Assembly: GCA_965215195.1 (NCBI GenBank)
Contig: CBDCDC010000002.1
Coordinates: 2,848,001 to 2,912,000 of the forward strand
Source: Candidatus Latescibacterota bacterium
Lineage (GTDB): Bacteria > Latescibacterota > UBA2968 > UBA8231
Length of the DNA: 64,000 nt
Direction: 5' to 3'
In this document: piece after piece, positions 1-64,000 of the stretch
How positions within the stretch are numbered: the stretch's first letter is position 1
Layout: the number at the start of each line of letters is the position of its first letter
Notes under the pieces: generated by a model
The model's input: the letters and a program-made list of their open reading frames with translations, nothing else
What the model was told of the DNA's origin: nothing
Databases searched by the model: none
Program-made: the position numbers and the translations under genes

Positions 1-89
1 ACACGCAGAGTCAGAGCAAAGAAAACGACGCACCCGCCATCGCCGCGGCCATAGGCTTCGCCCTGCACGCCCGCCGCCAAAAAGACTAA
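1..89 (+). CDS. oadG: 3' end of Na+-translocating decarboxylase gamma subunit (partial)
   Basis: Frame 3 reads ...ENDAPAIAAAIGFALHARRQKD*, resembling the OadG AIAAAI C-terminus, directly upstream of the beta subunit. Confidence 0.6.
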   Translation, partial: TQSQSKENDAPAIAAAIGFALHARRQKD

Positions 90-95
90 TCGGCC

Positions 96-1223
96 ATGGA
101 AATTCTCCGCGAATTCCTCACTACCACGGCCGTGGCCAACATGTCGGGCGGCAACCTGCTGATGATCATTATCGGCGCGATCTTCATCTCTCTGGCCATC
201 CGCAAAGACTACGAGCCGCTGCTGCTGTTGCCGATTGGCTTCGGCTGCATCGTGGGTAATCTCCCGTCTATCTCCAGCATGGCCATCGGCGTGTACGACC
301 AAGGCAGCGTACTCTACTACATCTACTTTGGCGTCAGCCAAGGCATCTTCCCGCCGCTTATTTTTCTCGGCATTGGCGCGATGACCGACTTCTCGACCAT
401 GCTCTCTAGCCCCCGACTGGTGCTGCTGGGGGCAGCGGCGCAGACGGGCATTTTCCTCACCTTGATCGGCGCGCTCTATTTGGGTTTTACGCCGGCCGAG
501 TCCGGGGCCATCGGCATTATCGGCGGGGCCGATGGGCCGACGGCGATCTTCCTCGCGGCCAAGCTGGCTCCCCACCTGCTCGGGGCCATTGCCATTGCCG
601 CGTACTCCTACATGGCCCTCGTCCCGGTCATCCAGCCGCCGGTGATGAGGCTGTTGACCACGCGCAAGGAGCGGCTGATTCGCATGAAGCCCCCGCGCGA
701 GGTCTCCCAGCGCGAAAAGATCATCTTTCCCATCGCCGCCTTCCTCATCTGCGCGCTCCTCGCCCCGGGCGCGATCGGGCTGCTCGGCATGCTGTTCTTC
801 GGCAATCTGCTCAAGGAAAGCGGCGTCACCGAGCGCTTGGCCCAGACCGCCCGCACTTCGATGGTCGATATCGTCACCATTCTCCTCGGGTTTTCGGTCG
901 GCTGCTCGACCCAAGCCCAGACCTTTCTCACGCCGCAGTCAGTACTCATCTTCAGCCTCGGGGCCCTGTCCTTTGCCGTCGCCACGGCCAGCGGCGTGCT
1001 CTTTGCCAAGTTTTTGAACCTCTTCACCAAAGACAAAATCAACCCCCTCGTCGGCGCGGCCGGGGTCTCGGCTGTGCCCGACTCGGCCCGCGTAGTGCAG
1101 ATGATGGGCCAGCGCGAAGACCCCAATAACTACCTCCTGATGCACGCGATGGCCCCCAATGTCGCCGGGGTCATCGGCTCGGCCGTAGGTGCTGGGGTCT
1201 TGTGGTCCGTGCTGGTGGGATAG
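96..1223 (+). CDS. oadB: Na+-translocating decarboxylase beta subunit
   Basis: Highly hydrophobic; EPLLLLPIGFG, IGIIGGADGPTAIF, GAAGVSAVP, HAMAPNVAGVIGS motifs. Confidence 0.95.
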   Translation: MEILREFLTTTAVANMSGGNLLMIIIGAIFISLAIRKDYEPLLLLPIGFGCIVGNLPSISSMAIGVYDQGSVLYYIYFGVSQGIFPPLIFLGIGAMTDFSTMLSSPRLVLLGAAAQTGIFLTLIGALYLGFTPAESGAIGIIGGADGPTAIFLAAKLAPHLLGAIAIAAYSYMALVPVIQPPVMRLLTTRKERLIRMKPPREVSQREKIIFPIAAFLICALLAPGAIGLLGMLFFGNLLKESGVTERLAQTARTSMVDIVTILLGFSVGCSTQAQTFLTPQSVLIFSLGALSFAVATASGVLFAKFLNLFTKDKINPLVGAAGVSAVPDSARVVQMMGQREDPNNYLLMHAMAPNVAGVIGSAVGAGVLWSVLVG

Positions 1224-1240
1224 ACAACGAGGATGCGACC

Positions 1241-3040
1241 GTGAACAAGAAGAAAATTCGCTTCATGTGTACCGCCTTCCGCGACGGCTTCCAGTCGGTC
1301 TATGGAGCGCGCGTTTTCACGTCCGATTTTCTGCCCGCTGTCGCCGCGGCCAAGGAAGCCGGCATCGACTATTTTGAGGCCGGCGGCGGGGCCTGTTTCC
1401 AGTCGTTTTACTTTTACTGCGGCGAAGATGCCTTTGCCGCGATGGACGCCTTTCGCGCAACGGCTGGCCCGGACGCCGACCTCCAGACCTTGGCGCGGGG
1501 GGTCAACGTGGTCGGCCTCGAATCGCAGCCGAGCGACATCATCAAGCTCCACGCCGATCTCTTCAAAAAGCACGGCATCACGACCATCCGCAATTTTGAC
1601 GCGCTCAACGACGTCGACAACCTCATCTACTCGGGGCAGTGCATTGTGGATGCCGGGCTCAAACACCAAGTCTGCATCACCCTGATGGAGCTGCCCCCGG
1701 GCTGCTCGGGTGCCCACGACGCGGCCTTCTACACCAATACCTTGCGCCAGATACTAGACGCTGGCATCCCGTACGACGCGGTCTGTTTCAAGGATGCCTC
1801 GGGCACGGCCGTGCCCGCCAAAGTCTATGAGACGATCTCCAAGGCGCGTCTCATGCTGCCCGAGGACACCTTCATCCACTTCCACACGCACGAAACAGCC
1901 GGCATTGGCGTCAGTGCCAACATGGCCGCCCTCGACGCTGGTGCCGACGCCATTGACCTGTCTATGGCCCCCTGCTCCGGCGGCACCTGTCAGCCCGACA
2001 TCATCGTCATGTGGCACGCGCTGCGCGGCTCCGACTACGACCTCGACATAGATATCGACAAGATCCGCGACGCCGAGGAAGTCTTCAAGGAGTGCATGGC
2101 CTCCTACTTCCTGCCGCCCGAGGCCGTGGCCGTGGAGCCGATGATTCCCTGGAGTCCCATGCCCGGCGGCGCACTAACGGCCAACACCCAGATGCTGCGC
2201 GACAACGGCGTCATGGACAAGTACCCGGATATGATCAAGGCCATGCGCGAGGTCGTCGAAAAGGGCGGGTTCGGCACCTCGGTGACGCCAGTCTCGCAAT
2301 TTTACTTTCAGCAGGCTTTCAACAACGTCATGTTCGGCCCTTGGGAGCGGATCGCCGCGCCCTACGGCCAGATGGTCTTGGGCTACTTCGGCAAGACGCC
2401 AGTCGCGCCCGACCCCTCGGTCGTGGAGATCGCCGCCCAGCAGCTCGATCTAGAGCCAACGACCGAAAAGCCGCTCGAACGCAACGACGCCGACCCGACA
2501 AAGGGCGTCGAACCGGCCCGCAAACAACTGCGCGAAGCCGGCCTCGCCGAGACGGACGAAAACATTTTCATCGTCGCTACCTGCAAAGACAAGGGTCTGG
2601 CCTTCCTCAAGGGAGAAGGCGAGATCGGCGTGCGCAAGGTAGAAAAAGGGCAAGAGAAGGAAGCACCGGCCGACGGGCCGGCGCACTATGCGCTCACCGT
2701 CGATGGCCGCCGCTATGCCGTAGCCATTGACGGCGACACGGCCACGGTTGATGGCCGCCGCTTCCAAGTCAGCTTGGCTCCAGCAACCGCTGGGGCGGCT
2801 CCCCCGCCAGCACCCAAGGCCGAAGGGGGTACGCCGGTGCAAGCCCAGATGCCCGGGAAAGTAATCCGCCACCTTGCCCAAGTCGGCGATCGCGTAGAAG
2901 CGGGCGACGGAATCATAGTGCTCGAAGCCATGAAGATGGAAATGCCGGTAACAGCCCCCGTCGGGGGCATGGTCGCCGATATTTTGGTGAATGCCGGGGA
3001 TCAGGTGGCCGACGGACAGGTGCTGGCGCACATACGCTGA
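1241..3040 (+). CDS. oadA: Oxaloacetate decarboxylase alpha / pyruvate carboxylase B-like carboxyltransferase with biotinyl domain
   Basis: RDGFQS, HFHTH, MPGG, VTPVSQ and C-terminal EAMKM biotinylation motif; GTG start at 1241 with GAGGA RBS. Confidence 0.88.
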   Translation: MNKKKIRFMCTAFRDGFQSVYGARVFTSDFLPAVAAAKEAGIDYFEAGGGACFQSFYFYCGEDAFAAMDAFRATAGPDADLQTLARGVNVVGLESQPSDIIKLHADLFKKHGITTIRNFDALNDVDNLIYSGQCIVDAGLKHQVCITLMELPPGCSGAHDAAFYTNTLRQILDAGIPYDAVCFKDASGTAVPAKVYETISKARLMLPEDTFIHFHTHETAGIGVSANMAALDAGADAIDLSMAPCSGGTCQPDIIVMWHALRGSDYDLDIDIDKIRDAEEVFKECMASYFLPPEAVAVEPMIPWSPMPGGALTANTQMLRDNGVMDKYPDMIKAMREVVEKGGFGTSVTPVSQFYFQQAFNNVMFGPWERIAAPYGQMVLGYFGKTPVAPDPSVVEIAAQQLDLEPTTEKPLERNDADPTKGVEPARKQLREAGLAETDENIFIVATCKDKGLAFLKGEGEIGVRKVEKGQEKEAPADGPAHYALTVDGRRYAVAIDGDTATVDGRRFQVSLAPATAGAAPPPAPKAEGGTPVQAQMPGKVIRHLAQVGDRVEAGDGIIVLEAMKMEMPVTAPVGGMVADILVNAGDQVADGQVLAHIR

Positions 3041-3083
3041 CGATTACTCCACAGCGGACCAAACCGTCCCTACGGCATGGCTT

Positions 3084-3255
3084 GTGAAACAAACTGCTTA
3101 CATTGAAACGTCGATCTTCAGCTTCTACTATGCGCGTCGCACTGAGCCAGCAGCTATTGCGATGCGCGATTTGAATCATTTCAAAAACTGCGTGATTCTG
3201 CTCATGCAGAAAATTTGATATCTTCGTCAGAATAAGGCTTCCAAATGCGAACGCT
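3084..3255 (+). pseudogene. Eroded PIN-domain toxin remnant
   Basis: VKQTAYIETSIFSFYYARRTEP resembles the N-terminus of a PIN family; downstream frame-shifted fragments DSAH, KFDIFV, LPNAN. Confidence 0.5.
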
Positions 3256-3257
3256 TC

Positions 3258-3965
3258 TCATGTTCCCACATCCCCGCTCCACACCTCGCGTTGCGTACCA
3301 TCGTCTTCGCGCAGCAGCAGTTGCCCGGCCGTGCCAAATCCCAGCACCACGCCCGCGTACTCGCCGACTGCGACGTACTGGCCCAAGTTGGCGCAGTGAG
3401 ACTCCCACGCCGCACTCAGCGCGGCAAAGCCGCCTTTTTCCCAGCACCCGATCCACACCTGCAAATGCGCCAGCAGCTCGTCCAATGCCCGCTCGACATC
3501 GCGCTCGCTTCCCGTCTCAATCCGCAGCGAGGTAGCGGGCTGGCCGATGGACGCGGCCTCGTCGGCATCCATGTTGACGTTGAGGCCGATTCCAAGGACG
3601 ACCCCTTTGCAGCGCTCGGCCAAAATGCCGCAGATCTTGCGGCCACCCACTAGCACGTCGTTGGGCCACTTGGTCTGCGCCGCCAAGCCCTTGTCCTCCA
3701 AATAGGCCACCACACCCAAGGCAGCGGCCTGCGGCAGCGACAGGAGCTGCAACGGCGACGCATCGCTCCGCAACAGCACAGAAAAGGTCAGGTTGCGGCC
3801 GGGCCGGGCGAGCCACCGCCGCTCATAGCGGCCCCGGCCAGCGGTCTGGGAACGAGCGGCGAGCACGAAGCCATCGGGCAGGTCTCGGCTCGTGCGCAGC
3901 CACTCGACCAAGGTCGTATTGGTCGAAGACAGTTCGTCGTGCCATTGGGGTTTTTGGAATTGCAT
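3258..3965 (-). CDS. birA: Biotin-protein ligase (no N-terminal HTH)
   Basis: QTAGRGR, KWPND, KICGIL, GIGLNVN motifs; next to a biotin-dependent enzyme. Confidence 0.93.
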   Translation of the reverse strand: MQFQKPQWHDELSSTNTTLVEWLRTSRDLPDGFVLAARSQTAGRGRYERRWLARPGRNLTFSVLLRSDASPLQLLSLPQAAALGVVAYLEDKGLAAQTKWPNDVLVGGRKICGILAERCKGVVLGIGLNVNMDADEAASIGQPATSLRIETGSERDVERALDELLAHLQVWIGCWEKGGFAALSAAWESHCANLGQYVAVGEYAGVVLGFGTAGQLLLREDDGTQREVWSGDVGT

Positions 3966-4070
3966 CGCACCTAATGTAATGGACGCAGGTCGTGCGCCAG
4001 AAAGGCTCGCATTGACAATGAGCCGCGTCTTGGTGTCTTTTTGGACAAGTTTTTCTTAGGAGATGATCTC

Positions 4071-5450
4071 ATGCCTATTTCTAGACGCCAATTCCTCAAA
4101 AGCGCGGCCGCCGTTTCCACCGGCTTTGCCGGTCTCCATCGCCATATCGCTTGCAGCGGTCCAGTGCTCGAAAATAGCTTTGGGCCGCTCGTGCCCGACC
4201 CCGAAGGCATTCTCGACCTGCCCAAGGGCTTTAGCTATCGAGTTCTCTCGCGCGTTGGCGAACTCATGGACGATGGCCTGCGGTTGCCGGGCGCAGCCGA
4301 CGGGATGGCCGCTTTTCCCGGGCCAGAGGGCCGCATCGTTTTGGTGCGCAACCACGAGCTGAGCCCCGGGTCGAAGGAAGCCGGTGCCTTTGGCGACGGC
4401 AACGAAAACCTGGGCAAACTGCCCAAAGAAGACCTATACGACTGGGGCCGAGGCAAGATGCCGGGCTTGGGCGGCACCACGACCGTCGTGTACAACGCGC
4501 AAACCGGCGCAGTGGAGAGGGAGTTTCTCAGCTTGGCCGGCACTGCGGTCAACTGCGCCGGAGGACCAACCCCGTGGCATAGCTGGGTTAGCTGCGAAGA
4601 GACGACCCAGCGGATTGACGGGCCGATCGAAAAGGACCATGGCTACAACTTCGAGGTCCCCGCTACCGCAGAAATCCGCCGCGCCGCGCCAGTGCCGCTC
4701 AAGGCCATGGGGCGCTTCAAACACGAGGCCATCGCCGTGGATCCCCGCTCGGGAATCGTCTATCAGACCGAAGATACCAGCGACAGCTTGATCTACCGCT
4801 ACATCCCCGATGCACCGGGCAAACTAATAGCCGGGCGGCTGCAAGCCTTAGCCGTAATCGACCATCCCAGCTTGGATACCCGCAACTGGGAAAAAGTGCT
4901 GGTGCGCCCAAGGGAGCCGCTCGCCGTGCGCTGGGCCGACATAGAAAACGTCGAATCGCCAGACAACGACTTGCGCTTTCAGGGCTTTGACGGCAAGGGC
5001 TGCGCCCGCTTTGCCCGCGGCGAGGGCATGTGGTACGGCCGCGAAGCGGTTTACTTTGCTTGCACCAGCGGCGGCATAAAAAAGAAAGGCCAAATTTTCC
5101 GCTACCAGCCCAGCCCGCACGAGGGCACGGCCGATGAGAGCAAGGCACCGGGGACGCTCGAATTGTTCGTCGAGCCGAACGACGGCGACCTAGTCGACAA
5201 CGCCGATAACCTTACGGTCTCCCCCTTCGGCGACTTGATCGTCTGCGAAGACGGTAGCGGGGAAAACAATCTAGTCGGCGTAACGCCCGCAGGTCAGATC
5301 TACCGCTTCGCTCACAACCGCATGAACAATTCCGAATTCGCCGGCGCGACCTTCTCGCCCGATGGCCAAGTGCTCTTCGTCAATATCCAGCATCCCGGCA
5401 CTACGCTGGCTATCTACGGCCCTTGGGATCAGCGGCGGTCTGACGGTTAG
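4071..5450 (+). CDS. phoX: PhoX-family alkaline phosphatase, Tat-exported
   Basis: SRRQFLK twin-arginine signal; VRNHE, NCAGG.TPW..W.SCEE, GRFKHE, RGEG, DN, EFAG, NIQHPG motifs. Confidence 0.88.
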   Translation: MPISRRQFLKSAAAVSTGFAGLHRHIACSGPVLENSFGPLVPDPEGILDLPKGFSYRVLSRVGELMDDGLRLPGAADGMAAFPGPEGRIVLVRNHELSPGSKEAGAFGDGNENLGKLPKEDLYDWGRGKMPGLGGTTTVVYNAQTGAVEREFLSLAGTAVNCAGGPTPWHSWVSCEETTQRIDGPIEKDHGYNFEVPATAEIRRAAPVPLKAMGRFKHEAIAVDPRSGIVYQTEDTSDSLIYRYIPDAPGKLIAGRLQALAVIDHPSLDTRNWEKVLVRPREPLAVRWADIENVESPDNDLRFQGFDGKGCARFARGEGMWYGREAVYFACTSGGIKKKGQIFRYQPSPHEGTADESKAPGTLELFVEPNDGDLVDNADNLTVSPFGDLIVCEDGSGENNLVGVTPAGQIYRFAHNRMNNSEFAGATFSPDGQVLFVNIQHPGTTLAIYGPWDQRRSDG

Positions 5451-5507
5451 CTCTCCAAGCCCATAAGAAGCTGTCTGTTTCACCGCGGCCCTCGGAGGGA
5501 GCGGTTT

Positions 5508-5531
5508 TCGAGGGCGAGACGCCCTCGATCC
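5508..5531. repeat. REP-like palindrome copy 1
   Basis: TCGAGGGCG-AGA-CGCCCTCGA(TCC); near-identical hairpin at 63702-63728. Confidence 0.55.
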
Positions 5532-5811
5532 TTGGGTGTTCTGCACACAGGGGACAGTACCCGGAATTTTCAACAGCTTCTTAGAATTCTCTCCAAGGCT
5601 GGCCGCGCCCGAGTCCGGCAGGCGATACAGTGCTGTGTAGTATTCTGCACATGCCTTCCTGCGGTACGCGCTTGTTTTCTCTGAAAATTGGGCTGGCAAA
5701 GCACTGGTACGCTAATTGCAAGAACCTTGGGCCGATGGCCTACTTATATTTTTTGCTCCGCGAGGTGCTACCACGCCGATCCAACGCTCTAATGCGAAGG
5801 GAGCTATATAG

Positions 5812-8406
5812 TTGACGATCCTGTTTGACGATCTAAAGCAATCTGCTCTTGAATGGCGCAAGGGCGGATATGCTTGTGATGAGTATCCACTTATAGGCGA
5901 AATCCTCGCGTTCCAGAGGGAGACACAGGACGGCACCTCGACGCTCAAGTTCCTGCGCGATCCTCAGTTTCTCGCCCTTGAGGTGTACTGGTATGTCCGG
6001 CTCAAGCTGAATACTCCTCATATCATAGACCTCTACAAGCACTACTACGGAGAGGATAAGAGAACCTTTTTTGATTCCCTCGGTGTTCCCATGTCGAGAG
6101 ATGCTTTGGAGTGGGCGACCATAGAAGCCGTTCTCGAGAAAGTCAAAAAAGATCTCGGTTTTGTCACTGAAAAGAAGATCCAAGCATTGCACGAGGCCGC
6201 GATGCTGGACTATCCGAGTTACATCCTCGCCTTGGCAATGGGTGCCGGAAAAACCGTGCTGATCGGGGCGATTATCGCCACCGAGTTTGCCATGTCCCTG
6301 CGCTACCCCAAGGGCCACTTCATGAGAAACGCCCTCGTATTTGCACCCGGTACGACGATCATAGAATCCTTGCGCGAACTTAGCGATATGCCTTATGAAG
6401 ACATTCTACCACCCGCTCTCTATCGAGACTTTGCCGCCAATTTGAAAATTGAATACCCGAGCAACGAAAAGGACATACAGGCCCAGGCCAGCAGTAGCTA
6501 TAACCTGATTATCACCAACACCGAAAAAATCAGTCTGCGAGCGAAGCGGAGAAGCAATCAGACCGAACTAGATTTCAAGGAAAAGGAACTACAAGCGAAT
6601 TTGAGATTGCAAAAAATCGCCAGCCTGCCGAACCTCGGCGTCTTCTCCGATGAAGCGCATCACACCTATGGAAATACCTTCAATAAGCTAAAGCGGGTGC
6701 GGGAAACCATCAACTACATCCATGAGCAAACCCCCATTGTCGCAGTCGTAAACACCACCGGAACGCCTTATTACAGAAAGCAGCATCTGAAAGAAGTCAT
6801 TGTTTGGTATGGACTTGGGGACGGCATCAAGGACAACATTCTCAAAGATCTCAACGACGGGATTCACCAATACGACATCGGCGAGCAGTCGGAACAGAGC
6901 GTATTCAACGACATCATCCGGGAGTTTTTCAACCAATACGGCAAGGTCTCGCTTCCGAATGGAGCAAAGGCGAAAATTGCCTTTTACTTTAAGACACAGG
7001 ATCACTTGGACGATTCCCGTCCTTGGATTGAGCAGGCCATGACCGAAATGGGCGAAAGCGTCTCTCAGATATTGGTCAATACCCAGCAATCAAGTCCGAC
7101 GGAAGTAGATGAATTTAAGCGCCTCAACAACCCGGCTAATCAGAAGCGCGTGATTCTTCTGATTGGCAAAGGCGTTGAAGGATGGAACTGTCCTAGCCTG
7201 TTTGCCTGTGCGCTTATCAAAGAGCAGACGACGAGCAACAACTATGTCTTACAGGCAGCGACCCGGTGCCTGCGACAGGTGGCGGGAAACGGGCACTCGG
7301 CGAAGGTATTTCTCGATTACGGCAATGTGCGGACTCTAGACAAGGAACTAAAAGACAATTTTGGCACCGACCTCGACCTGCTCAGCGCGGCGTCAGGCGA
7401 CAAGGAGACCATAACGCTACGTATTGTAAAAACGGAATTGCCCAAACTGGAAATCACCCGCACGATCAAGCGGGCTGTCCGCACTAAAAAACCAAGCGGC
7501 TACATCGCCCTGAACAAACCGGAATCACAAGAAATTCCTGCAATACTACGCAGTGTTCTGACGCCGGATTTCAGCGGACCACGGGAAATCCTGATGCCGA
7601 CCGGTTACACTAAGGAGCTGCCGGCAGCAGCGGAAATGACGGATTGCCATACGGCCGCTTGGAAAATCGCCTCGCGCTACCACCTGCCGATAATGCCGAT
7701 TTTGAAGCAACTCAACAGCCTGTATCCCGAAAGAGAAATGCCGAATAGCCACTTATACGGGTTGTCCGCTCAGGTCGAGAAGCAGCAGGCGAACTACGAG
7801 ACCATAAAAGAAAACGTCACCGAGGCGATGGCCCTAATTCGGGTTCAGGATGAGAACGGAACGGACCTCTTTGAAAAGGACGAGGACGGCGTTTACGTCC
7901 ACCATCTGCGCCTGCTCAGGCGGACATACAACCGAATGAAAGACAGTGGGCTGTTTGCCGCCCACCAAGCGTATGCAGACGAACACGACTTGAGCTTCCA
8001 CTACACGCCGTACAACTTCGACAGCGAACCAGAGCGTTCTTTTTTTCGTCAAATTCTATCCGCGCTCAATACAAACCCCGATGACGTGGAGGCGTTTCTG
8101 TTTACGGGCGGATTGACCGACCCAAGGAAAACCGACTTTCATTTTGAATACATGGGTGAGGACAAGCGCTATCACCGCTACTTCCCCGACTTCGTGATTG
8201 TGAAGAAGACAGGTGAGTTCTATATTGTCGAGGTGAAAGCTGAGAATGAGCGCGGTGATCAAACGGTGAAAGAAAAGAAAAAGGCGGTGGAGAGGTTGCA
8301 GAAGATACAGCCTGATAAATTCAGATATAACGTCGTTTATACTTCTGGACCCACATTGGATGCGAAGTCCATCAATCCAATTGTCAATTGGATAAACTCA
8401 CAGTGA
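5812..8406 (+). CDS. res: Type III restriction enzyme Res subunit (SF2 helicase + PD-(D/E)XK nuclease)
   Basis: Walker A LAMGAGKT, DEAHH, EGWNCP, QAATRCLR, C-terminal FPDF...VEVK; in an operon with a Mod methyltransferase. Confidence 0.88.
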   Translation: MTILFDDLKQSALEWRKGGYACDEYPLIGEILAFQRETQDGTSTLKFLRDPQFLALEVYWYVRLKLNTPHIIDLYKHYYGEDKRTFFDSLGVPMSRDALEWATIEAVLEKVKKDLGFVTEKKIQALHEAAMLDYPSYILALAMGAGKTVLIGAIIATEFAMSLRYPKGHFMRNALVFAPGTTIIESLRELSDMPYEDILPPALYRDFAANLKIEYPSNEKDIQAQASSSYNLIITNTEKISLRAKRRSNQTELDFKEKELQANLRLQKIASLPNLGVFSDEAHHTYGNTFNKLKRVRETINYIHEQTPIVAVVNTTGTPYYRKQHLKEVIVWYGLGDGIKDNILKDLNDGIHQYDIGEQSEQSVFNDIIREFFNQYGKVSLPNGAKAKIAFYFKTQDHLDDSRPWIEQAMTEMGESVSQILVNTQQSSPTEVDEFKRLNNPANQKRVILLIGKGVEGWNCPSLFACALIKEQTTSNNYVLQAATRCLRQVAGNGHSAKVFLDYGNVRTLDKELKDNFGTDLDLLSAASGDKETITLRIVKTELPKLEITRTIKRAVRTKKPSGYIALNKPESQEIPAILRSVLTPDFSGPREILMPTGYTKELPAAAEMTDCHTAAWKIASRYHLPIMPILKQLNSLYPEREMPNSHLYGLSAQVEKQQANYETIKENVTEAMALIRVQDENGTDLFEKDEDGVYVHHLRLLRRTYNRMKDSGLFAAHQAYADEHDLSFHYTPYNFDSEPERSFFRQILSALNTNPDDVEAFLFTGGLTDPRKTDFHFEYMGEDKRYHRYFPDFVIVKKTGEFYIVEVKAENERGDQTVKEKKKAVERLQKIQPDKFRYNVVYTSGPTLDAKSINPIVNWINSQ

Positions 8407-8418
8407 GGAGACGTACGC

Positions 8419-8826
8419 ATGAAAGCCTATCATTTATTTATCAGCCACTCTTGGACATACGCCGACCAATATAAGAATTTGGTCAATCTATTGGATCAGG
8501 CCAAGAACTTCCACTATCACAATTACTCTATACCTAAAGATAACCCTGCCCATGTTGGCTCAGATAGGGAATTATCCAAGGCAATTCACAATCAAATGCA
8601 GCCGTGTGGCATCGTCATCGTTCTAGCGGGTGTATATGCTAGTTACAGCAAATGGATAGACAAAGAAATTAAAATTGCTAGAAGCAGCTTTTCGAGGCCA
8701 AAACCTATTCTAGCCATAGAGCCTTGGGGGAAAGAGAAAACTTCTTCGGTCGTCAAGGAAAGTGCCAACCAGATCGTTGGATGGAATACCGAAAGTATTG
8801 TCTCGGCAATAAGGGAGTTGGCATAA
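8419..8826 (+). CDS. TIR-like domain protein (MTH538/DUF1863, ThsB-like)
   Basis: LFISHSW start, NYS.P, SKWIDKEI with putative catalytic Glu, KPILAI, VGWNTESIVSAI. Confidence 0.85.
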   Translation: MKAYHLFISHSWTYADQYKNLVNLLDQAKNFHYHNYSIPKDNPAHVGSDRELSKAIHNQMQPCGIVIVLAGVYASYSKWIDKEIKIARSSFSRPKPILAIEPWGKEKTSSVVKESANQIVGWNTESIVSAIRELA

Positions 8827-9287
8827 TGGACGAAAAAAGACAGGAGCTTTTGGAAATATATAAGCTCCACGCCGAACTTGCGGATAGGGTGAGCCAGAGG
8901 CGTGAAGGAGCGAATAGGCTTTTTGTAAGCCTGTTGACGGGAACTTTAATTTTTCTCGCTGCATTTCTTAGATATGGCACAGGGACCATGCCTGTCGATG
9001 TAGTTTTGACAGCGGTTGGCATTTTTGGAGTTTTACTTTCTGCGTCGTGGTATATCATTATTCGCTCCTATCGCCAACTTAATTCGGGAAAATTTGCCGC
9101 TTTGCATGAGTTAGAAGAACAACTCGCCTATCCCTTTTTTAAGCGGGAGTGGAAGCTGTTGGGGATGGTAGAAAAACCGAAGACAAGTCGCTATTGGAAA
9201 CTCACAGTCGTTGAAACCTTTCTTCCCATTACCTTTGCTATTCTTTTTCTCGCTCTTATTATCATCTTTTTTAACATTTGCAGGTAG
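8826..9287 (+). CDS. Small multi-pass membrane protein, putative pore-type effector (RipA/8xMP-like)
   Basis: TAATG overlap with the TIR gene; ELADRVSQRREGANRLF, hydrophobic helices, W...IRSYRQLNSGKF..LHELEEQL..PF..EW pattern recalled from this family. Confidence 0.65.
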   Translation: MDEKRQELLEIYKLHAELADRVSQRREGANRLFVSLLTGTLIFLAAFLRYGTGTMPVDVVLTAVGIFGVLLSASWYIIIRSYRQLNSGKFAALHELEEQLAYPFFKREWKLLGMVEKPKTSRYWKLTVVETFLPITFAILFLALIIIFFNICR

Positions 9288-9290
9288 AAA

Positions 9291-11021
9291 ATGAAAAAAT
9301 TTCTCAAAATCGCCCCGCTCAAAGGTCGCCCCATGCTGCATTGGGTCGGCAAGAAACCACTAGAAGTCGTGCGGCATTTTCCGGCGCAGTTATGTGAGAC
9401 AGTGGACGTCGCCGATCCACCGCCCGAACCGTCCTACAAGGAATTTGCCAAGAGCAATTACAACCTGCTGTTTCACGGCGATAACAAGGAGATTCTCTCC
9501 TCGCTTTTGGTTGCCGGGTTTCGGGGCAAAATTGATCTAATCTATATTGATCCGCCGTTTGATTCTGGCGCGAATTACGTCCGCAAGGTGAAATTGCGCG
9601 GGCAGACCGCAAAATTGAAGGGCGAGGGGCATACTTCCATTGAGCAGGCGCAATACGAGGACATCTGGGCGAACGACAATTATCTGCAATTCATGTATGA
9701 GCGGCTGATTCTGATGCGGGAGTTGTTGAGCAATAAGGGGAGTATTTATCTCCATTGCGACTATCATAAGAGTCATCATCTGAGGTTTCTTCTAGATGAA
9801 GTATTTGGGGCAGAAAATTTTGGTAATGAGATTATATGGTGCTATACATTCCCTGGGCCGTCACCACAAAATTTTCCAAGAAAACATGACAATATATTGC
9901 GCTACAAGAAAATTAATGGCAATGCTATTTTTAATCCTGATGATATACGAATACCATACAAGGCTGATTTTACGGCAGTAAGAACAATTGGTGGCGCAGA
10001 GTATGATGAGGATTCCCAAATGGCTAGGCACGAGAAAGGTAAAGTTCCAGAATCGTGGTGGGTTGATATGTCAAATGTCTCTGCTTGGCGCGACGAACTT
10101 CTTGATTATCCCACCCAAAAACCCGAACGCCTGTTAAAACGCATCATCAAAGCCTCCAGTAACGAAGGCTCGATCGTCTTGGACTGCTTTTGCGGCTCCG
10201 GCACTACCGCCGCTGTTGCAGAAAAGCTAGGCCGTCGCTGGATTATGGCGGATCTGAACAAGGGTGCGATTCAAACTACTATCAAGCGATTGCAAGCTAT
10301 CATCGAGAAAAAGAATGGCGACCTTGTAGATAACGGGAGCGGGCTGATTCACTATCGGGTGAATAACTACGATTTTGCCAAAGACAACGGTATTAAAAAA
10401 ATCATCATATCAAAATATGGCATTCAAACAGACCGCAGCGACTTGTTCTTTGATGGAGTAGTCGGCGAACAGTTGGCGAAAATCATTGAACTGAATCGAC
10501 CACTAACTCGCCTAGACATTCAGATTATCAAGGACGAAATCGCTAACAACCGGCCTGACGAAACGCGCGACATTACCGTCTTTTGCAACGGATCGGAGTT
10601 GGAGATCATTGACGAACTCGCCCAAGGGAAAAATCCGATCAACAAAATCACCGTCCGAGACATTCAGCAGGATGGGATGATCACCAACCAGCCCGCAGAG
10701 GCGGACGTGAAAATTGCCAAATACGGCAAAAAGGCTACGGTCAAAATAGCTGACTATATCAGCCCTTCCATTCTTGCGAGAATGGAAATAGACAGAACGT
10801 TCTTTGACGAACAAATTGGCGACTTTCGGGCGCAGATCGACTACGTTCTGATTGACATCGACTACAACGGCGAGAATTTCAACATTGTGGCAAGCGATCT
10901 GCCGCAGAGGAAAACCGACTTTATCAAAGGTGAATACGAACTGACGCTTTCCCGCGCCGATGCGAAAGTGGCGGTGAAAATCGTCGATATGCTCGGAGAG
11001 GAAGTTGTCGAAGTCGCGTAG
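9291..11021 (+). CDS. mod: Type III R-M Mod subunit (amino-methyltransferase, beta class)
   Basis: IYIDPPF catalytic motif preceding YPTQKPE and DCFCGSGTT SAM-binding motif; AVKIVDMLGEE C-terminus. Confidence 0.9.
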   Translation: MKKFLKIAPLKGRPMLHWVGKKPLEVVRHFPAQLCETVDVADPPPEPSYKEFAKSNYNLLFHGDNKEILSSLLVAGFRGKIDLIYIDPPFDSGANYVRKVKLRGQTAKLKGEGHTSIEQAQYEDIWANDNYLQFMYERLILMRELLSNKGSIYLHCDYHKSHHLRFLLDEVFGAENFGNEIIWCYTFPGPSPQNFPRKHDNILRYKKINGNAIFNPDDIRIPYKADFTAVRTIGGAEYDEDSQMARHEKGKVPESWWVDMSNVSAWRDELLDYPTQKPERLLKRIIKASSNEGSIVLDCFCGSGTTAAVAEKLGRRWIMADLNKGAIQTTIKRLQAIIEKKNGDLVDNGSGLIHYRVNNYDFAKDNGIKKIIISKYGIQTDRSDLFFDGVVGEQLAKIIELNRPLTRLDIQIIKDEIANNRPDETRDITVFCNGSELEIIDELAQGKNPINKITVRDIQQDGMITNQPAEADVKIAKYGKKATVKIADYISPSILARMEIDRTFFDEQIGDFRAQIDYVLIDIDYNGENFNIVASDLPQRKTDFIKGEYELTLSRADAKVAVKIVDMLGEEVVEVA

Positions 11022-11093
11022 CTGTGCGGAATAGTCTAAAAACCTTCGAGCGAGAAAGAGCAAAAGAGGTTTTCTGAGGTTGATTTACTTCTT

Positions 11094-13016
11094 ATGAGCC
11101 AGCCTTGCATCAGCGACGCCTCTTCCCTCAAGCCGCCCCCAGCCGTTCTCGACGCCGCGCTCGGCCGGCTCGGCTTTGAGCGTTTTCTGCCCGGCCAACG
11201 CGAAGCCATCGAAACCCTGCTCTCCACTAGCCGCCTGCTCTTGGTCGCCCCCACCGGCGGCGGCAAGAGCTTGACCTACCAGCTACCCGCCGCTCTCCTG
11301 CCGGGCACGGCATTAGTGGTCTCGCCGCTCATCGCCCTAATGCACGATCAGGTCCAAGCGCTAGAGCGGCGCGGGCTCGCTGCCACGTACCTATCCTCGA
11401 CCCTTGATGGCGACGAGTTGCGCCGCCGCATGTACGGGATGGCCCAAGGCCGGTACAAACTGGTTTATGCCGCGCCCGAGCGGCTGACCTTCCCCGGCTT
11501 CCGCGCCATCCTGAGCCAGATTAAGTGTTCGCTCATTGCCGTGGACGAGGCCCACTGCATCAGCGAGTGGGGGCACGACTTCCGGCCCGAGTACTTGCAG
11601 ATTGGCGAGCTGGTACGCGAGTTGCCCAACTGTCGGGTTCTCGCCTGCACGGCCACGGCCACGCCGGTGGTGCGCGACGAGATCCTCGAGCGCCTCGGGC
11701 TACCGAGCGACACCCCCCAACTCGTGCATGGCTTTGCCCGGCCCAACCTCTCGCTCCGAGTCGCCGAAATCAACAGCGCGGCCGAGCGGCGACGGCGGAT
11801 CGACGCCCTGCTAGCCGAGGCCCTCAGCCCCTCCGGCCAGAAGACGGGTACTGCCATCGTCTATGCCCCTACCCGCAAGAGTACCGAGGAAGAAGCCACC
11901 CGCCTTCGAGGGGCCGGCTGGCTGGCGGCCGCCTATCACGCGGGCATGACCGGGCCGGACCGCGACGCCGTTCAGCGCGCCTTTATTCAAGACCAAGTCC
12001 AAATCGTGGTGGCTACCAATGCCTTTGGCATGGGCATTGACCGCGCCGATGTGCGCGCCATCGCCCATCTGGCTCCGCCCAGCTCAATTGAAGCGTACTA
12101 TCAGGAAGTAGGCCGGGCCGGGCGCGACGGCCAAGATGCCTACTGCCTGCTGCTGGTCTCCCCCGGCGACATGGCGCTGCGACGCCATCTAATCGAAAGC
12201 GATGCCAACGGCCGCGCCCCCGATCAAGCGGTGGTCCAGCACAAGTGGAATCTCTTTTTGGAACTGATGCGTTGGAGCGAGGGCGGGTCCTGCCGCCACG
12301 ACGCGATCCTGCGCTACTTTGGCGACGAGGAGGAAACCCTCTCGGGCTGCGGCCGCTGCGATGTCTGCCGTAGTCTATCCCATGCCGAGGCGGGCGACGC
12401 CACAGAGGTCGCCACCACCGTGCGCAAAGCCCTTTGCGCAGTAGCCCGTCTGCACGGACGCTACGGCATCCTAATGGCGGCCAAGCTCCTGCGCGGCACC
12501 AAGGACGCCCGCCTTGTACGCGATGGCCTAGATCGGACCCCGACCTTTGGCACCCTCAAGGGACATTCTGAGCGGTGGCTTTTGCAGCTTTTGCGCCGGC
12601 TGGTCACGGCCGGTTGGGTCGATTTCTTCGGTGGCGAGCGGCCGGTCGTAGTCCTCACTGAAGAGGGACGCCAAGTCATTCACGCCGAGCGGCCCGTGCG
12701 CCTGCTCCTGCCGCCGAAGTCGGCCCCGCTCCCGGCATCCCGCACCGGGCGCGTCCGCCTTCGCACCCCCGACCCCAGCGGGGAATTCGACGAAAAAGCT
12801 CAAGCCCTCTTTGATGCACTGCGCCATTACCGCATGACGCTGGCCCGCGACGAAAAGGTTCCTCCCTACGTCATCGCCAGCGACCGCACGCTGCGCGATA
12901 TCGTCCTGCTGCGGCCTGCCAACCTCGAAGAGCTCAAGCTGGCGCACGGCATCGGCCCGGCCAAAGCCGAAAAATACGGCGACGGCCTGCTCGCCATCGT
13001 CCAGCAGGCCGCCTAA
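11094..13016 (+). CDS. recQ: RecQ DNA helicase with RQC and HRDC domains
   Basis: PTGGGKS, DEAHCISEWGHDFRPEY, ATNAFGMGID, YYQEVGRAGRDG, Zn cysteines, VPPYVIA/HRDC. Confidence 0.93.
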   Translation: MSQPCISDASSLKPPPAVLDAALGRLGFERFLPGQREAIETLLSTSRLLLVAPTGGGKSLTYQLPAALLPGTALVVSPLIALMHDQVQALERRGLAATYLSSTLDGDELRRRMYGMAQGRYKLVYAAPERLTFPGFRAILSQIKCSLIAVDEAHCISEWGHDFRPEYLQIGELVRELPNCRVLACTATATPVVRDEILERLGLPSDTPQLVHGFARPNLSLRVAEINSAAERRRRIDALLAEALSPSGQKTGTAIVYAPTRKSTEEEATRLRGAGWLAAAYHAGMTGPDRDAVQRAFIQDQVQIVVATNAFGMGIDRADVRAIAHLAPPSSIEAYYQEVGRAGRDGQDAYCLLLVSPGDMALRRHLIESDANGRAPDQAVVQHKWNLFLELMRWSEGGSCRHDAILRYFGDEEETLSGCGRCDVCRSLSHAEAGDATEVATTVRKALCAVARLHGRYGILMAAKLLRGTKDARLVRDGLDRTPTFGTLKGHSERWLLQLLRRLVTAGWVDFFGGERPVVVLTEEGRQVIHAERPVRLLLPPKSAPLPASRTGRVRLRTPDPSGEFDEKAQALFDALRHYRMTLARDEKVPPYVIASDRTLRDIVLLRPANLEELKLAHGIGPAKAEKYGDGLLAIVQQAA

Positions 13017-13039
13017 CTCGCTCATCAGGAGAACGTTCC

Positions 13040-14011
13040 ATGGCTACAGTTCGCTGGGGCATCATTGGCTGCGGCGACGTCACCGAAGTTAAGAGCGGCC
13101 CGGCCCTGTACAAGACCCGCGATTCCGAGCTGGTAGCGGTCATGCGCCGCAACGCGGACAAGGCCCGCGACTATGCCAAGCGCCACCGCGTACCCAGATG
13201 GTACGACCAAGCCGACGCACTCATCGGCGACCCGGACGTCGATGCGGTCTATATCGCAACGCCCCCGGACACCCACGCTCATTACGCGGCCCAAGTCGCC
13301 CGAGCCGGCAAACCTGTTTACGTCGAAAAGCCGATGGCGCACAACCACGGCGAGTGCTTGGCCATGATCGACGCCTGCTGTCGGGCCGGAGTGCCGCTGT
13401 TTGTGGCGTACTATCGCCGCGCCCTGCCTGCCTTCCTCAAGGTCAAGTCGCTGGTCGAGGAGGGGGCCATCGGGGAGGTGCGCTTTGCCTCCATCGCGCT
13501 CTGCCAACCCGCGTCAGAGAACCCGGACGACCTGCCCTGGCGCGTCGTCCCAGCCATTTCCGGCGGTGGCTACTTCTTCGACCTAGCCTCGCACCAGCTC
13601 GACTTCCTCGATTTTCTGCTCGGCCCAATCGCCCAAGCCTCGGGCTACGCGACCAACCAAGCAGGGTGCTACCAAGCCGAAGATGCCGTTACCGCCAGCT
13701 TTGCATTCGAGTCCGGCGCACTCGGCGCAGGAGTCTGGAACTTCGCCGCCGACCAGCACCGCGACCGGATCGAAGTCGTCGGCGACAAGGGCCGGATTGC
13801 CTTTTCCACTTTCGCCTTCGCCCCGGTCGAATTGGAGACGGACGCCGGCGCTGAGACCTTTGCCTTCAGTCCGCCCAAACACGTGCAGCAGCCTCTCATC
13901 CAAACCGTCGTCAATGCCCTGTTGGGCCGGGGCACTTGCCCCAGCACCGGCGCAAGCGCCGCCCGCACCAGTCGCATCATGGATCGGATCGTCCGCGGCC
14001 ATAGCATCTGA
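13040..14011 (+). CDS. Gfo/Idh/MocA oxidoreductase
   Basis: WGIIGCG, VYIATPP, EKPMA, DLASHQLD. Confidence 0.9.
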   Translation: MATVRWGIIGCGDVTEVKSGPALYKTRDSELVAVMRRNADKARDYAKRHRVPRWYDQADALIGDPDVDAVYIATPPDTHAHYAAQVARAGKPVYVEKPMAHNHGECLAMIDACCRAGVPLFVAYYRRALPAFLKVKSLVEEGAIGEVRFASIALCQPASENPDDLPWRVVPAISGGGYFFDLASHQLDFLDFLLGPIAQASGYATNQAGCYQAEDAVTASFAFESGALGAGVWNFAADQHRDRIEVVGDKGRIAFSTFAFAPVELETDAGAETFAFSPPKHVQQPLIQTVVNALLGRGTCPSTGASAARTSRIMDRIVRGHSI

Positions 14012-14048
14012 GATCTCCGCAGCCCCGGAACGGCGCGGCCGGTGCTTC

Positions 14049-15686
14049 TCAGGCGATCTTTTCTCGGGCTTCGAGGACCTTGGCAACCACGGTTTCGACG
14101 TCGCCTTCATCGACGAACGGCGAGAGAATGTACGATTTTAACGCGAAAATTGGTTCGTCGTACTGGGTGCGCCGATAGCAATCGGTCGAGGAAATGACGA
14201 CCCCGCGTCCGGCCATGGCCTCTTCTTGTACGTACTGGAAAACTTCTCGATTGTAATTATTGTGAGCGAGCAGGCCCTCGCGATAGGCCGGGTCGTCAAA
14301 CTCTTGGCGCTTGATGGCGAAGGTATCGACGCCGGGCGGATACGTGCGAAAGAGCGTCACAGCCCCAAAACTTTCTCGGTTGAGCACCGTAATGGCCTCG
14401 TGCCCTTCGAGATGCTCCCGCAGAAGCTGGGCCATTTCCACGATGTGCCCGAGTACGACCTGCAACCCTTGCTCGCCGAACAGGCGAAAGTTGGCGAGTG
14501 CCGACAGGGGTCCCGTCCCGGCGCGGGATGTTTCGAGGGTGTACATGCCGGGGCGATGTTCTCCAAAGTGATAGAGATACGGCATCTGCTCGGGACGCCG
14601 CGCCATGCGCTGGAGGTCTTGGCGGTTTTTGACGAGGATGAGGCTAGAGATATAAGGCGTAAAGCCCGTCTTGTGAAAATCGACGCCAATGGAGTCTGCC
14701 AGCGACAAGTGGCGTATGCGCCGACGCGCTCCCGCCAAGGCGCGGACGGTCCGCAGGCGAAATCCGAGGGGATTCTCTTCGAGATCGTACTCGTTGAACA
14801 CCGACCAAGCCCAGCCAATGACCGCGTCGGCGTGAATGTGCGGACGGTAGGCGAGTTGGAATTCGTCAATTAGTGCGTCGCGCAATGCCGCGATGGCCTG
14901 TAAGTCGTCCAACCCGAACGCATCGGTCGTGCCCATGGTTGCAATAATGGCGGCGATCTTTTTGCCGCTCGCCAGTGCTGTCCGCGCCGCTTGCTCTAGC
15001 TGGGCGAGGTCGATTTCGTTTTCGGCCGTCGTCGGGATGACGACCAAATTATCCGTGCCCATGCCGAGCCAGCCGACGACATTGCTGGCACAGTAGTGTC
15101 CGGCGTCGGAAACGAATGTCACGACCTCTTCGGATACCCCGCTGTGCATGGCCTGCGGACAGGCTTTTTCCAAGCCCATTTTTACTCCGTAGAGCGTCGT
15201 ACCCGTCCCGCCAAAGGTGAACGCGCCGCTCGCCTGCTCTGGGTCGTAGCCGACCAACTGCGCGGTAATACCGAGGGCCTCGACTTCGGCCAACGCCACG
15301 AGGCGGCTGTATTCGTCCCAAGCGATATTGGGATTGTGCAAGGACGAAAGCAGGACGCCGATTAGGCTTGGAATGGTGGGTGGCGGGATGACGTTTTGTT
15401 GGGTGCGCGGATGACCGGGGATAGTCAGGCCGCGCAGATAGCTCACCAGCTCGGAGGTGACGGCCTCAACCGAAGACGGTTGCGCGGGCAACGCCGCATG
15501 GCGCGCCTTCTCAAAGTCGCTGGAGACAACCGAGCCGAGGATCGGCAACTCGGTTTTCAGCGCATCAACCTGATCCAAGGCCCGCATGATGGAGAACACG
15601 AAATACGAGTCGTGGATGGGGTTGGATATCGGCTGGGGGAAGGCGCGGCGGATGTGTTCTAGGATGTCGCGGTAGGATGGGGCCAT
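14049..15686 (-). CDS. Group II PLP-dependent decarboxylase
   Basis: TFGGTG, ATMGTT, HADA, DSIGVDFHKTG (PLP lysine). Confidence 0.85.
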   Translation of the reverse strand: MAPSYRDILEHIRRAFPQPISNPIHDSYFVFSIMRALDQVDALKTELPILGSVVSSDFEKARHAALPAQPSSVEAVTSELVSYLRGLTIPGHPRTQQNVIPPPTIPSLIGVLLSSLHNPNIAWDEYSRLVALAEVEALGITAQLVGYDPEQASGAFTFGGTGTTLYGVKMGLEKACPQAMHSGVSEEVVTFVSDAGHYCASNVVGWLGMGTDNLVVIPTTAENEIDLAQLEQAARTALASGKKIAAIIATMGTTDAFGLDDLQAIAALRDALIDEFQLAYRPHIHADAVIGWAWSVFNEYDLEENPLGFRLRTVRALAGARRRIRHLSLADSIGVDFHKTGFTPYISSLILVKNRQDLQRMARRPEQMPYLYHFGEHRPGMYTLETSRAGTGPLSALANFRLFGEQGLQVVLGHIVEMAQLLREHLEGHEAITVLNRESFGAVTLFRTYPPGVDTFAIKRQEFDDPAYREGLLAHNNYNREVFQYVQEEAMAGRGVVISSTDCYRRTQYDEPIFALKSYILSPFVDEGDVETVVAKVLEAREKIA

Positions 15687-15693
15687 TTGCGGC

Positions 15694-15908
15694 TCACTTC
15701 AGGTTGAGATGTAAATGGCCGCAGGTACTCGGCCTCTGAGGTGGAAGTTTGGCAAACTCGCGTCCGAAAACCGCAATGACTGCCGAGTGTCTCGAAAATG
15801 ACAACCCATCGCCTTCTAAAAAAGCCTCGGCAATATAGAACATTGCGTCATACCCCGGATATTTCCCTTGCATGAGCCTTTGAGGCTATCACGGGCTTGT
15901 CGCGTCAT
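15694..15908 (-). pseudogene. Degraded HEPN (UPF0332-like) toxin
   Basis: ATG overlaps the MNT stop; fragments MTRQARDSL / [42 protein letters not shown] in two frames, truncated. Confidence 0.7.
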
Positions 15909-16225
15909 AACGCAATGCCCTCTTTGCGGATATTCCTGAGCAGTCGCCCTTGTCCATTTTCGTAGCGATCATGCTCGATGAACGTACAGCTAATCACTAC
16001 GTCGTTCTCCAGACCCAGATCGGCCACAAGCCCGCAGGTTCGCTCGACTTCCTCACCGGCATGTACAGCACCGTGTAATACGACGAGCACGTCCATATCC
16101 GAGTCGGGTCGGGCATCGCCCCGGGCCCGCGAACCAAATAACACCATCTGCGCCAATTGGTCGCCGTAAAATATGTCAAAGCGCTGGCGCAGTGTCTGGA
16201 GAACAGATTTTACGTTCAAATTCAT
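15905..16225 (-). CDS. Minimal nucleotidyltransferase (MNT antitoxin)
   Basis: LFGSRARGDARPDSDMDVLVV motif, ~106 aa, NIRKEGIAL end. Confidence 0.88.
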   Translation of the reverse strand: MNLNVKSVLQTLRQRFDIFYGDQLAQMVLFGSRARGDARPDSDMDVLVVLHGAVHAGEEVERTCGLVADLGLENDVVISCTFIEHDRYENGQGRLLRNIRKEGIAL

Positions 16226-16306
16226 ATCCCTCGCCGCCTGTGCTCACGCCCATATAACGGACGTTACGCACAGGCACCCTAGGTATGTCTTGCGTCCCAT
16301 TCGTGC

Positions 16307-16343
16307 AAAAGGCCGAGTACCAAGGAGGTACCCGGCCTTCTTT
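16307..16343 (-). terminator. Intrinsic terminator downstream of the TonB-dependent receptor
   Basis: Minus strand AAGGCCGGGTACC-TCCTT-GGTACTCGGCCTTTT hairpin plus T run. Confidence 0.65.
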
Positions 16344-16364
16344 GCGGCTTGCAGTGGGCGTTTG

Positions 16365-18938
16365 TTATAGGCTGTAGCTGTATTTCGCGTACCAGAACGC
16401 GCCGCCAAAGCCATACGGGCTGTACTCGCCGAAAGGTCTGCCCACTATGGGTGCTGGATCGGTGCCAGCATCGTAGCCTGCTACGTCTTGCAGGCTGTCC
16501 GGCTCGACATTGAGAAGGTTCTTAACACCAGCAGATACCCTACCAACGGGCAGGGAGAGGCTGGACTCTAGGTCGAGCAAAAAGGCACCGTCAAAGATCT
16601 GGTGGCCGACGGACCATTCATCCCAAGAACTGTAGTAATTGACGCGGCCCAGCACGTCTAGATACTCGTTCAGGGGCTGGGTCAGAGATACATTCCCGCG
16701 GTGTTGCGGAAGCCCCTTCTCCAACAAAGTGATGCGCTGTTGGTCGAGCAGGTCGGGATCGTATTGGGTCACTTCGGTTGACGTGTAGTTATACGCGCAG
16801 CCGAGTTCACCGGCCCCCACAGGCACGGTGAGAACCAAATCAATGCCTTGGGTTCTCGTCTCAAAGTCATTGGTGAAGAAGCGGAACTCCTGTAGATTCC
16901 TCGCGTTTATGCCCGTGGACTCCAACTGCTCGATCTGGTCCTCTGTAAGCTCCTTGTCGCTGGAGACCGTCATGCGATCTTCCACGTCGATGCGAAAGTA
17001 GTCGATCGTCAGGTTCAGCGCGTCATTACTAACAATCGCACCAACAGTGTAGTTCTTCGACTTCTCGGGCTCGAGACCCTTGCCGCCCACCAATTGGGCG
17101 GCCGGATGAGTCGAGGGAATCGTGCCTTTATTGACCAAGATAAAATTGCCCTCGTCGTCTTCGCCAAATTCAGTCGTCACGTTGAAGGCGTTTTGCTGGC
17201 CGGGCGTGGGAGCCCTAAAGCCGGTGCTGTAACTGCCGCGCACCCTCAGCTCGTCGGTGAGGCCGTAGTTGGTGGCCAACTTGTAGTTAGTCGTTGAGCC
17301 AAAGTCGTCAAAATCTTCATAGCGCAGGGCCGCGGCCAGCAACCAGTTTTCGATCGGCTTGACTTCCGCTTCGACATAGGAAGCATAGTTGGAGCGATTC
17401 CAAGAACCTGCGGCAATATCGCCAAAACCCGGGAAACCATTAGAGCCGGAGCTGAAGCCTTGGGAAGCCAAGGGCCCCACGTCAAAAGACTCTATCTGGC
17501 CCTGCACGATTTCAAATTCTTCCGTGCGGTACTCCAAACCGGCGGCGAGGAATAGCTGATCGGTTAGCGGGTAAGTAACGTCAAAGTTGACGTTGATATC
17601 CGTCTGGATATAGTCGCCGGGATTGAACCGCGTCGGCGAGTCCGGGCCGAGAGAGGCGTTCACCGTATTGAAAATGAAGAAGTCGGAGTGGTGGCGGCCG
17701 AGAGAAGCGCTGAGATCCCCAGTGAGCGTCGGGTCTGGGATCGTTCCCTTGATGCCCAACAAAATGGCGTAGTCTTCGGTGTTGCCGCCAAAGCGGGGCG
17801 TAAAGCCACCGGGCCGGCCCGGAAAACTGCCCTGTGCCTCGCGGAAGGTGAAGCAATTGTCGTCATTGAAAACCTGTGCCAAGGCATCGGCGTCTGCCAC
17901 GTGGTCGGTGATCGCCACGGTGGGGCAATCGCCTCCCTGACCCACGCCATCCAAGTCGCCGACGAGCAAGGTCTCACCGCCGTCGTTACTGAATACGGCC
18001 GGCCGCGTATTGGGATTGCGGAAATAGAACCCGCCTTCGGTTTCCTTACTGGCGTAGTTGGCGTGGCCGTAGAGCTTCACGGCGTCGGTCAGGCCGGCAC
18101 CGTAGTTGGCGAAGAACTTGACGTCGTCTCTGATAAAGGGTTGGCCCCAAGGTTGGGCCGGATCGGCCACATCGGTGTTGCCGGCCTCTATCAAAGCAGC
18201 CGCATCGTCTCGCTGCACCGAGCGGTCTGTCTCATCCGTGTTGCCGTATTCCAAGCTGAGGTTGGCCCAAAGATCTTCGTGGCCCAACCCGATATTGCCG
18301 GCCGCGCTGTACGTAAAACCATCGCCTTCTTGGAAAATGCCGGGTTTGATTTCAATGGAACCGCCCTGATAGGCGTCCTTGAGCTGAAAGTTCATCACCC
18401 CGGCAATGGCGTCGGAACCGTACTGGGCCGAGGCCCCATCGCGCAGCACTTCCACCTGTTTGAGGGCGATTGCCGGGATGGGAGAGGTATCCTGACCTTG
18501 TGCCGCGTCGGAGAGACCATTGCCCAGCCAGTAAATCACCGAGGCGCGGTGGCGGCGCTTGTTGTTGACCAGTACCAACGCATGGTCGGGGGCCAACCCG
18601 CGCAGATTGGGCGGGCGAACGACGGTAGCGGCGTCGCTGATCGGCTGCAGATTGATGTTGTAGGAAGGCACGAGATTCCTCAGCAGATCGGGTAGATCCG
18701 TTTCGCCTTGCTTGACGAAATCTTCGCCGCTGACCACGTCAATGGGCACGGCCGACTCCGTTACCGAGCGCGGCTGCGCTCGCGAACCAGTAACCACCAG
18801 TTCTTCGAGTTCGACGACCCCTTCGAGCATTTCCTCTTCGGTGGTCGCTTCTTCCATTCCGCCTTGGGCTATGGCCTCAGAGGCCAAGATCACAGAGAGC
18901 AGGGCCGCAAGGCCGAAAGCTGCTAGGAGATCTTTCAT
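16365..18938 (-). CDS. TonB-dependent receptor
   Basis: Signal peptide, TonB box EELVVTGSR, plug NLRGL...VEVLRDGASAQYGSDAIAGVMN, alternating aromatic C-terminus YAKYSYSL. Confidence 0.93.
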   Translation of the reverse strand: MKDLLAAFGLAALLSVILASEAIAQGGMEEATTEEEMLEGVVELEELVVTGSRAQPRSVTESAVPIDVVSGEDFVKQGETDLPDLLRNLVPSYNINLQPISDAATVVRPPNLRGLAPDHALVLVNNKRRHRASVIYWLGNGLSDAAQGQDTSPIPAIALKQVEVLRDGASAQYGSDAIAGVMNFQLKDAYQGGSIEIKPGIFQEGDGFTYSAAGNIGLGHEDLWANLSLEYGNTDETDRSVQRDDAAALIEAGNTDVADPAQPWGQPFIRDDVKFFANYGAGLTDAVKLYGHANYASKETEGGFYFRNPNTRPAVFSNDGGETLLVGDLDGVGQGGDCPTVAITDHVADADALAQVFNDDNCFTFREAQGSFPGRPGGFTPRFGGNTEDYAILLGIKGTIPDPTLTGDLSASLGRHHSDFFIFNTVNASLGPDSPTRFNPGDYIQTDINVNFDVTYPLTDQLFLAAGLEYRTEEFEIVQGQIESFDVGPLASQGFSSGSNGFPGFGDIAAGSWNRSNYASYVEAEVKPIENWLLAAALRYEDFDDFGSTTNYKLATNYGLTDELRVRGSYSTGFRAPTPGQQNAFNVTTEFGEDDEGNFILVNKGTIPSTHPAAQLVGGKGLEPEKSKNYTVGAIVSNDALNLTIDYFRIDVEDRMTVSSDKELTEDQIEQLESTGINARNLQEFRFFTNDFETRTQGIDLVLTVPVGAGELGCAYNYTSTEVTQYDPDLLDQQRITLLEKGLPQHRGNVSLTQPLNEYLDVLGRVNYYSSWDEWSVGHQIFDGAFLLDLESSLSLPVGRVSAGVKNLLNVEPDSLQDVAGYDAGTDPAPIVGRPFGEYSPYGFGGAFWYAKYSYSL

Positions 18939-18987
18939 GGGATTTTCCTCCTTTAGGAAAAGGAATTATATCTTACTTAACTTATTG

Positions 18988-19014
18988 CGAAAAGTATAAA
19001 TGAATTACTTTTCG
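18988..19014. promoter_or_regulatory. Palindromic operator-like site upstream of the TBDR
   Basis: CGAAAAGTA-N9-TACTTTTCG perfect 9-bp inverted repeat in the AT-rich leader. Confidence 0.45.
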
Positions 19015-19305
19015 GTCAATTATTTTTACGCCAGTTGCACAAGTCTGGCGGCGGCTGGGCGGTTCGGTGGGTAGGGGTCTCTTGTCTTGGTATGGCGCGA
19101 GACGGCAGAGCCGGTCCGTCCCCGCCGCCCGAGTAATTTTCAAAGGGCCCCACTACCAATCATTTATTCTCGGATTGGGCTATATACTACAATCGTGTAA
19201 CTATTTCGGGGCGCGGCCATCCCGCAGTCGGAATGAATTTATATTCCTTATTTTCGATTATTTATGCCAAGAGTGGTCAACTCTGCGTCCCTGCGGCGCA
19301 ACCAC

Positions 19306-19386
19306 GCTGTCCGTCGTCAGTGCTGTCCGTCGCCAGTGCTGTCCGTCGCCAAAATTGGCGACGCATTGGCGACGCATTGGCGACAC
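19306..19386. repeat. Head-to-head tandem repeats (3x16 bp then 3x11 bp)
   Basis: GCTGTCCGTCG(T/C)CA(GT/AA) x3 followed by ATTGGCGAC(G/A)C x3; the cores are reverse complements. Confidence 0.85.
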
Positions 19387-19404
19387 AACCGAAGGACAAA
19401 AGCC

Positions 19405-20328
19405 ATGCTGGGCAAATTTTTCGACAAAGTAAAGCAGGGGTTGGCGCGGACGCGGCAGGCGATGACCGAGGTGATCGCTGGCAACCCCCGCTTGGACGAC
19501 GACGCAATTGACGATATCGAGACCGCCCTGATCGGCGCTGACATGGGGCTGGAGACAGCCACCGAACTCGTGGATCAGCTGCGCGAGCGGCTCAGGCGCG
19601 GGCAGATGGCGGCCGGACCGGCCGGGGTGATGAAGGTGCTGGAGGATCAAGTAGCCGCGATGATGACCCTCGGCAACAACGCGGCCTTGCCCCTAGCTGG
19701 CGAACTGCCGGGCAAGCCGTTTGTCGTGCTGCTCGTCGGCGTCAATGGCACCGGCAAGACCACGACAGCTGGCAAGCTGGCCAAGTGCTATGCCGATGCT
19801 GGCAAGAAGGTGGTGCTCGCGGCCGGCGACACGTTCCGGGCCGCGGCCATACCCCAACTCGCCATCTGGGCCGAGCGCGCCGGCGCCGACCTGATACGCA
19901 CGCAGCGCGGGGCCGACCCGGCGGCCGTGGCCTTTGACGCGCTCGCCGCGGCCAAGTCGCGCCGAGCCGACGTGCTGTTGGTCGATACGGCCGGCCGCTT
20001 GCACAACAAGGTCAACTTGATGGAGGAACTCAAAAAGATCCGCCGCTCGCTGGCCAAGCAAGACCCAGCGGCCCCGCACGAAACCCTGCTAATACTCGAC
20101 GGGACCAACGGCCAAAATGCCCTGTCGCAGGCGACCGCATTCAACCAAGCCACCACGTTGACCGGGCTCGTGCTGACCAAGCTGGACGGGACGGCTAAGG
20201 GCGGGATAGTCGTCGCGCTGCGGCGGCAGATGGATCTGCCCGTGAAGTTGATTGGGGTGGGCGAGGGCGTAGATGATTTGCAGCCGTTTGACGCGGCCGC
20301 ATTCGCCCGTGCGTTGTTCGCCGAGTGA
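19405..20328 (+). CDS. ftsY: SRP receptor FtsY
   Basis: GVNGTGKTTT, DTFRAAA, DTAGR, TKLDGTAKGG, GVGEGVDDLQPF. Confidence 0.96.
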   Translation: MLGKFFDKVKQGLARTRQAMTEVIAGNPRLDDDAIDDIETALIGADMGLETATELVDQLRERLRRGQMAAGPAGVMKVLEDQVAAMMTLGNNAALPLAGELPGKPFVVLLVGVNGTGKTTTAGKLAKCYADAGKKVVLAAGDTFRAAAIPQLAIWAERAGADLIRTQRGADPAAVAFDALAAAKSRRADVLLVDTAGRLHNKVNLMEELKKIRRSLAKQDPAAPHETLLILDGTNGQNALSQATAFNQATTLTGLVLTKLDGTAKGGIVVALRRQMDLPVKLIGVGEGVDDLQPFDAAAFARALFAE

Positions 20329-20332
20329 GGGA

Positions 20333-21445
20333 TTACAGCGCAGCTAGTGCGTCTTTTAGCTCCCCTCGTACTTCCGCATCTTCTTCTATTCCCAAGCGCC
20401 GTTTGAGCGCCCCTTTGGCCGCATCGCCCCCGAGTTGCCCCAGTGCCCAAGCCACGTGGCCGCGCACTAGCGGCTCTTCGTCGTCGAGTGCGCTGAGCAG
20501 GGCCGGCACGGCGGCCTGTACGCCCGAGTTGCCCAAGGCCACGGCCACGTTGCGCAAAAAGCCGCGGCGCTTAGGGCGCTTGATCGGGTTGCGGCGAAAC
20601 TGTGCGTTGAAGGCTGCGCGGTCGAGTTGGATCAGGTCGAGGAGTGCCGGGCTGTCGAGGTCGGAGCGGCTCTGGTAGGCCGGCTCTAAAGCCGGCGCAG
20701 CCTTGCGATTCCACGGGCACACCTCTTGACAGATGTCGCAGCCAAAGATCCACTGGCCCATGCCTTGGCGCAGGTCGCGGGGAATCGGCCCCTTGAGTTC
20801 GATGTTGAGATAGGAGATACAGCGCCTCGCGTCGAGCACGTACGGCTCGGGGAAGGCGTCGGTGGGGCAGGCGTCCAAGCAGCGCGTACAGGTGCCGCAG
20901 TGGTCTGGGGCGGGTTCGTCGTAGTCGAGTTTGAGGTCGGTGATGATTTCGGCCAAGAAGAAGTAGGAGCCGCGGCGCTTGTCGATCAGGCAGGTGTTCT
21001 TGCCCCACCAGCCCAAGCCCGCCCGCTGGGCCAGTTCGCGCTCTAGGACCGGGGCCGTATCCACAAAATAGCGGCCCTTCGCGGGCACCCCGGCCTCGGC
21101 TAGCGCGAATTCCCACAGGGCCGCCAAGCGCTTTTTGACAATGTCGTGGTAGTCGAAGCCGCGGGCGTAACAGGCGATCCGGCCGCGCAGGGGGTCGGGT
21201 GCGGCCGGCGTGGGCTGGTAGTAGTCCATGCCGAGGCAGATGGCGGTCTGGGCGCCGGGAACCATCCGGCGCGGGTCCTCGCGCTTGTCGAGGTGGCGCT
21301 TGAGGTAGTCCATCTGGCCAGCGTAGCCCAAGGCCACCCAGCGGGCGTAAAACTCGGCCCCTTCTAGCGGGTCGGCCGGGGCGAAGCCGACCGAGGTAAA
21401 GCCCAAGGCGCGGGCCTTGTGGCGAATTTGTTCGGTCAGGGACAT
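20333..21445 (-). CDS. queG: tRNA epoxyqueuosine reductase
   Basis: DYH, VDTAPVLER, CGTCTRCLDACP, GCDICQEVCPWN, C-terminal HEAT repeats. Confidence 0.93.
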   Translation of the reverse strand: MSLTEQIRHKARALGFTSVGFAPADPLEGAEFYARWVALGYAGQMDYLKRHLDKREDPRRMVPGAQTAICLGMDYYQPTPAAPDPLRGRIACYARGFDYHDIVKKRLAALWEFALAEAGVPAKGRYFVDTAPVLERELAQRAGLGWWGKNTCLIDKRRGSYFFLAEIITDLKLDYDEPAPDHCGTCTRCLDACPTDAFPEPYVLDARRCISYLNIELKGPIPRDLRQGMGQWIFGCDICQEVCPWNRKAAPALEPAYQSRSDLDSPALLDLIQLDRAAFNAQFRRNPIKRPKRRGFLRNVAVALGNSGVQAAVPALLSALDDEEPLVRGHVAWALGQLGGDAAKGALKRRLGIEEDAEVRGELKDALAAL

Positions 21446-21466
21446 GCCGGGCCGCGCAGGCAGGTA

Positions 21467-22777
21467 CTAAAACATCTCCGCGATGTGGCGGAAGACCATC
21501 TGATTGAGGTCGTTGAACGTGACCAGCACCATGATTAACAGCATGATGGCCAAGCCGATCTGCTGAAAAATTTCGCGCTGGCGCAGCGAGAGCGGTCGGC
21601 GCATGACGGCCTCTAGCGTGAGGAAGGTCAGGTGGCCGCCGTCGAGCACCGGGATGGGCAGGAGGTTGATAATCGCCAAGTTGACGCTGAGCATGGCGAG
21701 GAAGCTGACGAAGGAGTACAAGCCCTGCGCGGCGGTCTGCCCGGCTAGCTGGGCGATGCGCAAGGGGCCGCCCAATTCGTCGGTCGAGCGGTCGCCTTGG
21801 AAAAGCTCGCCCAAAAAGTCGAGGATCAGCCAAGAGGAATTGTACACGCCCAACCCCCCCAACACCACCGCACGACCCAGCCCAACGGTGTGGCGCGAGG
21901 CCTGCGGGCTGATGCCAATGCGGCCCACCTGCGCGTCGCCTTCGTCGTGGGTAGCCGGGGTGATTAGCTGCTCCATGCGCTGGCCGTCGCGCTCCCAAAC
22001 CAACTGGATCGTCTCGCCCGGATAGCGGCGGATTTCCTCGCTCATCTCGGCCCAGCTCACAACCGGGGCTTGGCCGATGGCGAGGATGATGTCGCCGGCT
22101 TGCAGGCCGAGGCTATCGGCCGGCATCCCGGAGACGACCTGCCCCACCGTTGTGGGGCGCATTAGCTGTACGCCGTAGCCCTCGTTTCCCGCGGGCGGCA
22201 GGTGGAGGTTAAAGAGGATGCCGTCGCGTTCGATTTCGAGGGCAGCCCCGCGGCTGGCGATCTCGTCCAAGGTGCTGGCCAGCTCGTAGGCATTGCCGAC
22301 GGGCGTACCCCCTACGGTGCGCACGCGATCGCCGCGCACCAGACCGGCCTCGGCCGCGAGGGAATTTTCTTGGGGGTTGACGCGGGTGCTATCGAAGGTG
22401 TCGATCCCGTAGGCACTAAAGAGGAAGATCAGGGCCGCAAAGGCGAAGAGGAAGTTCATAGCCGGGCCGGCCGCGATGACCGCCATGCGGATCCCCACCG
22501 ACCGCGAGGGAAATTCCCAGCGTGCGCCAGTGGTTTCCTCGCTGCCCACATCGGCCATGCCAGCTACCTTGACGTAACCGCCAAAGGGGACCCAAGAGAT
22601 GCAGTACTCGGTTTCGCCGCGGGTAAAGCCAATCATCTTGGGCGGGTAGCCCAATGAGAAGCGCTCGACGCGGATGCCCGCCCATTTGGCGACCAGAAAG
22701 TGGCCCAGCTCGTGGACAAAGACCAAGACGCCTAAGGCGATGAGAAATGAGGCAATAGTAGTGAGGGTATCGAACAT
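21467..22777 (-). CDS. rseP: RIP metalloprotease RseP
   Basis: HELGH, PFGGYV, two PDZ-like regions, NLLPIPVLDGGH. Confidence 0.95.
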   Translation of the reverse strand: MFDTLTTIASFLIALGVLVFVHELGHFLVAKWAGIRVERFSLGYPPKMIGFTRGETEYCISWVPFGGYVKVAGMADVGSEETTGARWEFPSRSVGIRMAVIAAGPAMNFLFAFAALIFLFSAYGIDTFDSTRVNPQENSLAAEAGLVRGDRVRTVGGTPVGNAYELASTLDEIASRGAALEIERDGILFNLHLPPAGNEGYGVQLMRPTTVGQVVSGMPADSLGLQAGDIILAIGQAPVVSWAEMSEEIRRYPGETIQLVWERDGQRMEQLITPATHDEGDAQVGRIGISPQASRHTVGLGRAVVLGGLGVYNSSWLILDFLGELFQGDRSTDELGGPLRIAQLAGQTAAQGLYSFVSFLAMLSVNLAIINLLPIPVLDGGHLTFLTLEAVMRRPLSLRQREIFQQIGLAIMLLIMVLVTFNDLNQMVFRHIAEMF

Positions 22778-22789
22778 ATCTAGTCCCTC

Positions 22790-23626
22790 TCAAGGAAAAA
22801 CGGCCAGCATATCCACGTAGAGATACGCCAGCGGAAAGGCCAAAAAATACGAGTCAAAGCGGTCGAGTAGGCCGCCGTGGCCCGGGATTAGCATGGGCGC
22901 GTCCTTGATGCCCATGTCGCGCTTAAAGGCCGATTCCACCAAGTCGCCCACTTGGGCACCAATACCCGCGACGAGCAAAAGCCCCAGCAGCGACGCGGTA
23001 GAAAAGGAGGGCAGCAGAAAGCCCAAGGGCATGGGAAGAGCGCTGCCGACTAGGCCGCCGATGCACCCGACCCGCGTCTTCTTCGGGCTGATGGCTGGTG
23101 CTAGCTTGGCCCGGCCCCAAAACCGACCGCTGAAGTACGCCCCGGAATCCGTGAGCCAGATGCAGAGGAAGAGCACGGCCACCAAGTGGCGAGCCTCTTC
23201 GCCCTTACCAGCCGCCTGAAAAAGCAGCAGCGGCGCACTGCCCAAGACGCCGAAGAGGAGCACGCCGCCCAACGTCAGAAAGGCGTTGGGCGCATAGTGC
23301 TCCGGGCCCTCGAACAAGGCCCACACCACAATTAGCAAGATGGCCGCCATCAGCAACGCGGCGAGGTCGTCGCCCGTGCCCTGTCGCCAGAAGTAGCTGC
23401 ACAGACCCAAGACCAACAAGCTGCCCGGCAGGCGAATGGGGCGATAGCCAGCCTCCGCTAGGATGTGGTGGTATTCCCACGAGCAGCGCGCTGCCACGGC
23501 CAGTACCAAGAGGAAGAGCGCCCAGCTAGCCCCTTCGACCAGCAGTAGAATCACCGGCACGAATACGGCCGCCGCGAGGACGCGCTGTCGCAGGCCGGAG
23601 GCCCCTGCCGCTGGGTCAGCCGCCAA
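22790..23626 (-). CDS. cdsA: Phosphatidate cytidylyltransferase
   Basis: DSGAYFSG, ISPKKT, GDLVESAFKR..GIKD, PGHGGLLDRFDS; start codon uncertain (TTG overlapping uppS end). Confidence 0.9.
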   Translation of the reverse strand: MAADPAAGASGLRQRVLAAAVFVPVILLLVEGASWALFLLVLAVAARCSWEYHHILAEAGYRPIRLPGSLLVLGLCSYFWRQGTGDDLAALLMAAILLIVVWALFEGPEHYAPNAFLTLGGVLLFGVLGSAPLLLFQAAGKGEEARHLVAVLFLCIWLTDSGAYFSGRFWGRAKLAPAISPKKTRVGCIGGLVGSALPMPLGFLLPSFSTASLLGLLLVAGIGAQVGDLVESAFKRDMGIKDAPMLIPGHGGLLDRFDSYFLAFPLAYLYVDMLAVFP

Positions 23627-24422
23627 AGCGCCTCTGCCGTTGCTGGTAGGCGGCAATGGCTTCGTACAGGTGCTGGCGGCGAAAATCCGGCCAATGCACA
23701 TCGCCGACAAAGCAGATTTCAGTATAGACCATCTGCCACGGGAGGAAGTTGCTCAACCGCATTTCGCCGCTGGTGCGGATTAACAAGTCCGGGTCGGGCA
23801 AGTTGGCTGTATAGAGGGCAGCGCTGATTTGTTCCTCGTCGATGTCTCGTGGGTTGAGCTGGCCAGCGGCCACTTCGGCGGCTAGCTTGCGGAAGGCATC
23901 GACGAGCTCGCTGCGGCCTCCGTAGTTGAGCGCCAAATTGAGCTTGAGGCCGGTGTTGTCTCTGGTCTGAGCGAGGGCGTGCTCTAGAGCCAATTGTATG
24001 GTCGGAGACAGCTCGTCGGTGCGGCCTATGGCGTTGAGCGATACGTTGTTTTCGTGAAGTTCCGACACTTCGTCGCGCAGGGACTCGTGCAGCCACTGCA
24101 TCAGCTCTTCTACTTCCGCTTCGGGCCGGGACCAATTCTCGGTCGAGAAGGTGTACAGGGTCAGTGCCTCAATTTGCAGTTGGCCGCAGGCGCGGACAAT
24201 GTCGCGCACGGACTCGCGGCCAAAGCGATGCCCCTCGGTCTTGGGCAGATTGCGCTCGACCGCCCAGCGCCTATCGCCGTCCATGATAATGGCGATGTGC
24301 TGAGGCAGGTTGCCCTCGTCCTTGAGGCACTGCTGGATGCGGAAGTCCTCTTCGGGGTTGAGGGGTTTTACTGGGTGGTACTCGCGGGGAGAAATTTCCA
24401 GCGGCAGAGCCTGCACACTCAT
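23616..24422 (-). CDS. uppS: Undecaprenyl diphosphate synthase
   Basis: HIAIIMDG.RRWA, FSTENW.RP, NYGGR, DLLIRTSGE.RLSNF. Confidence 0.95.
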   Translation of the reverse strand: MSVQALPLEISPREYHPVKPLNPEEDFRIQQCLKDEGNLPQHIAIIMDGDRRWAVERNLPKTEGHRFGRESVRDIVRACGQLQIEALTLYTFSTENWSRPEAEVEELMQWLHESLRDEVSELHENNVSLNAIGRTDELSPTIQLALEHALAQTRDNTGLKLNLALNYGGRSELVDAFRKLAAEVAAGQLNPRDIDEEQISAALYTANLPDPDLLIRTSGEMRLSNFLPWQMVYTEICFVGDVHWPDFRRQHLYEAIAAYQQRQRRFGG

Positions 24423-24581
24423 AGCGTAATTAAGGATGCTTCGGTGGGTTTTTGGGACGGCCATACGGCCCCTATCATAAATCCGGGCGCGTTTCGCCCT
24501 TGGCAAACAAGGCCGCGCCCATTTTGGTCAATCTAGGGGAAAGGCTCATATTCGTCAAGCAAGCCTAGGTGGCAGACGCGC

Positions 24582-24610
24582 TTGACGCCCATTCTAGGGG
24601 CCAGTATTAT
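24582..24610 (+). promoter_or_regulatory. Sigma70-type promoter, likely leaderless transcript
   Basis: TTGACG-N17-TATTAT, ATG begins 8 nt downstream (24618), no SD. Confidence 0.55.
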
Positions 24611-24617
24611 GGCACTT

Positions 24618-25214
24618 ATGAAGAATGAGGCGACGCGCACCCGCAAAAAACGGCTCAGAAAGCGCGTCCTAGCTGTGCGCATGGGTTTGGACCGCAGCCA
24701 AGTAGAAGTCAGCGGGCAGGCCATACTAGAGAGAGTCTTGGGGCTGGAGGCGTACCGCCGGGCCAAGCTCGTCCACACCTATGTTTCTAGCAAGGAAAAC
24801 GAGGTCGATACCCGCGCGTTGATCTGCACTTGCCTAGCGCAGGGCAAGCGGGTGGCCGTGCCGGTGGTGATGCCGGGCGCGAAGGCGATGGCCCACGCCC
24901 TGATCGACGGTCTAGACCAGCTCGTCGTCGGCTCCTATGGGCTGGCGCAACCTGACCCCGCTGAGATAGTTTGGTTGCCCGCAGAAGCTCGCATCGACTT
25001 GGTCGTAGTACCAGGTCTTGCCTTTGACCGGCGCGGGCAGCGCATCGGCTGGGGCGGCGGGTACTACGACCGCTTTTTAGCGCAAGTGCAAACCGTCAAA
25101 ATAGGGCTGTGCTACGACGAGCTGGTCCTAGACTGCATTCCCGGCGAGCCGCACGATGTGCCCGTGGACGTGGTCGTCGCCGAAACCGCCATTTACCAAG
25201 GAGGAATTGCATGA
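24618..25214 (+). CDS. 5-formyltetrahydrofolate cyclo-ligase
   Basis: KKRLRK N-terminus, EVDT, DLVVVPGLAFDRRGQRIGWGGGYYDRFL, EPHDVPVD. Confidence 0.93.
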   Translation: MKNEATRTRKKRLRKRVLAVRMGLDRSQVEVSGQAILERVLGLEAYRRAKLVHTYVSSKENEVDTRALICTCLAQGKRVAVPVVMPGAKAMAHALIDGLDQLVVGSYGLAQPDPAEIVWLPAEARIDLVVVPGLAFDRRGQRIGWGGGYYDRFLAQVQTVKIGLCYDELVLDCIPGEPHDVPVDVVVAETAIYQGGIA

Positions 25215-25525
25215 TCTACGAGTTGCGCATCTACCGCTTCCACAAGGGAGCCGACAACAAGGAGAAATTCCTCGCCGGCTTTGACGAGGCGCGTCGCTTT
25301 ATGCCCAAGTACGGCGTTGAGTTTGTGGCCGCATGGGAAAATCCCGACCGCGACGACGAGTTCATCTGGATTCGCGCCTTTCCCAATGCCAAGGCGCGCG
25401 ACAAGGCCATCGACGCGTACTACGCCAGCCCGGAATGGGCCAAGATCGTCGATCAGATCCGGCCGCTCATCCGCCGGCGAGAGGTGCGAGTGATGAAAGC
25501 ATTGCCCTATTCGACCCTGAAGTAA
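25211..25525 (+). CDS. NIPSNAP family protein
   Basis: MIYELRIY start, FIWIRAF, YYASPEW, PYS end; GGAGG RBS. Confidence 0.8.
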   Translation: MIYELRIYRFHKGADNKEKFLAGFDEARRFMPKYGVEFVAAWENPDRDDEFIWIRAFPNAKARDKAIDAYYASPEWAKIVDQIRPLIRRREVRVMKALPYSTLK

Positions 25526-26520
25526 TGTTCCGCATCGGCCCGATAACCGCTGATCCCGGCATCCTGCTAGCGCCCATGGAGGACGTGTCACAGCTACCCT
25601 TCCGCCTGATTTGCCGCGAACTGGGTGCCGATATCGCGTACACTGAATTCGTCAATGCCGAGGGTCTGTTGCGCGAGGACCCCAACGGGCCGCGCCGCGC
25701 TTTTCGCAAGCTGCGCTTTTCAGAGGCCGAGCGGCCCTTGGCGGTCCAGCTCTACGGCGCGGCCTCCCTGTCTATGGAGAAGGCCACCGAGATCGCCAGC
25801 GCACAGAATCCAGACTTCATCGACATCAACTGCGGCTGCTGGGTGAGCAATGTGGCGCTGCGCGGGGCCGGGGCCGGGCTGTTGCGCGACTTGCCGCAGA
25901 TGAAGGCGGTCGTCTCGCGCGTCATCGGCGCGACGCACCTGCCGGTGACCGTGAAGACGCGCCTCGGCTGGGACCAGCAGAGCATCCGCATCGTCGAGGT
26001 AGCCCAGATGCTCGAAGATCTGGGCGTGCAGGCGCTGGCCATTCACTGCCGCACCCGCGCACAAGGCCACAAGGGCGCGGTGGCCTACGAGTGGATACCC
26101 AAGGTCAAGGCCGCGGTCTCCATGCCGATCATTCTCAACGGCGACGTGACCTCGCCGCAGGCGGTCAAACGCGCCTTCGACAGCACGGGGTGCGACGGGG
26201 TGATGATCGGTCGCGGCGCCATCCGCCACCCGTGGATTTTCCGCGAATCCCAGCACTACCTAAAGACGGGTGCGCTCTTGCCCGAACCAAGCTGGCAGGA
26301 GCGCGCCGAGCTGTGCCTCAAGCACCTGCGACTGGCCGTTGAGCACGGCGGCCCGCAAGAGGCGCTGGTCGGCATGCGGCGTCACTACGCCGGGTACTTC
26401 CGCGGTTTGCGCGGTGCGGCGCGGCTCAGAGCCGAGCTAGCCAGCTACAAGGAGCTAGCCCCCTTGTTGGTGCGCCTCGCGGAACTGCGCGATACCGATC
26501 CAGAGCGCCTCGCCGCCTAA
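25525..26520 (+). CDS. dusB: tRNA-dihydrouridine synthase
   Basis: LAPMEDV, IDINCGC, VTVKTRLGW, IHCRT, NGDV, DGVMIGRGA. Confidence 0.9.
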   Translation: MFRIGPITADPGILLAPMEDVSQLPFRLICRELGADIAYTEFVNAEGLLREDPNGPRRAFRKLRFSEAERPLAVQLYGAASLSMEKATEIASAQNPDFIDINCGCWVSNVALRGAGAGLLRDLPQMKAVVSRVIGATHLPVTVKTRLGWDQQSIRIVEVAQMLEDLGVQALAIHCRTRAQGHKGAVAYEWIPKVKAAVSMPIILNGDVTSPQAVKRAFDSTGCDGVMIGRGAIRHPWIFRESQHYLKTGALLPEPSWQERAELCLKHLRLAVEHGGPQEALVGMRRHYAGYFRGLRGAARLRAELASYKELAPLLVRLAELRDTDPERLAA

Positions 26521-26653
26521 TCCCCGTCCCTTTGTCGCTTCCGCTGGACTGGTCCGATTCCCGTTTGATACCCCCCAACATGTGGACGGAGTATCTCGTA
26601 GCTTTCGCCGGATTGGTCTGGTCCTGTTGGTGCAAGATACATTAAATTTTTCT

Positions 26654-26677
26654 ATTGATTACATAGCAATAATCAAT
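26654..26677. promoter_or_regulatory. Inverted repeat upstream of ino1
   Basis: ATTGATTA-N8-TAATCAAT in the AT-rich leader. Confidence 0.3.
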
Positions 26678-26753
26678 TTGCTCAATGAATAGGACCCTCT
26701 AATTTTATCTTGAGGAAAGCGACACAACTCTTTTAATGCAAAAGGAGACTCCT

Positions 26754-28067
26754 GTGAACCAACCCAAATCCATCTCCCCGGCCACGGGCAAACTCGGCGT
26801 CCTAATTCCCGGCATGGGCGCTGTGGCCACTACGGTTATCGCCGGCGTCGAAGCCATCAAAGCCGGCATTGGCCAGCCCATCGGCTCGCTGACCCAGATG
26901 GGCACCATCCGCCTCGGCAAGCGCACCGAAGGACGCTCGCCGCTCATCAAGGACTTCGTGCCTCTGGCCGCTCTCGACAGCCTAGTCTTCGGCGGCTGGG
27001 ACGTCTTTTCAGAGGACGCCTATGACTCGGCTGTCCACGCCGGCGTCTTGGACAAGGGGCTGCTCAACCAGCTAGCGGACCCGCTCAAGGCCGTCAAGCC
27101 GATGCCGGCGGTTTTTGACCGCAACTACGTGCGCCGCCTCGAAGGCTCTAACGTCAAAAGTGCCAAGAGCAAGTGGGATGCCGTGCTCGAAGTGCGCGAA
27201 GACATCCAGCGCTTCAAGGCCGACAACCGCGTTGAGCGGCTGGTGATGATCTGGTGCGGCAGCACCGAGATTTTCATGCAGCACCACGAAGTACACGACT
27301 CGATCGAGAGCCTCGAAAAAGCCATCCGGGAAAACCACCCGGCCATCCCCCCGAGCATGATCTACGCGTACGCCGCGCTGCGGGAAGGGGTGCCCTTTCT
27401 AAACGGTGCGCCGAACTTGACCGTGGACGTCCCGGCCATGGTCGAATTGGCGCGGCAAAAGGGCGTGCCCATCGGCGGCAAGGACTTCAAGACCGGCCAG
27501 ACCATGATGAAGACCCTTTTAGCCCCGGGCCTCAAGGCGCGGATGCTCGGTGTGCAGGGCTGGTTTTCGACCAACATCTTGGGTAATCGCGACGGCGAGG
27601 TGCTTGACGACCCGGATTCGTTCAAGACCAAGGAAGTCAGCAAGCTTGACGTGCTGGAGTTCATCTTGCAGCCCAACCTCTACCCCCAGCTCTACGGCGA
27701 CATTTACCACAAAGTGCGGATCAACTACTATCCTCCGCGCGGCGACGAAAAGGAGGGCTGGGACAACATCGACATCTTCGGCTGGCTGGGCATGCCCATG
27801 CAGATCAAGGTCGATTTCCTGTGCCGCGATTCAATCCTCGCCGCGCCGCTGGTCTTGGACTTGGTGCTGTTTGCCGACTTGGCCCAGCGAGCGCAGATGG
27901 CGGGGATCCAAGAGTGGCTCTCGTTTTACTTCAAAAGCCCGATGACCGCGCCCGACCTCTACCCCGAACACGACCTTTTTATTCAGCTAATGAAGCTCAA
28001 GAACACGCTGCGCTTCTTGCAGGGCGAAGACCTAATTACCCACTTGGGTCAAGAATACTACGACTAG
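26754..28067 (+). CDS. ino1: myo-inositol-1-phosphate synthase
   Basis: GGWD, GKDFKTGQT, NILGNRDG, CRDSILAAPL, SFYFKSP. Confidence 0.93.
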   Translation: MNQPKSISPATGKLGVLIPGMGAVATTVIAGVEAIKAGIGQPIGSLTQMGTIRLGKRTEGRSPLIKDFVPLAALDSLVFGGWDVFSEDAYDSAVHAGVLDKGLLNQLADPLKAVKPMPAVFDRNYVRRLEGSNVKSAKSKWDAVLEVREDIQRFKADNRVERLVMIWCGSTEIFMQHHEVHDSIESLEKAIRENHPAIPPSMIYAYAALREGVPFLNGAPNLTVDVPAMVELARQKGVPIGGKDFKTGQTMMKTLLAPGLKARMLGVQGWFSTNILGNRDGEVLDDPDSFKTKEVSKLDVLEFILQPNLYPQLYGDIYHKVRINYYPPRGDEKEGWDNIDIFGWLGMPMQIKVDFLCRDSILAAPLVLDLVLFADLAQRAQMAGIQEWLSFYFKSPMTAPDLYPEHDLFIQLMKLKNTLRFLQGEDLITHLGQEYYD

Positions 28068-28400
28068 GTGCTTGGGCGATAAGTAGGTGAGTACTACGCT
28101 GGGTTGGTGGCTGCTCACGACAAGCAGTGCGTAACGAGCCATTCTGAGAGACACCTCCACGCTTTACGTAATTCTCGCTGCCGAGCATTCGCGGGCTGTC
28201 GCTGAGCGGCAACGGTAATCCTGTGCGTAAACATCGATGTGCAGCCTCAAGAAATAGACCAATTGAATGAAGAGGAAGACTTGCTCGCTCTATTGAGCGC
28301 GTGCGCCAAGTCGGTCTATCGGTTTTCGGGTGATGTACAGTTCTTTGAAGGTGATGGCTTGCCATTTTGATGACCGTGAACGCCCCAGAGTTGACGGAAA

Positions 28401-28460
28401 AATGAGTTTATTCCCGTTGTGGAACCGGCGGAAGAGGGAGGGTATTTCGTCTAATGTCGA
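28401..28460 (+). pseudogene. Possible HicB-like antitoxin fragment
   Basis: NEFIPVVEPAEEGGYFV* resembles HicB N-termini; premature TAA. Confidence 0.35.
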
Positions 28461-28505
28461 TTCCGCTCGAGTCGTCGCTATACTTCGGTTGCTACAATCA
28501 GCGGG

Positions 28506-29117
28506 TTGATCATGGATGCATTCGTATTTGAGGAAATGCTATCGGAGCTGTGTCAGCACCTAACATCCGAGGCGCAACAAGGCGCGACGTATGAGCGAGC
28601 CAGCGACTTCGAGGATAGGGTAAGGCTTGAGCTTGCGTCAATGCCCCAACTAGAGGCGGTGTCAATAGACTTCTCTCCCCATCCTCACCAATTCCCGGAT
28701 ATCATACTCGGCGCGTACGGCATAGAAGTAAAGTTCACAAAAGGCGATAGCTGGCGAAGCGTCGCCAACAGTGTCTTTGAAAGCACTCGTGATTCCTCGG
28801 TGACGAACATTTATGTGGTGTACGGGAAGATCGGCGGCCAACCTGAAGTTAAATGGGAAAAGTACGATGAGTGCGTCATCCATGTCCGCACATCTCACGT
28901 ACCGCGTTTCGAGATCGAAATAGGCAGTGACCGATCTCTGTTCGCTACAATGGGAATCTCGTATGCCGAGTTTCGCGCACTTTCGACCGAAGACCGGATG
29001 ATTCAAATTCGCAAGTATGCACGGAGTCGGCTGCGTCCTAACGAGCGGCTATGGTGGCTAGAAGAGTCTCGAACCGGCTTTGTTCAAAGAGTACTGGGGA
29101 TGTGTGGTTGCGCCTGA
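28506..29117 (+). CDS. Putative type II restriction endonuclease, probably C-terminally truncated
   Basis: FPDII...GIEVK PD-(D/E)XK motif, convergent with a C5 methyltransferase. Confidence 0.65.
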   Translation: MIMDAFVFEEMLSELCQHLTSEAQQGATYERASDFEDRVRLELASMPQLEAVSIDFSPHPHQFPDIILGAYGIEVKFTKGDSWRSVANSVFESTRDSSVTNIYVVYGKIGGQPEVKWEKYDECVIHVRTSHVPRFEIEIGSDRSLFATMGISYAEFRALSTEDRMIQIRKYARSRLRPNERLWWLEESRTGFVQRVLGMCGCA

Positions 29118-29159
29118 GCAGAGAATTTGCAAATGGCTAGAGCTAGCCGATGGCTATGC

Positions 29160-30413
29160 TCAGGATTGGATCCCATCGGAAGAACTATTCGGAGCCTGAT
29201 CTGTTTGTTTGCTAGGGCTTCGCCGGAAGCACCTGAGCACACTACATGCGACATGCCAAGCGAATACAGGAGGCACCGCATTGCCCACTTGTCGCTCGGT
29301 CTCCCTGAGACCTGACTGGAAGATAAAGCTATCGGGGAACGATTGTATCCGCGCAGCCTCCCTCATGGAAATGCGTCTCGGCAGCGAATAATGGAACTGA
29401 ATATTCCCGTGACACTCAGCGCGAATCGTGTGGGCCGGCCTGTAGGCGGTAAGCCTACGGTTGCCCTGCTCTGGGCTAGGGTTTGCCCGGCTCCATATGT
29501 GGTTCAATTTGCGATTCTCTTGGACGGTTTCCAGATCGCCAATTGCCTCCTCGGCGGTTATCCACTCAGAGGGACTTCGTTCAGGTTCTGGAGGCGTGAA
29601 AGGGTCCACCTCACTGGAGGTACCTACGATAATGACTCTCTCTCGCATCTGAGGTACACCATAGTCGGCCACCCGATACAACTTGTAGCCGACTGCGTAG
29701 CCTAGACTGCCGAAGTCAGAAAGTACTTGGGCTAGTGCTTCTCGATTGTCCCCTATGAGGAGGCCCTTGACGTTCTCTGCGACAAAGACTCTTGGCCTGA
29801 TTCGTTTCACGCCCTCCACCATTGCCCGGTAAAGACCCGTCCGGGGGCCGTTAATGCCAGCCCTCTTGCCGTTAATGGAAATATCTTGGCAGGGAAATCC
29901 ACCAATCAGCACATCTGCTTCATTCGGCAGTTTATCAATAAAATCCCATACATCGCCACACGCGATGTCGTGCCCCAAGTTGTGTGTGTAGGTCTTGCAG
30001 GCGGCTCTGTTGTTGTCGTTGGACCAGGTTATCGAAAATGGAAGCTGTGGGTAGCTTCGGCCCATGAACTCAAAGCCACCAGTGAAGCCAAGATCCATAC
30101 CTCCACAACCTGAGAACATAGATACTACAGTGAGAGATTTCTTCAGACTAAGCTGAGGCACTCGGTCAAGAAGATGAGAGCCACGTCTAGGAATTTGCTC
30201 TAGATCAGGTGCGGTTTTGTACTGTGCACCTGCATCACGACTGTTGTAATTGAAGAGAGAAAGTTGGCGTCTTTCTGCGCAATATTTCGCTGCTGACCTG
30301 ATGAACCAATCCTTGAGAGTACTGCCAGATAACGCGAGAGCCGAATATAGCTCTCGCTTCTGTTCTGGATCGATCTCGATCACTATTCTCCCAGAGGGTG
30401 TTGGATTTGCCAT
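29160..30413 (-). CDS. DNA (cytosine-5) methyltransferase with N-terminal extension
   Basis: FSGCGG, GGFPCQ, ENVKG, QMRER, REAARIQSFP, GNAVPP motifs. Confidence 0.93.
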   Translation of the reverse strand: MANPTPSGRIVIEIDPEQKRELYSALALSGSTLKDWFIRSAAKYCAERRQLSLFNYNSRDAGAQYKTAPDLEQIPRRGSHLLDRVPQLSLKKSLTVVSMFSGCGGMDLGFTGGFEFMGRSYPQLPFSITWSNDNNRAACKTYTHNLGHDIACGDVWDFIDKLPNEADVLIGGFPCQDISINGKRAGINGPRTGLYRAMVEGVKRIRPRVFVAENVKGLLIGDNREALAQVLSDFGSLGYAVGYKLYRVADYGVPQMRERVIIVGTSSEVDPFTPPEPERSPSEWITAEEAIGDLETVQENRKLNHIWSRANPSPEQGNRRLTAYRPAHTIRAECHGNIQFHYSLPRRISMREAARIQSFPDSFIFQSGLRETERQVGNAVPPVFAWHVACSVLRCFRRSPSKQTDQAPNSSSDGIQS

Positions 30414-30513
30414 AGGCGTATATTAGTAAGGTAACATTACCTGAGCAAGTTAAATTTGCGCCTATTGCGCGGTTTCTCAAATTAGGGGATGCGAGAAAGT
30501 ACTACGACTAGCT

Positions 30514-31281
30514 TTACCAGAGCGTGTACCCGCCATCGACGACCAAGTCGTGGCCGGTCGCGTAGGCCGAGGCATCCGAAGCGAGGAAGACGACGGCACC
30601 CTGATAGTCGGCAGGGACGCCCAAGCGGCCCATTGGGGTGTTGGCGAGCCAAGCATTTCTCGTCTCGTCTCCGGCGTGGGCGGTCATGGGGGTGAGCGTG
30701 TGGCCGGGGCTGATGGAATTGACGCGGACGCCGCGTGCGGCCCACTCTGCGGCGCACACTCTAGTTAGCTGGTAGGCCCCGGCCTTGGCGGCGTTGTAGT
30801 GGCCGTGCAGTTGGGGGCGGTTGACGATGTGGGACGAGATTGAGACGACGTTGATGATCGAGCCGGAGCCTCGCTGTAGCATGGCGCGGCCCTCGGCCTG
30901 ACAGCAGAGGAAAACGGCCTTGAGGTCGAGGTCGAGGACCCGGTCCCAATCGGCTTCGCTGATGTCCTCGATGGGACCGCGCAAGGCAATGCCGGCGCTG
31001 TTGACGCCGATGTCCAGCCGATCCCAGGCGGCGAGGACGGTATGGACCATGTTTTCGACTTGGTCCTTGGCGGTAACATCCGCGGCAAGGGCTAGGGTCT
31101 GGCGACCGAGGTTTTCAATCCGAGAACAGGTGTCAGCGGCACCAGCGGAGTTGATGTCGGCAATGGCCACGTCCGCTCCGGCCTCGGCGAGGGCGAGGGC
31201 GAGGGCCTGCCCAATGCCAGAGCCGCCGCCGGTGACCAGAGCTTTGCGGTCGCGGAGGGAGAAGCGGTCGAGGATGCTCAT
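30514..31281 (-). CDS. SDR family oxidoreductase
   Basis: TGGGSGIG, NSAG, YNAAK, VNSISPG, VDGGYT. Confidence 0.92.
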   Translation of the reverse strand: MSILDRFSLRDRKALVTGGGSGIGQALALALAEAGADVAIADINSAGAADTCSRIENLGRQTLALAADVTAKDQVENMVHTVLAAWDRLDIGVNSAGIALRGPIEDISEADWDRVLDLDLKAVFLCCQAEGRAMLQRGSGSIINVVSISSHIVNRPQLHGHYNAAKAGAYQLTRVCAAEWAARGVRVNSISPGHTLTPMTAHAGDETRNAWLANTPMGRLGVPADYQGAVVFLASDASAYATGHDLVVDGGYTLW

Positions 31282-31348
31282 GTGATCAGCACTTCGCAGC
31301 CCGTAATCGTCGGTAGGGGAGCCTGTTTCCATCCATTGAGGGGTATCT

Positions 31349-31765
31349 TCAGCGCTGGACGAGTTCGATGAGGATCCCGTCGGGGTCCAATGCACAGACG
31401 ACGCCCGGCGTATCCGGGGCGGCCATCGGCTCGGACAGAAATTCCACGCCTTTAGCCTTCAGCACGGCGCACTCCGCCTGCACGTCGGGGACGAAGAAGG
31501 TGAGCCAGCGCACCCCGGCGGCAAATTGGGCGGTCCGCGGCGGCGGCGGCGCGGCGATCTCCATTAGCTTAATCAGCGTCTCTCCCGCCTGCAGGCGCAC
31601 CTGTCTGAAGCCTTGCGGTGCCAGCCCGATCCCCGTCGCTAGGTCTGCGGGGATGTCGATGTCGAGCGCCACTGCGAATCCCAGTTTGTCTCGGTAGAAC
31701 TTCAACGATTCTTCAAAGTTGCTGCACACTATGCACAGGTCGACGACCGGATGTGAGAGCTTCAT
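31349..31765 (-). CDS. VOC/glyoxalase family protein
   Basis: SLKFYRDKLGF, DPDGILIELV. Confidence 0.85.
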   Translation of the reverse strand: MKLSHPVVDLCIVCSNFEESLKFYRDKLGFAVALDIDIPADLATGIGLAPQGFRQVRLQAGETLIKLMEIAAPPPPRTAQFAAGVRWLTFFVPDVQAECAVLKAKGVEFLSEPMAAPDTPGVVCALDPDGILIELVQR

Positions 31766-31889
31766 TTATTACCTCCTTTAGGTAAGGGTACTGGGAGCGA
31801 TGTACGCAGACCGCCGGAGCAACCGATGCGTCCTAGCCATCTGTTCGGAGTAGGGGGTTGGTCGAGCGATTTAGGCAGGTTGCCGCAAA

Positions 31890-32654
31890 CTAATCCACAT
31901 CCACATCGAGGATATAGCGCGCTGCCGGCGAGATGCGCTTCCAAGTCTCGTAGCGCAGGTACTCGCGCTGATTGAGCTGCTGGCCGTGCTCGCGGGCGGT
32001 GAAGTAGCAGTGCATGGCGCGGCGCGGCAGGTCCTTGCTCTGGTTGCGGGTGCCGCCGTGCCACGTGTGGCTGTTGAACACGGCGACCGTGCCGGCCGGG
32101 GCGATGAGCAGCTTTTCGTTGGGGTGGGGTGCCTGCGCGTCTTCCAAAACATTGCGCGGGTGTTGGCCTTTATGCGAGCCGGGCACCAGCCGAGTGCAGC
32201 CGTTTTCTTCGCTAAAGTCGTCCAGCAGCCAGATCGAGTTGCAGACGTGAAACTGGCCGTCGTAGGCTGCTCCCCAATCGGCGTGTAGCCCCTGTAACCC
32301 CTCGCCGGGCAGGGCGTCGCGGGCGTTGAGCGAGGAGAGCTTGAAAGGGCGGCCGATGACGTGGTGGATGGCGGCCAGCACCTTGGGGTGAGTATAGACG
32401 CGGTCAAAGACCGGCCCCTTGTTGCAGAGGTCGGAGAGGCGGCGAGTGCCCTGCTCCTGATGGACTTCGCTACCGGCGTGGACTCCCTCTTGTGCGCACA
32501 GCTCCTCAAAGCGGGCGCGCAGTGCCGCGAGCCACTCATCGTCGATAATGCCCGGGAGTACGGTGTAGCCCTTCTCGTCGAGATCGTTTCTGTTCTGCTC
32601 GGTCAACAGGTCTGCGCAGACGCCCAAGGCGTCTAGTGCGTGTGCGATATCCAT
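31890..32654 (-). CDS. Phytanoyl-CoA dioxygenase (PhyH) family
   Basis: LHAD, LDDF..ENG.T.LVPGSH, TWHGG...R. Confidence 0.88.
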   Translation of the reverse strand: MDIAHALDALGVCADLLTEQNRNDLDEKGYTVLPGIIDDEWLAALRARFEELCAQEGVHAGSEVHQEQGTRRLSDLCNKGPVFDRVYTHPKVLAAIHHVIGRPFKLSSLNARDALPGEGLQGLHADWGAAYDGQFHVCNSIWLLDDFSEENGCTRLVPGSHKGQHPRNVLEDAQAPHPNEKLLIAPAGTVAVFNSHTWHGGTRNQSKDLPRRAMHCYFTAREHGQQLNQREYLRYETWKRISPAARYILDVDVD

Positions 32655-33493
32655 TATACTCCCCTACTCCTTTCCGTTTCGACGAGTGCCTTGAGCGGCA
32701 CGTCCGCATCCTGCGGCAAGTAGTAGCTCAAGGGATCGCCGACGACGCCAATGAGCTGTTTTTGGATCGGATTGCAGCGGGCGACGAGTTCGTCGGGCAT
32801 GGCGATATAGTCCATGGGTTTGACCCAGCGATAACCATAGCCAAAGAACGCGGTCTTGCGCGGGAAGCCGGCCCAGTTGTGGCCGATGGAGTGATAGGTG
32901 CGCTGCTCGAACAGGAAGGCCGAGCCAGCGCGGATATTCATCGCCTGTGCGCCGTATGGCAGCCCGGTCGCGGGGTCCGTAGCCGGGCGTCCGAGCAGGC
33001 GGTTGGACCCAGGCACGATCCAAGTGGCCCCCGAGGCCGGGGCGGTCTGGTCGCTGAGGGCATAGGCGATCTTGAGCAAAATCCGCGGGTGCGGCTCGCT
33101 CATCTCGCGGGGCGAGGTGCCGCCATCGCGGTGCCAGCCGAGTTTGTTTTTCGCCTCTTCAGCCGGCTCGTCGCCCGAAGGCAAGACGATCAAGTGCGAG
33201 GTCAGCATCTGGATATTCCAGCCGAGTATCTGCCAAGCTAGGGGAACCGTGGTGGGCCAGTCGAGGAGCTGGAGAAAGGCGGGGTGCTCAACGATGCAGT
33301 TGCGCATGTTGAGCTTGCCGCCCTTTTCGAGCCGGCCAGCGTCGGCATCGCACACATAGAGCGCGTCGGTGGCCGCGTTGAGTTCGGCGAGCGCGTCGGG
33401 CGACAGAGCGTCTTCGACGAGGAGATAGCCCTGCTGTTCAAAAAATGCCTGATCTTCAGGGGTGAGGACGGCTTGGGCGAGGGGCTGGGTCAT
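32654..33493 (-). CDS. Phytanoyl-CoA dioxygenase (PhyH) family
   Basis: F.QQGYL, WHRDG, VPGSN, TYH...R; start approximate. Confidence 0.85.
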   Translation of the reverse strand: MTQPLAQAVLTPEDQAFFEQQGYLLVEDALSPDALAELNAATDALYVCDADAGRLEKGGKLNMRNCIVEHPAFLQLLDWPTTVPLAWQILGWNIQMLTSHLIVLPSGDEPAEEAKNKLGWHRDGGTSPREMSEPHPRILLKIAYALSDQTAPASGATWIVPGSNRLLGRPATDPATGLPYGAQAMNIRAGSAFLFEQRTYHSIGHNWAGFPRKTAFFGYGYRWVKPMDYIAMPDELVARCNPIQKQLIGVVGDPLSYYLPQDADVPLKALVETERSRGV

Positions 33494-33636
33494 GGTTACA
33501 AAATTAAAGGACATTTTTCGTTTGACAATAGTTCACGCCCGGCCAAAGTCGAATAGCGTAAGCCAAGATGAAGGAGCCTCTTGAACTGTGCGTTATATAG
33601 ATTATTTTACAAAAAAGAGATAAAAAGGAGATATAT

Positions 33637-33918
33637 ATGGACTATCTTGCCGTAAAAGACCTCAAAAAGACTAGGGAACTCTGGAAAAAACTGGCCAGCG
33701 AGCGAGAGTTGGTCATTACTAAGGATGGCAAACCCTCGGCCTTGATGATCAGCGTCTCCCCAGAGACCTTAGAAGAGTCGTTGCGCGAGATTCGTCGGAC
33801 GCTCTTTTCGGCTGCCGTGCGCCGGGTGCGGAAGCGGGCCGAAACCGAGGGGATGCCCAGCGATGCAGCTATTGCAGCAGAGATTGCCCAAAGCAGGAAG
33901 GAACGCGGCCTTTCGTGA
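33637..33918 (+). CDS. Phd/YefM-type antitoxin
   Basis: LVITKDGKPSALM motif, AAEIAQSRKER end; GTGA overlap with the PIN gene. Confidence 0.8.
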   Translation: MDYLAVKDLKKTRELWKKLASERELVITKDGKPSALMISVSPETLEESLREIRRTLFSAAVRRVRKRAETEGMPSDAAIAAEIAQSRKERGLS

Positions 33919-34331
33919 AGGCGGTCGTTGACACCAACGTTCTGGTATCCGGGCTGATCAATCCCGGCAGCTACCCCGGGCGAATCATTGATTTGTTGCG
34001 GGTGGATGCATTGCAGATAGTGGCGGACGACCGCATCTTGGCCGAATACCACGACGTTTTGCGTCGCGTCGCTTTCCGTGCGTACTTCTCCGAGCAAGAT
34101 CGGGAAGACATATTGGAGTACCTCGACAACAACGCTCTACATATCGCCAGTCGCTTCGTCGTACGCTGCCTGCCGGATTCGGGTGATGCGCCGTTTTTGG
34201 AAGTGGCCCTATCGGAGGTGCCCTTGGTGACGGGCAATGCGAAGCACTATCCTTTAGAAAAGCGGCGCGATTGCCAAGTGCTCAGTCCGAAAGAATTCCT
34301 GCATATGCACTTTTCGCCTCCATCGGCATGA
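33915..34331 (+). CDS. PIN-domain toxin (VapC-like)
   Basis: VVDTNVLVSG, EY..VL, PD.GD..FLE, LVTGN.KHY. Confidence 0.88.
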   Translation: MKAVVDTNVLVSGLINPGSYPGRIIDLLRVDALQIVADDRILAEYHDVLRRVAFRAYFSEQDREDILEYLDNNALHIASRFVVRCLPDSGDAPFLEVALSEVPLVTGNAKHYPLEKRRDCQVLSPKEFLHMHFSPPSA

Positions 34332-34375
34332 GGCGCGTGGAATTGAAAGATCAAACGATTCTTGGAATACTCCCC

Positions 34376-35590
34376 ATGCCCGCACTCGACGGCATCCGCG
34401 TCCTCGACTTTACCCAAGTAATTTTCGGCCCAGCCGCCACCCAAGTTTTGGCCGATCACGGCGCCGAAGTCATCAAAATTGAGCGCCCCGGCGGCGATCT
34501 AGCTCGCGCCTTTGGGCCGTGGATAAAGGAACAAAGCCTGCCTTTTGCCAGCTTCAACCGCTCCAAGAAAAGCCTAATCGTCGATCTCAAGAAATCCGCC
34601 GGGCGTCAGATCGTCCATCGCCTGCTAGACAACGCGGACGTCCTGGTACACAATTTCCGCTCGGCTGCCGTCATGGCCAAGTTGGGGCTGGATTACGCTG
34701 CGCTGCAGGAGGAGTACCCGAAGCTCATCTACGCCGTTGGCTCGGGCTATGGCTCGCAAGGCCCGTACAGCGAGCGCAACAAGGGCGGCCACGAGTCCAT
34801 GGCCCAAGCCCTGAGCGGCGTGGCGGCCCGCTTCGTCGGTCCGCACGGTACGCCCCAGCGCCTGCCCTATACGGTCGCCGACTTCAACGGCGGCATGCTG
34901 CTGGCGCAGGGCATTCTCCTCGCGCTCTTGGCCCGCGAGCGCACCGGCAGCGGGCAATACGTGGAGACCTCGCTCCTCGACGGCATGGTCAGTATGCAGG
35001 CTTGGGCGACGACCAAAATTCTCAACTTGGGCGACGACGGGGAAGACGATGGCTCTGGGGGTGCAACTCATCCGCGCGGCAACCCGCTCGACGGAGCCGT
35101 GTTTGAGACGGCCGATGGCTTCTTGATGGTCACCGCGCTTTTCCGCCCCTTTGACCAACTATTGCGCGATTTGCAGGAGGCCCTAGCCATCGAAGGGCTC
35201 GTCGGGGATCCGCGCTTTGCCACGCTCGCCGCGGCCGTGGATCACCGCGAGGCCCTGCGGGAACGGCTGGCACCGGTCTTTGCCGAGAAAACGAGTGCCG
35301 AGTGGATTCCGCTGCTGGAGGCCAAGGACATCCTCGTGGCACCGGTGCGCTCGACAGCCGAGGCCCTAGCAGACCCTCAGCTCGCGGTCAACGAGATGCT
35401 AGTCGAAGTCCAGCATCCGCAAGTGGGTGCTATGCGCCACGTCGGTACGCCCCTGCGGCTAGCCGGGACGCCGGCCCCAGCACCGGCACCCGCTCCCTTA
35501 GCCGGGGAACACACCGCGGCTGTGCTGCGCGAGGCCGGGTACGCGGAGGCCGAGATCGCCGCGTTGCGCGCCCAAGGCGTCATTCTCTGA
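34376..35590 (+). CDS. CaiB/BaiF family CoA-transferase
   Basis: LDGIRVLDFT, GAEVIKIE, NRSKKSL, ADV..HNF, APLAGEHT. Confidence 0.92.
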   Translation: MPALDGIRVLDFTQVIFGPAATQVLADHGAEVIKIERPGGDLARAFGPWIKEQSLPFASFNRSKKSLIVDLKKSAGRQIVHRLLDNADVLVHNFRSAAVMAKLGLDYAALQEEYPKLIYAVGSGYGSQGPYSERNKGGHESMAQALSGVAARFVGPHGTPQRLPYTVADFNGGMLLAQGILLALLARERTGSGQYVETSLLDGMVSMQAWATTKILNLGDDGEDDGSGGATHPRGNPLDGAVFETADGFLMVTALFRPFDQLLRDLQEALAIEGLVGDPRFATLAAAVDHREALRERLAPVFAEKTSAEWIPLLEAKDILVAPVRSTAEALADPQLAVNEMLVEVQHPQVGAMRHVGTPLRLAGTPAPAPAPAPLAGEHTAAVLREAGYAEAEIAALRAQGVIL

Positions 35591-35606
35591 TTGTACAGGA
35601 GCCCCC

Positions 35607-36590
35607 ATGACCGACATCGTGCGCTATGGAGTATTGAGTACCGCCCAGATCGCTCTCAACCGCCACCTGCCGGCCGCGCAGGCCGTGGGCAACGCCGAGA
35701 TCGCGGCCATCTCGAGCCGGGACCAAGCCAAGGCCGCAGCAAGCGCGGCCCAAGGCGACATTGCCAAGGCGTACGGCTCGTACCAAGCCGTGCTGGACGA
35801 TCCCGAAATCGACGCGATCATCAACCCCTTGCCCAATAGCATGCACTGCGAGTGGACGGTCAGGGCGGCGCAGGCCGGCAAGCACATCCTCTGCGAAAAA
35901 CCGCTCGCCGTCACTGTGGCGCAAGCGCGGCAGATGATCGACGCCGCCCAAGCCAACGGGGTGCTTTTAGTCGAGGCTTTTACCCACCGCCTCAACCCGC
36001 AATTGCAGTGTGCGCGCCGGCTGGTTCAACAGGGCGAGATCGGGGAGGTGAAACTAGCGCGGGCCGAGCTGACCTTCGGCATCCGCGATTGGGCCACCGA
36101 CGTCCGGGCTCAAAGCGAATTGGGCGGGGGTGCGCTCTTGGACGCCGGGTGCTACTGCGTCAGCGCAGTGCGCTTTGTGCTCAATGCCGAGCCAGTCGCC
36201 GCGCAGGCGTTTCAGCATGTGCGCAACGGAGTGGATGCGACCTTGGCCGGGCTGTTGCGCTTCCCCGGCGATCACGTCGCCTATATCGCGGCCGGCATGG
36301 AGGAGCCGTTCCGCTGCGTGTTGGAGGTCGTCGGCAGCCACGGCGCGATCCGCGTCCCCAACATGTTCGACGAGCAGGCCGCGGTCCACATCGCCATTGG
36401 CAACGACGAGCGCGTGGAGACCTTCTCCGGGCCGGATCGCTTTCAGGTGCAGCTAGAGCGCTTTTCTAGCTGCATTCTCCAAGGCAAGGCCCCCGAATTT
36501 CCCCCCACAGACGGCCTCAAGAACGTGGCCGCGCTACAGGCGCTAAAGCAGGCCGCCGAATCGGGGAGCCTAGTCGAAGTGCCGTCTTGA
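35607..36590 (+). CDS. Gfo/Idh/MocA oxidoreductase
   Basis: YGVLSTAQIA, PLPNSMH, CEKP, GGGALLDAGCY. Confidence 0.9.
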   Translation: MTDIVRYGVLSTAQIALNRHLPAAQAVGNAEIAAISSRDQAKAAASAAQGDIAKAYGSYQAVLDDPEIDAIINPLPNSMHCEWTVRAAQAGKHILCEKPLAVTVAQARQMIDAAQANGVLLVEAFTHRLNPQLQCARRLVQQGEIGEVKLARAELTFGIRDWATDVRAQSELGGGALLDAGCYCVSAVRFVLNAEPVAAQAFQHVRNGVDATLAGLLRFPGDHVAYIAAGMEEPFRCVLEVVGSHGAIRVPNMFDEQAAVHIAIGNDERVETFSGPDRFQVQLERFSSCILQGKAPEFPPTDGLKNVAALQALKQAAESGSLVEVPS

Positions 36591-36593
36591 GCC

Positions 36594-37388
36594 ATGGCCC
36601 GCTACGAGTTCATTCGCTACGAGCAGCGCGACCACGTCGCCACGGTCACCCTCAATCGCCCCGAGGTTCTCAACGCCATACATCCGCCCATGGCCGAGGA
36701 ACTGGCCGACGCTTGGGAGCGAATCCGCGACGATGCCAGCGTCTGGATTGGGGTTGTGACCGGCAGCGGCGCACGGGCGTTCTGCGCTGGCGCCGATCTG
36801 AAGTGGCGGGCGGCAGCAGGCGAGGCCGCGCGCAGCCACAACCGCGCCGAGGCCAGCGGGGCTGCGCGGGGTTTCCAGCGGGGCCGCGACTGCTACAAGC
36901 CGCTTTTGGCCGTGGTCAATGGCTATGCGGTGGGCGGCGGGTTGGAGCTGGTCTTAGGGTGCGATTTGGTGGTGGCGGCCGAACACGCGCAATTGGGGTT
37001 GCCCGAGGCGCGGCGCGGGTTACTGGCCGACGCCGGGGGCATCCACAAGCTGGTGCGGCGGCTGCCGTGGAGCGCGGCCATGCAGCTCGTACTGACCGGC
37101 GAACTCATATCGGCGGAGGAAGCGCGGCGGATTGGGTTGGTCAACCAAGTGGTGCCAGCCGAGGGCCTGCAAGCGGCCACAGAGCAGTGGGTGGAGGCGA
37201 TTTTGGCGTGTGCGCCCTTGGCCTTGCAGGCCGGGAAAGAGGCGGCCGTGCGGGGATTGGACCTGCCCTTGTGGGAGGCGGTCAACACGCGCTTTGCGCT
37301 GGCCGAGCGCGTGTATGAGTCGGACGACTTTGTCGAAGGACCGAAGGCATTCACCGAGAAGCGGCAGCCGGTGTGGAAGGGAAAGTAG
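36594..37388 (+). CDS. Enoyl-CoA hydratase/isomerase (crotonase) family
   Basis: LNRPE..NA, FCAGADL, NGYAVGGG.E, GLPE, EGPKAF.EKR. Confidence 0.92.
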   Translation: MARYEFIRYEQRDHVATVTLNRPEVLNAIHPPMAEELADAWERIRDDASVWIGVVTGSGARAFCAGADLKWRAAAGEAARSHNRAEASGAARGFQRGRDCYKPLLAVVNGYAVGGGLELVLGCDLVVAAEHAQLGLPEARRGLLADAGGIHKLVRRLPWSAAMQLVLTGELISAEEARRIGLVNQVVPAEGLQAATEQWVEAILACAPLALQAGKEAAVRGLDLPLWEAVNTRFALAERVYESDDFVEGPKAFTEKRQPVWKGK

Positions 37389-37429
37389 GGAAGGCACCGC
37401 GCAAACTTCAACGAAGAGAAAGCACTGCT

Positions 37430-38311
37430 ATGGAAAAATTTGCCCCCTTGAACATGTCCCCAGAAGAGCTAATCGAGTACACCCCAGAGTGGGAAGGCGG
37501 GCGCTTTGCCGACGGCCGTCCCAAGGTCCCCGACGACATCCTCGCGCGCATGCACAACGTCAGCATTACCCAAGCCTGGGGCGTCTTGCGCGGCCCCGGG
37601 TACAACTGGCAGTACGAAGATGGCTGGATTTGTACGCATCCCGGCCAAGTGCTGGTGGGCCGCGCCCTGACGGCCGCGTACCTGCCGCGGCGGCCCGTCA
37701 TGCGTCGGGTCATGGAAGCAAAAGGGAAGCGGGCCGGCTGCATTGGCGACCAGATCTCGTGGCCCATTGACATGCTGGTGCGCGGGGATGTGTACGTGGC
37801 CGACGTATTCGGCAAAATCGATCAAGGCGCCGTCATTGGCGACAACCTCGCCACTGCCATCTACGCCAATTCGGGCAACGGGGTGGTTCACGACGCGGCC
37901 GTCCGCGATATCGACGGCATCCAAGCCTTGCCCGATTTTACCAGTTTCGTGCGCGGCTTTCACCCCACCTTTGCCTCGCCCACCATCATGCTGGCTGGCG
38001 TCAACTGCCCGGTGCGGATCGGCGGGGCCACGGTCATGCCCGGCGACGTAGTGCTCGGCCGCGACGATGGCGTGGTCTTCATACCGCCTCACCTAGCCGA
38101 ACAGGTGGTCAAAACCTCCGAACTGATCTCGCTCCGCGACCGCTTTGGCAAGCAGTGCCTCGCCGAGGGCAAATACGCGCCCGGCCAAATCGATACCCGC
38201 TGGTCCGACCCCATTGAGGCGGACTTCTCGCGCTGGCTAGAAAGTCACATCGACGAACTGCCCGTGCCGCGTGCCGCCATCCAAGAGTTGCTCAAGGAGC
38301 GGACTTGGTGA
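37430..38311 (+). CDS. RraA/HMG aldolase family protein
   Basis: GRALTA, IGDNL, VRD, PGDVV.G..DGV.FIP. Confidence 0.82.
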   Translation: MEKFAPLNMSPEELIEYTPEWEGGRFADGRPKVPDDILARMHNVSITQAWGVLRGPGYNWQYEDGWICTHPGQVLVGRALTAAYLPRRPVMRRVMEAKGKRAGCIGDQISWPIDMLVRGDVYVADVFGKIDQGAVIGDNLATAIYANSGNGVVHDAAVRDIDGIQALPDFTSFVRGFHPTFASPTIMLAGVNCPVRIGGATVMPGDVVLGRDDGVVFIPPHLAEQVVKTSELISLRDRFGKQCLAEGKYAPGQIDTRWSDPIEADFSRWLESHIDELPVPRAAIQELLKERTW

Positions 38312-39068
38312 GCTCGGGCGATGGCTCGACCCGTTTCCCTGCCTTGAGAAAAGGCTCGGCATTTCCCCAGAGTTTGCTGCCGTCGGCCGAGGTCAGGGGC
38401 TCGCAAGAGTACTGGGCCAAGTACACGCGGCGCATCTGATTGGTGGTGTTGGTGCCGCTGGAGTGGAAGTTGTAGCTGGTGAAGACGGCAATGCTGCCGG
38501 CCGGGGCCACGACCGAGATGCCGGGGTCGCTGCCGAAGTAGCCGATCAAGTCGTTGCTCCCCTCCTCGCGGACGTGCTTGACCCAAGTGCGAATGCCCGA
38601 GCGCGAAAAAGGCAGCAAGTGGACGGTGCCATTGGCCTCGGACATGTCGTCGAGGGCACACCAACAGGTTAGATACGGCTTGTGATCCGGGTAGCCGACG
38701 TAGCCCGAGTCTTGGTGCCAAGAGAATTTCATGCCAGCCTCGGCACCTTTAACCACGTATTGTTCCCAAAACAAGTAGGCGTCGTCGCCTAGGGTAGCTT
38801 GGCAGATTGCGGCCATTAGGGGGCTGAAGAGAAACTCGCGCAGGCGCGGCTGCTCGCGGAAGCAGTTGGATACAAAGTAGCGGCTGTTGCGGTGATTGAG
38901 GCCCAAGGTATCCGTGCCCTCGGCGTCCATCCGGGCGTTGGCTTTGTCGATGAAGGCTTGGCACTCGCCGCGCAGGAGCTCGAGGTGGTGGGCGGGGATG
39001 GCGCTTTCGAGGACGAAATAACCCTCTTCTTTGAATTGCTGCCTTTGGGCGTCGGTGATCTGGCGCAT
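38292..39068 (-). CDS. Phytanoyl-CoA dioxygenase (PhyH) family
   Basis: FKEEGY, WHQDSGY, W.ALDD..E.NG, FHSS..N....RR. Confidence 0.9.
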   Translation of the reverse strand: MRQITDAQRQQFKEEGYFVLESAIPAHHLELLRGECQAFIDKANARMDAEGTDTLGLNHRNSRYFVSNCFREQPRLREFLFSPLMAAICQATLGDDAYLFWEQYVVKGAEAGMKFSWHQDSGYVGYPDHKPYLTCWCALDDMSEANGTVHLLPFSRSGIRTWVKHVREEGSNDLIGYFGSDPGISVVAPAGSIAVFTSYNFHSSGTNTTNQMRRVYLAQYSCEPLTSADGSKLWGNAEPFLKAGKRVEPSPELTKSAP

Positions 39069-39307
39069 GGATCGCTCCCGGTTGATTGCAATTTAATGTA
39101 AGCTGCGGCGATATACTGGGCAGAACCCACGAGGTGTGCAAGCCTTGCACACGCGCAAAACGATCCCGCACGTCCAACTGTCGCCGCATTCCCGACATAC
39201 CGTGCGGGCCGGTGCCCTTCCGTCCCTCCCACAATAGATTCATCTGGTGGGGGTTGAGGGGGTATGGGGCTTGATTTTGGGAGAGCTTTTTTTCAATTTG
39301 GGCCGCG

Positions 39308-39391
39308 TACGGCCCGAACTCGCCGCTGCACTTGGCGGCGTGGAATTCGGAGGCCGCGGCGGTGTTGCGCCGCTACGGTGGCCGAAAGTGA
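39308..39391 (+). pseudogene. Ankyrin-repeat gene 3' remnant
   Basis: YGPNSPLHLAAWNSEAAAVLRRYGGRK*; SPLHLAA matches the ankyrin consensus. Confidence 0.5.
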
Positions 39392-39424
39392 AATACCCTG
39401 TTTGTTGAAAGGATCGGAGATACG

Positions 39425-41692
39425 ATGACCGACGAACAACACCCCCTTCACGCCTTGCCCCAAGGCCATCGGCTGCAAGAATACGAACTGGTGCGCGTGT
39501 TGGGCATGGGCGGCTTCGGCATGACCTATCTGGGCTTTGACCACAACTTGGACAAGGCCGTCGCCCTCAAGGAATACCTGCCGTCGGATATTGCCACCCG
39601 CACGGCCGATGGCAGCGTCGCTCCGCAAGCCAGCACCTTTCGCGGCGATTTCCAATGGGGCTTGGAGCGGTTTTTGGACGAAGCACGCACGTTGGCGCGG
39701 TTTGATCATCGCCACATCATTAAAGTGCATCGTTTCTTTGAGGCGCATGGTACGGCGTATATCGTAATGGAGTATGCCGAAGGCGAGACCTTATCGGCGC
39801 ATCTGGAGCGCAAGGGGCCGCTGACGGAAGCCGAACTCAAGACGATTCTGTATCCGCTTCTGGACGGTTTGGAAGTGGTGCATCAAGCGGCTTTTCTGCA
39901 TCGGGACATCAAGCCGGGCAACATTGTCCTGCGGGCTGAGGACGCTTCGCCGGTGTTGCTGGACTTTGGTGCGGCGCGTCAGGCGATAGGAGCCAAGAGT
40001 CGTTCGGTGACGTCTATCGTGACGCCGGGGTATGCGCCGATAGAGCAGTATTCGAGTCGGGGTCGTCAAGGGGCTTGGTCGGATATTTATGCGTTGGGGG
40101 GCGTGTGCTATCGGGCGTTGACTGGGGACGTGCCGGCGGACGCGACGGATCGGATGCGGCATGATCCGCTGGTTCCGGTGTCTGAGCGGTGTGCGGGTCG
40201 GGCGAGTGGTGCATTTTTGTCAGCGATTGATGCGGCATTGGCAGTAGATGAGGGGGATCGTCCGCAGAGTGTGGGGGCGTGGCGGGCGGCGTTGGAAGGG
40301 GCTAGTTCGGCCTCGGCCCCAGCGCGTGGCCAAGCAGAAGGGGAGAGTCGTAGGATACCGGAGCCAGTGGCTCGGGCGGGGCAAGCTGAGGAAGTGGTGG
40401 ATGCTGTGGCGGCAGCAGAGAAGGATGCGGGGGATGAGGCGACAATTGTGGAGCGGGTGGAGCCGGCCGCGCCGCCGTCGGAGCGGCAGCAGAAGCCCAG
40501 CTTCAAGCGGCTTGCCGTAGTCTTGGGCGTGGTTGCTGCTCTGTTGGTTGGGGGCAAACTGTATGTTGATCATGCCGAACAGGTAGCGTTGGAGAAGGAG
40601 CGTCGGGCGGAACAAGCTGCCGAAGCGGCCAGACTTGCGGCTGAGCAAGCCGAGAAGGAGCGTCGGGCGGAACAAGCTGCCGAAGCGGCCAGACTTGCGG
40701 CTGAGCAAGCCGAGAAGGAGCGTCGGGCGGAACAAGCTGCCGAAGCGGCCAGACTTGCGGCTGAGCAAGCCGAGAAGGAGCGTCGGGCGGAACAAGCTGC
40801 CGAAGCGGCCAGACTTGCGGCTGAGCAAGCCGAGAAGGAGCGTCGGGCGGAACAAGCTGCCGAAGCGGCCAGACTTGCGGCTGAGCAAGCCGAACAGCAG
40901 GCGGCGTTAGAGAAACAGCGTCGGGAGCAGGCGGCGTTGGAAGCAGAGCGCAAGGCGGGCCAGGTGGCTTCGCTTCCGGGGGGTGCGGAGATGGCGTTTG
41001 TTTGGATCGCGCCGGGAGTGTTTCAGATGGGTTCGCCTTCCTCGGAGGCGGGTCGTGGTTCAGATGAAGGGCCGGTGCATGAGGTGGAGATCAGTCGGGG
41101 GTTTTGGTTGGGTAAATATGAGGTGACGCAAGCGCAGTGGGCGGCCGTGATGGGGGCGCGGCCGTGGTCTGGGAAGGATTATGTTCAGTCGAATCCATCT
41201 CATCCGGCGGTGTATATTTCTTGGAATGATGTACATGAATTTATTGGTCGTTTGAATGACGCGGCGGGTGAGGAGTTGTATCGGTTGCCGAGTGAAGCGG
41301 AGTGGGAGTATGCGTGTCGAGCGGGTACGCAGACTCGTTGGTCATTTGGGGATGCCGAGCACCAACTGACGCATTATGCATGGTACAGGGATAATGCTTG
41401 GGGTATGGGTGAGAGGTATGCTCATGCGGTAGGGACGAAGCGTGCGAATGGTTGGGGATTGTATGATATGCACGGGAATGTTTGGGAGTGGGTGCAGGAC
41501 TGGTATGGAAAGAAGTATTATAATAGCTCACCTCGGGTTGACCCCCCGGGGCCTACATCCGGCTCTAATCGCGTCCTCCGGGGCGGCGGCTTCTTCAATA
41601 TCGCCCGGCGCGTGCGGTCGGCGCATCGCAGCAACGCCTCGCCCGACCCCCGCCACTACGGCATTGGCGTGCGCCTTTTAAGGATTCGTTAA
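39425..41692 (+). CDS. Hanks-type Ser/Thr kinase - TM - coiled-coil stalk - FGE-sulfatase (C-lectin fold) domain
   Basis: LG.GGFG, VALKEY, HRDIKPGN, DFG, TPGYAPIEQ; hydrophobic helix; MGS..., RLPSEAEWEYACRAG, YDMHGNVWEW, RV.RGG. Confidence 0.93.
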   Translation: MTDEQHPLHALPQGHRLQEYELVRVLGMGGFGMTYLGFDHNLDKAVALKEYLPSDIATRTADGSVAPQASTFRGDFQWGLERFLDEARTLARFDHRHIIKVHRFFEAHGTAYIVMEYAEGETLSAHLERKGPLTEAELKTILYPLLDGLEVVHQAAFLHRDIKPGNIVLRAEDASPVLLDFGAARQAIGAKSRSVTSIVTPGYAPIEQYSSRGRQGAWSDIYALGGVCYRALTGDVPADATDRMRHDPLVPVSERCAGRASGAFLSAIDAALAVDEGDRPQSVGAWRAALEGASSASAPARGQAEGESRRIPEPVARAGQAEEVVDAVAAAEKDAGDEATIVERVEPAAPPSERQQKPSFKRLAVVLGVVAALLVGGKLYVDHAEQVALEKERRAEQAAEAARLAAEQAEKERRAEQAAEAARLAAEQAEKERRAEQAAEAARLAAEQAEKERRAEQAAEAARLAAEQAEKERRAEQAAEAARLAAEQAEQQAALEKQRREQAALEAERKAGQVASLPGGAEMAFVWIAPGVFQMGSPSSEAGRGSDEGPVHEVEISRGFWLGKYEVTQAQWAAVMGARPWSGKDYVQSNPSHPAVYISWNDVHEFIGRLNDAAGEELYRLPSEAEWEYACRAGTQTRWSFGDAEHQLTHYAWYRDNAWGMGERYAHAVGTKRANGWGLYDMHGNVWEWVQDWYGKKYYNSSPRVDPPGPTSGSNRVLRGGGFFNIARRVRSAHRSNASPDPRHYGIGVRLLRIR
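40592..40893 (+). repeat. Perfect 60-bp coding tandem repeat x5 (EKERRAEQAAEAARLAAEQA)
   Basis: Identical consecutive 60-nt lines in the sequence. Confidence 0.97.
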
Positions 41693-41761
41693 CCCTTTAG
41701 TCCTTTTACCCTTTAACCCTTGGCGGGGGTCTTGGGGCGTGTGGGGTGTCTTTTGGGGTAT

Positions 41762-41879
41762 GCCTTTTGGGATTTCGCCCCGATAAAGGGGTGTGCGTAG
41801 CCGCCCTTCGGGGGCGGAATCCCAAAAGGCGGGGGAGGGGCCCCTGTGAGGCCCGCGTGCGGGCCTCACGCGATTTTTA
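41762..41879 (+). other. Hairpin complex downstream of the kinase-FGE gene (terminator and/or DGR-type cis element)
   Basis: ~22-bp imperfect IR 41762-41783/41808-41830; 11-bp IR GTGAGGCCCGC-GT-GCGGGCCTCAC 41846-41869 followed by GCGATTTTTAT. Confidence 0.65.
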
Positions 41880-42008
41880 TCTTCCCCCCTTCCTGAGAGA
41901 AACTGCCACCCGCACGGCCGACGGCAACGTCGCCCCGCAAGCCAGCACATGGGACGCTCCTAAACGGCTGAGGTATGGCCAACCATCAACTCTGAGGAGG
42001 ATATACTT

Positions 42009-42893
42009 ATGCAGAACAGAACCCTTCGGGATCCTAATTCTCGGTTTATCACACCGGCAGGCGGAGTTATAGCACTTCTCTGTTTCTTTATGCCTTGGGT
42101 TAAAATCTCTTGCATGGGTACCACCACACAAGTTTCAGGTTTTGATCTTGCTACCAAGGGCGGAGACCTGATTATAAACCCTTTTGTTGCTTTAATTGCT
42201 GCCGTGGCAACTATTGGGATTAGCGTTTACATGTTGATGCAACAAACACCTTGGAAATCCAAATTGCCAGTTCTTATTAGCAGTGGGATTGGGATCTGTT
42301 GCCTTTGGGTCAGTTTGTTCAAGGATGGTCGTCCTAGTTTTGGAGGACTTGAAGGCACCCTCCAATTTGGAGCGTTTGGAACGATTATCGGATTTATTCT
42401 TTCTATTATCGGTGTATGGGCCACCTCTAAACCCGACGATAGTTCAGGCATCCCCGGTGAAAACCAGTATAGACCAAACCCAAAGGCTGAGTCCCGCTTG
42501 AACGAAACTGAACAAACGGCTGAAGCAGTGCGCCAAACTAAAGCGAATGCTCCGCAACCCACGCCTTTTAGCTGTCTATTGGAAGGCCAAGACCCCACCG
42601 GCCGGTCATTCGCCTTGACCATATCGGCATTGGCATTGAGTGAGCGGGCCGGGGTGACGCTCGGCAGAAGCCCGGCCAACGCCGAATTTGTCATTGACCA
42701 CCAAGAAGTCTCCCGCGAACACGTCCGGCTTGCCTGTGTTGACGGCGAACTCTACGCAGAGGACTTGAACGCCCTGAATGGCACCAAGGTGAATGGCCGC
42801 TTGCTCAATCCCCACGAGCAGGTGCTGTTGCAAAACAATGATCGGCTTGAGGTAGGGCCGATTGTTTTTGCCGTGCGCTTCGTTCAGGTCTAA
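42009..42893 (+). CDS. Multi-TM protein with C-terminal FHA domain
   Basis: About four hydrophobic segments then LGRSP...VSREH...NGT.VNG; GAGGAGG RBS. Confidence 0.85.
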   Translation: MQNRTLRDPNSRFITPAGGVIALLCFFMPWVKISCMGTTTQVSGFDLATKGGDLIINPFVALIAAVATIGISVYMLMQQTPWKSKLPVLISSGIGICCLWVSLFKDGRPSFGGLEGTLQFGAFGTIIGFILSIIGVWATSKPDDSSGIPGENQYRPNPKAESRLNETEQTAEAVRQTKANAPQPTPFSCLLEGQDPTGRSFALTISALALSERAGVTLGRSPANAEFVIDHQEVSREHVRLACVDGELYAEDLNALNGTKVNGRLLNPHEQVLLQNNDRLEVGPIVFAVRFVQV

Positions 42894-42992
42894 ATACACG
42901 ACAGTAACCTAAGTTGTGGTGCAGCCATGATTTAGATTTATTATCAACCTTCTTAGCTGTTGACGGCCAGCCTGAACGTACACGGAGAGGTT

Positions 42993-44618
42993 ATGAACAA
43001 ACAATACCTATCTTTCATCGCGCATTTCGCCGTGGCTTGGTTCCTTTGCACAAGCCCCGTCTCGGCGCAAATAGATGTGGATGCTGTTTCCGAAAGCATC
43101 GTGCGGGTGCGCGCTTATGACGATCACAAAGTCGTGGTTGAAGGGAGCGGTTTCGTCGTCAATGAAGAGGGCTACGTGCTGACGAATGCCCATCTCACAG
43201 CCAAGGCAGAGGGATTGACTGTATTGTCCCTGAAGACCGGGGCCGAGGTCGTGGCGCAGCGGGTGTTTGCCAGCCGCGCCCTGAACTTGGCCCTGCTGCA
43301 CGTACCGGGCTTGAACTTGCCGCCCCTCAGCTTGTCCGAGCAAGGTGCCGCTGTAGGCCGCGTCGTGCAGACGCTGCGGTTTGGCACGGACGAGGATGTT
43401 CGGCTTTCTCACGGGACGATTGGCACCTACCAAGACGTCCGCGGCAAGAAAGCAAGCCGTCCGGTGGCACACTTGCTCCAACACAACGCCTTGATAACGG
43501 CCAAAGCCTTTGGCATGCCCTTGTTCAACGAATGCGGGGACGTCGTCGCCCTCAATCTGCCCAACCCGGGCAGCGGCTCGTGGCCGTTTCGTAAAGCGAA
43601 GCCAAGCGGGACCATTTTTGCCCTGCGCAGCGGCGACATAATAGCGGCGCTTGAAGAGCGAGAAATCGCGCATACCGTGGTTGAAGCAGAATGCCTGAGT
43701 GCGGTTGAGCGCGCTGAACGCGCTAGAAAAGCGGCGGCTGACAGCCTCAAGTTGGCGAAGGCGCAGGCCGACTCGGTAGGCAAAGCCGCAGAAAAGGCCA
43801 AGGCGCAGGCCGATTCGGCGAGCGAAGCCGCAAAAAAGGCCAAGGCGAAAGAAAAGGCCGCTCGGCGGGCGGCAGAACGGGCGCAAGCGCGAGCCGATTC
43901 CGCCAAGAAAGCGGTGGCCGACAGCCTCCAAGCGGCCAAGGCTCAAGCCGACAGCCTCAAGATGGCGCAGGCGCGGGCTGATTCGGCGAGTAAGGCCGTG
44001 GCCGACAGTCTCAAGGCCGCCAAGGCTCAAGCCGACAGCCTCCAAGCGGTGGAAGAGAAGGCCCAAGCCCAAGCCGACAGCCTCCAAGCGGCCAAAGAAA
44101 AGGCCGCGCAGCGATTGCAGTGGGGCGTTGCTGCGGGGGCGGGATTGGTGCTGCTCGCACTGCTCGGTTGGTGGCTTTCCTCGCGGCGCAAAAAGGAGCA
44201 ATTACAGAGTGCCGAGTCTCGAGTGAGCGAAGCCGAGCAAACGGCTCAAGCCGCGCGCCAAGCGGCGGCGAACGCACCGCAACCCGCGCCTTTCAGATGT
44301 CTATTGGAAGGCCAAGACCCCACCGGCCGCCCATTTGCCTTGACCCTATCGGCCTTGGCATTGAGCGAGCGGGCCGGTGTGACGCTCGGCCGAAGCCCGG
44401 CCAATGCCGAATTTATTATTGACCACGAAGAAGTCTCCCGCGAACACGTCCGACTCGCGTGTGCTGACGGCCAACTCTACGCAGAGGACTTGAACGCCCT
44501 GAATGGCACCAAGGTGAATGGCCGCCTGCTCAACCCCGGCGAGCAGGTGCTGTTGCAAAACAATGATCGGCTTGAGATTGGGCCGGTGATTTTTAGCGTA
44601 CGCTTGCTGCAGGAGTGA
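42993..44618 (+). CDS. Trypsin-like (probably inactive) domain - coiled-coil - TM - FHA
   Basis: Signal peptide; GSGF...LTNAH present but NLALL and AFGMPL replace DLA and GNSGGPL; TM; FHA. Confidence 0.85.
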   Translation: MNKQYLSFIAHFAVAWFLCTSPVSAQIDVDAVSESIVRVRAYDDHKVVVEGSGFVVNEEGYVLTNAHLTAKAEGLTVLSLKTGAEVVAQRVFASRALNLALLHVPGLNLPPLSLSEQGAAVGRVVQTLRFGTDEDVRLSHGTIGTYQDVRGKKASRPVAHLLQHNALITAKAFGMPLFNECGDVVALNLPNPGSGSWPFRKAKPSGTIFALRSGDIIAALEEREIAHTVVEAECLSAVERAERARKAAADSLKLAKAQADSVGKAAEKAKAQADSASEAAKKAKAKEKAARRAAERAQARADSAKKAVADSLQAAKAQADSLKMAQARADSASKAVADSLKAAKAQADSLQAVEEKAQAQADSLQAAKEKAAQRLQWGVAAGAGLVLLALLGWWLSSRRKKEQLQSAESRVSEAEQTAQAARQAAANAPQPAPFRCLLEGQDPTGRPFALTLSALALSERAGVTLGRSPANAEFIIDHEEVSREHVRLACADGQLYAEDLNALNGTKVNGRLLNPGEQVLLQNNDRLEIGPVIFSVRLLQE

Positions 44619-44621
44619 ACA

Positions 44622-45944
44622 TTGCACCGCTCCAGACGCTGGGGTCTCGTCTTGTTTCTTGGTGCGCTGCTGCCGGGCCGCGCCGTTGCTGCGCCAGACT
44701 TTGACGCGCTGGAGAAGAGCGTGGTGCGCATCGTAACCCAGACCAGTGCTGGCACTGGATTCGCGATCAACGACCAAGGCTATATTGCGACCAATGTCCA
44801 CGTCATCGCCAATGCCCGCTCAATCCAAGCCATCCCGACAAACTCCAACGCCCTGTACGAGGTGGAAGTAATCGCCACGTCCCCAGAACTCGACCTCGCA
44901 ATCGCCCATATCCCAGATATAACCCTGCCGCCGATCGCGCTGTCGCTCGCCCCCGCCACCAAAGGACAGAAGGTATGGTCCATCGGCTATCCCGGTGGGG
45001 CTGACCGCAACAGGCCGGCGCACGACCCGACCGTGCAAGACGGCGTCATTGGGCGGGTTTTTTTAGGCGCGTGGCATGCACAAGAGCTCAGAATTATTCA
45101 GCACAATGCGCCGACCAACCCAGGCAACAGCGGCGGCCCCTTACTAGATGACTGTAGCCGGGCCGTCGGCGTCAATACGCAGGCGTCGCTCGTGGTCATT
45201 ACCAGTCCATCGAGCGGGGTGACGCGGGTGCCCCATGCGGCGGGCATTTACTGGTCTTCGCACATAGAGGAGTTGGCCAACCTGTTGGACGGCCACGGCA
45301 TTGCCTTTCAAGCGGAGAGTGACGATTGTGTGGCGGCTGGCGGCACGGGAAGCTCTGGCGAGGCCGAGAAGGCGCGGCGCGAGGCGGAAAAGGCGCGGCG
45401 CGAAGCCGAAGAAGCGCGAGAGCAGGCCGAAGAAGCCAGCGATCAATTCCTCGTCTATCTGCTATTGTTGGGTGGTGTGGCCTTGGTCGCATTGGTCGTT
45501 GCCTTGAAGAAGCCGCGCCAGTTCGCCCAGCAGACTTTGGCGAAGCCGCGCCAGCTCGTCCAACAGATGAGTCAGCGCGTGACCAAAAAAGGGGTAGAGG
45601 CCGTTGCAAAAGGCCCAAAGTACGGCCTCGTGCTAGCTGGTTTTGACGGTCGCGGCCACCGCGTTCGCATTGAGTTGTCGCCGGCCCGCTTGGCCGGTCA
45701 ACGCTTGGGGCTTTCGCTCGGCCGGCATCCCGAGCTGGTGGATGAAGTCGTCGCCGATGAAAACGTATCCCGACGGCATCTGCGCATTGCCGCCCAAGGC
45801 AATCGCTTGTACGTCGAAGACTTGAACTCCAGCAATGGGACGTTTTTGAATGAACAGCGCCTGTCGCCCTTTGAGCCGGCGCGATTGGAATATGGTGCCA
45901 AAGTTGCGTTGGGCGATTTGGTGCTCGTGGCGTCCAAACTTTAG
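44622..45944 (+). CDS. Trypsin-like serine protease - coiled-coil - TM - FHA
   Basis: Signal peptide; TNVH, DLA, GNSGGPL intact triad; TM; LGRHP...VSRRH...DLNSSNGT. Confidence 0.9.
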   Translation: MHRSRRWGLVLFLGALLPGRAVAAPDFDALEKSVVRIVTQTSAGTGFAINDQGYIATNVHVIANARSIQAIPTNSNALYEVEVIATSPELDLAIAHIPDITLPPIALSLAPATKGQKVWSIGYPGGADRNRPAHDPTVQDGVIGRVFLGAWHAQELRIIQHNAPTNPGNSGGPLLDDCSRAVGVNTQASLVVITSPSSGVTRVPHAAGIYWSSHIEELANLLDGHGIAFQAESDDCVAAGGTGSSGEAEKARREAEKARREAEEAREQAEEASDQFLVYLLLLGGVALVALVVALKKPRQFAQQTLAKPRQLVQQMSQRVTKKGVEAVAKGPKYGLVLAGFDGRGHRVRIELSPARLAGQRLGLSLGRHPELVDEVVADENVSRRHLRIAAQGNRLYVEDLNSSNGTFLNEQRLSPFEPARLEYGAKVALGDLVLVASKL

Positions 45945-45956
45945 AGGGTATTGGGC

Positions 45957-46910
45957 ATGAAAAAACGCAGCCGCGAGCTCAGCATCTTTAGCATGTCCGC
46001 GCTCGATCTATTCGCATCGGCTCTCGGTGCCTTCATACTCATTACCGTAGTGCTGCTGCCCTTCTTTCCAAATCTGAACATGTCGGGACAAGCGCAGGCT
46101 GAGTTGGAACAGGCGCAGGCCGAGTTGGCGAAGTCGAAGGCCGAGTTGGCGCAAGCGGAGGCCGAGTTGGAGCGAGAGAAAGCCAAGCTAAGACAGGAAA
46201 AAGCCAAACTAGAGCGGGCCAAGGCCAAAGTTCCGAAAACAGAAAATCCACTTGCAAAACGAGTGGAGGCTTTGCAACAGGAGCTGAAGCAGGCAAAGGC
46301 CGAAGCGGCGAAAGCAAAAGGTCAGCTTGCAAAACGGGTGGAGGCTTTGCAACGGGAGATAGACGACACAACCGTTTTATTGGGAATCAAGACGAAGGCG
46401 AAGAAGTTTGTATTCGTCATAGATATGTCGGGCAGTATTTATCAACCGGCACAGCAAGATTATCGCCCGTTCATAACATTGTCCATACGAGACATGCTCG
46501 CTGCTTTTAAGTCGGAAATAGAGGTCTGTCTCATTGGTTTTCAAGGCTCAAATCGGCTGCACTATTGGCCTCAAAATAGAGGGTACTTTCAAGTGAAAAG
46601 GAATACGCGAGATCGCGTTGTCGGACAGGTAAAAGACTGGATGAGATTGGTGGATGGCGGCACACCCACGCGCACTGCTTTGCTGGCGGCGATTGCACTG
46701 CACCCCGAAGAAATCATCCTGTTGAGCGATGGGGCACCCTCAGAGGATTGGCGCATGGTCGTGCGGACTGTAACGGCTAAAAATAGGCGGAAAATACCCA
46801 TACACGCCGTAGCCGTTGGCAATTACGTGACAGACCGGAAATTTATTGATTTTCTGGTGCAGCTAACCGAACAAAATAACGGCTATGTCGTAGGAGCCAA
46901 ACCGGGTTGA
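45957..46910 (+). CDS. TM-anchored coiled-coil vWA domain protein
   Basis: N-terminal TM SALDLFASALGAFILITVVL; coiled coil; MIDAS DMSGS, GGTPT, LSDGAP; IHAVAVG. Confidence 0.85.
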   Translation: MKKRSRELSIFSMSALDLFASALGAFILITVVLLPFFPNLNMSGQAQAELEQAQAELAKSKAELAQAEAELEREKAKLRQEKAKLERAKAKVPKTENPLAKRVEALQQELKQAKAEAAKAKGQLAKRVEALQREIDDTTVLLGIKTKAKKFVFVIDMSGSIYQPAQQDYRPFITLSIRDMLAAFKSEIEVCLIGFQGSNRLHYWPQNRGYFQVKRNTRDRVVGQVKDWMRLVDGGTPTRTALLAAIALHPEEIILLSDGAPSEDWRMVVRTVTAKNRRKIPIHAVAVGNYVTDRKFIDFLVQLTEQNNGYVVGAKPG

Positions 46911-46911
46911 C

Positions 46912-47295
46912 ATGAACAAATCGACGTTTTCGGTGTATCGAATTGGGCGCAGCCCCGGGGTGGACATTCGGATTGACGATGATTCGGTCTCGCGCGTCCA
47001 CGCCGAGCTAATTGCGACCCAAAGCGGCTCTTACTACCTCACGGATTGCGCCAGCAGCGGGGGTACTTATGTGGCGCGAAATGGTGAGTGGAGACGCATT
47101 CGGCAGGAATTTATAAGCCCGACCGACGCGATTTTACTCGGGCATTACCAGACGACCGCACCCGCACTTATCGCGCTGGCCGCGCAAAAGGAGCGCCGTT
47201 CAGGAGGCGGCAAACCCACGCGGGAGGACAGCTTGCCCGTAGGTCCCGTGCGGCGCAATGTAGATACGGGTGAGATCATGGGCGAGGAGGATTGA
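46912..47295 (+). CDS. Stand-alone FHA domain protein
   Basis: IGRSP..DI.I.DDSVSRVHAEL...D.AS.GGT. Confidence 0.88.
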   Translation: MNKSTFSVYRIGRSPGVDIRIDDDSVSRVHAELIATQSGSYYLTDCASSGGTYVARNGEWRRIRQEFISPTDAILLGHYQTTAPALIALAAQKERRSGGGKPTREDSLPVGPVRRNVDTGEIMGEED

Positions 47296-47296
47296 C

Positions 47297-48082
47297 ATGG
47301 CAAACGGGCAAGGAATAGAGCTGGAGCAACGTCTAAAAGCAAGCGGCGTCAGCCTGTTAGGAGGCGTCGTATCCATAGCGATTATGAGCCTTATTTTTGG
47401 TCATCCCGAGTCGGCGGCCGGTGCTTTCCTGCTAGATCGCCACACCGAGAATTTCCCCTACCCGTTTACGATCCAAAACGTCATGTGGCTCATGTTTTGG
47501 CTTGGCTGCGGTGAACTCTGGGTGCGGTTTAACCAAGCCAAGCTCGAAACGGAGCAGGTGGCGAAACGCTATCTGCCGGAAGACGAGGAGGTTATGTTGC
47601 GGGCGCGGGATTTGGGTTCCTTTTATCAAAAGGTGCGGCCCAAGGCCGAGGAGCACCCCTTTTATTTACAGCGTCTGATCATGCGCTGTATTTTGCAATT
47701 TCAGGGGAGCCACTCGGTCAATCAGGCCAACTCCCTGTTGAATTCTTCCCTCGAACTATTCCAACACGAGCTCGAACTCAAATACGCGATGTTGCGCTAT
47801 CTCGTGTGGCTGATACCAACGTTGGGGTTTATCGGCACGGTGGTGGGCATTGCGTTTGCCTTGGATTACGCGGCCAACATTGAAGACCCACAGGACCCGA
47901 CCTTGCTGGCCGAAATCACCGGTCGGCTGGGCGTGGCGTTTTACACGACCCTGCTGGCGTTGGTTCAGTCGGCCCTGTTGGTGTTTGCGCTGCACATTGC
48001 ACAGAGCCGCGAAGAGATGGCCTTGAACCAATCTGGTCAATACTGTTTGGACAACTTAATCAACCGGCTTTACGAAAAGTAA
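47297..48082 (+). CDS. MotA/TolQ/ExbB proton channel family protein
   Basis: IPTLGFIGTVVGI and LGVAFYTTLLAL signature helices. Confidence 0.88.
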   Translation: MANGQGIELEQRLKASGVSLLGGVVSIAIMSLIFGHPESAAGAFLLDRHTENFPYPFTIQNVMWLMFWLGCGELWVRFNQAKLETEQVAKRYLPEDEEVMLRARDLGSFYQKVRPKAEEHPFYLQRLIMRCILQFQGSHSVNQANSLLNSSLELFQHELELKYAMLRYLVWLIPTLGFIGTVVGIAFALDYAANIEDPQDPTLLAEITGRLGVAFYTTLLALVQSALLVFALHIAQSREEMALNQSGQYCLDNLINRLYEK

Positions 48083-48115
48083 GTTGCTGGAACAACCCAA
48101 AAATAGGAGGGCACC

Positions 48116-48769
48116 ATGCCTGTTTATCGCGGACCCGATGGCAAAATCATTGAAGAGAAAACCGATAAGCGGAAGGAGGATACCAAACCAACGGACAGAG
48201 CTGACAGGCCGTTGCCGCCGGCACCACCGGATGGCGAGCAACCCGCCGGTGCCGGGCGTTTAGATGCGCCCACCCAGCGAATGGGCGAAAGCCGTGCGCC
48301 GGCCAATGTCGGCGCGGAGGAGCGGACGCGCTTGGTGGGAGGGCGGCCGCGGCGAGAAGACGAGGAGCGCCGGCAGGAGCGCGCCGCAGCGGATCGCGGC
48401 ATGGATGATCCGGTTGTGGGGTGGCTGGTGGTTGTGGAGGGGCCGGGCAAGGGGCGGGCCGTGCAATTGGGATATGGTTCCAATTCACTTGGACGCGGGG
48501 CCACCGACCGCATCAAGCTCGATTTTGGCGACGATCAGATTTCGCGCAATGGCCATGCCGTTGTCACGTACGATCCGCGCGGCCGGAGGTTTTACGTGCA
48601 GCACGGCGGCGGCAAGAATCTGACGTATCTCGGGGACCAGCCCGTGCTCACACCGGCTGAGTTGCCGGCGCTGAGTCACATTAGCATCGGCAATACGGTT
48701 CTCCGCTTCGTGCCCCTGTGCGGTGCTGAGTTTGATTGGCAGGATGCAGAAGGAAGCGAGGCGCGATGA
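48116..48769 (+). CDS. FHA domain protein with disordered N-terminal tail
   Basis: PVVGWLVVVEGP, LGRG...DDQISR.GHA, NLTYL; AGGAGG RBS. Confidence 0.85.
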   Translation: MPVYRGPDGKIIEEKTDKRKEDTKPTDRADRPLPPAPPDGEQPAGAGRLDAPTQRMGESRAPANVGAEERTRLVGGRPRREDEERRQERAAADRGMDDPVVGWLVVVEGPGKGRAVQLGYGSNSLGRGATDRIKLDFGDDQISRNGHAVVTYDPRGRRFYVQHGGGKNLTYLGDQPVLTPAELPALSHISIGNTVLRFVPLCGAEFDWQDAEGSEAR

Positions 48770-49803
48770 ACGAATTAGACGGGCGCTTTGCCGCACGGCA
48801 AATTCCCGGCCAACGGGACTATCAAGAGGATGACTACGGCCTGTTAGATGGGCGCGACCTCGGCTTAGGCGGCCGCGAGCACACCATGTTGTTGGTGGCC
48901 GATGGCATGGGCGGCCACGTGGGCGGCGCAACGGCCAGTGGTCTTTTGAGCAAGACCTTTGTCGAGGCGTATCCGCAGGCTTCGGGGCCCATCGTCGATC
49001 GGCTGCGGGCCTGTCTCCAAGAGGCTAATGAAGCCATGGCTGCGGCCATTGCCGAAAATCCCGCACTCGACAGCATGGGTTCGACCTTGGTTGCGGCTGT
49101 TGTTTCAAGCGAAGGGCTGAACTGGATCAGCGTGGGCGACTCCCCGCTGTGGTTGTTTCGCGAGGGTGAATTGAGCCGGTTGAATGCCGATCATTCGATG
49201 GCGCCGGTTCTTGCGGATCTGGTGGCCACCGGGCGCATGACCGCAGCGGAAGCCGCTCAGGATCCAAGTCGGCATTCGCTGCGCTCGGCGGTCATGGGCG
49301 ACGACATCCATTTGATTGACGTATCATCGCAGCCGGTGGCTGTGCAGCAGGGCGACCGGGTACTCTTGGCGAGCGACGGTTTGATGACCCTCAGCGAGCA
49401 AGCGATCGCGGCGATCCTTAGAGAAAGGCAAGACGCGCCCTTGGAGGATAGTGCCGCAGCCCTTATCCAAGCGGTGGAAGCGGCCGAACATCCCCATCAG
49501 GACAATACGACCGTCTTGTTATACGCGCCGGCTGAGGGCGCGGAATTGGCGGCGGCTGATGTTGGCGGGGGGGAAGCTGCTCAGGGTAAGCCGCGATTGA
49601 AGCGCTGGGCTGGACTGTTGGGGATGTTGCTATGCGTTACTGTCTTATTGGGGGTGTTTTATTGGCTTGGGCCGGGCGAAGATGCGGCTGTTGAACCCAG
49701 TGAAGGCCCTGATGTTCAAGTGCCAGTGGCGTCCGACGCCGAAGAGGGCGCACCCGCTTCTCAGGAGGATAGCACCCGTACGGGACTGAACGAGCATGAG
49801 TGA
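48766..49803 (+). CDS. PP2C/PPM Ser/Thr phosphatase with C-terminal TM
   Basis: R..QED, VADGMGGH.GG, MGSTL, VGDS, DHS, LASDGL, DNTT; TM near the C-terminus. Confidence 0.93.
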   Translation: MNELDGRFAARQIPGQRDYQEDDYGLLDGRDLGLGGREHTMLLVADGMGGHVGGATASGLLSKTFVEAYPQASGPIVDRLRACLQEANEAMAAAIAENPALDSMGSTLVAAVVSSEGLNWISVGDSPLWLFREGELSRLNADHSMAPVLADLVATGRMTAAEAAQDPSRHSLRSAVMGDDIHLIDVSSQPVAVQQGDRVLLASDGLMTLSEQAIAAILRERQDAPLEDSAAALIQAVEAAEHPHQDNTTVLLYAPAEGAELAAADVGGGEAAQGKPRLKRWAGLLGMLLCVTVLLGVFYWLGPGEDAAVEPSEGPDVQVPVASDAEEGAPASQEDSTRTGLNEHE

Positions 49804-51454
49804 GGAACAGCATCGCTTGGCGCTGCCGCAGGGGACGCGCATCCGGGACTTTGAATTTCACCGCGTCCTCGGCCACGGCGGGTTTGGCATCACCTATCTG
49901 GGATGGAACATGGCCTTGGATATTCCCGTGGCGATCAAGGAATATCTACCGGCCGACTTGGCTACCCGTGAGCAGGACTTGTCGGTCGTGCCGCAGACGG
50001 CGCAGGCGGCGTCGGACTTTCAGTGGGGCTTGGAGCGGTTTTTGGACGAAGCGCGCACGCTGGCGCGCTTTCAGCACCCCAACATCGTCCGCGTCCATCA
50101 CTTCTTTGAAGCGCATAGCACAGCCTATATCGCAATGGACTATGTGGAGGGGGAGGACTTGTCGGCGCATCTTGAGCGCAAGGGGACACTGAGCGAAGAC
50201 GCGCTAAAGGGTATTCTGGATCCGCTGTTGAGTGCCTTAGAAGTGGTGCATCAAGCGGCTTTTCTGCATCGGGACATCAAGCCGGGCAACATCGTCCTGC
50301 GCGATTCGGATGGCTCGCCGGTGTTGTTGGACTTTGGTGCGGCGCGGCAAGCGATTGGGGCGAAGAGTCGTTCGGTGACGTCGCTCGTGACGCCGGGGTA
50401 TGCGCCGCTTGAGCAGTATTCGAGTCGGGGTCGTCAGGGTGCATGGACGGATATTTATGCGTTAGGTGCGGTGTGCTATCGGGCGTTGACCGGGGACGTG
50501 CCGGCGGATGCGACGGATCGGATGCGGGAGGATCCGCTGATTCCGGTATCGCAGCGGTGTGCGGGTCAAGCCAGTCCAGCGTTTTTGTCGGCGATAGATG
50601 CAGCATTGGCAGTAAATGAGGGAGATCGTCCGCAGAGTGTTGGGGATTGGCGGGCGGCGATGGCGGTGGACGCGGCCCCGCAGCACGAGCGGATCCCTTC
50701 GTTGGCCAAGCGGTATGCGGCTCGGATAAGCCAAACGTTTCTTTCGGTGATTAATAAGACATTGATGCGAGGAAGGCAGGGCGCGAGCAGTGAGACCGCT
50801 GATGCGCCACTTTCTACTCAGTCAGCAGCCAAAGTTAAAGAGGCGAAGCGTTTGAACAGGTGGTTTAAGCTCCACTACATTTGCCTTGCTGCCATCATAC
50901 CGGTATTGACAGCACTATTTGTTGGTATCGCGGTGGTATTTATCTCCCCACAAGGCGAGCGTATCCTCAAAGATCTGATCCGTTTTTTAGAGTCGCAGCG
51001 GTTAGAGTCATACCCGAGTAGCGTATTCGGACTGTTTGGCATCATAATCGCGATTGTTACGGCCGTGTTCGGGTTGATTGCTTTTGTATCCGGGTTGCGT
51101 ATCCTGCATAAATTGTGGTCCCTCATCTCCGCTCACAAAGCAAAGACGACACCAAGCGAAGCCGTTGGATTTTTCTTTATACCGCTGTTCGGTTTCTACT
51201 GGAACTTCATTGCAATTTACGGTCTCGCCAAAGCCCTCAATACCGAAATTGGTCGAAAATCAGTCAGTGAGGCGGCCAGTTTTATCTATTGCTGCTCATT
51301 TTTGCTTGGCCCTCTATGGGTGATAATGGGATGGCGAGAGGATCAGATTTGGATGGTCCCTATTGGATATATTGTTATGGTTGTGCTCTGGTTCGTCGTT
51401 CTGAGGCAAATGCAGAGTGCTGGTATGTTCATTTTGCAAGCGGATAAGGTGTAG
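49796..51454 (+). CDS. Ser/Thr kinase with multi-TM C-terminal domain
   Basis: LGHGGFG, VAIKEY, HRDIKPGN, DFG, TPGYAPLEQ; several hydrophobic helices in an AT-richer tail. Confidence 0.92.
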   Translation: MSEEQHRLALPQGTRIRDFEFHRVLGHGGFGITYLGWNMALDIPVAIKEYLPADLATREQDLSVVPQTAQAASDFQWGLERFLDEARTLARFQHPNIVRVHHFFEAHSTAYIAMDYVEGEDLSAHLERKGTLSEDALKGILDPLLSALEVVHQAAFLHRDIKPGNIVLRDSDGSPVLLDFGAARQAIGAKSRSVTSLVTPGYAPLEQYSSRGRQGAWTDIYALGAVCYRALTGDVPADATDRMREDPLIPVSQRCAGQASPAFLSAIDAALAVNEGDRPQSVGDWRAAMAVDAAPQHERIPSLAKRYAARISQTFLSVINKTLMRGRQGASSETADAPLSTQSAAKVKEAKRLNRWFKLHYICLAAIIPVLTALFVGIAVVFISPQGERILKDLIRFLESQRLESYPSSVFGLFGIIIAIVTAVFGLIAFVSGLRILHKLWSLISAHKAKTTPSEAVGFFFIPLFGFYWNFIAIYGLAKALNTEIGRKSVSEAASFIYCCSFLLGPLWVIMGWREDQIWMVPIGYIVMVVLWFVVLRQMQSAGMFILQADKV

Positions 51455-51583
51455 TTACTAACGTTCTCACTTTTTCTAAGAGGCCGTCTGCAAACCCCTT
51501 GTGCGGTCCTCTGCGGCCCATAGTTGCGCCGCTACGGTGGCCGAAAGTGAAATACACTGTTTGTTGAAAGGATCGGAGATACG

Positions 51584-52396
51584 ATGAGCGAAGAGCAACA
51601 CCCCCTTCACGCCTTGCCCCAAGGCCATCGGCTGCAAGAATACGAACTGGTGCGCGTGTTGGGCTTTGGCGGCTTCGGCATGACGTATTTGGGTTTCGAT
51701 CACAACTTGGACAAGGCCGTCGCTATCAAAGAATACCTACCGTCCGACATCGCTACCCGCACGGCCGATGGCAGCGTCGCCCCGCAAGCCAGCACCTTTC
51801 GCGGCGATTTCCAATGGGGCTTAGAGCGGTTTTTGGACGAAGCGCGCACGTTGGCGCGGTTTGATCATCGCCACATCATTAAAGTGCATCGTTTCTTTGA
51901 AGCGCATGGTACGGCGTATATCGTGATGGAGTATGCCGAAGGCGAGACCTTATCGGCGCATCTGGAGCGCAAGGGGCCGCTGACGGAAGCCGAACTCAAG
52001 ACGATTCTGTATCCGATTTTGGACGGTTTGGAAGTGGTGCATCAAGCGGCTTTTCTGCATCGGGACATCAAGCCGGGCAACATCGTCCTGCGCGATGAGG
52101 ACGCTTCGCCGGTGTTGTTGGACTTTGGTGCGGCGCGGCAGGCGATTGGGGCGAAGAGTCGTTCAGTGACGTCGATCGTGACGCCGGGATATGCGCCGAT
52201 AGAGCAGTATTCGAGTCGGGGTCGTCAGGGTGCATGGACGGACATTTACGCGTTGGGAGGCGTGTGCTATCGGGCGTTGACCGGACAGGTGCCGGAGGAT
52301 GCGCAGCAGGCTACGGGGGCTGACGCGCCCATCGTGGCGCGTGTGGAGCCGGCCGGCCGTTTTCACGGGCGCAGGCTTTTAGGCGCGACCTACTGA
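51584..52396 (+). pseudogene. Truncated Ser/Thr kinase, near-copy of the 39425 kinase domain
   Basis: Near-identical to 39425.. up to VPEDA, then jumps to a linker-like segment and stops; lacks the last kinase subdomains, TM and sensor. Confidence 0.75.
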
Positions 52397-52405
52397 TAGG
52401 CTGAA

Positions 52406-53038
52406 ATGGAAACTCCTGCAATAGTGCAAGTGCTGGAACTGACCTCTTGGTGGGAGGTGCCAGCCGTCGTCTTGGCCATTCTCTACTTGGTATTGGCCGC
52501 GCGGGAAAACATCTGGTGTTGGGCGGCAGCTTTCGCCAGTACCGCGATTTACATCTACGTCTTCTTCGATGTTAAGCTGTTCCTAGAATCGGCCCTACAG
52601 ATTTACTACTTGGCCATGGCGGTCTATGGCTGGTACCAATGGCGGCATCCCTCCGATCAATCCTCATCACTGCCTATCTCTACTTGGTCGCTCAAAAAGC
52701 ACAGCTTGGTCATTGCTGCGACGGGGGCCATTGTGGTGACGTCCGGGTATCTTTTGCACAAAAACACGACGGCAGCACTGCCTTATGTCGATGCCTTTAC
52801 CACTTGGTATGCGGTGGTGACGACCTATATGGTAACAAGAAAAATTCTGGAAAACTGGGGGTACTGGTTTGTCATCGACAGCGTGTCGGTTTACCTCTAC
52901 TATAGCCGAGGGCTGTACCTGACCGCTTTGTTGTTTGTCGCGTATCTAATTATCATCGTCTTTGGCTATGTGAAATGGAAAAAGAAGTACGACCGGCAAA
53001 TGTCCAAACCGACCCACGAAGAAGAATTGAGCGCGTGA
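52406..53038 (+). CDS. pnuC: PnuC-family (nicotinamide riboside/vitamin) transporter
   Basis: ENIWCW, LQIYY, YGWYQW, PYVDAFTT, K.LENW.YW..ID. Confidence 0.9.
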   Translation: METPAIVQVLELTSWWEVPAVVLAILYLVLAARENIWCWAAAFASTAIYIYVFFDVKLFLESALQIYYLAMAVYGWYQWRHPSDQSSSLPISTWSLKKHSLVIAATGAIVVTSGYLLHKNTTAALPYVDAFTTWYAVVTTYMVTRKILENWGYWFVIDSVSVYLYYSRGLYLTALLFVAYLIIIVFGYVKWKKKYDRQMSKPTHEEELSA

Positions 53039-53042
53039 GCGT

Positions 53043-53900
53043 ATGAAACGAACAGAGACCTGTGGACCTGTGGCCATCCAAGGATACACCGGATCGTTTA
53101 GCGAGGCGGCCGCACGGGCCTATTTTTCCCCAGAGACACAACTGGCACCACAGCCCGATTTCAAGGCGCTTTTCGCCGCGGTGGAAGACGAGTCTTGCGC
53201 CTGCGGCGTCGTGCCCATCGAGAATTCGCTGATGGGCAGCATCCACGAGAATTACGATCTGCTGCTGCAAAGCGACGTACACATCGTCGGCGAACTCAAG
53301 CTGCGCATCGTCCACAACCTCATCGTCAATCCGGGCGTGCAGCTAGCGGACATCCGCTACATTGCGTCGCAGCCGCCCGCCTTAGCCCAATGCACTCGCT
53401 TCATCCACTCGTTGGCCGGTGCGCAGACCATAGCGGCGGATGATACGGCCGGCGCGGTCAAAGAGCTGGCCGCGAGCGGTATGCGCGACCGCGGGGCCAT
53501 AGCCGGAGCGCGTGCGGCCGCCGCGTACGGAATGGAGATCCTCGTGTCCGGCATTGAGGACGCTCCGCACAATTTTACCCGCTTCTTGGTAGTGAGCCGC
53601 CGAGCCGCGTCAGTGCCGGCCGAGCCAGCCAAGACCACGCTCGTCTTTGGGCTAAGGGACGTGCCGGGCGCGTTGTGCCGGAGCCTCGCGGCCTTTGCCG
53701 AGCGCGGCATCAACCTGCTCAAAATCGAGTCGCGGCCCATGCCCGAGCGGCCTTGGGAATACGTCTTCTATCTCGATTTGGAGGGCCATTTGGAGCAGAC
53801 GGCTTGCGCCCAAGCCGTGGAGCATCTGCGGGAGACCGCTGAATTCGCCCGCATCTTGGGCTCGTACCGGCAGGGCGATACGGTCGAGGACTCGGGGTAG
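53043..53900 (+). CDS. pheA: Prephenate dehydratase with ACT domain
   Basis: QG..GSFSE.A, VPIENS..GS, ALAQC, NFTRF, KIESRP, WEY.FY.D. Confidence 0.93.
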   Translation: MKRTETCGPVAIQGYTGSFSEAAARAYFSPETQLAPQPDFKALFAAVEDESCACGVVPIENSLMGSIHENYDLLLQSDVHIVGELKLRIVHNLIVNPGVQLADIRYIASQPPALAQCTRFIHSLAGAQTIAADDTAGAVKELAASGMRDRGAIAGARAAAAYGMEILVSGIEDAPHNFTRFLVVSRRAASVPAEPAKTTLVFGLRDVPGALCRSLAAFAERGINLLKIESRPMPERPWEYVFYLDLEGHLEQTACAQAVEHLRETAEFARILGSYRQGDTVEDSG

Positions 53901-53937
53901 ACACCCACGCCTAAAGGCGCGGTGAAGCAGACCGCTT

Positions 53938-54618
53938 CTAAGACTCGGCTAAGAAGTTGGCGAGGAGATCGACGGCGGCTGTCTGGCCTATTTTGCCGGT
54001 GTTGATCGTCAGGTCGTAGAGCAGGGGGTCGTTCCAGTCGGCCTGGTGGAAGTTGCGCAGGTAGCTCTGACGCCATTGGTCGTGTTGCTCGATGAGTTTC
54101 TGCGCTTGCTCGCGATCCACGTCGCGGTTCTGCATCAATCGTTCAATCCGCGTTTCGAGCGGGGCGATGATTTTGACGTGGCAGGCATTGGGGTGGTCGG
54201 CGAGGATGACTTGGCTGGCCCGGCCGACGATGACGGCCCGGCCGTCTTGGCCGAACTCCTGCACGAGGGTCGTGATGAGTAGCTGGTACGTGCCGCGGTC
54301 GAGGTACGTGGCTTCGCTGGCCTCGTGATCGCGCATGTGGGGAAATTCGAGCCCAAACTCGGGCGCGTATGCGGCCGCCGATAGGGGAAAAGTCCCCGGG
54401 GCGACTTCAGGCACGAGCAACTTTTTGAGGAAGAACTTGAGCCGGCCCTCTCCCTTTTCGTCGTAGCGCTCCACCTCTTCGACCGAGGTGTCGGTGATGC
54501 TGGCGATCTCTTCGACGAGGCGGCGGTCGATAAATGCGTAGCCCAGCTTGGCGGCCAACTGCTCGGCGATCCAGTCGCCAAAGCTGCCGAGCTGACGGGC
54601 AACCGTGATGACAGTCAT
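53938..54618 (-). CDS. Cytidylate kinase-like family protein
   Basis: ITVARQLGSFG P-loop, VIVGR, YDL.INT. Confidence 0.82.
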   Translation of the reverse strand: MTVITVARQLGSFGDWIAEQLAAKLGYAFIDRRLVEEIASITDTSVEEVERYDEKGEGRLKFFLKKLLVPEVAPGTFPLSAAAYAPEFGLEFPHMRDHEASEATYLDRGTYQLLITTLVQEFGQDGRAVIVGRASQVILADHPNACHVKIIAPLETRIERLMQNRDVDREQAQKLIEQHDQWRQSYLRNFHQADWNDPLLYDLTINTGKIGQTAAVDLLANFLAES

Positions 54619-54698
54619 GGCGAGTCTCTTAGGTTGGGGTGCTCAGATACCAGCTTGTACTCATCTGTAAAGAGTATAAAAGGCGGGCGTTTGCCGTG

Positions 54699-55793
54699 TC
54701 AACGCTTTTCCAGCCGGCCCAACTGCGGTCCCAAGCGGATGGAATGGGTTTTGACGAGGCAGTAGATTGGGTCGCCGATGCCGAGCTGCATTTCCTCGAT
54801 GGCTTCTGGGGTCGTCTTGGCGGCCAGCCGCCGCCCGACATCCACGTAGATGAGCTGTTTCCCGCCCACATCGGCGATTGCGCTGATGGTCCCCTGCAAA
54901 GCATTGCGCACGCTCAGCCCTGCCGGGTGCTGGCGGGCGAGGACGATGTCGTCGGCGCGGATGCCGATGAAGAGGCGGCTGCCGACGGGTCGATCGCAGT
55001 AGGGAATTTTGAGCTGCTGACCGCAGCACAGAACCTCGCAGACGCCCCGCCCGGCGTCGGTCGCCGCAATTTCCACGTCGAGGACGTTTTCAAAGCCGTG
55101 TTCTTCCACCAACGGCAGGACTTGGGGGTGGGCGGCGATGGTGAAAAAGTCGCCGTGCGCCACGACTTGGCCGCGGTCGAGGACTACGACTTGGCTGGTG
55201 AGTTCGAGGATTTCGGCCACCGAGTGGCTGACGTAGAGAATGGGAATCTGGAGGGCATCGCGGACGTGGCACAAGTAGGGAATGATGCGGTTTTTGAGGC
55301 CCTGATCGAGCGAGGCCAGCGGCTCGTCCATCAGCAGGAGGCGCGGAGAAGCGAGCAGGGCGCGGCCCAAGGCAACGCGCTGGCGCTCGCCGCCGGACAG
55401 GTGCGCCGGCCGACGCTTGAGCAGGGGACCGATTTCGAGCAAATCGACGATCTGGTCCAAGGCAAAGCGGTGCGCCGCTGCCGGCAGCAGGTTGCGGCCA
55501 TAGCACAAGTTTTCCTCAGTGCTCAGGTGCGGAAAGAGCAAGTCGTCTTGAAACACGTAGCCGATGCGGCGGCGTTCGGGCGGCAAATTGATGCGCTGGG
55601 CCGAGGAGAACAGGGTTTGACCGTCTAGGGATATTTCGCCGGCATCTGGCCGCACCAACCCGGCGACCACGTCCAGCAGCGAGGTCTTGCCCGCGCCCGA
55701 CGGTCCGTACAGGGCGGTGACGGCATGGTGGCACTCGATATCGACGTCGAGCGCGAAGGGGTCTAGCTGGCGTTGAGCGCGGAGGCGGAGCAT
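54699..55793 (-). CDS. modC: Molybdate ABC transporter ATPase
   Basis: GPSGAGKT, LPPERRRIGYVFQ, LSGGE, MDEP, SVRNAL Mop/TOBE tail. Confidence 0.93.
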   Translation of the reverse strand: MLRLRAQRQLDPFALDVDIECHHAVTALYGPSGAGKTSLLDVVAGLVRPDAGEISLDGQTLFSSAQRINLPPERRRIGYVFQDDLLFPHLSTEENLCYGRNLLPAAAHRFALDQIVDLLEIGPLLKRRPAHLSGGERQRVALGRALLASPRLLLMDEPLASLDQGLKNRIIPYLCHVRDALQIPILYVSHSVAEILELTSQVVVLDRGQVVAHGDFFTIAAHPQVLPLVEEHGFENVLDVEIAATDAGRGVCEVLCCGQQLKIPYCDRPVGSRLFIGIRADDIVLARQHPAGLSVRNALQGTISAIADVGGKQLIYVDVGRRLAAKTTPEAIEEMQLGIGDPIYCLVKTHSIRLGPQLGRLEKR

Positions 55794-55795
55794 GG

Positions 55796-56470
55796 CTAAC
55801 TCGAGCGCAGGCGACGGGCCGACCACTCGCTGGCCACGAGGGCCAGCAGCGAAAGCGCGACCGAGACCACGATTAGCCCGACGACGCGGCCTTCTCCGTC
55901 CGGTTGGTTGAGATACGTGTAAATGGCCGAAGGAATGGTGCGGGTCTGCCCGGCGATATTGGCCGCAAACGTGATGGTCGCGCCGAACTCGCCCAAGGAG
56001 CGGGCAAAGGTCAACAGCGAGCCGACCAGCAGGCCGGGGGCGGCGAGGCGCAAGGTCACGGTCAGAAAGGCGCGCACCGGACCTGCTCCGAGGGTGCGGG
56101 CGACGCGCTCTAGGCGCGGGTCCACGCTTTCAATGCCGAGGCGCACCGAGCGCAGCATCAGGGGAAAGCCGACCACGGCCGAGGCCAGCACTGCGCCCTT
56201 CCAGTCGAAGGCTAGCTGGAGGTTGAGGGCTGCGAGCACCGGGCCGAAGAGACCGCGGCGGCCAAAGAGCAACAGGAGCAGATAGCCGGTGACCACCGGC
56301 GGCAGGACCAGCGGCAGGTGACAGAGGCCATCGAGCGCGATCTTGAGCGGAAACTCCCGCCGGGCCAGCAGCCAGCCCAGCAACACGGCCGGCAACAGGC
56401 TCAGCAGTACGCAGCAAAAGGCCACGCGCAGGGAGAGCAAGAGGACCTGCACTTCCTCAGTGCCGAACAC
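55796..56470 (-). CDS. modB: Molybdate ABC transporter permease
   Basis: LPLVLPPVVTGY, ARTLGA, FARSLGEFGATITFAANI. Confidence 0.94.
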   Translation of the reverse strand: MFGTEEVQVLLLSLRVAFCCVLLSLLPAVLLGWLLARREFPLKIALDGLCHLPLVLPPVVTGYLLLLLFGRRGLFGPVLAALNLQLAFDWKGAVLASAVVGFPLMLRSVRLGIESVDPRLERVARTLGAGPVRAFLTVTLRLAAPGLLVGSLLTFARSLGEFGATITFAANIAGQTRTIPSAIYTYLNQPDGEGRVVGLIVVSVALSLLALVASEWSARRLRSS

Positions 56471-57203
56471 CTTGGTCGCCCAAAAGGGTAAAGCCGTGTT
56501 TGCGGAAGATGCCGGCGGCCGGTGCCGAGCTAAAAAACGCCAACAGGCTGCGGACCTGCGCACTGGCGCGGCCCTTGACGATGGCCGCCGGATAGACGAT
56601 GGGGCGGTGCAGTGAATCCGGCACCGTCGCTAGCGTTATTACGCGGTCGCTTTGGGCCGCATCGGTGGCGTACACCAAGCCGGCCGCGCACGCTCCGCGC
56701 TCGACGTACACTAGGGCGGCGCGGACGTCGGGTGCAGGTGCGATGCGGCTTTTGAGTGCCGGCCACCAGCCCAGCGCCTCTAGGGCTTGGCGAGCGTACT
56801 GACCGGCCGGTACGTGATCCGGGTCGCCGAGGGCCAAGCGGCCAGCGAAAGCACCGGCAAAGTCGAAGTCCCTTGCAAGGCGGACGGCAAAAGGCGCTCC
56901 CTTGGGTGCAATGACCACGAGGGCGTTGCCGAGGAGATCGACGCGAGTGTCTTGCTCAAGGTGCTGGCGCGCTTGGAGATAGCTCATCCACGCGGCATTG
57001 GCGGCAAAGTAAACGTCGGCTGGCGCCCCTGCGGCAATCTGTTTGGCCAAGGTCGAAGAGCTGGCAACGGACAGGCGCATCCCCTCGTAGCGAGTGGCTA
57101 GCTCTGAGAGTGCGGAACTCAGGCTAGCGGCGGCGAATACGCTTTGGGCCGCTGCCAGCGCAGGGCAGAGCAAGAGTAGCAGACTAAGTGTGCGCAGGGT
57201 CAT
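56457..57203 (-). CDS. modA: Molybdate-binding periplasmic protein
   Basis: Signal peptide, FAAASL, SSSTLAKQI..GAPAD, HVPAG.YA, VY.TDA, PIVYP. Confidence 0.93.
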   Translation of the reverse strand: MTLRTLSLLLLLCPALAAAQSVFAAASLSSALSELATRYEGMRLSVASSSTLAKQIAAGAPADVYFAANAAWMSYLQARQHLEQDTRVDLLGNALVVIAPKGAPFAVRLARDFDFAGAFAGRLALGDPDHVPAGQYARQALEALGWWPALKSRIAPAPDVRAALVYVERGACAAGLVYATDAAQSDRVITLATVPDSLHRPIVYPAAIVKGRASAQVRSLLAFFSSAPAAGIFRKHGFTLLGDQGVRH

Positions 57204-59550
57204 GGCGCCAAAAATCGGCCAGCGACTGGGCGATATGGGCGGGGTTGCGGACGGAATGCACCGGGTGCCAAGAGGGGGGAAAGAGCTGGCGGTAGCGGCT
57301 TTGGGCAAAGCGGCGATCGACGAGGAGGATCGCGCCGCGGTCGCTTGCGGTGCGAATGACGCGGCCGGCGGCCTGCAACACGCGATTCATGCCCGGATAG
57401 ACGTAGGCGTACGCAAAGCCGGGAATCTCGCGCTCGTCGAAATAGTGGCGGATTAGGTCGCGCTCCAAGCAGAGCTGCGGCAGCCCAACGCCGACGATCA
57501 CCGCCCCGACTAGTCGCTCGCCGACTAAATCGATCCCCTCGCCAAAGACGCCGCCCATCACCGCAAAACCCACTGTGTACTGCGCGGCCTGTGCGTCGAA
57601 TGCGGAGAGGAACGCCTCGCGCTGGCGGTCGGACATGCCGCTTTCTTGGACGAGGAGGTCGATGCTCGGGTACGCGTCGGCAAAGCGCGTCGCCACCTCC
57701 TCCATGTATTTGTACGAAGGGAAAAAGGCGAGGTAGTTGCCCGTGCGCTGGCTGACGAGGGCGGCGATGGACTCGGCGATGGCGTCGTAGCTCTCGCCGC
57801 GCTTTTTGTACGTCGTCTCAATGTGGTCGGCCAGCAGCAGGCGCAGGTGCTCGGGAGGGAAAGGCGAACCAAGGCTCAGCAAAGTGTCCCCCTCCTCGCC
57901 GCCGAGCAGGTCGCGGAAGTACGCCAGCGGCGAGAGCGTGGCCGAAAAGAATACGGCCGCACAGCCGCGCCCTAGGGCTTGGCGGATATTTTGCGCTGGG
58001 TCGAGACAGAAGAGCCGGAAGCGAATGTCCCGCCCCTGTTTTTCGGTGTACGTGGTATAGTGCTCGTCGAAAAGCTCGCCGATGCGCTCAAAGCCCAGCG
58101 CCCGGAAGTAGCACTCGATCAATTCGTCCCAAAAGGGCAAGGCCCCGCCCTGCGCTAGGACCTTCTCGGCGGCGCGGAGGACATTGTGGACCAGTGCCAT
58201 CAGATCCGTCGGCAGTTGCGGGCTGATCCAGCACTCGCCGTCGCCTTCCTGTTCGACCTTGTTGCCGAGCTTGGCAAAGTAGCGGTTGAGGGCATCGAGC
58301 TGTTGGCTTAGGTCGGGATGCGTCTTGCCGACTAAGTGCTTTAGCGCGGCGATTTCGGCCTTGCCAAGATCGGCCGAGAACATTTCGCGCGCCCGATCGA
58401 CGAGATTGTGCGCCTCGTCGACGAGGAAGGCGTATTGCCCGCCGGCGTCTTGGAAGAAGCGCTTGAGGAAGGCGCGCGGATCGAAGACGTGGTTGTAATC
58501 GCAGATGATGACGTCGGTCCACGGCGCGAGGTCGAGCGAAAATTCAAAGGGGCAGACGCGGTGCTTTTGGGCGCATTCCTCGATGAGGGACCGAGTGAAG
58601 GCGTCGCGGGTGAAGATGTCTGCAAGCGCGTCGTTGATGCGGTCGTAGTAGCCGCGGGCGAACTCGCATTGCTCGGGATCGCAGGTGCTGCCGCCGTTGG
58701 GTTTGAAGCAGACCTTGTCGCGGGCCGTCAGCGTCAGGCTCTTGAGGCGTGCGCCCCCCCCGCGCAGGTCGTCGATGGCCTTTTCGGCGACCCGGCGTCC
58801 GCTAGTTTTGGCCGTCAGGTAGAAAATTTTTTCAGCATGGCCCAAGCCGAGGGCCTTGGCGGCCGGGAACAGGGTCGAGATGGTCTTGCCGATGCCGGTA
58901 GGTGCTTGGGCAAAGGCTCGACCGCGGCCGTCGATGGTGCGATAAGTGGCCACGGCCAGATCGCGCTGGCCGGGTCGGTATTCGGCAAAGGGGAATTCGA
59001 GTGCCGCAAGCGAAGAGTCGCGCTCGGCGCACCACTGGTGATACAGCCGCGCCCAATGCAGGTAGCGCTCGATGAGATCGGCGCAAAACGCCGCTAGTTC
59101 GTCGTACGCAAAGGTGCGACGGTCCTCGCGGCGCTTATGGGTATCTAACTGAAGGTACGTTAGCTGGATGTCGATGGCGTCGAGCCCACTTTGCTCGGCG
59201 ACCATAAAGGCGTAGAGCTTGGCCTGCGCCCAATGCGCTAGGTTTTCAGCAATCTCGTCGAGCTCGGCCTCGGTGGTCTTGATTTCCTCGACGAGCACGG
59301 CGTCGTCTTCGACGAGCAGGCCGTCGATGCGGCCGCTTATTTCGAGGGCGATCTCGTCGGTCTCGACTAGGTGGGAGATGGGCACTTCCGCCCGATAGTC
59401 GGCGGGGCGGGCGCGCTGGACTTGCTGGTGGCCGCGCGTGCCTTCCACTAGGCGGTCGGGGCGGGAAAAGCCGCCGAAAATTAGGTCGCCGGAGCGCAGC
59501 ACGAAGCCGACAAGTTCGCGCACCGAGGTTTTGAGCAGGCGCGGGGGCAT
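57184..59550 (-). CDS. DinG/XPD-like Fe-S helicase with N-terminal PD-(D/E)XK nuclease domain
   Basis: GRIDG...EEIKT...AQAKLY; APTGIGKT, Fe-S cysteines, DEAHN, SATL, EGID, QAAGRVIR. Confidence 0.9.
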   Translation of the reverse strand: MPPRLLKTSVRELVGFVLRSGDLIFGGFSRPDRLVEGTRGHQQVQRARPADYRAEVPISHLVETDEIALEISGRIDGLLVEDDAVLVEEIKTTEAELDEIAENLAHWAQAKLYAFMVAEQSGLDAIDIQLTYLQLDTHKRREDRRTFAYDELAAFCADLIERYLHWARLYHQWCAERDSSLAALEFPFAEYRPGQRDLAVATYRTIDGRGRAFAQAPTGIGKTISTLFPAAKALGLGHAEKIFYLTAKTSGRRVAEKAIDDLRGGGARLKSLTLTARDKVCFKPNGGSTCDPEQCEFARGYYDRINDALADIFTRDAFTRSLIEECAQKHRVCPFEFSLDLAPWTDVIICDYNHVFDPRAFLKRFFQDAGGQYAFLVDEAHNLVDRAREMFSADLGKAEIAALKHLVGKTHPDLSQQLDALNRYFAKLGNKVEQEGDGECWISPQLPTDLMALVHNVLRAAEKVLAQGGALPFWDELIECYFRALGFERIGELFDEHYTTYTEKQGRDIRFRLFCLDPAQNIRQALGRGCAAVFFSATLSPLAYFRDLLGGEEGDTLLSLGSPFPPEHLRLLLADHIETTYKKRGESYDAIAESIAALVSQRTGNYLAFFPSYKYMEEVATRFADAYPSIDLLVQESGMSDRQREAFLSAFDAQAAQYTVGFAVMGGVFGEGIDLVGERLVGAVIVGVGLPQLCLERDLIRHYFDEREIPGFAYAYVYPGMNRVLQAAGRVIRTASDRGAILLVDRRFAQSRYRQLFPPSWHPVHSVRNPAHIAQSLADFWRHDPAHT

Positions 59551-59552
59551 GG

Positions 59553-59562
59553 TGTTATAATA
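59553..59562. promoter_or_regulatory. Overlapping divergent -10 elements
   Basis: Plus strand TGTTATAAT (extended -10) toward mtnP; minus strand TATTAT 6 nt before the helicase ATG. Confidence 0.5.
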
Positions 59563-59601
59563 TAGGGTCGCTATTAGGCACTTGCATTTTCACAGGAGAG
59601 G

Positions 59602-60477
59602 ATGATGAGTCAATCCGCAGTCTTGGGCGTCATTGGCGGGTCGGGGTTGTACCATATAGAAGGGGCTGAAACGGTCGCCGAGCACCGGCTAGATACGCCC
59701 TTTGGCGCACCCTCGGACGCCATTGTCGAGGCGCGAATCGGCGAGCGCACACTGCATTTCCTGCCGCGACATGGCCGCGGGCATCGGCTGCTGCCGAGCG
59801 AAGTACCCTCTCGCGCCAATATCCACGCACTCAAGCAACTAGGGGTGAACCACGTTTTGGCCATCAGTGCCTGCGGCATCATGCAGGAGAATATCCGGCC
59901 TGGGGACATGATCGTGCCCGACCAAATTTTCGACCGCACGCGCGGACAACGCCCATCGACGTTCTTTGGCGACGGTATCGCCGGACATGTGATGTTCGCC
60001 GACCCGTTCTGTGCAGGGTTGCGGGGCGTGGTCATTGCGGCGGCACGGGCGGCAGGTGCCAACGTCCACGAGGGCGGCACCTACCTCTGCATGGAGGGAC
60101 CAGCCTTTTCCACCCGCGCTGAGTCGCATTTCTACCGCAACGCCGTGGGCGCGGCCGTGATCAGCATGACCGCTCTGCCCGAGGCCAAGCTGGCGCGCGA
60201 GGCGGAAATGTGTTACGCGCTGCTGGCCACGGGCACGGACTACGACTGCTGGCACGAGGAGGAAGAAGACGTGACCGTCGATCAAGTGCTGGCAGTGCTA
60301 CGGGCCAACAGCACCTTGGCCAAGCAGATCGTCTCCGAGGTTGCCACGCGCCTGCCGCCCGAATCCACTTGCCCTTGTTTGCACGCGGCCGAACGCGCCA
60401 TTCTCACCGACCCAGCGGCGATTCCTTTAGAGGCGAAGGAGCGGCTCCGGGTTCTCTATGGAAAGTATTGGGATTGA
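59602..60477 (+). CDS. mtnP: S-methyl-5'-thioadenosine phosphorylase
   Basis: GVIGGSG, TPFG.PS, RHG.GH, EGPAFSTRAES, MT..PEAKLAREAE, TDYDCW. Confidence 0.94.
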   Translation: MMSQSAVLGVIGGSGLYHIEGAETVAEHRLDTPFGAPSDAIVEARIGERTLHFLPRHGRGHRLLPSEVPSRANIHALKQLGVNHVLAISACGIMQENIRPGDMIVPDQIFDRTRGQRPSTFFGDGIAGHVMFADPFCAGLRGVVIAAARAAGANVHEGGTYLCMEGPAFSTRAESHFYRNAVGAAVISMTALPEAKLAREAEMCYALLATGTDYDCWHEEEEDVTVDQVLAVLRANSTLAKQIVSEVATRLPPESTCPCLHAAERAILTDPAAIPLEAKERLRVLYGKYWD

Positions 60478-60479
60478 CA

Positions 60480-60680
60480 ACCCATTCAACGAACCCTTCA
60501 GCCCGCACGATCAGACCCAGCTCTGCACCGGAGTTTTCCTCTGCGAAGATGGGCCGTGCTGCCCAGCGGCGGCGACACGGGCTACGCCGGCATCTTGCCC
60601 TTGGACGACGACCACGCGCTCATCGCGTACTACTTGACCCACGAATCGCCCGACCGGGGTTCTTGCGTCTATTTGTCTTT
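60480..60680 (+). pseudogene. C-terminal remnant of a BNR/sialidase-like beta-propeller protein
   Basis: VLPSGGDTGYAGILPL...IAYYLTHE....VYL resembles recalled C-termini of this family; no N-terminus or start. Confidence 0.35.
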
Positions 60681-60834
60681 TCAGTACTCATCGAGGATTG
60701 ACCACGGAGATTTGCCCATGGCGGAACGTTTTAGAATAGCGGTCGTCGGCGTCGGCCGGATTGGCGCATTCCACGCCCGCCACGTCCAAGAGCTGGCCAG
60801 CGAGCGGGGCGATTGCGCGTTGACCGCGGTAGTA

Positions 60835-61719
60835 ACCAATGGTGCTAGTGAGTTGACCGTGGTCGAGGTAGTTCCTACGCTGAGGGTGTCCCCCCTTCCA
60901 GCGAAGGAGCGTCCCATGACCACGGCCGAGTTTATAATAGCCCTCTTCTATCGGATCGACAACCAGATGGGCGATGTGCCCAAACACCCCCAAGCCGCCT
61001 TATATCCCAGCGAAACGGTGACCCTGGCGGTTCTATATGCGCTCAAAGGGGACGGCAAACGGGCGTTTTATCGCTGGGTAGTGCGCGATTGGCGCGCCTT
61101 TTTCCCGCGCCTGCCCGAACGCACCCGCTTGTTCCGCCTGTTTGTCGCCCATGCGGACTGGACCGATCGCTTTCGAGCGGACCCCACCCCCTTAGGCGTG
61201 ATCGATAGCTATGGCATCGAGTTGATCCATCCAGTACGCGAAGGCCGCTCCGCTCACCCTATCGGCCAGAAAGGGTTGTCCAATCACCGCTGGATCGTCG
61301 GCGGCAAGCTGGGCTTGATCGTCAACCAGTGGGGCTTGATCGTCGATTGGGATTGTAACACGGCCAATGTCCACGATTCGGTCTTTCACCCGATGATTGG
61401 TCGCTACGAAGAGCAGATGATCCTCCTCAGCGACCAAGGCTTTCATGCCAAAGAAGGTGATCCGGCTAATCTGAAAGTGTGTCCCCGCAAAACCTGGGGC
61501 GACCGGATGGTCATCGAGACCGTCTTTTCGATGCTGACCCGCATTGGCCGGTTCAAGCGACAGACCCATCGAGCTTGGGCCTACTTTAGAGCGCATCTGA
61601 GCGCGGCCATGGCCGCCTTTAACCTGCTGGCACAGTGGCATGGATTGCAACCGGATGAAAATGGATTCGTCCCGTTGTCCATCGCGGAATTTAGCTTGTA
61701 GCCCACTAGCACCATTGGT
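60835..61719 (+). mobile_element. IS982-family insertion sequence (885 bp)
   Basis: Perfect 16-bp TIR ACCAATGGTGCTAGTG / CACTAGCACCATTGGT; 5-bp TSD TAGTA at 60830-60834 and 61720-61724; element certain, family call by resemblance. Confidence 0.88.
60916..61701 (+). CDS. DDE transposase
   Basis: LYPSETVT, LPERTRLFR, VIDS, ANVHD, SDQG, R..IETVFS; AAGGAG RBS. Confidence 0.9.
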   Translation: MTTAEFIIALFYRIDNQMGDVPKHPQAALYPSETVTLAVLYALKGDGKRAFYRWVVRDWRAFFPRLPERTRLFRLFVAHADWTDRFRADPTPLGVIDSYGIELIHPVREGRSAHPIGQKGLSNHRWIVGGKLGLIVNQWGLIVDWDCNTANVHDSVFHPMIGRYEEQMILLSDQGFHAKEGDPANLKVCPRKTWGDRMVIETVFSMLTRIGRFKRQTHRAWAYFRAHLSAAMAAFNLLAQWHGLQPDENGFVPLSIAEFSL

Positions 61720-62927
61720 TAGTAGATGGCTACGGCGACTTGGCCGCCGAGGTCGCGGCCCAGCTACAGACTGGCCAAGAAACGGCGATTGGCGTTTTCA
61801 AAGACGTGGAGGAACTGGTCGCGGCTAAGGCAGCCGACGGCGCGTTCATTGCCTCGCGCACTGAAAACCACTACCGCGATGCCCAAATTTTGATCGACGC
61901 GGGCTGGCGCGTCTTGATGGAAAAGCCGCTGACGCATTCCTTGGCCACCGCGCGGGAGTTCGCCGCCTATCTGGACGCCGACGCCTTTGGCCGCACGGCC
62001 CTGATGCAGGCTTTTATGCGCCGCTTCGACGCCCCGCTGTTGTGGGCCAAAGCCCTGTTGGATCGAGGTGCTATTGGTGCGCCGTTCAAGATCGCTTCAA
62101 TCCTCGAAGATCCCGTGCCGCCGCCCCACGGGTACAATAGCTCCGGCCTGCTTTCGGATATGGCGGTCCACAACATCGACGAGATTCTCTGGCTCGGTGG
62201 GCAACAGCCCGAGCGGCTAGCTGGCTTTGGCAGCCTGCTTTACAACCAGCAGCACACGGACGTCAAAGAGGATTTCGACGACGCGCTCTTGCAGATGTAC
62301 TTTCCCGAAAACCTGATTGGCCAAGTGACGGTGAGCCGCAACCACGTAGCCGGGTATCGCAACGAGACGTGGGTTTACGCCACGGAGGGGGTGGTGCATG
62401 TGGGGGCCTTTGGTGCGGATCCGCTTAGAGTGGAAGCGGAAGCATTTGGGCGGCGGGGTTTAATTGAGCGGCGAGAATTCGCCCTGCGCGATTACGGCGC
62501 AGAAGTGCCGTTTTTTATCGAGCGCTTCGGGCCGGCGTACAAGGCCGAGGTAGCTCACTACATCGACCAGTGCCGCGCTGGCGCGCCGTTTGCCGTTGAT
62601 CACCGCGATGGGCTGAGGGCGCTGGAGATCGCGATGGTGGGAAGCGGGGCGTTGCAGGGGCGCGAAGGGGGCGTAGCGGTTGATTTTGCCGAGCGCGATT
62701 GAGACAGCAGAGAGCTAATTTTTGGGAAGTGCGGATATGGCACCAGTACGCGCATGGTCCTCGAGCCGCCGCGCCGCACGCCCAAAGGGGCGGAACGGTT
62801 CCTGCGGGTCTTGCATTATACCCTTTGCAATGGTTTTATTCGCAGTGAGGAAGTGCCTCGCGCCGAAGAGAAAGATAGCGTACAGTAGCTGCGGCGGATG
62901 AACGAGACCTGACGATAGGAGGTTGTT

Positions 62928-63347
62928 ATGGTACCAGCCTGCGCCCTGCTTATTTTTTTCTTAGATATCGTCCTGTTTTTCGGATGGAGAGCAGAGATAT
63001 CAGCCAATTTCGTCCTGTTTTTTTTCGCCTTGTTTTTTCCCCTATATTTCGGATGGAGAGCAGAAAAGCAGCGCGAACGGCTGGAACAGCTAGCCGATCG
63101 GCTGCGCCGGCTCTACGAGCACGCCGGTCGGCCGGGCCTGCGGGTACGCCGTCCCAGACGACTTCACCTTGAGATGCATCAGGCCCTCCGAGATATGGAA
63201 AAGAGCCTCAGGACCTTGGAGCGGCACCACCAAATCCAGCGCCGTCGGCTGCGCTATCCCCGGCTGTTAATTGACGACCCCAAGTCTGTCCTCGACAATA
63301 TGGATCAGCGCCTCTCGCGGCTGGAAGAGGTCACCGCCCTCAGATAA
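62928..63347 (+). CDS. Hypothetical membrane protein with coiled-coil tail
   Basis: AGGAGG RBS, two hydrophobic segments each ending FGWRAE, charged helical C-terminus. Confidence 0.5.
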   Translation: MVPACALLIFFLDIVLFFGWRAEISANFVLFFFALFFPLYFGWRAEKQRERLEQLADRLRRLYEHAGRPGLRVRRPRRLHLEMHQALRDMEKSLRTLERHHQIQRRRLRYPRLLIDDPKSVLDNMDQRLSRLEEVTALR

Positions 63348-63701
63348 AGGAACCGAGCCGTGCGAGTGCCGTTGTTGGTCAAGGACCAGGCGACGCACGG
63401 CGATGTAGCTATCTGCGCCACCTTCTTTTTAAGCTGTCGTAAACCATATTGGTTTTACGACAGCTTTTTATTGTTAGTCCAGCGTCAGTTTTATCGTCTT
63501 CGCCGCGTCTATGCATATAATAGAGCAGGTGCGCGGACGTCTTGCTAAAGCATGCACCATATCGCTCCGCCGAAATCGAAGATGTAGTGCAGGAGGCCGC
63601 CAGCTAAGCCTTTCACCATCGCAATCGGCTCCGCGACCCAAGTGGCCGTTGACCAATTGTCAGAGAAAACCTTAACTACACGACAGTAGGGCCTTACCCT
63701 C

Positions 63702-63728
63702 GGATCGAGGGCGGGACGCCCTCGATCC
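63702..63728. repeat. REP-like palindrome copy 2
   Basis: GGATCGAGGGCG-GGA-CGCCCTCGATCC 12-bp stem. Confidence 0.6.
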
Positions 63729-64000
63729 CGGACTCATCGGAAACAGCAAAAAAGGCGTACTCAAAGTCAAGGTCCTAGTACCGGCTCCGATCGCGTCATA
63801 CGGGGAGGAAACTTCGGTATTTTCCTTCGACACGTGCGGTCAGCGTATCGCACCGGCTACTCGCCCAGCAATCGCTCCGTCGCCGTAGGTGTACGCATCT
63901 TGATGACTCGTTAGTTTTTCCTCGGCTCTTCCCAAGCGGTTCGACCTCGGCGACGGAATTCTCTATTAAAAGCTCCGATGAGCGCATAGGAGGAAGACCA

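Follow-up and report, generated by a model that had tools for sequence, protein, structure and literature searches.

The 64,000-nucleotide stretch of Candidatus Latescibacterota DNA that was analysed (the window) contains four tightly coupled genes, res, TIR, 8xMP and mod, in a 5.2-kb AT-rich island (Table 1). The res gene ends with a TGA at 8406 and is followed by a 12-nt spacer with a GGAG motif before the ATG of the TIR gene at 8419. The TAA stop of the TIR gene (8824-8826) overlaps with the ATG of the membrane-protein gene (8826) as TAATG, and the stop of the latter at 9287 is separated by only 3 nt from the ATG of mod at 9291. The coupling described in the initial annotation was thus confirmed at all three junctions. 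The automatic ORF start of the membrane protein is a TTG at 8724, whereas all rows of alignment A1 (18/18) start at a Met that matches ATG 8826 and therefore, the protein is considered to have 153 aa. The inserted pair is indeed AT-richer than its neighbours, as had been noticed before, with a GC content of 0.422 for the TIR gene and 0.431 for the membrane-protein gene compared to 0.503 for res and 0.470 for mod. The genes flanking the island range between 0.61 and 0.66.

Table 1. Position of the defence island and its genes within the window
Feature	Position	Strand	Remark
AT-rich defence island (4 genes)	5596..11021	+	between phoX-like 4041-5450 and recQ 11094-13016
res, type III-like restriction subunit (SF2 helicase + putative C-terminal nuclease), 864 aa	5812..8406	+	Pfam ResIII
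thsB-like TIR gene, 135 aa, predicted signal-making enzyme	8419..8826	+	Pfam ThsB_TIR
8xMP-family membrane protein, 153 aa, predicted effector	8826..9287	+	Pfam 8xMP PF24838
mod, type III DNA adenine methyltransferase, 576 aa	9291..11021	+	Pfam N6_N4_Mtase

GC drops from about 0.62 to 0.42-0.53 in the island, which as a whole is richer in AT than the genome. The same island was found between the same flanking genes in two Latescibacterota MAG loci, L003 and L044, with flanks of 80-93% amino-acid identity. DNA homology of the island with both loci starts at about 5596-5609 and ends at 11019-11021. No direct or inverted repeats flanking the island stood out in the border search. Scans for promoters (10 vs 5.5) and terminators (10 vs 7.4) gave numbers near shuffle expectation and are uninformative on internal promoters.

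The TIR protein matched the Pfam family ThsB_TIR (PF08937) with an E-value of 4.1e-17 and 62.8 bits at a cut-off of 21.2, as well as the PADLOC model ThsB (3.1e-10). It is a bare 135-aa domain without a sensor module. The motif WIDKE at residues 79-83 comprises the predicted catalytic Glu83, which is invariant in alignment A2 (18 sequences) and in A4, including the TIRs adjoining caspase and DUF4231 genes. The matching change in a type IV Thoeris protein, PsTIR E79Q, is reported to abolish defence (bioRxiv 10.1101/2024.10.24.620036). The AF2 model of the TIR protein (pLDDT 87.8) has a TIR-like fold and matches the folds of MTH538, ThsB from B. cereus and E. coli and the SARM1 TIR domain, but equally well those of nucleoside 2-deoxyribosyltransferase, DNPH1 and CMP N-glycosidase.

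The membrane protein belongs to the Pfam family 8xMP (PF24838; 2.6e-35, 121.6 bits with a cut-off of 30), which was also matched by all 62 of its 62 aligned relatives. A hydropathy scan revealed three hydrophobic segments at about 32-50, 55-79 and 127-152, and the AF2 model (pLDDT 92.5) contains helices at 3-50, 57-97, 104-111 and 120-152. The predicted topology consists of an N-terminal cytoplasmic helix, TM1, TM2, a cytoplasmic segment and TM3. The conserved polar residues are nearly all located on predicted cytoplasmic parts (Y12, K13, R26, N30, Y82, N86, K89, E97, E108 and Y123), while E130 and P134 lie in TM3. HMM searches of both ORFs agree with the earlier description of a ThsB-type TIR beside a multi-TM protein, and they assign the latter to 8xMP, for which no solved relative was found: searches of solved structures gave nothing below E 0.33 for the single sequence and nothing below E 0.94 for a 62-row profile. 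Foldseek searches with the model led no further (best E 0.76 in the PDB and 0.67 in the viral BFVD), no PADLOC model was matched and the protein has no recognised ligand-binding domain.

Two other identities were considered for the membrane protein and rejected. The NCBIfam model SLATT_1 was matched with an E-value of 0.097 and 12.6 bits at a cut-off of 41, and Pfam SLATT_5 by two of the 62 relatives, with a best E of 0.027. DUF2270 is absent among the 25 families listed for these relatives. The 8xMP search yielded 2168 clusters at 50% identity (E <= 0.001). An Atlas cluster carries the name 'RipA family octameric membrane protein' and ties the family to RipA by name; RipA from Francisella is described as a membrane protein with a non-defence role. 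A literature search by name for 8xMP or PF24838 found no paper on the family. A fusion of TIR and 8xMP was not found either, as a Pfam scan detected TIR in none of 14 longer 8xMP relatives. The AAA_21 tail seen in one of these 14 is possibly an artefact of read-through in gene calling. The single match to 8xMP in a phage collection was a Haematospirillum plasmid record.

When the membrane protein was modelled in four copies, the median score was 0.43 (runs with 0.62, 0.23 and 0.43), while the best of three controls reached 0.00. With one run at 0.23, the model passes the mark only just; this mark was reached by 20 out of 30 proteins solved as one-chain pairs and by one out of 23 solved as single chains, a calibration that is only rough for 8xMP with its custom alignment and four copies. 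In the four-copy runs, the contact agreement was at least 81% and the partner pLDDT at least 68. The predicted interface connects residues 104-108 of one copy with 88-96 of the next. The model supports self-association of 8xMP in four copies; the family name implies an octamer, for which no solved member was found. Of the oligomeric pore initially suggested, the oligomer is thus backed by the model, and the gating of a pore would be a further step of the interpretation given below.

The res product showed a match to Pfam ResIII above the cut-off (8.7e-07). Below the cut-off, residues 778-834 resemble a TnsA-like N-terminal endonuclease (3e-04) and a VRR-NUC match was obtained with 0.075. It further had a weak NCBIfam match to the BPTD_3080 family restriction endonuclease, but no PADLOC restriction model was matched and no solved relative was found. 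The mod product was assigned by Pfam N6_N4_Mtase (3e-48) and PADLOC MTase_III (1.6e-69), and its best solved relative is EcoP15I Mod (7.7e-20). Orthologues of res with 69-87% identity adjoin mod orthologues in nine loci.

The distribution of the pair was surveyed in 80 genome loci of 16 kb each, which were fetched with the 8xMP alignment and derive almost entirely from MAGs. The 8xMP gene is immediately preceded by a TIR-domain ORF in 48 of them, namely, 47 with TIR matches ending at the 8xMP start (46 by script and L048 by eye) and L011, where a TIR-Phage_Mu_F fusion ORF ends 5 nt before the 8xMP start. The gaps mostly lie between -4 and +20 nt. As 48 out of 80 related loci share it, this adjacency is far beyond chance. 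On distant plasmids with 8xMP relatives of 33-41% identity, an annotated TIR gene was present directly upstream in six of ten loci inspected, in bacteria and haloarchaea (Polaromonas, Natronorubrum, Synechococcus, Paenarthrobacter, Novosphingobium and Haematospirillum). The co-occurrence elsewhere on which the initial proposal relied was therefore found, and the TIR-8xMP pair is a real, widespread two-gene cassette with translational coupling. In Rhizobium, an NB-ARC/WD40 protein is encoded upstream of an 8xMP gene.

The number of TIR genes varies even at the same chromosomal locus, with one copy in the window, two in L003 and none in L044; two copies were also observed in L001 and L021. Adjacent TIRs are split or truncated in several MAGs (L004, L008, L012, the second copy of L021, L034, L042 and L072). 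Thirty of the 80 8xMP loci lack a TIR match throughout their 16 kb, including L044, the orthologous res-mod locus, which reads res-8xMP-mod. The view of an 8xMP protein that strictly depends on a TIR partner was not upheld by these loci. To retain 8xMP without an adjacent TIR is odd for a signal-dependent effector, unless TIRs encoded elsewhere serve it. On the 8xMP tree, the TIR-less copies are scattered like secondary losses with 18 changes, at least six of them forced by well-supported branches, though the tree was built quickly, from few columns, and leaves many forks open.

The closest relatives of the TIR found outside 8xMP pairs are encoded on Thiolapillus pTBH13 (53% identity) and B. 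cereus pAH187_45 (51% identity). Both genes lie directly upstream of caspase-family genes, which is the layout described for type IV Thoeris, and the two operons are likened to this type by gene layout. Another TIR of 37% identity adjoins the gene of a DUF4231 protein, convergent on the opposite strand. A TIR clade with caspase-family and DUF4231 partners fits a TIR that signals to exchangeable effectors, and judged from its gene neighbourhoods, this partner exchange is the effector swapping typical of Thoeris. The same pattern has been used to predict new Thoeris types, and 29 effector types are given in that study (bioRxiv 10.64898/2025.12.03.692087). 8xMP lies outside the validated effector classes named in its main text (SIR2-SLOG, Macro-TM, caspase-like, DUF2270, DUF6650, SLATT and CMP hydrolase), a comparison that covers the main text and leaves aside types III, IX, X and XI and the table of 29 predicted types. 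The words 'RipA', 'restriction', 'methyltransferase' and 'embedded' do not occur in this main text. Since types II, V and VII with a TIR and a membrane effector are described there, the initial term of a non-canonical Thoeris-like module applies only in part.

The analysis shows to which families the proteins belong, that their pairing is conserved, that TIRs of this clade swap effectors and vary in copy number and that nesting recurs, and it provides a model of self-association. The best explanation is probably a Thoeris-like anti-phage cassette of two genes that is self-contained and horizontally mobile, in a variant with an 8xMP effector. Upon infection, the small ThsB-type TIR would convert NAD+ into an ADP-ribose-derived signal, with Glu83 as the predicted catalytic residue. 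The signal would bind to the conserved, positively charged cytoplasmic face of 8xMP, a surface built from the N-terminal helix and residues 80-126 where the protomers touch. A ring-like 8xMP oligomer, closed until the signal arrives, would then open or rearrange and break the membrane barrier, so that the infected cell would stop or die ahead of phage release. The cassette would be co-transcribed and co-transferred with the methylation-based operon that hosts it, without mechanical dependence on the type III enzyme. That the TIR produces a signal, that a ligand gates 8xMP, that the membrane is damaged and that the pair defends against phage is inferred.

The cassette is located between res and mod in nine of the 80 loci and between brxC and pglX of BREX in seven, so that 16 are flanked on both sides by one methylation-based system, while 64 are not nested. 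The gene that directly follows 8xMP encodes a DNA methylase in the window, in six res-mod loci (L001, L002, L003, L007, L008 and L044) and also in L013, L018, L023, L041 and L080; in L005, L019, L025, L031 and L048, a methylase gene is separated from 8xMP by a short gap, a small ORF or a break. The four-gene unit spans at least two named phyla (Latescibacterota and Nitrospirota) and is also carried by a Ca. Oxydemutator genome, and on the Polaromonas plasmid, the pair directly follows type I hsdR. The pair is best read as lodging inside methylation-based defence operons, often just upstream of the methylase gene. In other loci, its neighbours are DUF1156 methylases, type IIG enzymes or AAA_21/HEC-01, AIPR, GmrSD and SIR2_2 genes, and most 8xMP copies outside Poribacteria are found among defence genes.

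The initial annotation proposed that the pair guards the type III enzyme. In this way, it would monitor the neighbouring methylation-based system like PrrC, which is the precedent for a guard nested in an R-M locus (PMC1484252), and kill the cell when a phage anti-restriction factor disables this system. The nested loci, the frequent methylase downstream, the hsdR neighbour and the spread of the four-gene unit are in favour of such a role. However, prrC is described as 'always linked' to an R-M locus (PMC3458546), which does not apply to TIR-8xMP: copies of 55-78% identity adjoin housekeeping or other defence genes, and the same R-M family also exists uninterrupted, as res-mod in L061 and as mod-res in L004. 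The nine res-mod cases, all in one half of the poorly resolved 8xMP tree, may moreover trace back to one insertion. Staphylococcal Thoeris is reported to recognise infection through phage capsids (PMC12578639), and a shared physical latch is unlikely because the host systems are unrelated enzymes. Given that most copies are located elsewhere and that 30 of the 80 8xMP genes have no TIR, the PrrC-like guard is unsupported and considered improbable, and the claim for the type III enzyme was not borne out by nine res-mod loci beside others in BREX, next to other methylases or among unrelated genes.

A broader version would make the cassette a dedicated sentinel of methylation-based immunity, a general anti-anti-restriction alarm that opens an 8xMP pore. 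It would explain why the pair has repeatedly settled upstream of a methylase in type III-like R-M, type 1 BREX, DUF1156/Hma-like and type IIG systems. The TIR would sense a sign of failure common to all of them, for example, a phage DNA mimic, a SAM-degrading enzyme or unmethylated replicating DNA. If true, 8xMP would be an effector family not known to have been tied to immunity before. This version is equally doubtful.

The roles of the two proteins might also be reversed, with the 8xMP oligomer as a sensor or anchor in the membrane that responds, for instance, to the entry of phage DNA or to envelope stress, and the TIR as an NAD+-depleting killer without any diffusible signal. Some bacterial TIRs are NAD+-depleting effectors (bioRxiv 10.64898/2025.12.03.692087), the TIR itself lacks a sensor domain and the translational coupling by TAATG fits synthesis at a fixed ratio. 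On the other hand, its nearest relatives are partnered with caspase-family proteases and DUF4231 proteins, and descriptions of type IV Thoeris assign signal production to the TIR. From none to two TIRs per single 8xMP are expected of sensors or signal makers and not of an effector, and 8xMP stands alone in the 30 TIR-less loci. The reversal is hence regarded as unlikely.

Least probable of all is the absence of a signalling pair, with 8xMP as a stand-alone housekeeping or regulatory (RipA-like) or exclusion protein and the TIR as a separate neighbour, or with both as an island-stabilising addiction module: the RipA name, the TIR-less loci, among them a clade of 11 Poribacteria that inherited 8xMP after a copper ATPase gene with intact reading frames, and res-8xMP-mod in L044 are in its favour, but bacteria and haloarchaea alike retain the pairing at 33-41% identity, with frames that overlap or abut, the copies outside Poribacteria mostly lie among defence genes and the TIR-less ones resemble secondary losses.

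If the pair works as proposed for the Thoeris-like cassette, a large protein family would join the effectors that answer TIR-made signals. With 135 and 153 aa, it would be a compact model for the opening of a membrane assembly by a nucleotide signal. The occurrence of one cassette inside several unrelated methylation-based operons also bears on the building and co-transfer of defence islands. The 80 loci belong to Poribacteria, Latescibacterota, Acidobacteriota, Chloroflexota and other phyla. Such phyla are typical of marine sponge symbionts, which may point to a recent exchange of the cassette among members of one community.

Concerning known systems, the cassette resembles PrrC of EcoprrI, an abortive-infection gene embedded in a type Ic R-M cluster, in that it can also be nested in an R-M operon. 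It differs in being nested in R-M or BREX in 16 of 80 loci, while PrrC is always R-M-linked and kept silent by the R-M enzyme until a phage anti-restriction peptide triggers it. The surrounding genes are similar to the type III R-M system EcoP15I with respect to Mod and to the ResIII helicase region of Res, which is followed by a putative nuclease-like stretch at the C-terminus. The order is res followed by mod here, with two foreign genes in between, and Res is from a divergent family that matches neither a PADLOC restriction model nor a solved relative.

Among the Thoeris systems, type II (TIR and Macro-TM, with His-ADPR as signal) has a membrane-pore effector that is activated by a TIR signal, as is likewise proposed here. 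It differs by its Macro domain, which is absent from 8xMP: in agreement with the initial annotation, no SIR2, SLOG or Macro domain was detected in the four island genes or in 44 of the 48 other window ORFs (greedy ORFs of at least 110 aa, E <= 1e-6; all but 1202-3040, 3258-3965, 11094-13016 and 13040-14011). Type IV, in which a TIR is combined with a caspase-like protease and N7-cADPR is the signal, is close with regard to the relatives' TIRs, which have the same length, the same invariant Glu and the TIR gene in first position; the catalytic Glu is found at a similar position in PsTIR (E79). The effector of type IV is, however, a soluble protease that cleaves EF-Tu and not a membrane protein. 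Types V (TIR and ThsF/DUF2270) and VII (TIR and ThsH/SLATT) likewise combine a small TIR with a small multi-TM protein in a two-gene operon, and the TIR clade described here also neighbours DUF4231 proteins. ThsF and ThsH are reported to form oligomers in the membrane, with positively charged pockets where protomers meet (bioRxiv 10.64898/2025.12.03.692087), and a membrane oligomer with a charged face at the protomer contacts is predicted for the present cassette as well. The effector family is different, as 8xMP (PF24838) is neither DUF2270 nor SLATT.

The genes of a type III-like Res protein, a TIR protein, a membrane protein of the 8xMP family and a type III methylase (Mod) form an AT-rich island with a GC content between 0.42 and 0.53, compared to about 0.62 outside and 0.61 and 0.66 in the flanking phoX-like and recQ genes. 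The initial annotation had described the four genes as tightly coupled and the inner pair as AT-richer, and both observations hold at every element. A 12-nt gap with GGAG separates res from the TIR gene, the TIR stop overlaps the start of the membrane-protein gene in TAATG (8824-8828), and mod starts 3 nt further on. The GC content is 0.422 in the TIR gene and 0.431 in the membrane-protein gene versus 0.503 in res and 0.470 in mod. ORF calling set TTG 8724 as start of the membrane ORF; since 18 out of 18 aligned relatives begin at a Met matching ATG 8826, the protein has 153 aa.

Features of the window and of the compared genome (L001-L080) and plasmid (L094) loci
Feature	Locus	Position	Strand	Description	Match
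Island	window	5812-11021	one strand	res, TIR, 8xMP, mod; AT-richer than surroundings	
res	window	5812-8406		type III-like, divergent	ResIII helicase region 8.7e-07
TIR	window	8419-8826		135 aa, ThsB-type	Pfam ThsB_TIR 4.1e-17; PADLOC ThsB 3.1e-10
8xMP	window	8826-9287		153 aa, 'octameric membrane protein family'	Pfam PF24838 2.6e-35
mod	window	9291-11021		type III methylase	Pfam N6_N4_Mtase 3e-48; PADLOC MTase_III 1.6e-69
203-aa ORF	window	28506-29117		no known family	
C-5 cytosine DNA methylase	window	29160-30413	-		Pfam DNA_methylase 6.3e-65
Signalling cluster	window	39425-52396	+	dense	
PnuC-type transporter	window	52406-53038	+	nicotinamide mononucleotide, NAD salvage	1.2e-51
TIR, res-proximal	L003	6509-6913		looks mosaic	
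TIRs	L001	6798-7199, 7591-7998		two copies; res-proximal TIR looks mosaic	
8xMP fragment	L005	6062-6154		31 residues, after TIR gene	
8xMP, second	L005	8001-8453		complete	
Fusion ORF	L011	6844-7995		ThsB-type TIR domain (residues 15-114) and Phage_Mu_F-like domain (164-289); directly upstream of 8xMP, inside res ... mod	
NB-ARC/WD40 gene	L094 (Rhizobium leguminosarum pRL22b6)	631-4278		1215 aa; ends 2 nt before 8xMP	
res ... 8xMP ... mod	L001, L002, L003, L005, L008, L011, L021, L044, L048			one strand	
brxC/pglX-nested	L014, L017, L018, L025, L031, L041, L080	around 8001-8450			
TIR-less Poribacteria 8xMP	L047, L050, L052, L054, L056, L057, L058, L063, L064, L071, L077				

Mod is a type III methylase with EcoP15I Mod as closest solved relative (7.7e-20). 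Res matched no PADLOC restriction model, the solved-structure search gave no relative, and its C-terminus has a weak nuclease-like region with a TnsA-like match (3e-04) under the cut-off. Elsewhere in the window, the C-5 cytosine DNA methylase gene and the adjoining 203-aa ORF may form another R-M system, or the methylase may be an orphan. The signalling cluster encodes three Ser/Thr kinases, four FHA-domain proteins, a PP2C phosphatase and a MotA/ExbB-like protein; one of the kinases carries a fused FGE-sulfatase domain, and two of the FHA-domain proteins are fusions with trypsin-like peptidases. The PnuC-type gene follows this cluster.

Pfam and PADLOC both identify the 135-aa protein as a ThsB-type TIR. 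Its predicted structure (pLDDT 87.8) resembles MTH538, the ThsB proteins of B. cereus and E. coli and the SARM1 TIR, and is equally close to nucleoside deoxyribosyltransferase and DNPH1 folds. Glu83 of the WIDKE motif is unchanged across 18 TIR relatives and also invariant in TIRs beside caspase-family and DUF4231 genes. A word-index search with the TIR gave 2446 matches, and the family occurs in 104 plasmid records. Among plasmid TIRs without an 8xMP partner, the nearest are those of Thiolapillus pTBH13 (53% identity) and B. cereus pAH187_45 (51%), each with a caspase-family gene immediately downstream, and on an Enterobacter plasmid a 37%-identical TIR adjoins a DUF4231 protein gene on the opposite strand.

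The partner had been described as a multi-TM protein, in agreement with three TM segments in model and hydropathy. The model (pLDDT 92.5) begins with a long N-terminal helix leading into TM1; TM2 then extends as a cytoplasmic helix, and a short helix precedes TM3. Nothing similar was found among solved structures by sequence, profile and model searches or among viral structures by model search. Its family is large, with 1518 matches in the word-index search and 2168 clusters at 50% identity in an exhaustive search. The protein matched no PADLOC model, and NCBIfam gave only SLATT_1 at 0.097. All 62 diverse relatives match Pfam 8xMP. Two of them also gave weak matches to SLATT_5, and the 25 Pfam families listed for the set do not include DUF2270; thus, assignments to SLATT and DUF2270 were rejected. 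An automatic Atlas cluster label is the sole source of the designation 'RipA family octameric membrane protein'.

Conserved polar residues among the 62 relatives (Y12, K13, R26, N30, Y82, N86, K89, E97, E108 and Y123) fall on the N-terminal helix and segment 80-126, which are placed in the cytoplasm because Arg and Lys flank them; E130 and P134 are conserved within TM3. A four-copy model received the verdict 'supports binding' with a median score of 0.43 (runs 0.62, 0.23 and 0.43; best of three controls 0.00). In calibration, 20 of 30 proteins solved as one-chain pairs scored this high, as did 1 of 23 solved as single chains; for four copies with a custom alignment this calibration is only rough. 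Contacts agreed to at least 81% between runs, with a partner pLDDT of at least 68. Residues 104-108 of one copy meet 88-96 of the next, with the N-terminal helices side by side, and therefore the conserved charged residues would lie between protomers. The model, passing marginally, supports self-association of 8xMP. An equal arrangement is proposed for ThsF and ThsH in the available text of a preprint (bioRxiv 10.64898/2025.12.03.692087).

Eighty genome loci were fetched with the 8xMP alignment and compared with the four proteins of the window. A TIR match ended at the 8xMP start in 47 of them (46 by script, and L048 with its split 8xMP added from the locus comparison); together with L011, whose TIR-Phage_Mu_F fusion ORF ends 5 nt before 8xMP, 48 are paired. 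The TIR lies further upstream in L002 and L005, and 30 loci have 8xMP without any TIR match. Adjacent TIRs are split or shortened in L004, L008, L012, L034, L042, L072 and the second copy of L021. In L005, the complete 8xMP gene lies ~1.8 kb past the fragment, as if the cassette had been duplicated or interrupted by an insertion. On plasmids, where 8xMP relatives have only 33-41% identity, an annotated TIR gene immediately precedes the 8xMP gene in six of ten inspected loci, including those of an actinobacterium, a cyanobacterium, proteobacteria and a haloarchaeon; the other four had no such annotated gene, one showing a weak TIR_2 match. The pairing in genomes and distant plasmids shows that the two genes co-occur elsewhere. 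All but a few of the 80 loci stem from MAGs; the groups represented are Poribacteria, Latescibacterota, Acidobacteriota, Chloroflexota, Alpha- and Gammaproteobacteria and cyanobacteria, which are characteristic of the symbiont communities of sponges. The 8xMP identities over this range of phyla (55-86%) suggest a recent horizontal spread.

Recurrence between res and mod, found on one strand in nine of the 80 loci, extends to Latescibacterota, a Nitrospirales genome, a Ca. Oxydemutator genome and an unclassified bacterium. Seven further loci carry the cassette between the brxC and pglX genes of type 1 BREX, two of them (L014 and L080) as 8xMP alone without TIR; a HEC-01A/HEC-01B ATPase pair often adjoins it. 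8xMP is followed by a DUF1156/HmaB-like methylase in L013, L019 and L023; a type IIG enzyme precedes it in L009, L010, L026 and L055 and is encoded on the opposite strand in L027, L030, L038 and L039. Other defence neighbours are AAA_13, AIPR, GmrSD, a SIR2_2 protein, NYN and SNF2-NOV_C, and plain housekeeping genes occur as well.

The initial annotation had seen in this nesting a PrrC-like back-up that guards the type III enzyme against phage anti-restriction. According to the available text of PMC3458546, prrC is always linked to R-M, and the cassette lies inside a methylation-based operon in only 16 of the 80 loci, so the main prediction of the guard role, obligate linkage, fails and the role is unsupported, although for the clade of the window it may hold with low probability. 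The R-M family also occurs without any insert in L061 (order res-mod) and L004 (mod-res), each with a TIR-8xMP pair 1.4-4.6 kb away.

The number of TIRs varies at a single site. The window and two Latescibacterota MAG loci, L003 and L044, represent the same chromosomal site since they share the flanking oadA-like, birA, phoX-like, recQ and Gfo-family genes (80-93% amino-acid identity to the window). The window has one TIR gene and L003 two between res and 8xMP; L044 has none: only 13 nt separate the end of its res from 8xMP, and it lacks a counterpart of window bases 8344-8784. L001 and L021 also have two. One effector with a changing TIR set fits TIRs acting as both sensors and signal makers. 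The last third of the res-proximal TIR in the window and L003 (EPWG.EKTSSVVKESANQIVGW) resembles the TIR type adjoining 8xMP elsewhere; L001, L002, L005 and L021 have RPWTNE-ISPAVRDNADQVVKW there. Such apparent mosaics suggest exchange between TIR paralogues. In 11 Poribacteria genomes, an intact 8xMP without TIR directly follows a copper-transporting P-type ATPase gene, which may reflect a non-defence use of the family. In a quick tree built from 78 8xMP sequences, TIR-less copies are scattered apart from one Poribacteria clade of 11; resolution is poor, as 45 of the 74 forks are open.

Of the initial interpretation, the Thoeris-like pair is thus retained as likely and the guard role is not. 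We rather favour a Thoeris-type module with 8xMP as predicted membrane effector: the TIR would make an NAD-derived signal, 8xMP would respond to it at the membrane, and the module would insert into, and travel with, operons of methylation-based defence systems. Against this reading stand the 30 of 80 8xMP genes without TIR, the TIR being a bare domain without sensor module, the marginal pass of the oligomer model and the lack of an 8xMP member with known function in a defence setting.

One TIR clade with several alternative neighbours is described as a signature for predicting new Thoeris types in the available text of Yirmiya et al. (10.64898/2025.12.03.692087), and the TIR clade studied here matches it. 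The TIR-caspase layout of pTBH13 and pAH187_45 is that of type IV Thoeris, in which the TIR is described as making N7-cADPR and activating a caspase-like protease. In this type, PsTIR E79Q abolishes defence (bioRxiv 10.1101/2024.10.24.620036). The main text of the former preprint, as available, names no 8xMP, RipA, restriction or methyltransferase and does not state the identity of the type IX effector; a literature search for the 8xMP/PF24838 family found nothing relevant. The pairing may already be among the tabulated types of the preprint. The concept of TIR plus membrane effector itself is no longer new, as the same text describes it for types II (Macro-TM), V (DUF2270) and VII (SLATT). 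The pair presented here shares this architecture and differs in its predicted effector, 8xMP, a member of a large, unstudied family whose cassette nests reproducibly in R-M and BREX operons.

Follow-up and report, generated by a model that had tools for sequence, protein, structure and literature searches.

The run of eleven genes (G1 to G11) at positions 39425 to 52396 of the window, i.e. the whole 64,000-nt stretch of DNA analysed, raises the question of whether kinases, a phosphatase, FHA proteins, proteases and a MotA-like channel subunit form one system and, if so, of what kind. An earlier note had proposed a single eleven-gene system, and the eleven co-oriented open reading frames are all present (Table 1), with each domain assignment backed by Pfam and the proposed topology in agreement with hydropathy and flanking positive charges (the membrane topology given here comes from a plain Kyte-Doolittle scan rather than from a dedicated predictor). 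The proposal holds for a conserved core of eight genes, G3 to G10, but not for G2 and G11, which are by-products of local duplication and lie outside the system. The core runs in the order dead trypsin-TM-FHA, live trypsin-TM-FHA, TM(Asp)-coiled coil-vWA, FHA, MotA/ExbB-like, FHA, PP2C and kinase, with gaps of 1–6 nt between neighbours and one ATGA overlap. The genes immediately flanking the cluster are metabolic, and the window also encodes the beta subunit of a Na+-pumping oxaloacetate decarboxylase.

Table 1. Genes and repeat of the cluster, in window coordinates.
Feature	Description	Position	Strand	Basis
G1	receptor Ser/Thr kinase	39425..41692	+	Pfam; TM and flanking charges
Repeat in G1	60 bp, 5.0 perfect copies	40592..40893	+	TRF: 100% matches, score 604
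G2	4-TM protein with FHA tail	42009..42893	+	Pfam FHA 6.3e-15
G3	pseudo-protease-TM-FHA	42960..44618	+	Pfam Trypsin_2 1.1e-16, FHA 4.1e-15
G4	active-type trypsin/HtrA-like protease-TM-FHA	44622..45944	+	Pfam Trypsin_2 1.4e-26, FHA 2.1e-16
G5	candidate inner (B) motor subunit	45951..46910	+	Pfam, family alignment, hydropathy
G6	small cytoplasmic FHA protein	46912..47295	+	Pfam FHA 1.3e-14
G7	MotA/TolQ/ExbB-family channel subunit, 261 aa	47297..48082	+	Pfam, alignments
G8	GarA/OdhI-like, disordered arm then FHA	48116..48769	+	Pfam FHA 1.7e-6
G9	PP2C Ser/Thr phosphatase, C-terminal TM anchor	48766..49803	+	Pfam PP2C_2 1.3e-11
G10	Hanks kinase with 5-segment membrane domain	49796..51454	+	Pfam, hydropathy
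G11	truncated, decayed duplicate of G1 kinase domain	51584..52396	+	Pfam, repeat comparison

The margins of the cluster carry the marks of duplication. G2 is a window-specific chimera, whose last 134 residues copy the cytoplasmic tail of G3 (112/134 identical, 84%; an 87% repeat at the nucleotide level) and whose 4-TM part is unmatched in all 82 other loci (L001–L082). G11 matches only positions 1–202 of the 263 in the Pkinase profile and shares 236 of 262 residues with the 5' part of G1; the nucleotide identity of 93–97% extends about 60 nt upstream of the start, and the resulting direct repeat brackets the cluster (at least 39364–39946 against 51523–52105). G1 is probably its own transcription unit, given a terminator-like hairpin at 41845–41870.

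To place the locus among its relatives, we surveyed 185,579 species genomes for G7, where 461 of 498 candidate stretches encoded a relative; the best 80 of these 461 were fetched, and synteny was counted in the 58 of them flanked by 9 kb or more on each side. Relatives were retrieved through the peptides GQYCLDNL and FTIQNxMW, so that conservation of these two motifs is circular, and domains were called by phmmer with the window's own domains on crude ORF calls, so that misses are undercounts. A G5-type helix and a kinase were each found in 55 of the 58 fully flanked loci, PP2C in 54, a downstream FHA in 53 and trypsin-FHA in 47, an arrangement far beyond chance. The proposed test for loss of synteny was thereby run, and synteny held: the genes form a conserved unit. 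Gene order is permuted between phyla and clades, the set recurs together under at least six phylum labels, and these labels are interleaved on the G7 tree. This genome holds three complete copies, all on one contig, the block having been triplicated. Carriers amount to 35 of 168 genomes of the phylum and 16 of 30 in the genus, five single-contig congeners lacking the family, and this patchy distribution argues for an accessory role.

At the centre of the core is a putative motor. G7 scores above the curated MotA_ExbB cut-off (3.1e-10, 40.3 bits against 22.9), all Atlas neighbours of a homologue (P0033) belong to PF01618, and its C-terminal motif is GQYCLDNLINRLYEK. Its start is corrected to 47297 as the most likely position because the relatives are 261 aa long. 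Pro174, Thr181, Thr217 and Thr218 are present in 81/81 and align with Pro151, Thr158, Thr185 and Thr186 of PomA, in a short and weak alignment that makes these equivalences less secure. The Na+ selectivity site of PomA consists of Thr158, Thr185 and Thr186, the first two being Ala in H+-driven MotA (PMC10374538), while aligned TolQ reads Thr, Ala and Thr at the three pore positions. The pore threonines of G7 thus match the PomA triad, and the coupling ion may be Na+, which we offer as a lead only.

The partner of G7 appears to be G5, predicted to consist of a basic N-terminus on the cytoplasmic side, a TM helix (residues 20–38) with Asp19, a coiled coil of about 100 residues and a periplasmic vWA head (VWA 3.9e-5, 24.4 bits against 23.8) with a DxSxS MIDAS motif. 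Asp19 is invariant in 71/71 family members, as are Phe13, Leu20, Ala22, Ser23, Gly26 and Phe28, and the N-terminus gives weak ZorB/MotB matches in PADLOC. The MotA plus vWA module of the earlier note is thus borne out, the invariant Asp helix standing alongside G7 in 55/58 loci. No MotB, ExbD or TolR family was detected by Pfam in the window's ORFs or in 55 selected proteins from 11 loci, and this absence together with the invariant Asp makes it likely that G5 takes the inner position in a 5:2 motor, in place of MotB/ExbD/TolR. Its head is less constant: by a rough regular expression, 29 loci carry DxSxS, 17 a 'DLHVxD' domain (weakly DUF2135-like) and 22 another head. Kinases with an FGE ectodomain occur with DLHVxD heads in 12/17 loci but with DxSxS heads in only 7/29, which speaks against a specific FGE-vWA contact; across the family, neither the vWA head nor the FGE ectodomain is universal.

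Like MotAB/PomAB, ExbBD and TolQR, the predicted pair has a MotA_ExbB domain, Pro/Thr residues in the final two TM helices and a single TM Asp in the partner subunit; the partners in those motors, however, bear an OmpA-like or ExbD/TolR domain where G5 has a coiled coil and vWA head. Similarity of G7 to solved motor chains is very weak (E 0.32) and confined to the last two TM helices. The TonB/TolA and flagellar genes of stator-type systems were not found among the window's annotated ORFs, and Pfam scans of its greedily chosen long ORFs detected no T6SS, flagellar, ExbB/D, TonB or TolA genes, as had been claimed. An unrelated TonB-dependent receptor lies at 16365–18938.

One precedent is the predicted motor core that combines a gene resembling tolQ with a transpore-helix vWA gene, with no tolR/exbD in the published description, in which the vWA protein is suggested to form the inner dimer of a 5:2 motor (PMC12204202; Mol Biol Evol 2025). 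These motors, whose published family is Idiomarina-centred, resemble the cluster in the adjoining tolQ-like and TM-Asp vWA genes, without tolR/exbD/motB; they differ in that their vWA genes mostly form heterologous pairs, mainly in Proteobacteria and Verrucomicrobia, whereas the cluster has just one G5, in company with kinase, PP2C, FHA and protease genes. A second G5-type gene was found only in L034 and L035 among our best 80 loci. In the text of PMC12204202 'kinase' has 0 occurrences and 'FHA' occurs only inside 'FhaC', and our literature searches returned no paper linking the motor-plus-vWA core to kinase, FHA and protease genes. The description of the system as undescribed therefore stands for the full combination, which the literature searches did not return as a characterized system, but not for the motor core, already predicted in PMC12204202. 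The suggested PADLOC check, extended to NCBIfam, gave only generic or sub-threshold matches.

Two core genes encode tethered trypsin folds. G3 is predicted to place its trypsin fold and long coiled-coil stalk in the periplasm and its FHA domain in the cytoplasm (TM 386–404); G4 has a short stalk, TM 277–295 and a cytoplasmic FHA domain. The distinction already drawn between a dead and an active copy is confirmed at the same alignment columns, which read His60, Asp91 and Ser170 in G4 and His/Asn/Phe in G3, the triad Asp and Ser being missing. Across 86 trypsin-FHA relatives from 59 loci the His-Asp-Ser triad is intact in 42, and intact and degenerate copies are paired in 27 of these loci. G4 resembles HtrA/DegS/MarP in NCBIfam, but is a trypsin-fold protein and not a canonical HtrA/DegP, since it has the triad but no PDZ domain and reaches 72 bits against a cut-off of 416. 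No effector besides the protease is evident in the cluster. A possible model for how such proteins meet a motor is the Agl-Glt system of Myxococcus (AglRQS and GltG), likewise a TolQ-like motor with a bitopic FHA partner; the FHA domain of GltG, next to its TM helix, is predicted to bind the AglR pentamer on its cytoplasmic side (PMC11761067, which also cites two-hybrid data). The orientations differ, GltG having its N-terminus inside and a TonB-like end in the periplasm, whereas the N-termini of G3 and G4 are outside and bear trypsin folds. Agl-Glt as described has no kinase or PP2C genes, and the cluster has no other Glt or Cgl genes.

The remaining core genes would supply phosphorylation and its readers. 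G6 has a conserved C-terminal motif, GxVxRxxxTGE, with Thr119 in 54/56. In G8 the arm threonines Thr16, Thr53 and Thr71 are kept in 65/73, 68/73 and 72/73, while the mean top-residue frequency of the linker around them is only 0.37, and the FHA Gly-Arg pair is present in 73/73; the G8 arm and G6 tail threonines are thus candidate phosphosites. G7, by comparison, has a cytoplasmic tail of about 30 residues and no invariant cytoplasmic Thr, and the FHA targets are therefore guesses. The disordered arm with a conserved Thr followed by FHA recalls GarA/OdhI and EsrG1, the last of which is phosphorylated on an arm Thr upon surface sensing (Esr; PMC13622651, preprint). The likeness of G8 to GarA is architectural only: it has no OdhI match and falls below the FhaB_Rv0019c cut-off (47.4 bits against 125), the cluster lacks MoxR, and the target of G8 would be the motor rather than metabolism or transcription.

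G9, whose most likely start is corrected to 48766 (its ATGA overlapping the G8 stop), matches Stp1-type phosphatases below the NCBIfam cut-off (2.5e-38) and has its anchor at residues 293–311 of the 355-aa ORF starting at 48736. G10 joins a kinase (Pkinase 4.4e-37) to five hydrophobic segments, a DUF4328-like membrane domain with DUF4231 likeness below threshold. In G1 a cytoplasmic Hanks kinase (Pkinase 2.2e-37), one TM helix (363–381) and a coiled-coil stalk, with a 20-residue heptad-like unit encoded by the 60-bp repeat, are predicted to carry a periplasmic ectodomain; the ectodomain first called CLec belongs in Pfam to FGE-sulfatase (4.4e-49), a fold that we take to be C-type-lectin-like. 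The claim that kinase ectodomains vary is upheld, with the FGE fold and the polytopic domain here and ankyrin, Sel1 and PEGA elsewhere, including a Trypsin-TM-kinase-TM-ankyrin fusion in L001.

This combination invites comparison with the threonine phosphorylation pathway of the T6SS, where the periplasmic domain of the kinase PpkA is presumably a vWA. No T6SS family was detected by Pfam among the window's greedily chosen long ORFs, and membership was rejected. The pathway (PpkA, PppA, Fha1, TagR; PMC13713981) has in common with the cluster a receptor Hanks kinase, PP2C, FHA output and a periplasmic FGE-sulfatase fold, but allots the domains differently: in the cluster the kinase bears FGE and the motor subunit vWA, and co-occurrence across loci gives no support for an FGE-vWA pair.

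Taken together, we give about an even chance to the reading that G3 to G10 encode one inner-membrane, ion-driven motor of the MotA/TolQ/ExbB kind under threonine-phosphorylation control. G7 would form the outer ring and G5 the central Asp-bearing helices, with its coiled-coil stalk and vWA head reaching into the periplasm, and the motor would perhaps be coupled to Na+. Receptor Hanks kinases with interchangeable extracytoplasmic sensors would phosphorylate conserved threonines, candidates being the disordered arm of G8 and the tail of G6; FHA domains, both in G6 and G8 and in the tails that G4 and its dead paralogue G3 extend into the cytoplasm, would read the phosphothreonines, and the membrane-anchored PP2C G9 would reset them. 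On the pattern of GltG in the Agl system, G3 and G4 may dock on the motor ring through TM helix and FHA and serve as its periplasmic arms, so that motor-linked proteolysis in the envelope would be gated by input from the kinases. The role may be an accessory one, in watching for or reacting to cues from outside or from the envelope, rather than housekeeping. Gene content, residues, synteny, paralogy and distribution are observed here, whereas the physical contacts, phosphosites, ion and role are inferred. The earlier note's ligand-triggered assembly, coupling of ion flow to proteolysis and immune or host-contact role are conjectural.

Several alternatives deserve weighing. Zorya-type anti-phage or anti-predator defence, in which the motor would detect a disturbed envelope, the kinases would pass on or amplify this signal and the effectors would be the proteases or the polytopic kinase domain, seems unlikely to us, although patchy distribution, cross-phylum placement, multiple copies and varying sensor domains and stalk repeats fit it. 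The G10 membrane domain gives DUF4231 matches in 6/10 relatives, all sub-threshold, and DUF4231 is presumably a member of the SLATT pore-effector group. Zorya (ZorAB with effectors) is likewise a patchily distributed MotAB-like pair beyond motility and transport, the TM parts give weak PADLOC matches (ZorA2 1.6e-5, ZorB 8e-4), and Esr is a precedent for threat sensing by kinase and FHA (PMC13622651). Against this, G7, at 261 aa, lacks the long ZorA tail, G5 has a vWA head and no peptidoglycan-binding domain, and Pfam found no ZorC/D/E-type effector gene or nuclease in the window's ORFs, so that membership in Zorya was rejected; PADLOC fits only generic kinase and protease domains, with no match whatever for G2, G6 and G8, the immediate flanks are metabolic, and the periplasm is an odd location for an abortive-infection effector.

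Housekeeping maintenance of the envelope is quite improbable: this would be Tol-Pal-like or PknB/PstP/FhaA-like control that keeps the cell wall or outer membrane in balance, with proteases of the HtrA kind for quality control. The mycobacterial pknB operon encodes a membrane-anchored PP2C, two FHA proteins and receptor kinases, a parallel to the cluster, although the FhaB_Rv0019c matches are sub-threshold; the HtrA/DegS/MarP likeness of G4 and the PG_binding_1 domains on one relative's kinase (L046) point the same way. The family is, however, missing from 14/30 genus genomes (five of them single-contig) and 133/168 phylum genomes while present in three copies here, and neither the window's annotated ORFs nor 55 annotated proteins from 11 loci yielded PBP/RodA or Pal/TolB genes.

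We are more doubtful still of Agl-Glt-like surface adhesion or gliding, whereby a vWA head serving for adhesion would be set in motion by the motor, with ankyrin/Sel1 kinases sensing host or substratum. Agl-GltG has the same design of a TolQ-like motor and a TM partner that bears FHA, and a vWA domain occurs in the adhesin CglB (PMC11761067); the MIDAS motif is intact in the window's clade, and kinase ectodomains elsewhere carry eukaryote-like repeats. Yet a stalk of about 100 residues tethers the head to the inner membrane, many relatives have a non-vWA head, the cluster has no conserved outer-membrane component, and other Glt proteins are all absent. That these are independent kinase/FHA signalling genes beside an orphan MotA-like gene is hardly credible, for all the abundance of Hanks kinases and FHA proteins in these genomes and the recombination marked by G2 and G11, because it is contradicted by the same gene set in permuted order across at least six phylum labels, by the block triplication and by core genes that abut or overlap.

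The kinase-controlled motor also admits a stronger form, which we put forward tentatively, as possible rather than probable: a new class of trans-envelope signalling machine, in which a receptor-kinase pathway would have a sodium-driven rotary 5:2 motor at its mechanical core. Exchangeable ectodomains (FGE, ankyrin, Sel1, PEGA) would detect foreign or host cues, threonine phosphorylation of GarA-like FHA clutches would engage the motor, and the motor would drive TolA-like arms ending in the protease/pseudo-protease pair. The cluster joins, across several bacterial phyla, a predicted ion-driven motor with threonine kinases and a phosphatase, with readers of phosphothreonine and with two periplasmic proteases, one live and one dead; if the sodium-driven form is true, the cluster would encode an actuator that senses a host or resembles innate immunity, spread horizontally and present in three copies in this genome.

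The cluster comprises eleven ORFs in a single orientation, and every domain that an earlier note had named in it from the sequence is borne out by Pfam. There are two full Hanks kinases (G1 and G10) and one truncated kinase (G11), five FHA domains (in G2, G3, G4, G6 and G8), two trypsin-fold domains (G3 and G4), one PP2C domain (G9), one MotA_ExbB domain (G7; 40.3 bits, cut-off 22.9) and one vWA domain (G5; 24.4 bits, cut-off 23.8), the latter supported by a DxSxS motif. The domain of G1 that the note had called 'CLec' is present, but its identity is FGE-sulfatase (4.4e-49). A hydropathy scan and flanking charges agree with the topology predicted there: the kinase, PP2C and FHA parts fall on the cytoplasmic side, and coiled-coil stalks carry the FGE, trypsin and vWA parts beyond the inner membrane. 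In G1 the stalk is specified by a 60-bp unit present in 5.0 perfect copies. From G3 to G10 neighbouring genes adjoin or overlap, with an ATGA common to G8 and G9. A promoter and terminator scan gave no more sites than shuffled expectation, and only the positions of two terminator-like hairpins, one after G1 and one after G2, are suggestive. Metabolic enzymes, PnuC and prephenate dehydratase flank the cluster, and a greedy selection of the window's long ORFs contains no T6SS, flagellar, Tol/Ton motor or partner genes, as the note had stated. Elsewhere in the window are a TonB-dependent receptor and a low-GC stretch (0.45–0.51), both unrelated to the cluster; the latter looks like a small defence island. 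A cytosine methylase gene lies ∼9 kb upstream of the cluster.

Coordinates of the cluster, its further copies and variants, and other loci in the window
Feature	Location	Content
Cluster G1–G11	window 39425-52396	
Core copy 2 (L081)	G000:C2:1014000-1033999	eight-gene core, DUF4328-type kinase, ankyrin kinase
Core copy 3 (L082)	G000:C2:4026000-4045999	eight-gene core, DUF4328-type kinase, free-standing FGE ORF
Protease-kinase ORF	L001:15671-18760	1029 aa; signal-like helix, trypsin, TM, kinase, TM, ankyrin
Tandem vWA variant	L034:7647-9578	two tandem G5-type vWA genes
Long ankyrin kinase	L051:14940-20567	1875 aa
Na+-transporting oxaloacetate decarboxylase	window 96-3040	beta subunit, carboxylase/biotin subunit
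Low-GC stretch	window 5812-11021	four genes
864-aa protein	within window 5812-11021	no Pfam match
ThsB-like TIR protein	window 8419-8826	
'8xMP' octameric membrane protein	window 8724-9287	
N6/N4 DNA methylase	window 9291-11021	
TonB-dependent receptor	window 16365-18938	
C-5 cytosine DNA methylase	window 29160-30413 (- strand)	

The MotA/ExbB-like G7 belongs to a large and very conserved family (3461 proteins at E ≤ 0.001 among 6413 candidates). Surveying one genome per species, we obtained 498 candidate stretches, 461 of which encode a G7 relative, and fetched the best 80 of the 461; the loci were picked up by two G7 peptides, so the conservation of those two motifs is circular. Domains were sought by phmmer with the window's own domains against crudely called ORFs; genes of the loci were afterwards called by hit guidance, the greedy longest-ORF approach failing in GC-rich loci. 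Of these best 80 loci, 58 have 9 kb or more on either side. Among the 58, a kinase was found in 55 (at least two in 28), a G5-type helix in 55, PP2C in 54, a downstream FHA gene in 53 and a trypsin-FHA gene in 47, some absences reflecting divergence beyond the reach of phmmer (in 11 diverse loci, Pfam gave weak trypsin folds in several such cases). The synteny check with a MotA anchor proposed in the note thus finds a conserved gene unit, whose set recurs in most of the fully flanked loci. Loci labelled Latescibacterota have the order protease, protease, G5, FHA, MotA, FHA, PP2C, kinase, and those from Gammaproteobacteria, Binatia and Acidobacteriota mostly FHA, MotA, FHA, PP2C, proteases, G5, kinase. 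Retention of the gene set despite permuted order argues for a functional link rather than inheritance alone. Two loci (L034 and L035) carry a variant with tandem vWA genes and without a trypsin-FHA gene. An apparent FHA-MotA fusion (P0018) was rejected as a frameshift artefact, the FHA part leaving frame after ∼36 residues.

No MotB, ExbD or TolR family member was found by Pfam in the window ORFs or in 55 selected proteins of the 11 loci. G5 and 70 relatives share an N-terminal segment in which Asp19, located where the single TM helix meets the cytoplasm, is invariant (71/71), as are Phe13, Leu20, Ala22, Ser23, Gly26 and Phe28. A TM Asp in this position is the hallmark of the inner subunit in MotAB, ExbBD and TolQR, and PADLOC gives weak ZorB/MotB matches on this part of G5. 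PF01618 is assigned to a G7 homologue (P0033) in the ESM Atlas. Pairing of tolQ-like genes lacking tolR/exbD with TM-Asp vWA proteins has been predicted from synteny and AF3 (PMC12204202, 2025), and the tandem vWA genes of L034 and L035 resemble the 'heterologous pairs' described there; the text of that paper has no instance of 'kinase', and 'FHA' occurs only inside 'FhaC'.

Against solved motors, the G7-family profile gives weak matches (E 0.32) to PomA and TolQ over the last two helices only. Within this weak alignment Pro174, Thr181, Thr217 and Thr218 of G7, each kept in 81 of 81 sequences, fall on PomA Pro151, Thr158, Thr185 and Thr186; TolQ has Thr, Ala and Thr at the aligned Thr positions. 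The three PomA threonines make up its Na+ selectivity site, and H+-driven MotA has alanine in place of Thr158 and Thr185 (PMC10374538). Because the Thr triad coincides with PomA Thr positions, a G7/G5 motor running on Na+ is a lead; alongside it we cite the Na+ pump subunit encoded in the window, and a sodium-motive force is probably sustained in the source organism.

The Gly-Arg, Ser-Arg and His residues are retained in each of the five FHA domains. In relatives of G8 (n = 73) the N-terminus reads MPxYRGPDGxIxEExT, with Thr16 in 65; Thr53 is found in 68, the remaining five being gaps, and Thr71 in 72, within (D/E)E(K/R)-T-(R/V)-(L/I/V), in a linker that is otherwise poorly conserved (mean top-residue frequency 0.37). 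A Thr-bearing arm followed by an FHA domain is the GarA/OdhI design, and the model matches of G8 lie below cut-off. EsrG1 likewise combines a Thr-bearing arm with an FHA domain and is phosphorylated on a linker Thr once a surface sensor detects an epibiont (preprint PMC13622651). Relatives of G6 (n = 56) end in GxVxRxxxTGE, with Thr119 in 54. G7 has no invariant cytoplasmic Thr, so any contact between FHA proteins and motor is probably phospho-independent, as predicted for GltG, whose FHA domain adjoining the TM helix would sit on the AglR pentamer (PMC11761067).

The earlier distinction between an 'active' and a 'dead' trypsin holds at the residue level: G4 has His60, Asp91 and Ser170, and the corresponding columns of the alignment hold His, Asn and Phe in G3. 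Among 86 trypsin-FHA proteins from 59 loci the His-Asp-Ser triad is intact in 42 and not in 44; 27 loci pair an intact with a degenerate copy, 15 have intact copies only and 17 degenerate only, counts in which divergent copies are missed. Given these pairings, the live/dead pair is old. A single ORF of L001, judged by its domain string, joins protease arm and kinase in one chain.

The G5-type head is variable. In the window clade (23 sequences) it is typically a DxSxS vWA domain with Asp158, Ser160 and Ser162 invariant; acidobacterial relatives have a vWA head without DxSxS, and many gammaproteobacterial, Binatia and some Latescibacterota loci carry a 'DLHVxDPxGxE' domain instead. This last head gives weak DUF2135 matches in Pfam (5/16 members, best E 0.011) and only coiled-coil look-alikes in a PDB profile search. 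A model seats the FGE-fold protein TagR at the periplasmic domain of PpkA, a T6SS kinase (PMC13713981). By analogy, FGE-vWA contact was considered as a main mechanism and dropped, as co-occurrence does not favour it: in rough regex classes, an FGE kinase is present in 12/17 loci with a DLHVxD head but in only 7/29 with a DxSxS head.

Variable kinase ectodomains, as the note had supposed, are evident among relatives, with FGE, Sel1, PEGA, TM2 and ankyrin sensor parts in the 11 loci by Pfam and FGE plus PG_binding_1 in one relative's kinase. Ankyrin repeats occur in 16 of 23 cluster kinases examined from close relatives. In 16 ankyrin kinases (15 from this set, one omitted, plus that of L051) a TM segment lies between kinase and repeats in nine and after the repeats in three, and four have none. 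The L051 kinase, at the end of an acidobacterial copy, has a very long ankyrin array, with no TM helix detected. For G10, the membrane domain matches DUF4328 in 10/10 relatives, sub-threshold (best E 1.2e-5); a SLATT-like identity was set aside, DUF4231 staying sub-threshold in 6/10 relatives (24.0 versus 24.7 bits).

Local duplication accounts for part of the gene content. G11 matches the first ∼240 residues of G1 (236/262 identical; DNA identity 93–97%), the repeat extending ∼60 nt upstream of the start, and is a decayed duplicate of the 5′ part of G1, so that kinase-domain direct repeats bracket the cluster. G2, whose last 134 residues are 84% identical to the cytoplasmic tail of G3 and whose four-helix membrane part has no match in 82 other loci, is a chimera. 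The conserved core is G3–G10, plus at least one receptor kinase such as G1.

Three complete core copies reside on one contig of the source genome (6.13 Mb), with 80–95% identity among core proteins and 59–87% among kinases. At E ≤ 1e-40 the G7 family is found in 35 of 168 genomes of the phylum; in the genus it occurs in 16 of 30 genomes besides the source and is absent from five single-contig congeners of 93–94% completeness. A quick maximum-likelihood tree of 81 G7 sequences implies 10 phylum-label changes (minimum 6) and nests a gammaproteobacterial clade within Latescibacterota-labelled rows, the labels being submitter-given and foreign contigs being possible in bins. Together, the three copies, patchy presence and interleaved labels speak for an accessory, horizontally mobile system.

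The note knew of no characterised system with the full combination; full-text literature searches likewise turned up no publication that connects such a motor with genes for kinase, PP2C, FHA and protease, and neither PADLOC nor NCBIfam gave a system-level match. New here are the three-fold occurrence of the core, the Na+-type Thr triad of G7, the candidate phosphosites, the variability of the G5-type head, receptor kinases with ankyrin repeats, and the repeats that bracket the cluster. We propose a motor under kinase gating, possibly Na+-driven, in which the FHA proteins would act as clutches and the proteases as TolA/GltG-like arms, with a putative role in accessory envelope sensing.

Ion-driven 5:2 motors power flagella, TonB uptake, Tol-Pal, gliding/T9SS and Zorya defence, and to our knowledge every new partner set has shown a new use of the same engine. 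As far as gene content indicates, the motor here consistently goes with eukaryote-like Ser/Thr signalling and with tethered periplasmic proteases under at least six phylum labels. Experimental handles are offered by G5 Asp19, G7 Thr181/217/218 (Na+ versus H+), G8 Thr53 and Thr71, and G4 Ser170, and the genome of at least one carrier, L041, seems to come from an isolate, so genetics may be possible. This would be the first stator-type motor under Hanks-kinase and FHA control.

Follow-up and report, generated by a model that had tools for sequence, protein, structure and literature searches.

Kinase-Lectin Proteins as Targets of Diversity-Generating Retroelements

Diversity-generating retroelements (DGRs) constitute a known bacterial means of varying a binding site. 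In cyanobacteria, some of the variable proteins of DGRs combine a Ser/Thr kinase with a C-lectin domain, and these include 'remote variable proteins' (PMC7517822). According to that paper, such targets can be separated from the RT by more than 5 kb, and their proposed role is the tuning of ligand recognition in signalling (PMC7517822). A comparable case is described for Thiohalocapsa sp. PB-PSB1, with many C-lectin DGR targets, of which one includes a protein kinase domain; the loci have been reshaped by transposons, and among them are incomplete ones and candidate remote targets diversified in trans (PMC10907252). The targets of this organism are interpreted there as putative antigen sensors that belong to conflict systems in which the partners are trypsin-like (PMC10907252).

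Kinase-lectin DGR targets, including remote ones, have therefore already been described (PMC7517822, PMC10907252), and the kinase considered here would add another. It is encoded in a 64-kb stretch of DNA, called the window below. The last 48 codons of its gene (41546-41689) are, judged from sequence comparison, probably the variable region of a DGR.

The window kinase and the cyanobacterial proteins have in common an N-terminal Hanks-type kinase on a C-terminal C-lectin/FGE domain that holds the variable region, and transposases nearby are listed as a further likeness (PMC7517822). There are also differences. The cyanobacterial proteins are mostly predicted to be cytosolic (PMC7517822), whereas the window kinase has a transmembrane (TM) helix and a repeat stalk, which are predicted to place the variable domain outside the cell; the window kinase has no known template repeat (TR) or RT, and the closest DNA-level relatives retrieved are non-cyanobacterial. 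Unlike the cyanobacterial targets, it adjoins a cluster of FHA, trypsin, VWA, MotA-like and PP2C genes. In PB-PSB1, the domain partners are of the STAND/NACHT type, and the TRs, RTs and population-level diversification have been demonstrated (PMC10907252); the window locus has FHA, PP2C and MotA-like partners, and the window kinase is known only from a comparative footprint.

Architecture of the Receptor Kinase

The receptor Ser/Thr kinase gene (39425-41692, plus strand) encodes a product of 755 aa in which a kinase domain is followed by one TM helix, then by a repeat stalk and finally by an FGE/C-lectin domain whose C-terminus is variable. Pfam assigns Pkinase to residues 20-242 (E 2e-37) and FGE-sulfatase to residues 524-753 of 755 (E 4e-49). 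The kinase domain (39482-40150; PF00069) is predicted to be cytoplasmic, and the catalytic motifs HRDIKPGN, DFG and VALK, readable in the translation, identify it as a Hanks-type Ser/Thr kinase. At the nucleotide level it is 93.6% identical over 781 nt to a paralog at 51523-52303 and 80% identical to another at 49877-50663. A hydrophobic stretch (residues 363-377; 40511-40555), preceded by K/R residues, is the single predicted TM helix. Beyond it, five perfect 60-nt (20-aa) tandem repeats (40592-40893; repeat family D1, with 100% self-matches at 60-nt offsets) form a charged helical stalk leading from the membrane to the FGE domain, the constant part of which occupies 40994-41545. The predicted topology, read from the sequence, has the kinase inside and the FGE domain outside. 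The receptor kinase proposed in an earlier, sequence-only reading of this DNA is supported by the layout (kinase motifs, one TM helix and an FGE domain after the helix), and the terminal peptide quoted in that reading is present at the end of the translation, followed by IR and the stop codon.

Both the layout and the presumed logic of the protein are like those of the PknB/PASTA receptor kinases, which consist of a cytoplasmic Hanks kinase, one TM helix and an extracytoplasmic ligand-binding domain, and which have a PP2C partner and FHA-domain substrates. The sensor is different: PASTA repeats in the PknB type, and an FGE/C-lectin domain with a hypervariable tip in the window kinase. With the NCBIfam PknB_PASTA model, the window kinase scores 142 bits, below the cut-off of 450, so it is not a member of that family.

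In catalytic FGEs, the C-terminal segment holds two catalytic cysteines. The FGE domain of the window kinase has a single Cys (residue 631) and none in its C-terminal segment; it has the FGE fold but is not predicted to be the enzyme; a two-cysteine motif after RGG occurs in one relative (L007). The solved structure that the domain matches best by sequence (E 6e-30) is that of TvpA, variable protein 1 of Treponema denticola, which is itself a variable protein of a DGR. An AlphaFold2 model of the domain (pLDDT 87.1) also gives its highest TM score, 0.84, to TvpA (PDB 2Y3C), and 0.82 to PvdO. TvpA is a lipoprotein without a kinase and has 29% identity to the FGE domain in the structural alignment, in which its C-terminal segment corresponds to the variable region of the window. 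The fold alone does not show DGR targeting, since PvdO and true FGEs score almost as well as TvpA.

Searches with the variable-region DNA gave one plasmid match, Prosthecochloris aestuarii pPAES01 (NC_011061.1; 66.5% over 183 nt, E 6e-4), and no phage match was found. On this plasmid, the matching DNA is the variable region of an FGE target whose gene adjoins annotated avd and RT genes, and scaffold motifs are common to this target and the variable region of the window. The DGR of pPAES01 is complete and acts in cis, being comprised of an FGE target, HRDC, avd, RT, an AAC-rich TR and a second FGE target, whereas the accessory parts are absent from the window.

The Variable Region

The variable region (41546-41689, plus strand; stop codon at 41690-41692) lies at the C-terminal end of the C-lectin/FGE-type fold. 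Of its 48 codons, 16 are hypervariable and of the NNY form; they are set in a scaffold that is conserved at the nucleotide level. The NNC and NNT codons listed in the sequence-only reading are all present, and every one of the 16 window codons at columns that are hypervariable in the family ends in C or T. In the upstream FGE body, C or T occupies 41% of third positions, and the chance of 16 out of 16 at that frequency is 7e-7.

The sharp change of composition that had been noticed at the start of the segment is real: the GC skew is +0.67 to +0.41 over 41400-41549 and -0.16 over 41550-41649. The third-position C content is 6% in 40970-41544 and 54% in 41546-41689, with the switch at 41540-41546. 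In the upstream FGE part, where C is strongly depleted from third positions of the coding strand, these positions hold 6% C, 50% G and 35% T. The unusual side of the switch is the gene body and not the variable region. Along the kinase gene (39725-41524), third-position C ranges from 4 to 18%, while it is 22-56% in other genes of the window and 40-56% in housekeeping genes. The depletion was considered as a trait linked to the variable region and was rejected, since it is common to kinase paralogs without an FGE domain.

To define a family, a scaffold pattern was used that matched 35 of 239 proteins and gave 31 distinct variable regions. Eight near-identical 'fixed' variable regions were dropped, leaving 23 for column statistics. 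Among these 23, 16 columns have an entropy above 2 bits, and these hold almost only residues that are reachable from AAY codons: K, E, Q, M and W fill 13 of 368 cells, whereas over a stretch of 180 residues upstream they account for 931 of 4320 (binomial p 3e-23). The mean pairwise identity is 12% at the hypervariable columns and 85% at the scaffold columns, the latter value being inflated because the scaffold columns are partly fixed by the selection pattern itself. One homolog subgroup (8 distinct sequences) has an almost fixed segment, and fossil variable regions thus exist in the family.

Comparison with Related Genomes

The closest DNA-level relatives retrieved are metagenome-assembled genomes (MAGs) labelled Gemmatimonadota and Latescibacterota. 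Two MAGs, L002 and L004, were compared with the window codon by codon, a comparison between genomes and not within one population. At the 16 variable codons, positions 1, 2 and 3 match in 2, 4 and 15 of 16 cases between the window and L004, and in 4, 9 and 14 of 16 between the window and L002; all 16 codons are NNY in the window, L002 and L004. Over the entire variable region, 34, 32 and 42 of 48 codons are identical to L004 at positions 1, 2 and 3, and 32, 37 and 42 of 48 are identical to L002. The codon-position pattern is reversed in the upstream FGE codons, with 160, 159 and 132 of 187 identical for L004, and 144, 141 and 123 of 179 for L002 (Fisher p 0.010-0.017 for position 3 in the two MAGs). 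Between these genomes, the pattern is that of a DGR target, in which variation is confined to positions 1 and 2 of AAY-derived codons and the third bases are templated.

The scaffold itself is 95-96% identical at the nucleotide level (72/75 for L004, 71/75 for L002), whereas the upstream FGE part is 76-80% identical (451/561 nt for L004, 408/537 nt for L002); the difference has a p value of 3e-4 for L004 and 7e-5 for L002. This indicates that a conserved template renewed the segment at a later time than the divergence of the gene bodies. The sequence-only reading is supported in this respect: the C-terminal segment of the C-lectin/FGE fold carries the comparative signature of a DGR variable region.

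Could the same pattern arise in the absence of a retroelement? An ordinary ligand-binding loop of the FGE family under diversifying selection, with NNY codons arising from codon bias, would agree with the fact that FGE-family paralogs commonly differ in the C-terminal region, as well as with the failure to find a TR or RT in the window. However, selection at the protein level leaves unexplained why fixed third bases (15/16 and 14/16) stand beside scrambled first two, why K, E, Q, M and W are nearly absent (13/368), and why the synonymous sites of the scaffold are better conserved than those in the rest of the domain. Moreover, the codon bias of the gene body is the opposite of that required (third-position C 6%). 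A loop of this kind, shaped by selection alone, is highly improbable.

If the segment is a DGR variable region, as preferred here, it would have been overwritten by cDNA from an AAY-rich TR with adenine-specific errors. Such errors would have made the bases random at positions 1 and 2 of about 16 codons, leaving the templated third bases and the scaffold unchanged. The randomised residues would be located towards the C-terminus of an FGE/C-lectin fold that is non-catalytic, presented outside the membrane on the repeat stalk, and the binding of a ligand at this variable tip, which may act as the sensor, would switch the cytoplasmic Hanks-type kinase. The kinase would then signal through FHA proteins, which bind phospho-threonine, with the neighbouring FHA, trypsin-FHA, VWA, MotA-like and PP2C proteins as the most likely target.

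Search for the Template Repeat and RT

A cognate TR is taken to be a near-repeat in which more than 80% of the mismatches to the variable region fall on its adenines (PMC7517822). Both strands of the 64-kb window were scanned without gaps and with tolerance for adenine mismatches, the queries being the 151-nt segment and two parts of 75 nt each. No cognate TR was revealed; the sole non-self match was a fragment at 63756-63914 (hereafter S2), in which the adenine-type mismatches are outnumbered by the others. The AAC-rich TR of pPAES01 served as a positive control for the TR scans. An AAY-rich stretch near 42290 (minus strand) was considered as a TR and rejected, being antisense to the membrane segment of an FHA protein; no other AAY-rich, TR-like stretch was found in the window. 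A Pfam scan that covered 51 of 56 non-overlapping ORFs (90 aa or longer) and 5 alternative ORFs detected neither RT nor Avd. The statement in the sequence-only reading that the window contains no RT or TR is therefore upheld for the RT and a cognate TR, with 41.5 kb upstream and 22.3 kb downstream covered; S2, a second FGE C-terminal fragment, had been overlooked.

A similar situation is encountered in related loci. Eight of these (L001-L008) were retrieved via the peptide pattern upstream of the variable region, and none of the eight has a TR within 10 kb of it. Pfam found no RT in any of the 63 ORFs of at least 110 aa in five loci (L001-L004 and L008; L005-L007 were left out). Among proteins of 31-102 aa, no Asn-rich translation of a TR was seen, but six short FGE C-terminal fragments with diversified ends were found. 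A DGR that still exists would act on the kinase from a distance, beyond the stretches covered on either side, and its TR and RT may be located elsewhere in this genome.

The Orphan Fragment S2

S2 (63756-63914, plus strand) is an orphan FGE fragment of variable-region length that is homologous to the variable region of the kinase (tblastn: 48% over 52 aa, E 3e-9). Its context is non-coding, no FGE remains are present upstream, and a ribosome-binding site (63989-63994) is found at the window edge, 75 nt past the S2 stop codon. No plasmid match to S2 was found. Fourteen of its 16 variable codons are NNY.

These features raise the question of whether S2 is the TR of a DGR that diversifies the kinase and whose RT begins just past the window. 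The non-coding context, the length, a start at the point where the kinase variable region starts, and the ribosome-binding site at the edge all fit such a role, and of the positions in its first 45 nt that disagree with the kinase segment, most are adenines in S2. Over the full alignment, however, the picture is different: S2 shows 17-19 adenine-type and 35-36 other mismatches, depending on whether 147 or 151 nt are compared (17 against 35 over 147 nt; 96 matches over 151 nt). Adenine is found at 11 of the 32 first and second positions of the 16 variable codons in S2 and at 12 of 32 in the kinase variable region, so that S2 resembles a diversified copy and not the AAC-rich TR of the control plasmid. 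The S2 scaffold is identical to that of the kinase at 61 of 75 nt (16 of 25 third positions) and thus differs at synonymous sites. With mostly non-adenine mismatches, few adenines and a divergent scaffold, S2 was rejected as the cognate TR of the kinase, and the probability that it fulfils this function is very low.

It is more tempting, although still speculative and rather unlikely, to see in S2 and the ribosome-binding site the mark of a DGR cassette that lies just past base 64000, with its own target reduced to a stump. This cassette, or a sister element, would rewrite the kinase tip in trans, 22 kb away, and the kinase would be a surface 'antigen receptor' wired via FHA proteins to proteases and a MotA/ExbB-like channel. 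If this were the case, one conserved retroelement template would circulate among unrelated bacteria and serve many differently built receptors; the scaffold identity of 95-96% against 76-80% for the gene bodies, across MAGs with different phylum labels, would reflect such a shared template.

S2 also bears on the age of the variable region. The kinase segment might be a fossil, written by a DGR in the past, left with no working TR or RT, and now evolving as ordinary coding DNA. This would account for the lack of an RT, Avd or TR in the 64 kb and for the results from the related loci (no TR in 8/8, no RT in 63/63 ORFs). The near-fixed subgroup among the homologs points the same way, as does S2, which resembles a decayed or foreign copy (scaffold 61/75 nt, third positions 16/25). 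On the other hand, a long-abandoned segment is expected to drift at synonymous sites as the flanking domain did, but the scaffold is 95-96% identical to that of the two MAGs while the gene bodies are just 76-80% identical, and C or T is still the last base of each of the 16 variable codons. A fossil is possible, if somewhat doubtful. Diversification of the kinase tip may still be going on at present.

The Region Downstream of the Kinase Gene

Phage DGRs are described as having an IMH where the variable region ends on its 3' side and, 4-34 bp downstream, a GC-rich hairpin with a stem of 7-10 bp and a loop of 4 nt (PMC3240598). In the window, the last part of the variable region forms, together with its stop codon and repeats of the CCCTTT type, a conserved segment (41663-41721, plus strand) that is a candidate end of homology (IMH-like). 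It is nearly identical among the window, L002, L003 and L004 (85% over 34 nt to L004). The repeats, noted previously at 41693-41721, are present and partly conserved in three related loci.

Further downstream, the region 41690-41885 folds with -105.4 kcal/mol (z -4.3 against 200 shuffles). It includes a long imperfect hairpin in the 3' untranslated region (41762-41830, plus strand; stem about 20 bp, from a self-complementary match and folds), the architecture of which is also present in L002 and L003 (77% identity over 140 nt), and a hairpin of 11 pairs (41845-41870) followed by a T run, which together resemble an intrinsic terminator (41845-41878, plus strand). In the 3' element, 3 of 63 pairs are compensatory, as counted from two distinct lineages only, too few to establish the structure by covariation. 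Of the proposed IMH and hairpin elements, GC-rich hairpins are present; the strong ones are located 70-180 nt downstream, and in the 4-34 bp after the kinase stop, folding revealed no GC stem of 7-10 bp that carries a loop of 4 nt. In L002, an 8-bp hairpin begins 11 nt past the stop, whereas the matching stem of the window carries two U-U mismatches. An Rfam scan of the whole window gave no family. Past the terminator lies a 50-nt relic of a kinase gene (41899-41948, plus strand; kinase codons 55-71; repeat family D8, 93% over 45 nt).

The Neighbouring Signalling Cluster

The kinase gene is adjoined by a co-directional cluster (42009-52396, plus strand) that, according to Pfam, encodes a TM-FHA protein, two trypsin-FHA proteins, a coiled-coil VWA protein, an FHA protein, a MotA/ExbB-like protein, another FHA protein, a PP2C phosphatase and two Ser/Thr kinases. 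PADLOC recognised no system in the cluster, giving generic kinase-domain matches and one weak ZorA-like match to the MotA protein (E 2e-5), and no NCBIfam model reached its cut-off. As proposed earlier, the kinase may feed the FHA/protease/MotA system; the proposal is based on adjacency and on the kinase-domain paralog, 93.6% identical, at the end of the cluster. The kinase gene has its own terminator.

Implications

Surveys of RT neighbourhoods miss remote DGR targets by design (PMC8144416). The window kinase indicates that the footprint of a DGR can be recognised without the retroelement, from codons in which the third base is templated and the first two are scrambled, and from a scaffold that is more conserved than the gene body. 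Recognition of this kind helps with remote targets.

Kinase-lectin proteins diversified by DGRs have been put forward as sensors of ligands or 'antigens' in bacteria, but few have a signalling context that can be read. The window kinase is predicted to expose its variable domain on a stalk outside the cell, and the gene is found beside a complete phospho-signalling set (FHA, PP2C and kinases), together with proteases and a MotA-like channel. If a TR and RT are found, the coupling between a hypervariable sensor and its output could be tested directly at this locus.

Organisation of the receptor kinase gene

The kinase-FGE gene is an open reading frame of 755 codons on the plus strand (39425-41692), whose translation carries the variable segment, its last 48 codons (41546-41689), at the 3' end. 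Pfam places a protein kinase domain at residues 20-242 (E 2e-37) and an FGE-sulfatase domain at residues 524-753 (E 4e-49); the kinase motifs HRDIKPGN, DFG and VALK can be read in the translation. Residues 363-377 form a single hydrophobic helix, and between this membrane helix and the FGE domain lie five perfect 60-nt tandem repeats (40592-40893), the unit of which encodes a 20-residue charged helical stretch. Such perfect identity suggests that the array expanded recently and that the stalk varies in length. We infer that the protein crosses the membrane once, with the kinase on the inside and the FGE domain outside on a helical stalk. Catalytic FGE uses a cysteine pair. The whole FGE domain of the kinase has one cysteine, and its C-terminal segment has none; the domain has the FGE fold, but enzyme activity is not predicted.

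The kinase promoter and catalytic domain have been duplicated recently at 51523-52303 (93.6% over 781 nt), which gives a kinase-only gene of 270 aa that closes the FHA cluster. A 50-nt relic of the receptor kinase lies directly past the receptor kinase's own terminator (41899-41948). Duplicate and relic alike suggest that the surroundings of the FGE module have been rearranged.

Codon-level variation in the segment

A whole-protein search recovers a large kinase-FGE family, with 71% identity for the top match. The C-terminal tails of this family fall into groups: some combine a constant scaffold with scrambled positions, some are conserved throughout, and some are nearly fixed. Selection by the scaffold pattern retained 35 of 239 stored proteins, which gave 31 distinct segments and, after removal of eight near-fixed ones, 23. 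Among these, 16 columns are hypervariable. K, E, Q, M and W occupy 13 of the 368 cells at these columns; over the 180 residues upstream, these five fill 931 of 4320 (p 3e-23). Mean pairwise identity is 12% at the hypervariable columns versus 85% at the scaffold columns, the scaffold figure being partly set by the selection pattern. The near-fixed subgroup indicates that segments of this kind can fossilise.

Eight related loci were found in metagenome-assembled genomes (MAGs) labelled Latescibacterota, Gemmatimonadota, Gemmataceae and Verrucomicrobiae, and in one unclassified MAG. In the upstream FGE part, codon positions 1, 2 and 3 are identical between the window and L004 (a Latescibacterota-labelled locus) at 160, 159 and 132 of 187 codons, and between the window and L002 (Gemmatimonadota-labelled) at 144, 141 and 123 of 179. 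Over the last 48 codons, the corresponding counts are 34, 32 and 42 for L004, and 32, 37 and 42 for L002. At the 16 variable codons, identity to L004 is 2/16, 4/16 and 15/16 at positions 1, 2 and 3, and identity to L002 is 4/16, 9/16 and 14/16. The 25 scaffold codons match L004 at 72 of 75 nt, compared with 451 of 561 upstream (p 3e-4), and L002 at 71 of 75, compared with 408 of 537 upstream (p 7e-5). Copying of a conserved AAY-rich template with adenine-specific errors, as in a diversity-generating retroelement (DGR), would scramble bases 1 and 2, keep base 3, and leave the scaffold conserved beyond the gene body. Selection at the protein level does not yield this combination of a kept third base, scrambled first two bases and a scaffold conserved beyond the gene body.

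Around the FGE gene, L002 and L004, whose MAGs carry labels of different phyla, have the same gene order (Cu-ATPase, Rieske protein, FGE, CusA/CusB/OEP, ferrochelatase); the labels are inconsistent, or else the block has been transferred.

The sequence-only reading had quoted the C-terminal peptide and listed its codons, which match the sequence exactly, and had described a sharp change of composition at the segment start, which is borne out by two measures. GC skew lies between +0.41 and +0.67 at 41400-41549 and drops to -0.16 at 41550-41649, and third-position C rises from 6% in 40970-41544 to 54% in 41546-41689. Taken in blocks along the kinase gene, third-position C is 4-18% over 39725-41524 and 58% in the last block. 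Given that other genes of the window reach 22-56% (housekeeping genes 40-56%), the anomaly belongs to the gene body.

The coding strand of 39725-41524 is depleted in third-position C and enriched in G and T. The depletion is also seen in the kinase paralogs (50396-50700 and 51884-52393) and is common to the FGE genes at L001, L002 and L004, three of the related loci (7-11%); it is absent from the FGE gene of a further related locus, L008 (19%), and from the Prosthecochloris target (29%). It stops abruptly where the variable region begins.

A structured 3' untranslated element

Past the stop codon, both the reported CCCTTT-type repeats and the reported GC-rich hairpins are present. The 190 nt past the stop fold strongly (z -4.3), and the matching L002 region has the same three-part fold (z -5.5), in which a CCCTT/GGGG hairpin is followed by a ~20-bp stem and a terminator. 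The element (41693-41880) is 77% identical over 140 nt to its L002 counterpart (10184-10385) and also occurs in L003 (3864-4065), so that the window shares it with two MAGs labelled Gemmatimonadota. It has no match in Rfam. Compensatory pairs number 3 of 63, from two lineages only, so covariation is not established. Phage variable regions have a short hairpin with a 4-nt loop 4-34 bp downstream (PMC3240598), a form from which the structure of the element differs.

Search for a template and reverse transcriptase

The window had been said to hold neither a reverse transcriptase (RT) nor a template repeat (TR), and this held in the ORF, adenine-tolerant and AAY-rich scans. Of the 56 non-overlapping ORFs of 90 aa or more, 51 were scanned together with five alternative ORFs, and none matches a family of RT or of Avd, the DGR accessory protein. 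An ungapped scan of both strands, tolerating mismatches where the candidate carries adenine, scored at background everywhere except at 63767, where the only relative other than the segment itself lies (96 matches, with 19 mismatches of adenine type and 36 of other kinds). The search for AAY-rich frames, validated by recovery of the TR of a control DGR, found no TR-like stretch in the window; its single strong match, near 42290 on the minus strand, was rejected as the antisense of a membrane segment. There is no TR within 10 kb in any of the eight related loci. Five of these loci have 63 ORFs of 110 aa or longer, none of them an RT. The TR translation was sought among short proteins without success, the six matches each being a diversified fragment.

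The position 63767 falls within S2 (63756-63914), an orphan fragment in non-coding DNA that is as long as a variable region and shares homology with the C-terminal end of the FGE domain (48% over 52 aa, E 3e-9). Its start coincides with that of the kinase variable segment, it ends in a stop codon, and no FGE remains are found upstream of it. As a cognate TR it was rejected, with 35 non-adenine against 17 adenine-type mismatches over 147 nt. Its family-variable codons are already diversified (14 of 16 are NNY), with adenine at 11 of their 32 first and second positions. The scaffold agrees with the kinase variable region at 61 of 75 nt and at 16 of 25 third positions, with differences at synonymous sites. 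S2 is read as an orphan copy, older or foreign, of a variable region. A GGAGGA ribosome-binding site 75 nt past the S2 stop lies within the last 12 bases of the window (63989-64000), so that a gene probably begins just past the edge; this gene could open a DGR cassette or have nothing to do with one.

Two copies of a REP-like GC-rich palindrome (~30 nt) are present in the window (63700-63730 and 5508-5531), and the palindrome recurs in two Latescibacterota-labelled loci (L004 17739-17768, L001 1495-1531), a hint as to the lineage to which the window belongs. At 60556-62702, a GFO/IDH/MocA oxidoreductase gene seems to be interrupted by an IS982-like transposase ORF, whose NCBIfam match scores below the cut-off: the Rossmann N-terminus is joined in frame to the transposase ORF start, and the C-terminal part resumes at 61740-62702. 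Elsewhere, the window carries a restriction-modification-like set at 5812-11021 (ResIII-type helicase, 8xMP membrane protein, and an N6/N4 DNA methylase whose top PADLOC match is a type III methyltransferase model) and a separate C-5 cytosine methylase at 29163-30413.

Origin of the variable segment

The best solved relative by sequence is TvpA, the DGR variable protein of Treponema denticola (PDB 2Y3C; E 6e-30). An AlphaFold2 model of the FGE domain (pLDDT 87.1, pTM 0.88) has a TM of 0.84 to TvpA and 0.82 to PvdO. Among plasmid records, the segment DNA matches one only, in the variable region of an FGE target on Prosthecochloris aestuarii pPAES01 (NC_011061.1). This target adjoins annotated avd and RT genes, and the plasmid carries an AAC-rich TR, an example of how a template looks. 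The case is weakened by the related loci, in which neither a TR nor an RT was found over the ranges scanned, by the lack of a TR translation among short proteins and by the near-fixed subgroup. A DGR origin of the kinase segment is quite probable. The chances that this genome holds a working TR and RT for it are about evenly balanced.

DGR targets that combine a kinase with a C-lectin domain are known in cyanobacteria (PMC7517822) and in Thiohalocapsa PB-PSB1 (PMC10907252), as are remote targets and loci shaped by transposons, and PMC7159879 discusses DGR-linked FGE-type domains of conflict systems. Among the literature matches listed, no paper joined DGRs with sponges, Gemmatimonadota or Latescibacterota. 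Such targets, including remote ones, are already known, and the window gene would add one more.

A possible signalling pathway

Past the kinase terminator, Pfam identifies a co-directional cluster encoding a TM-FHA protein, two trypsin-FHA proteins, a coiled-coil VWA protein, an FHA protein, a MotA/ExbB-like protein, a further FHA protein, a PP2C phosphatase and two kinases. The DNA of the final kinase is 93.6% identical to the receptor kinase catalytic domain. The cluster corresponds to no known defence system and to no curated family (PADLOC, NCBIfam). We infer a signalling chain in which the variable tip would bind a ligand outside the cell, the kinase would phosphorylate threonines to be read by the FHA proteins, and PP2C would reset the phosphorylation state.
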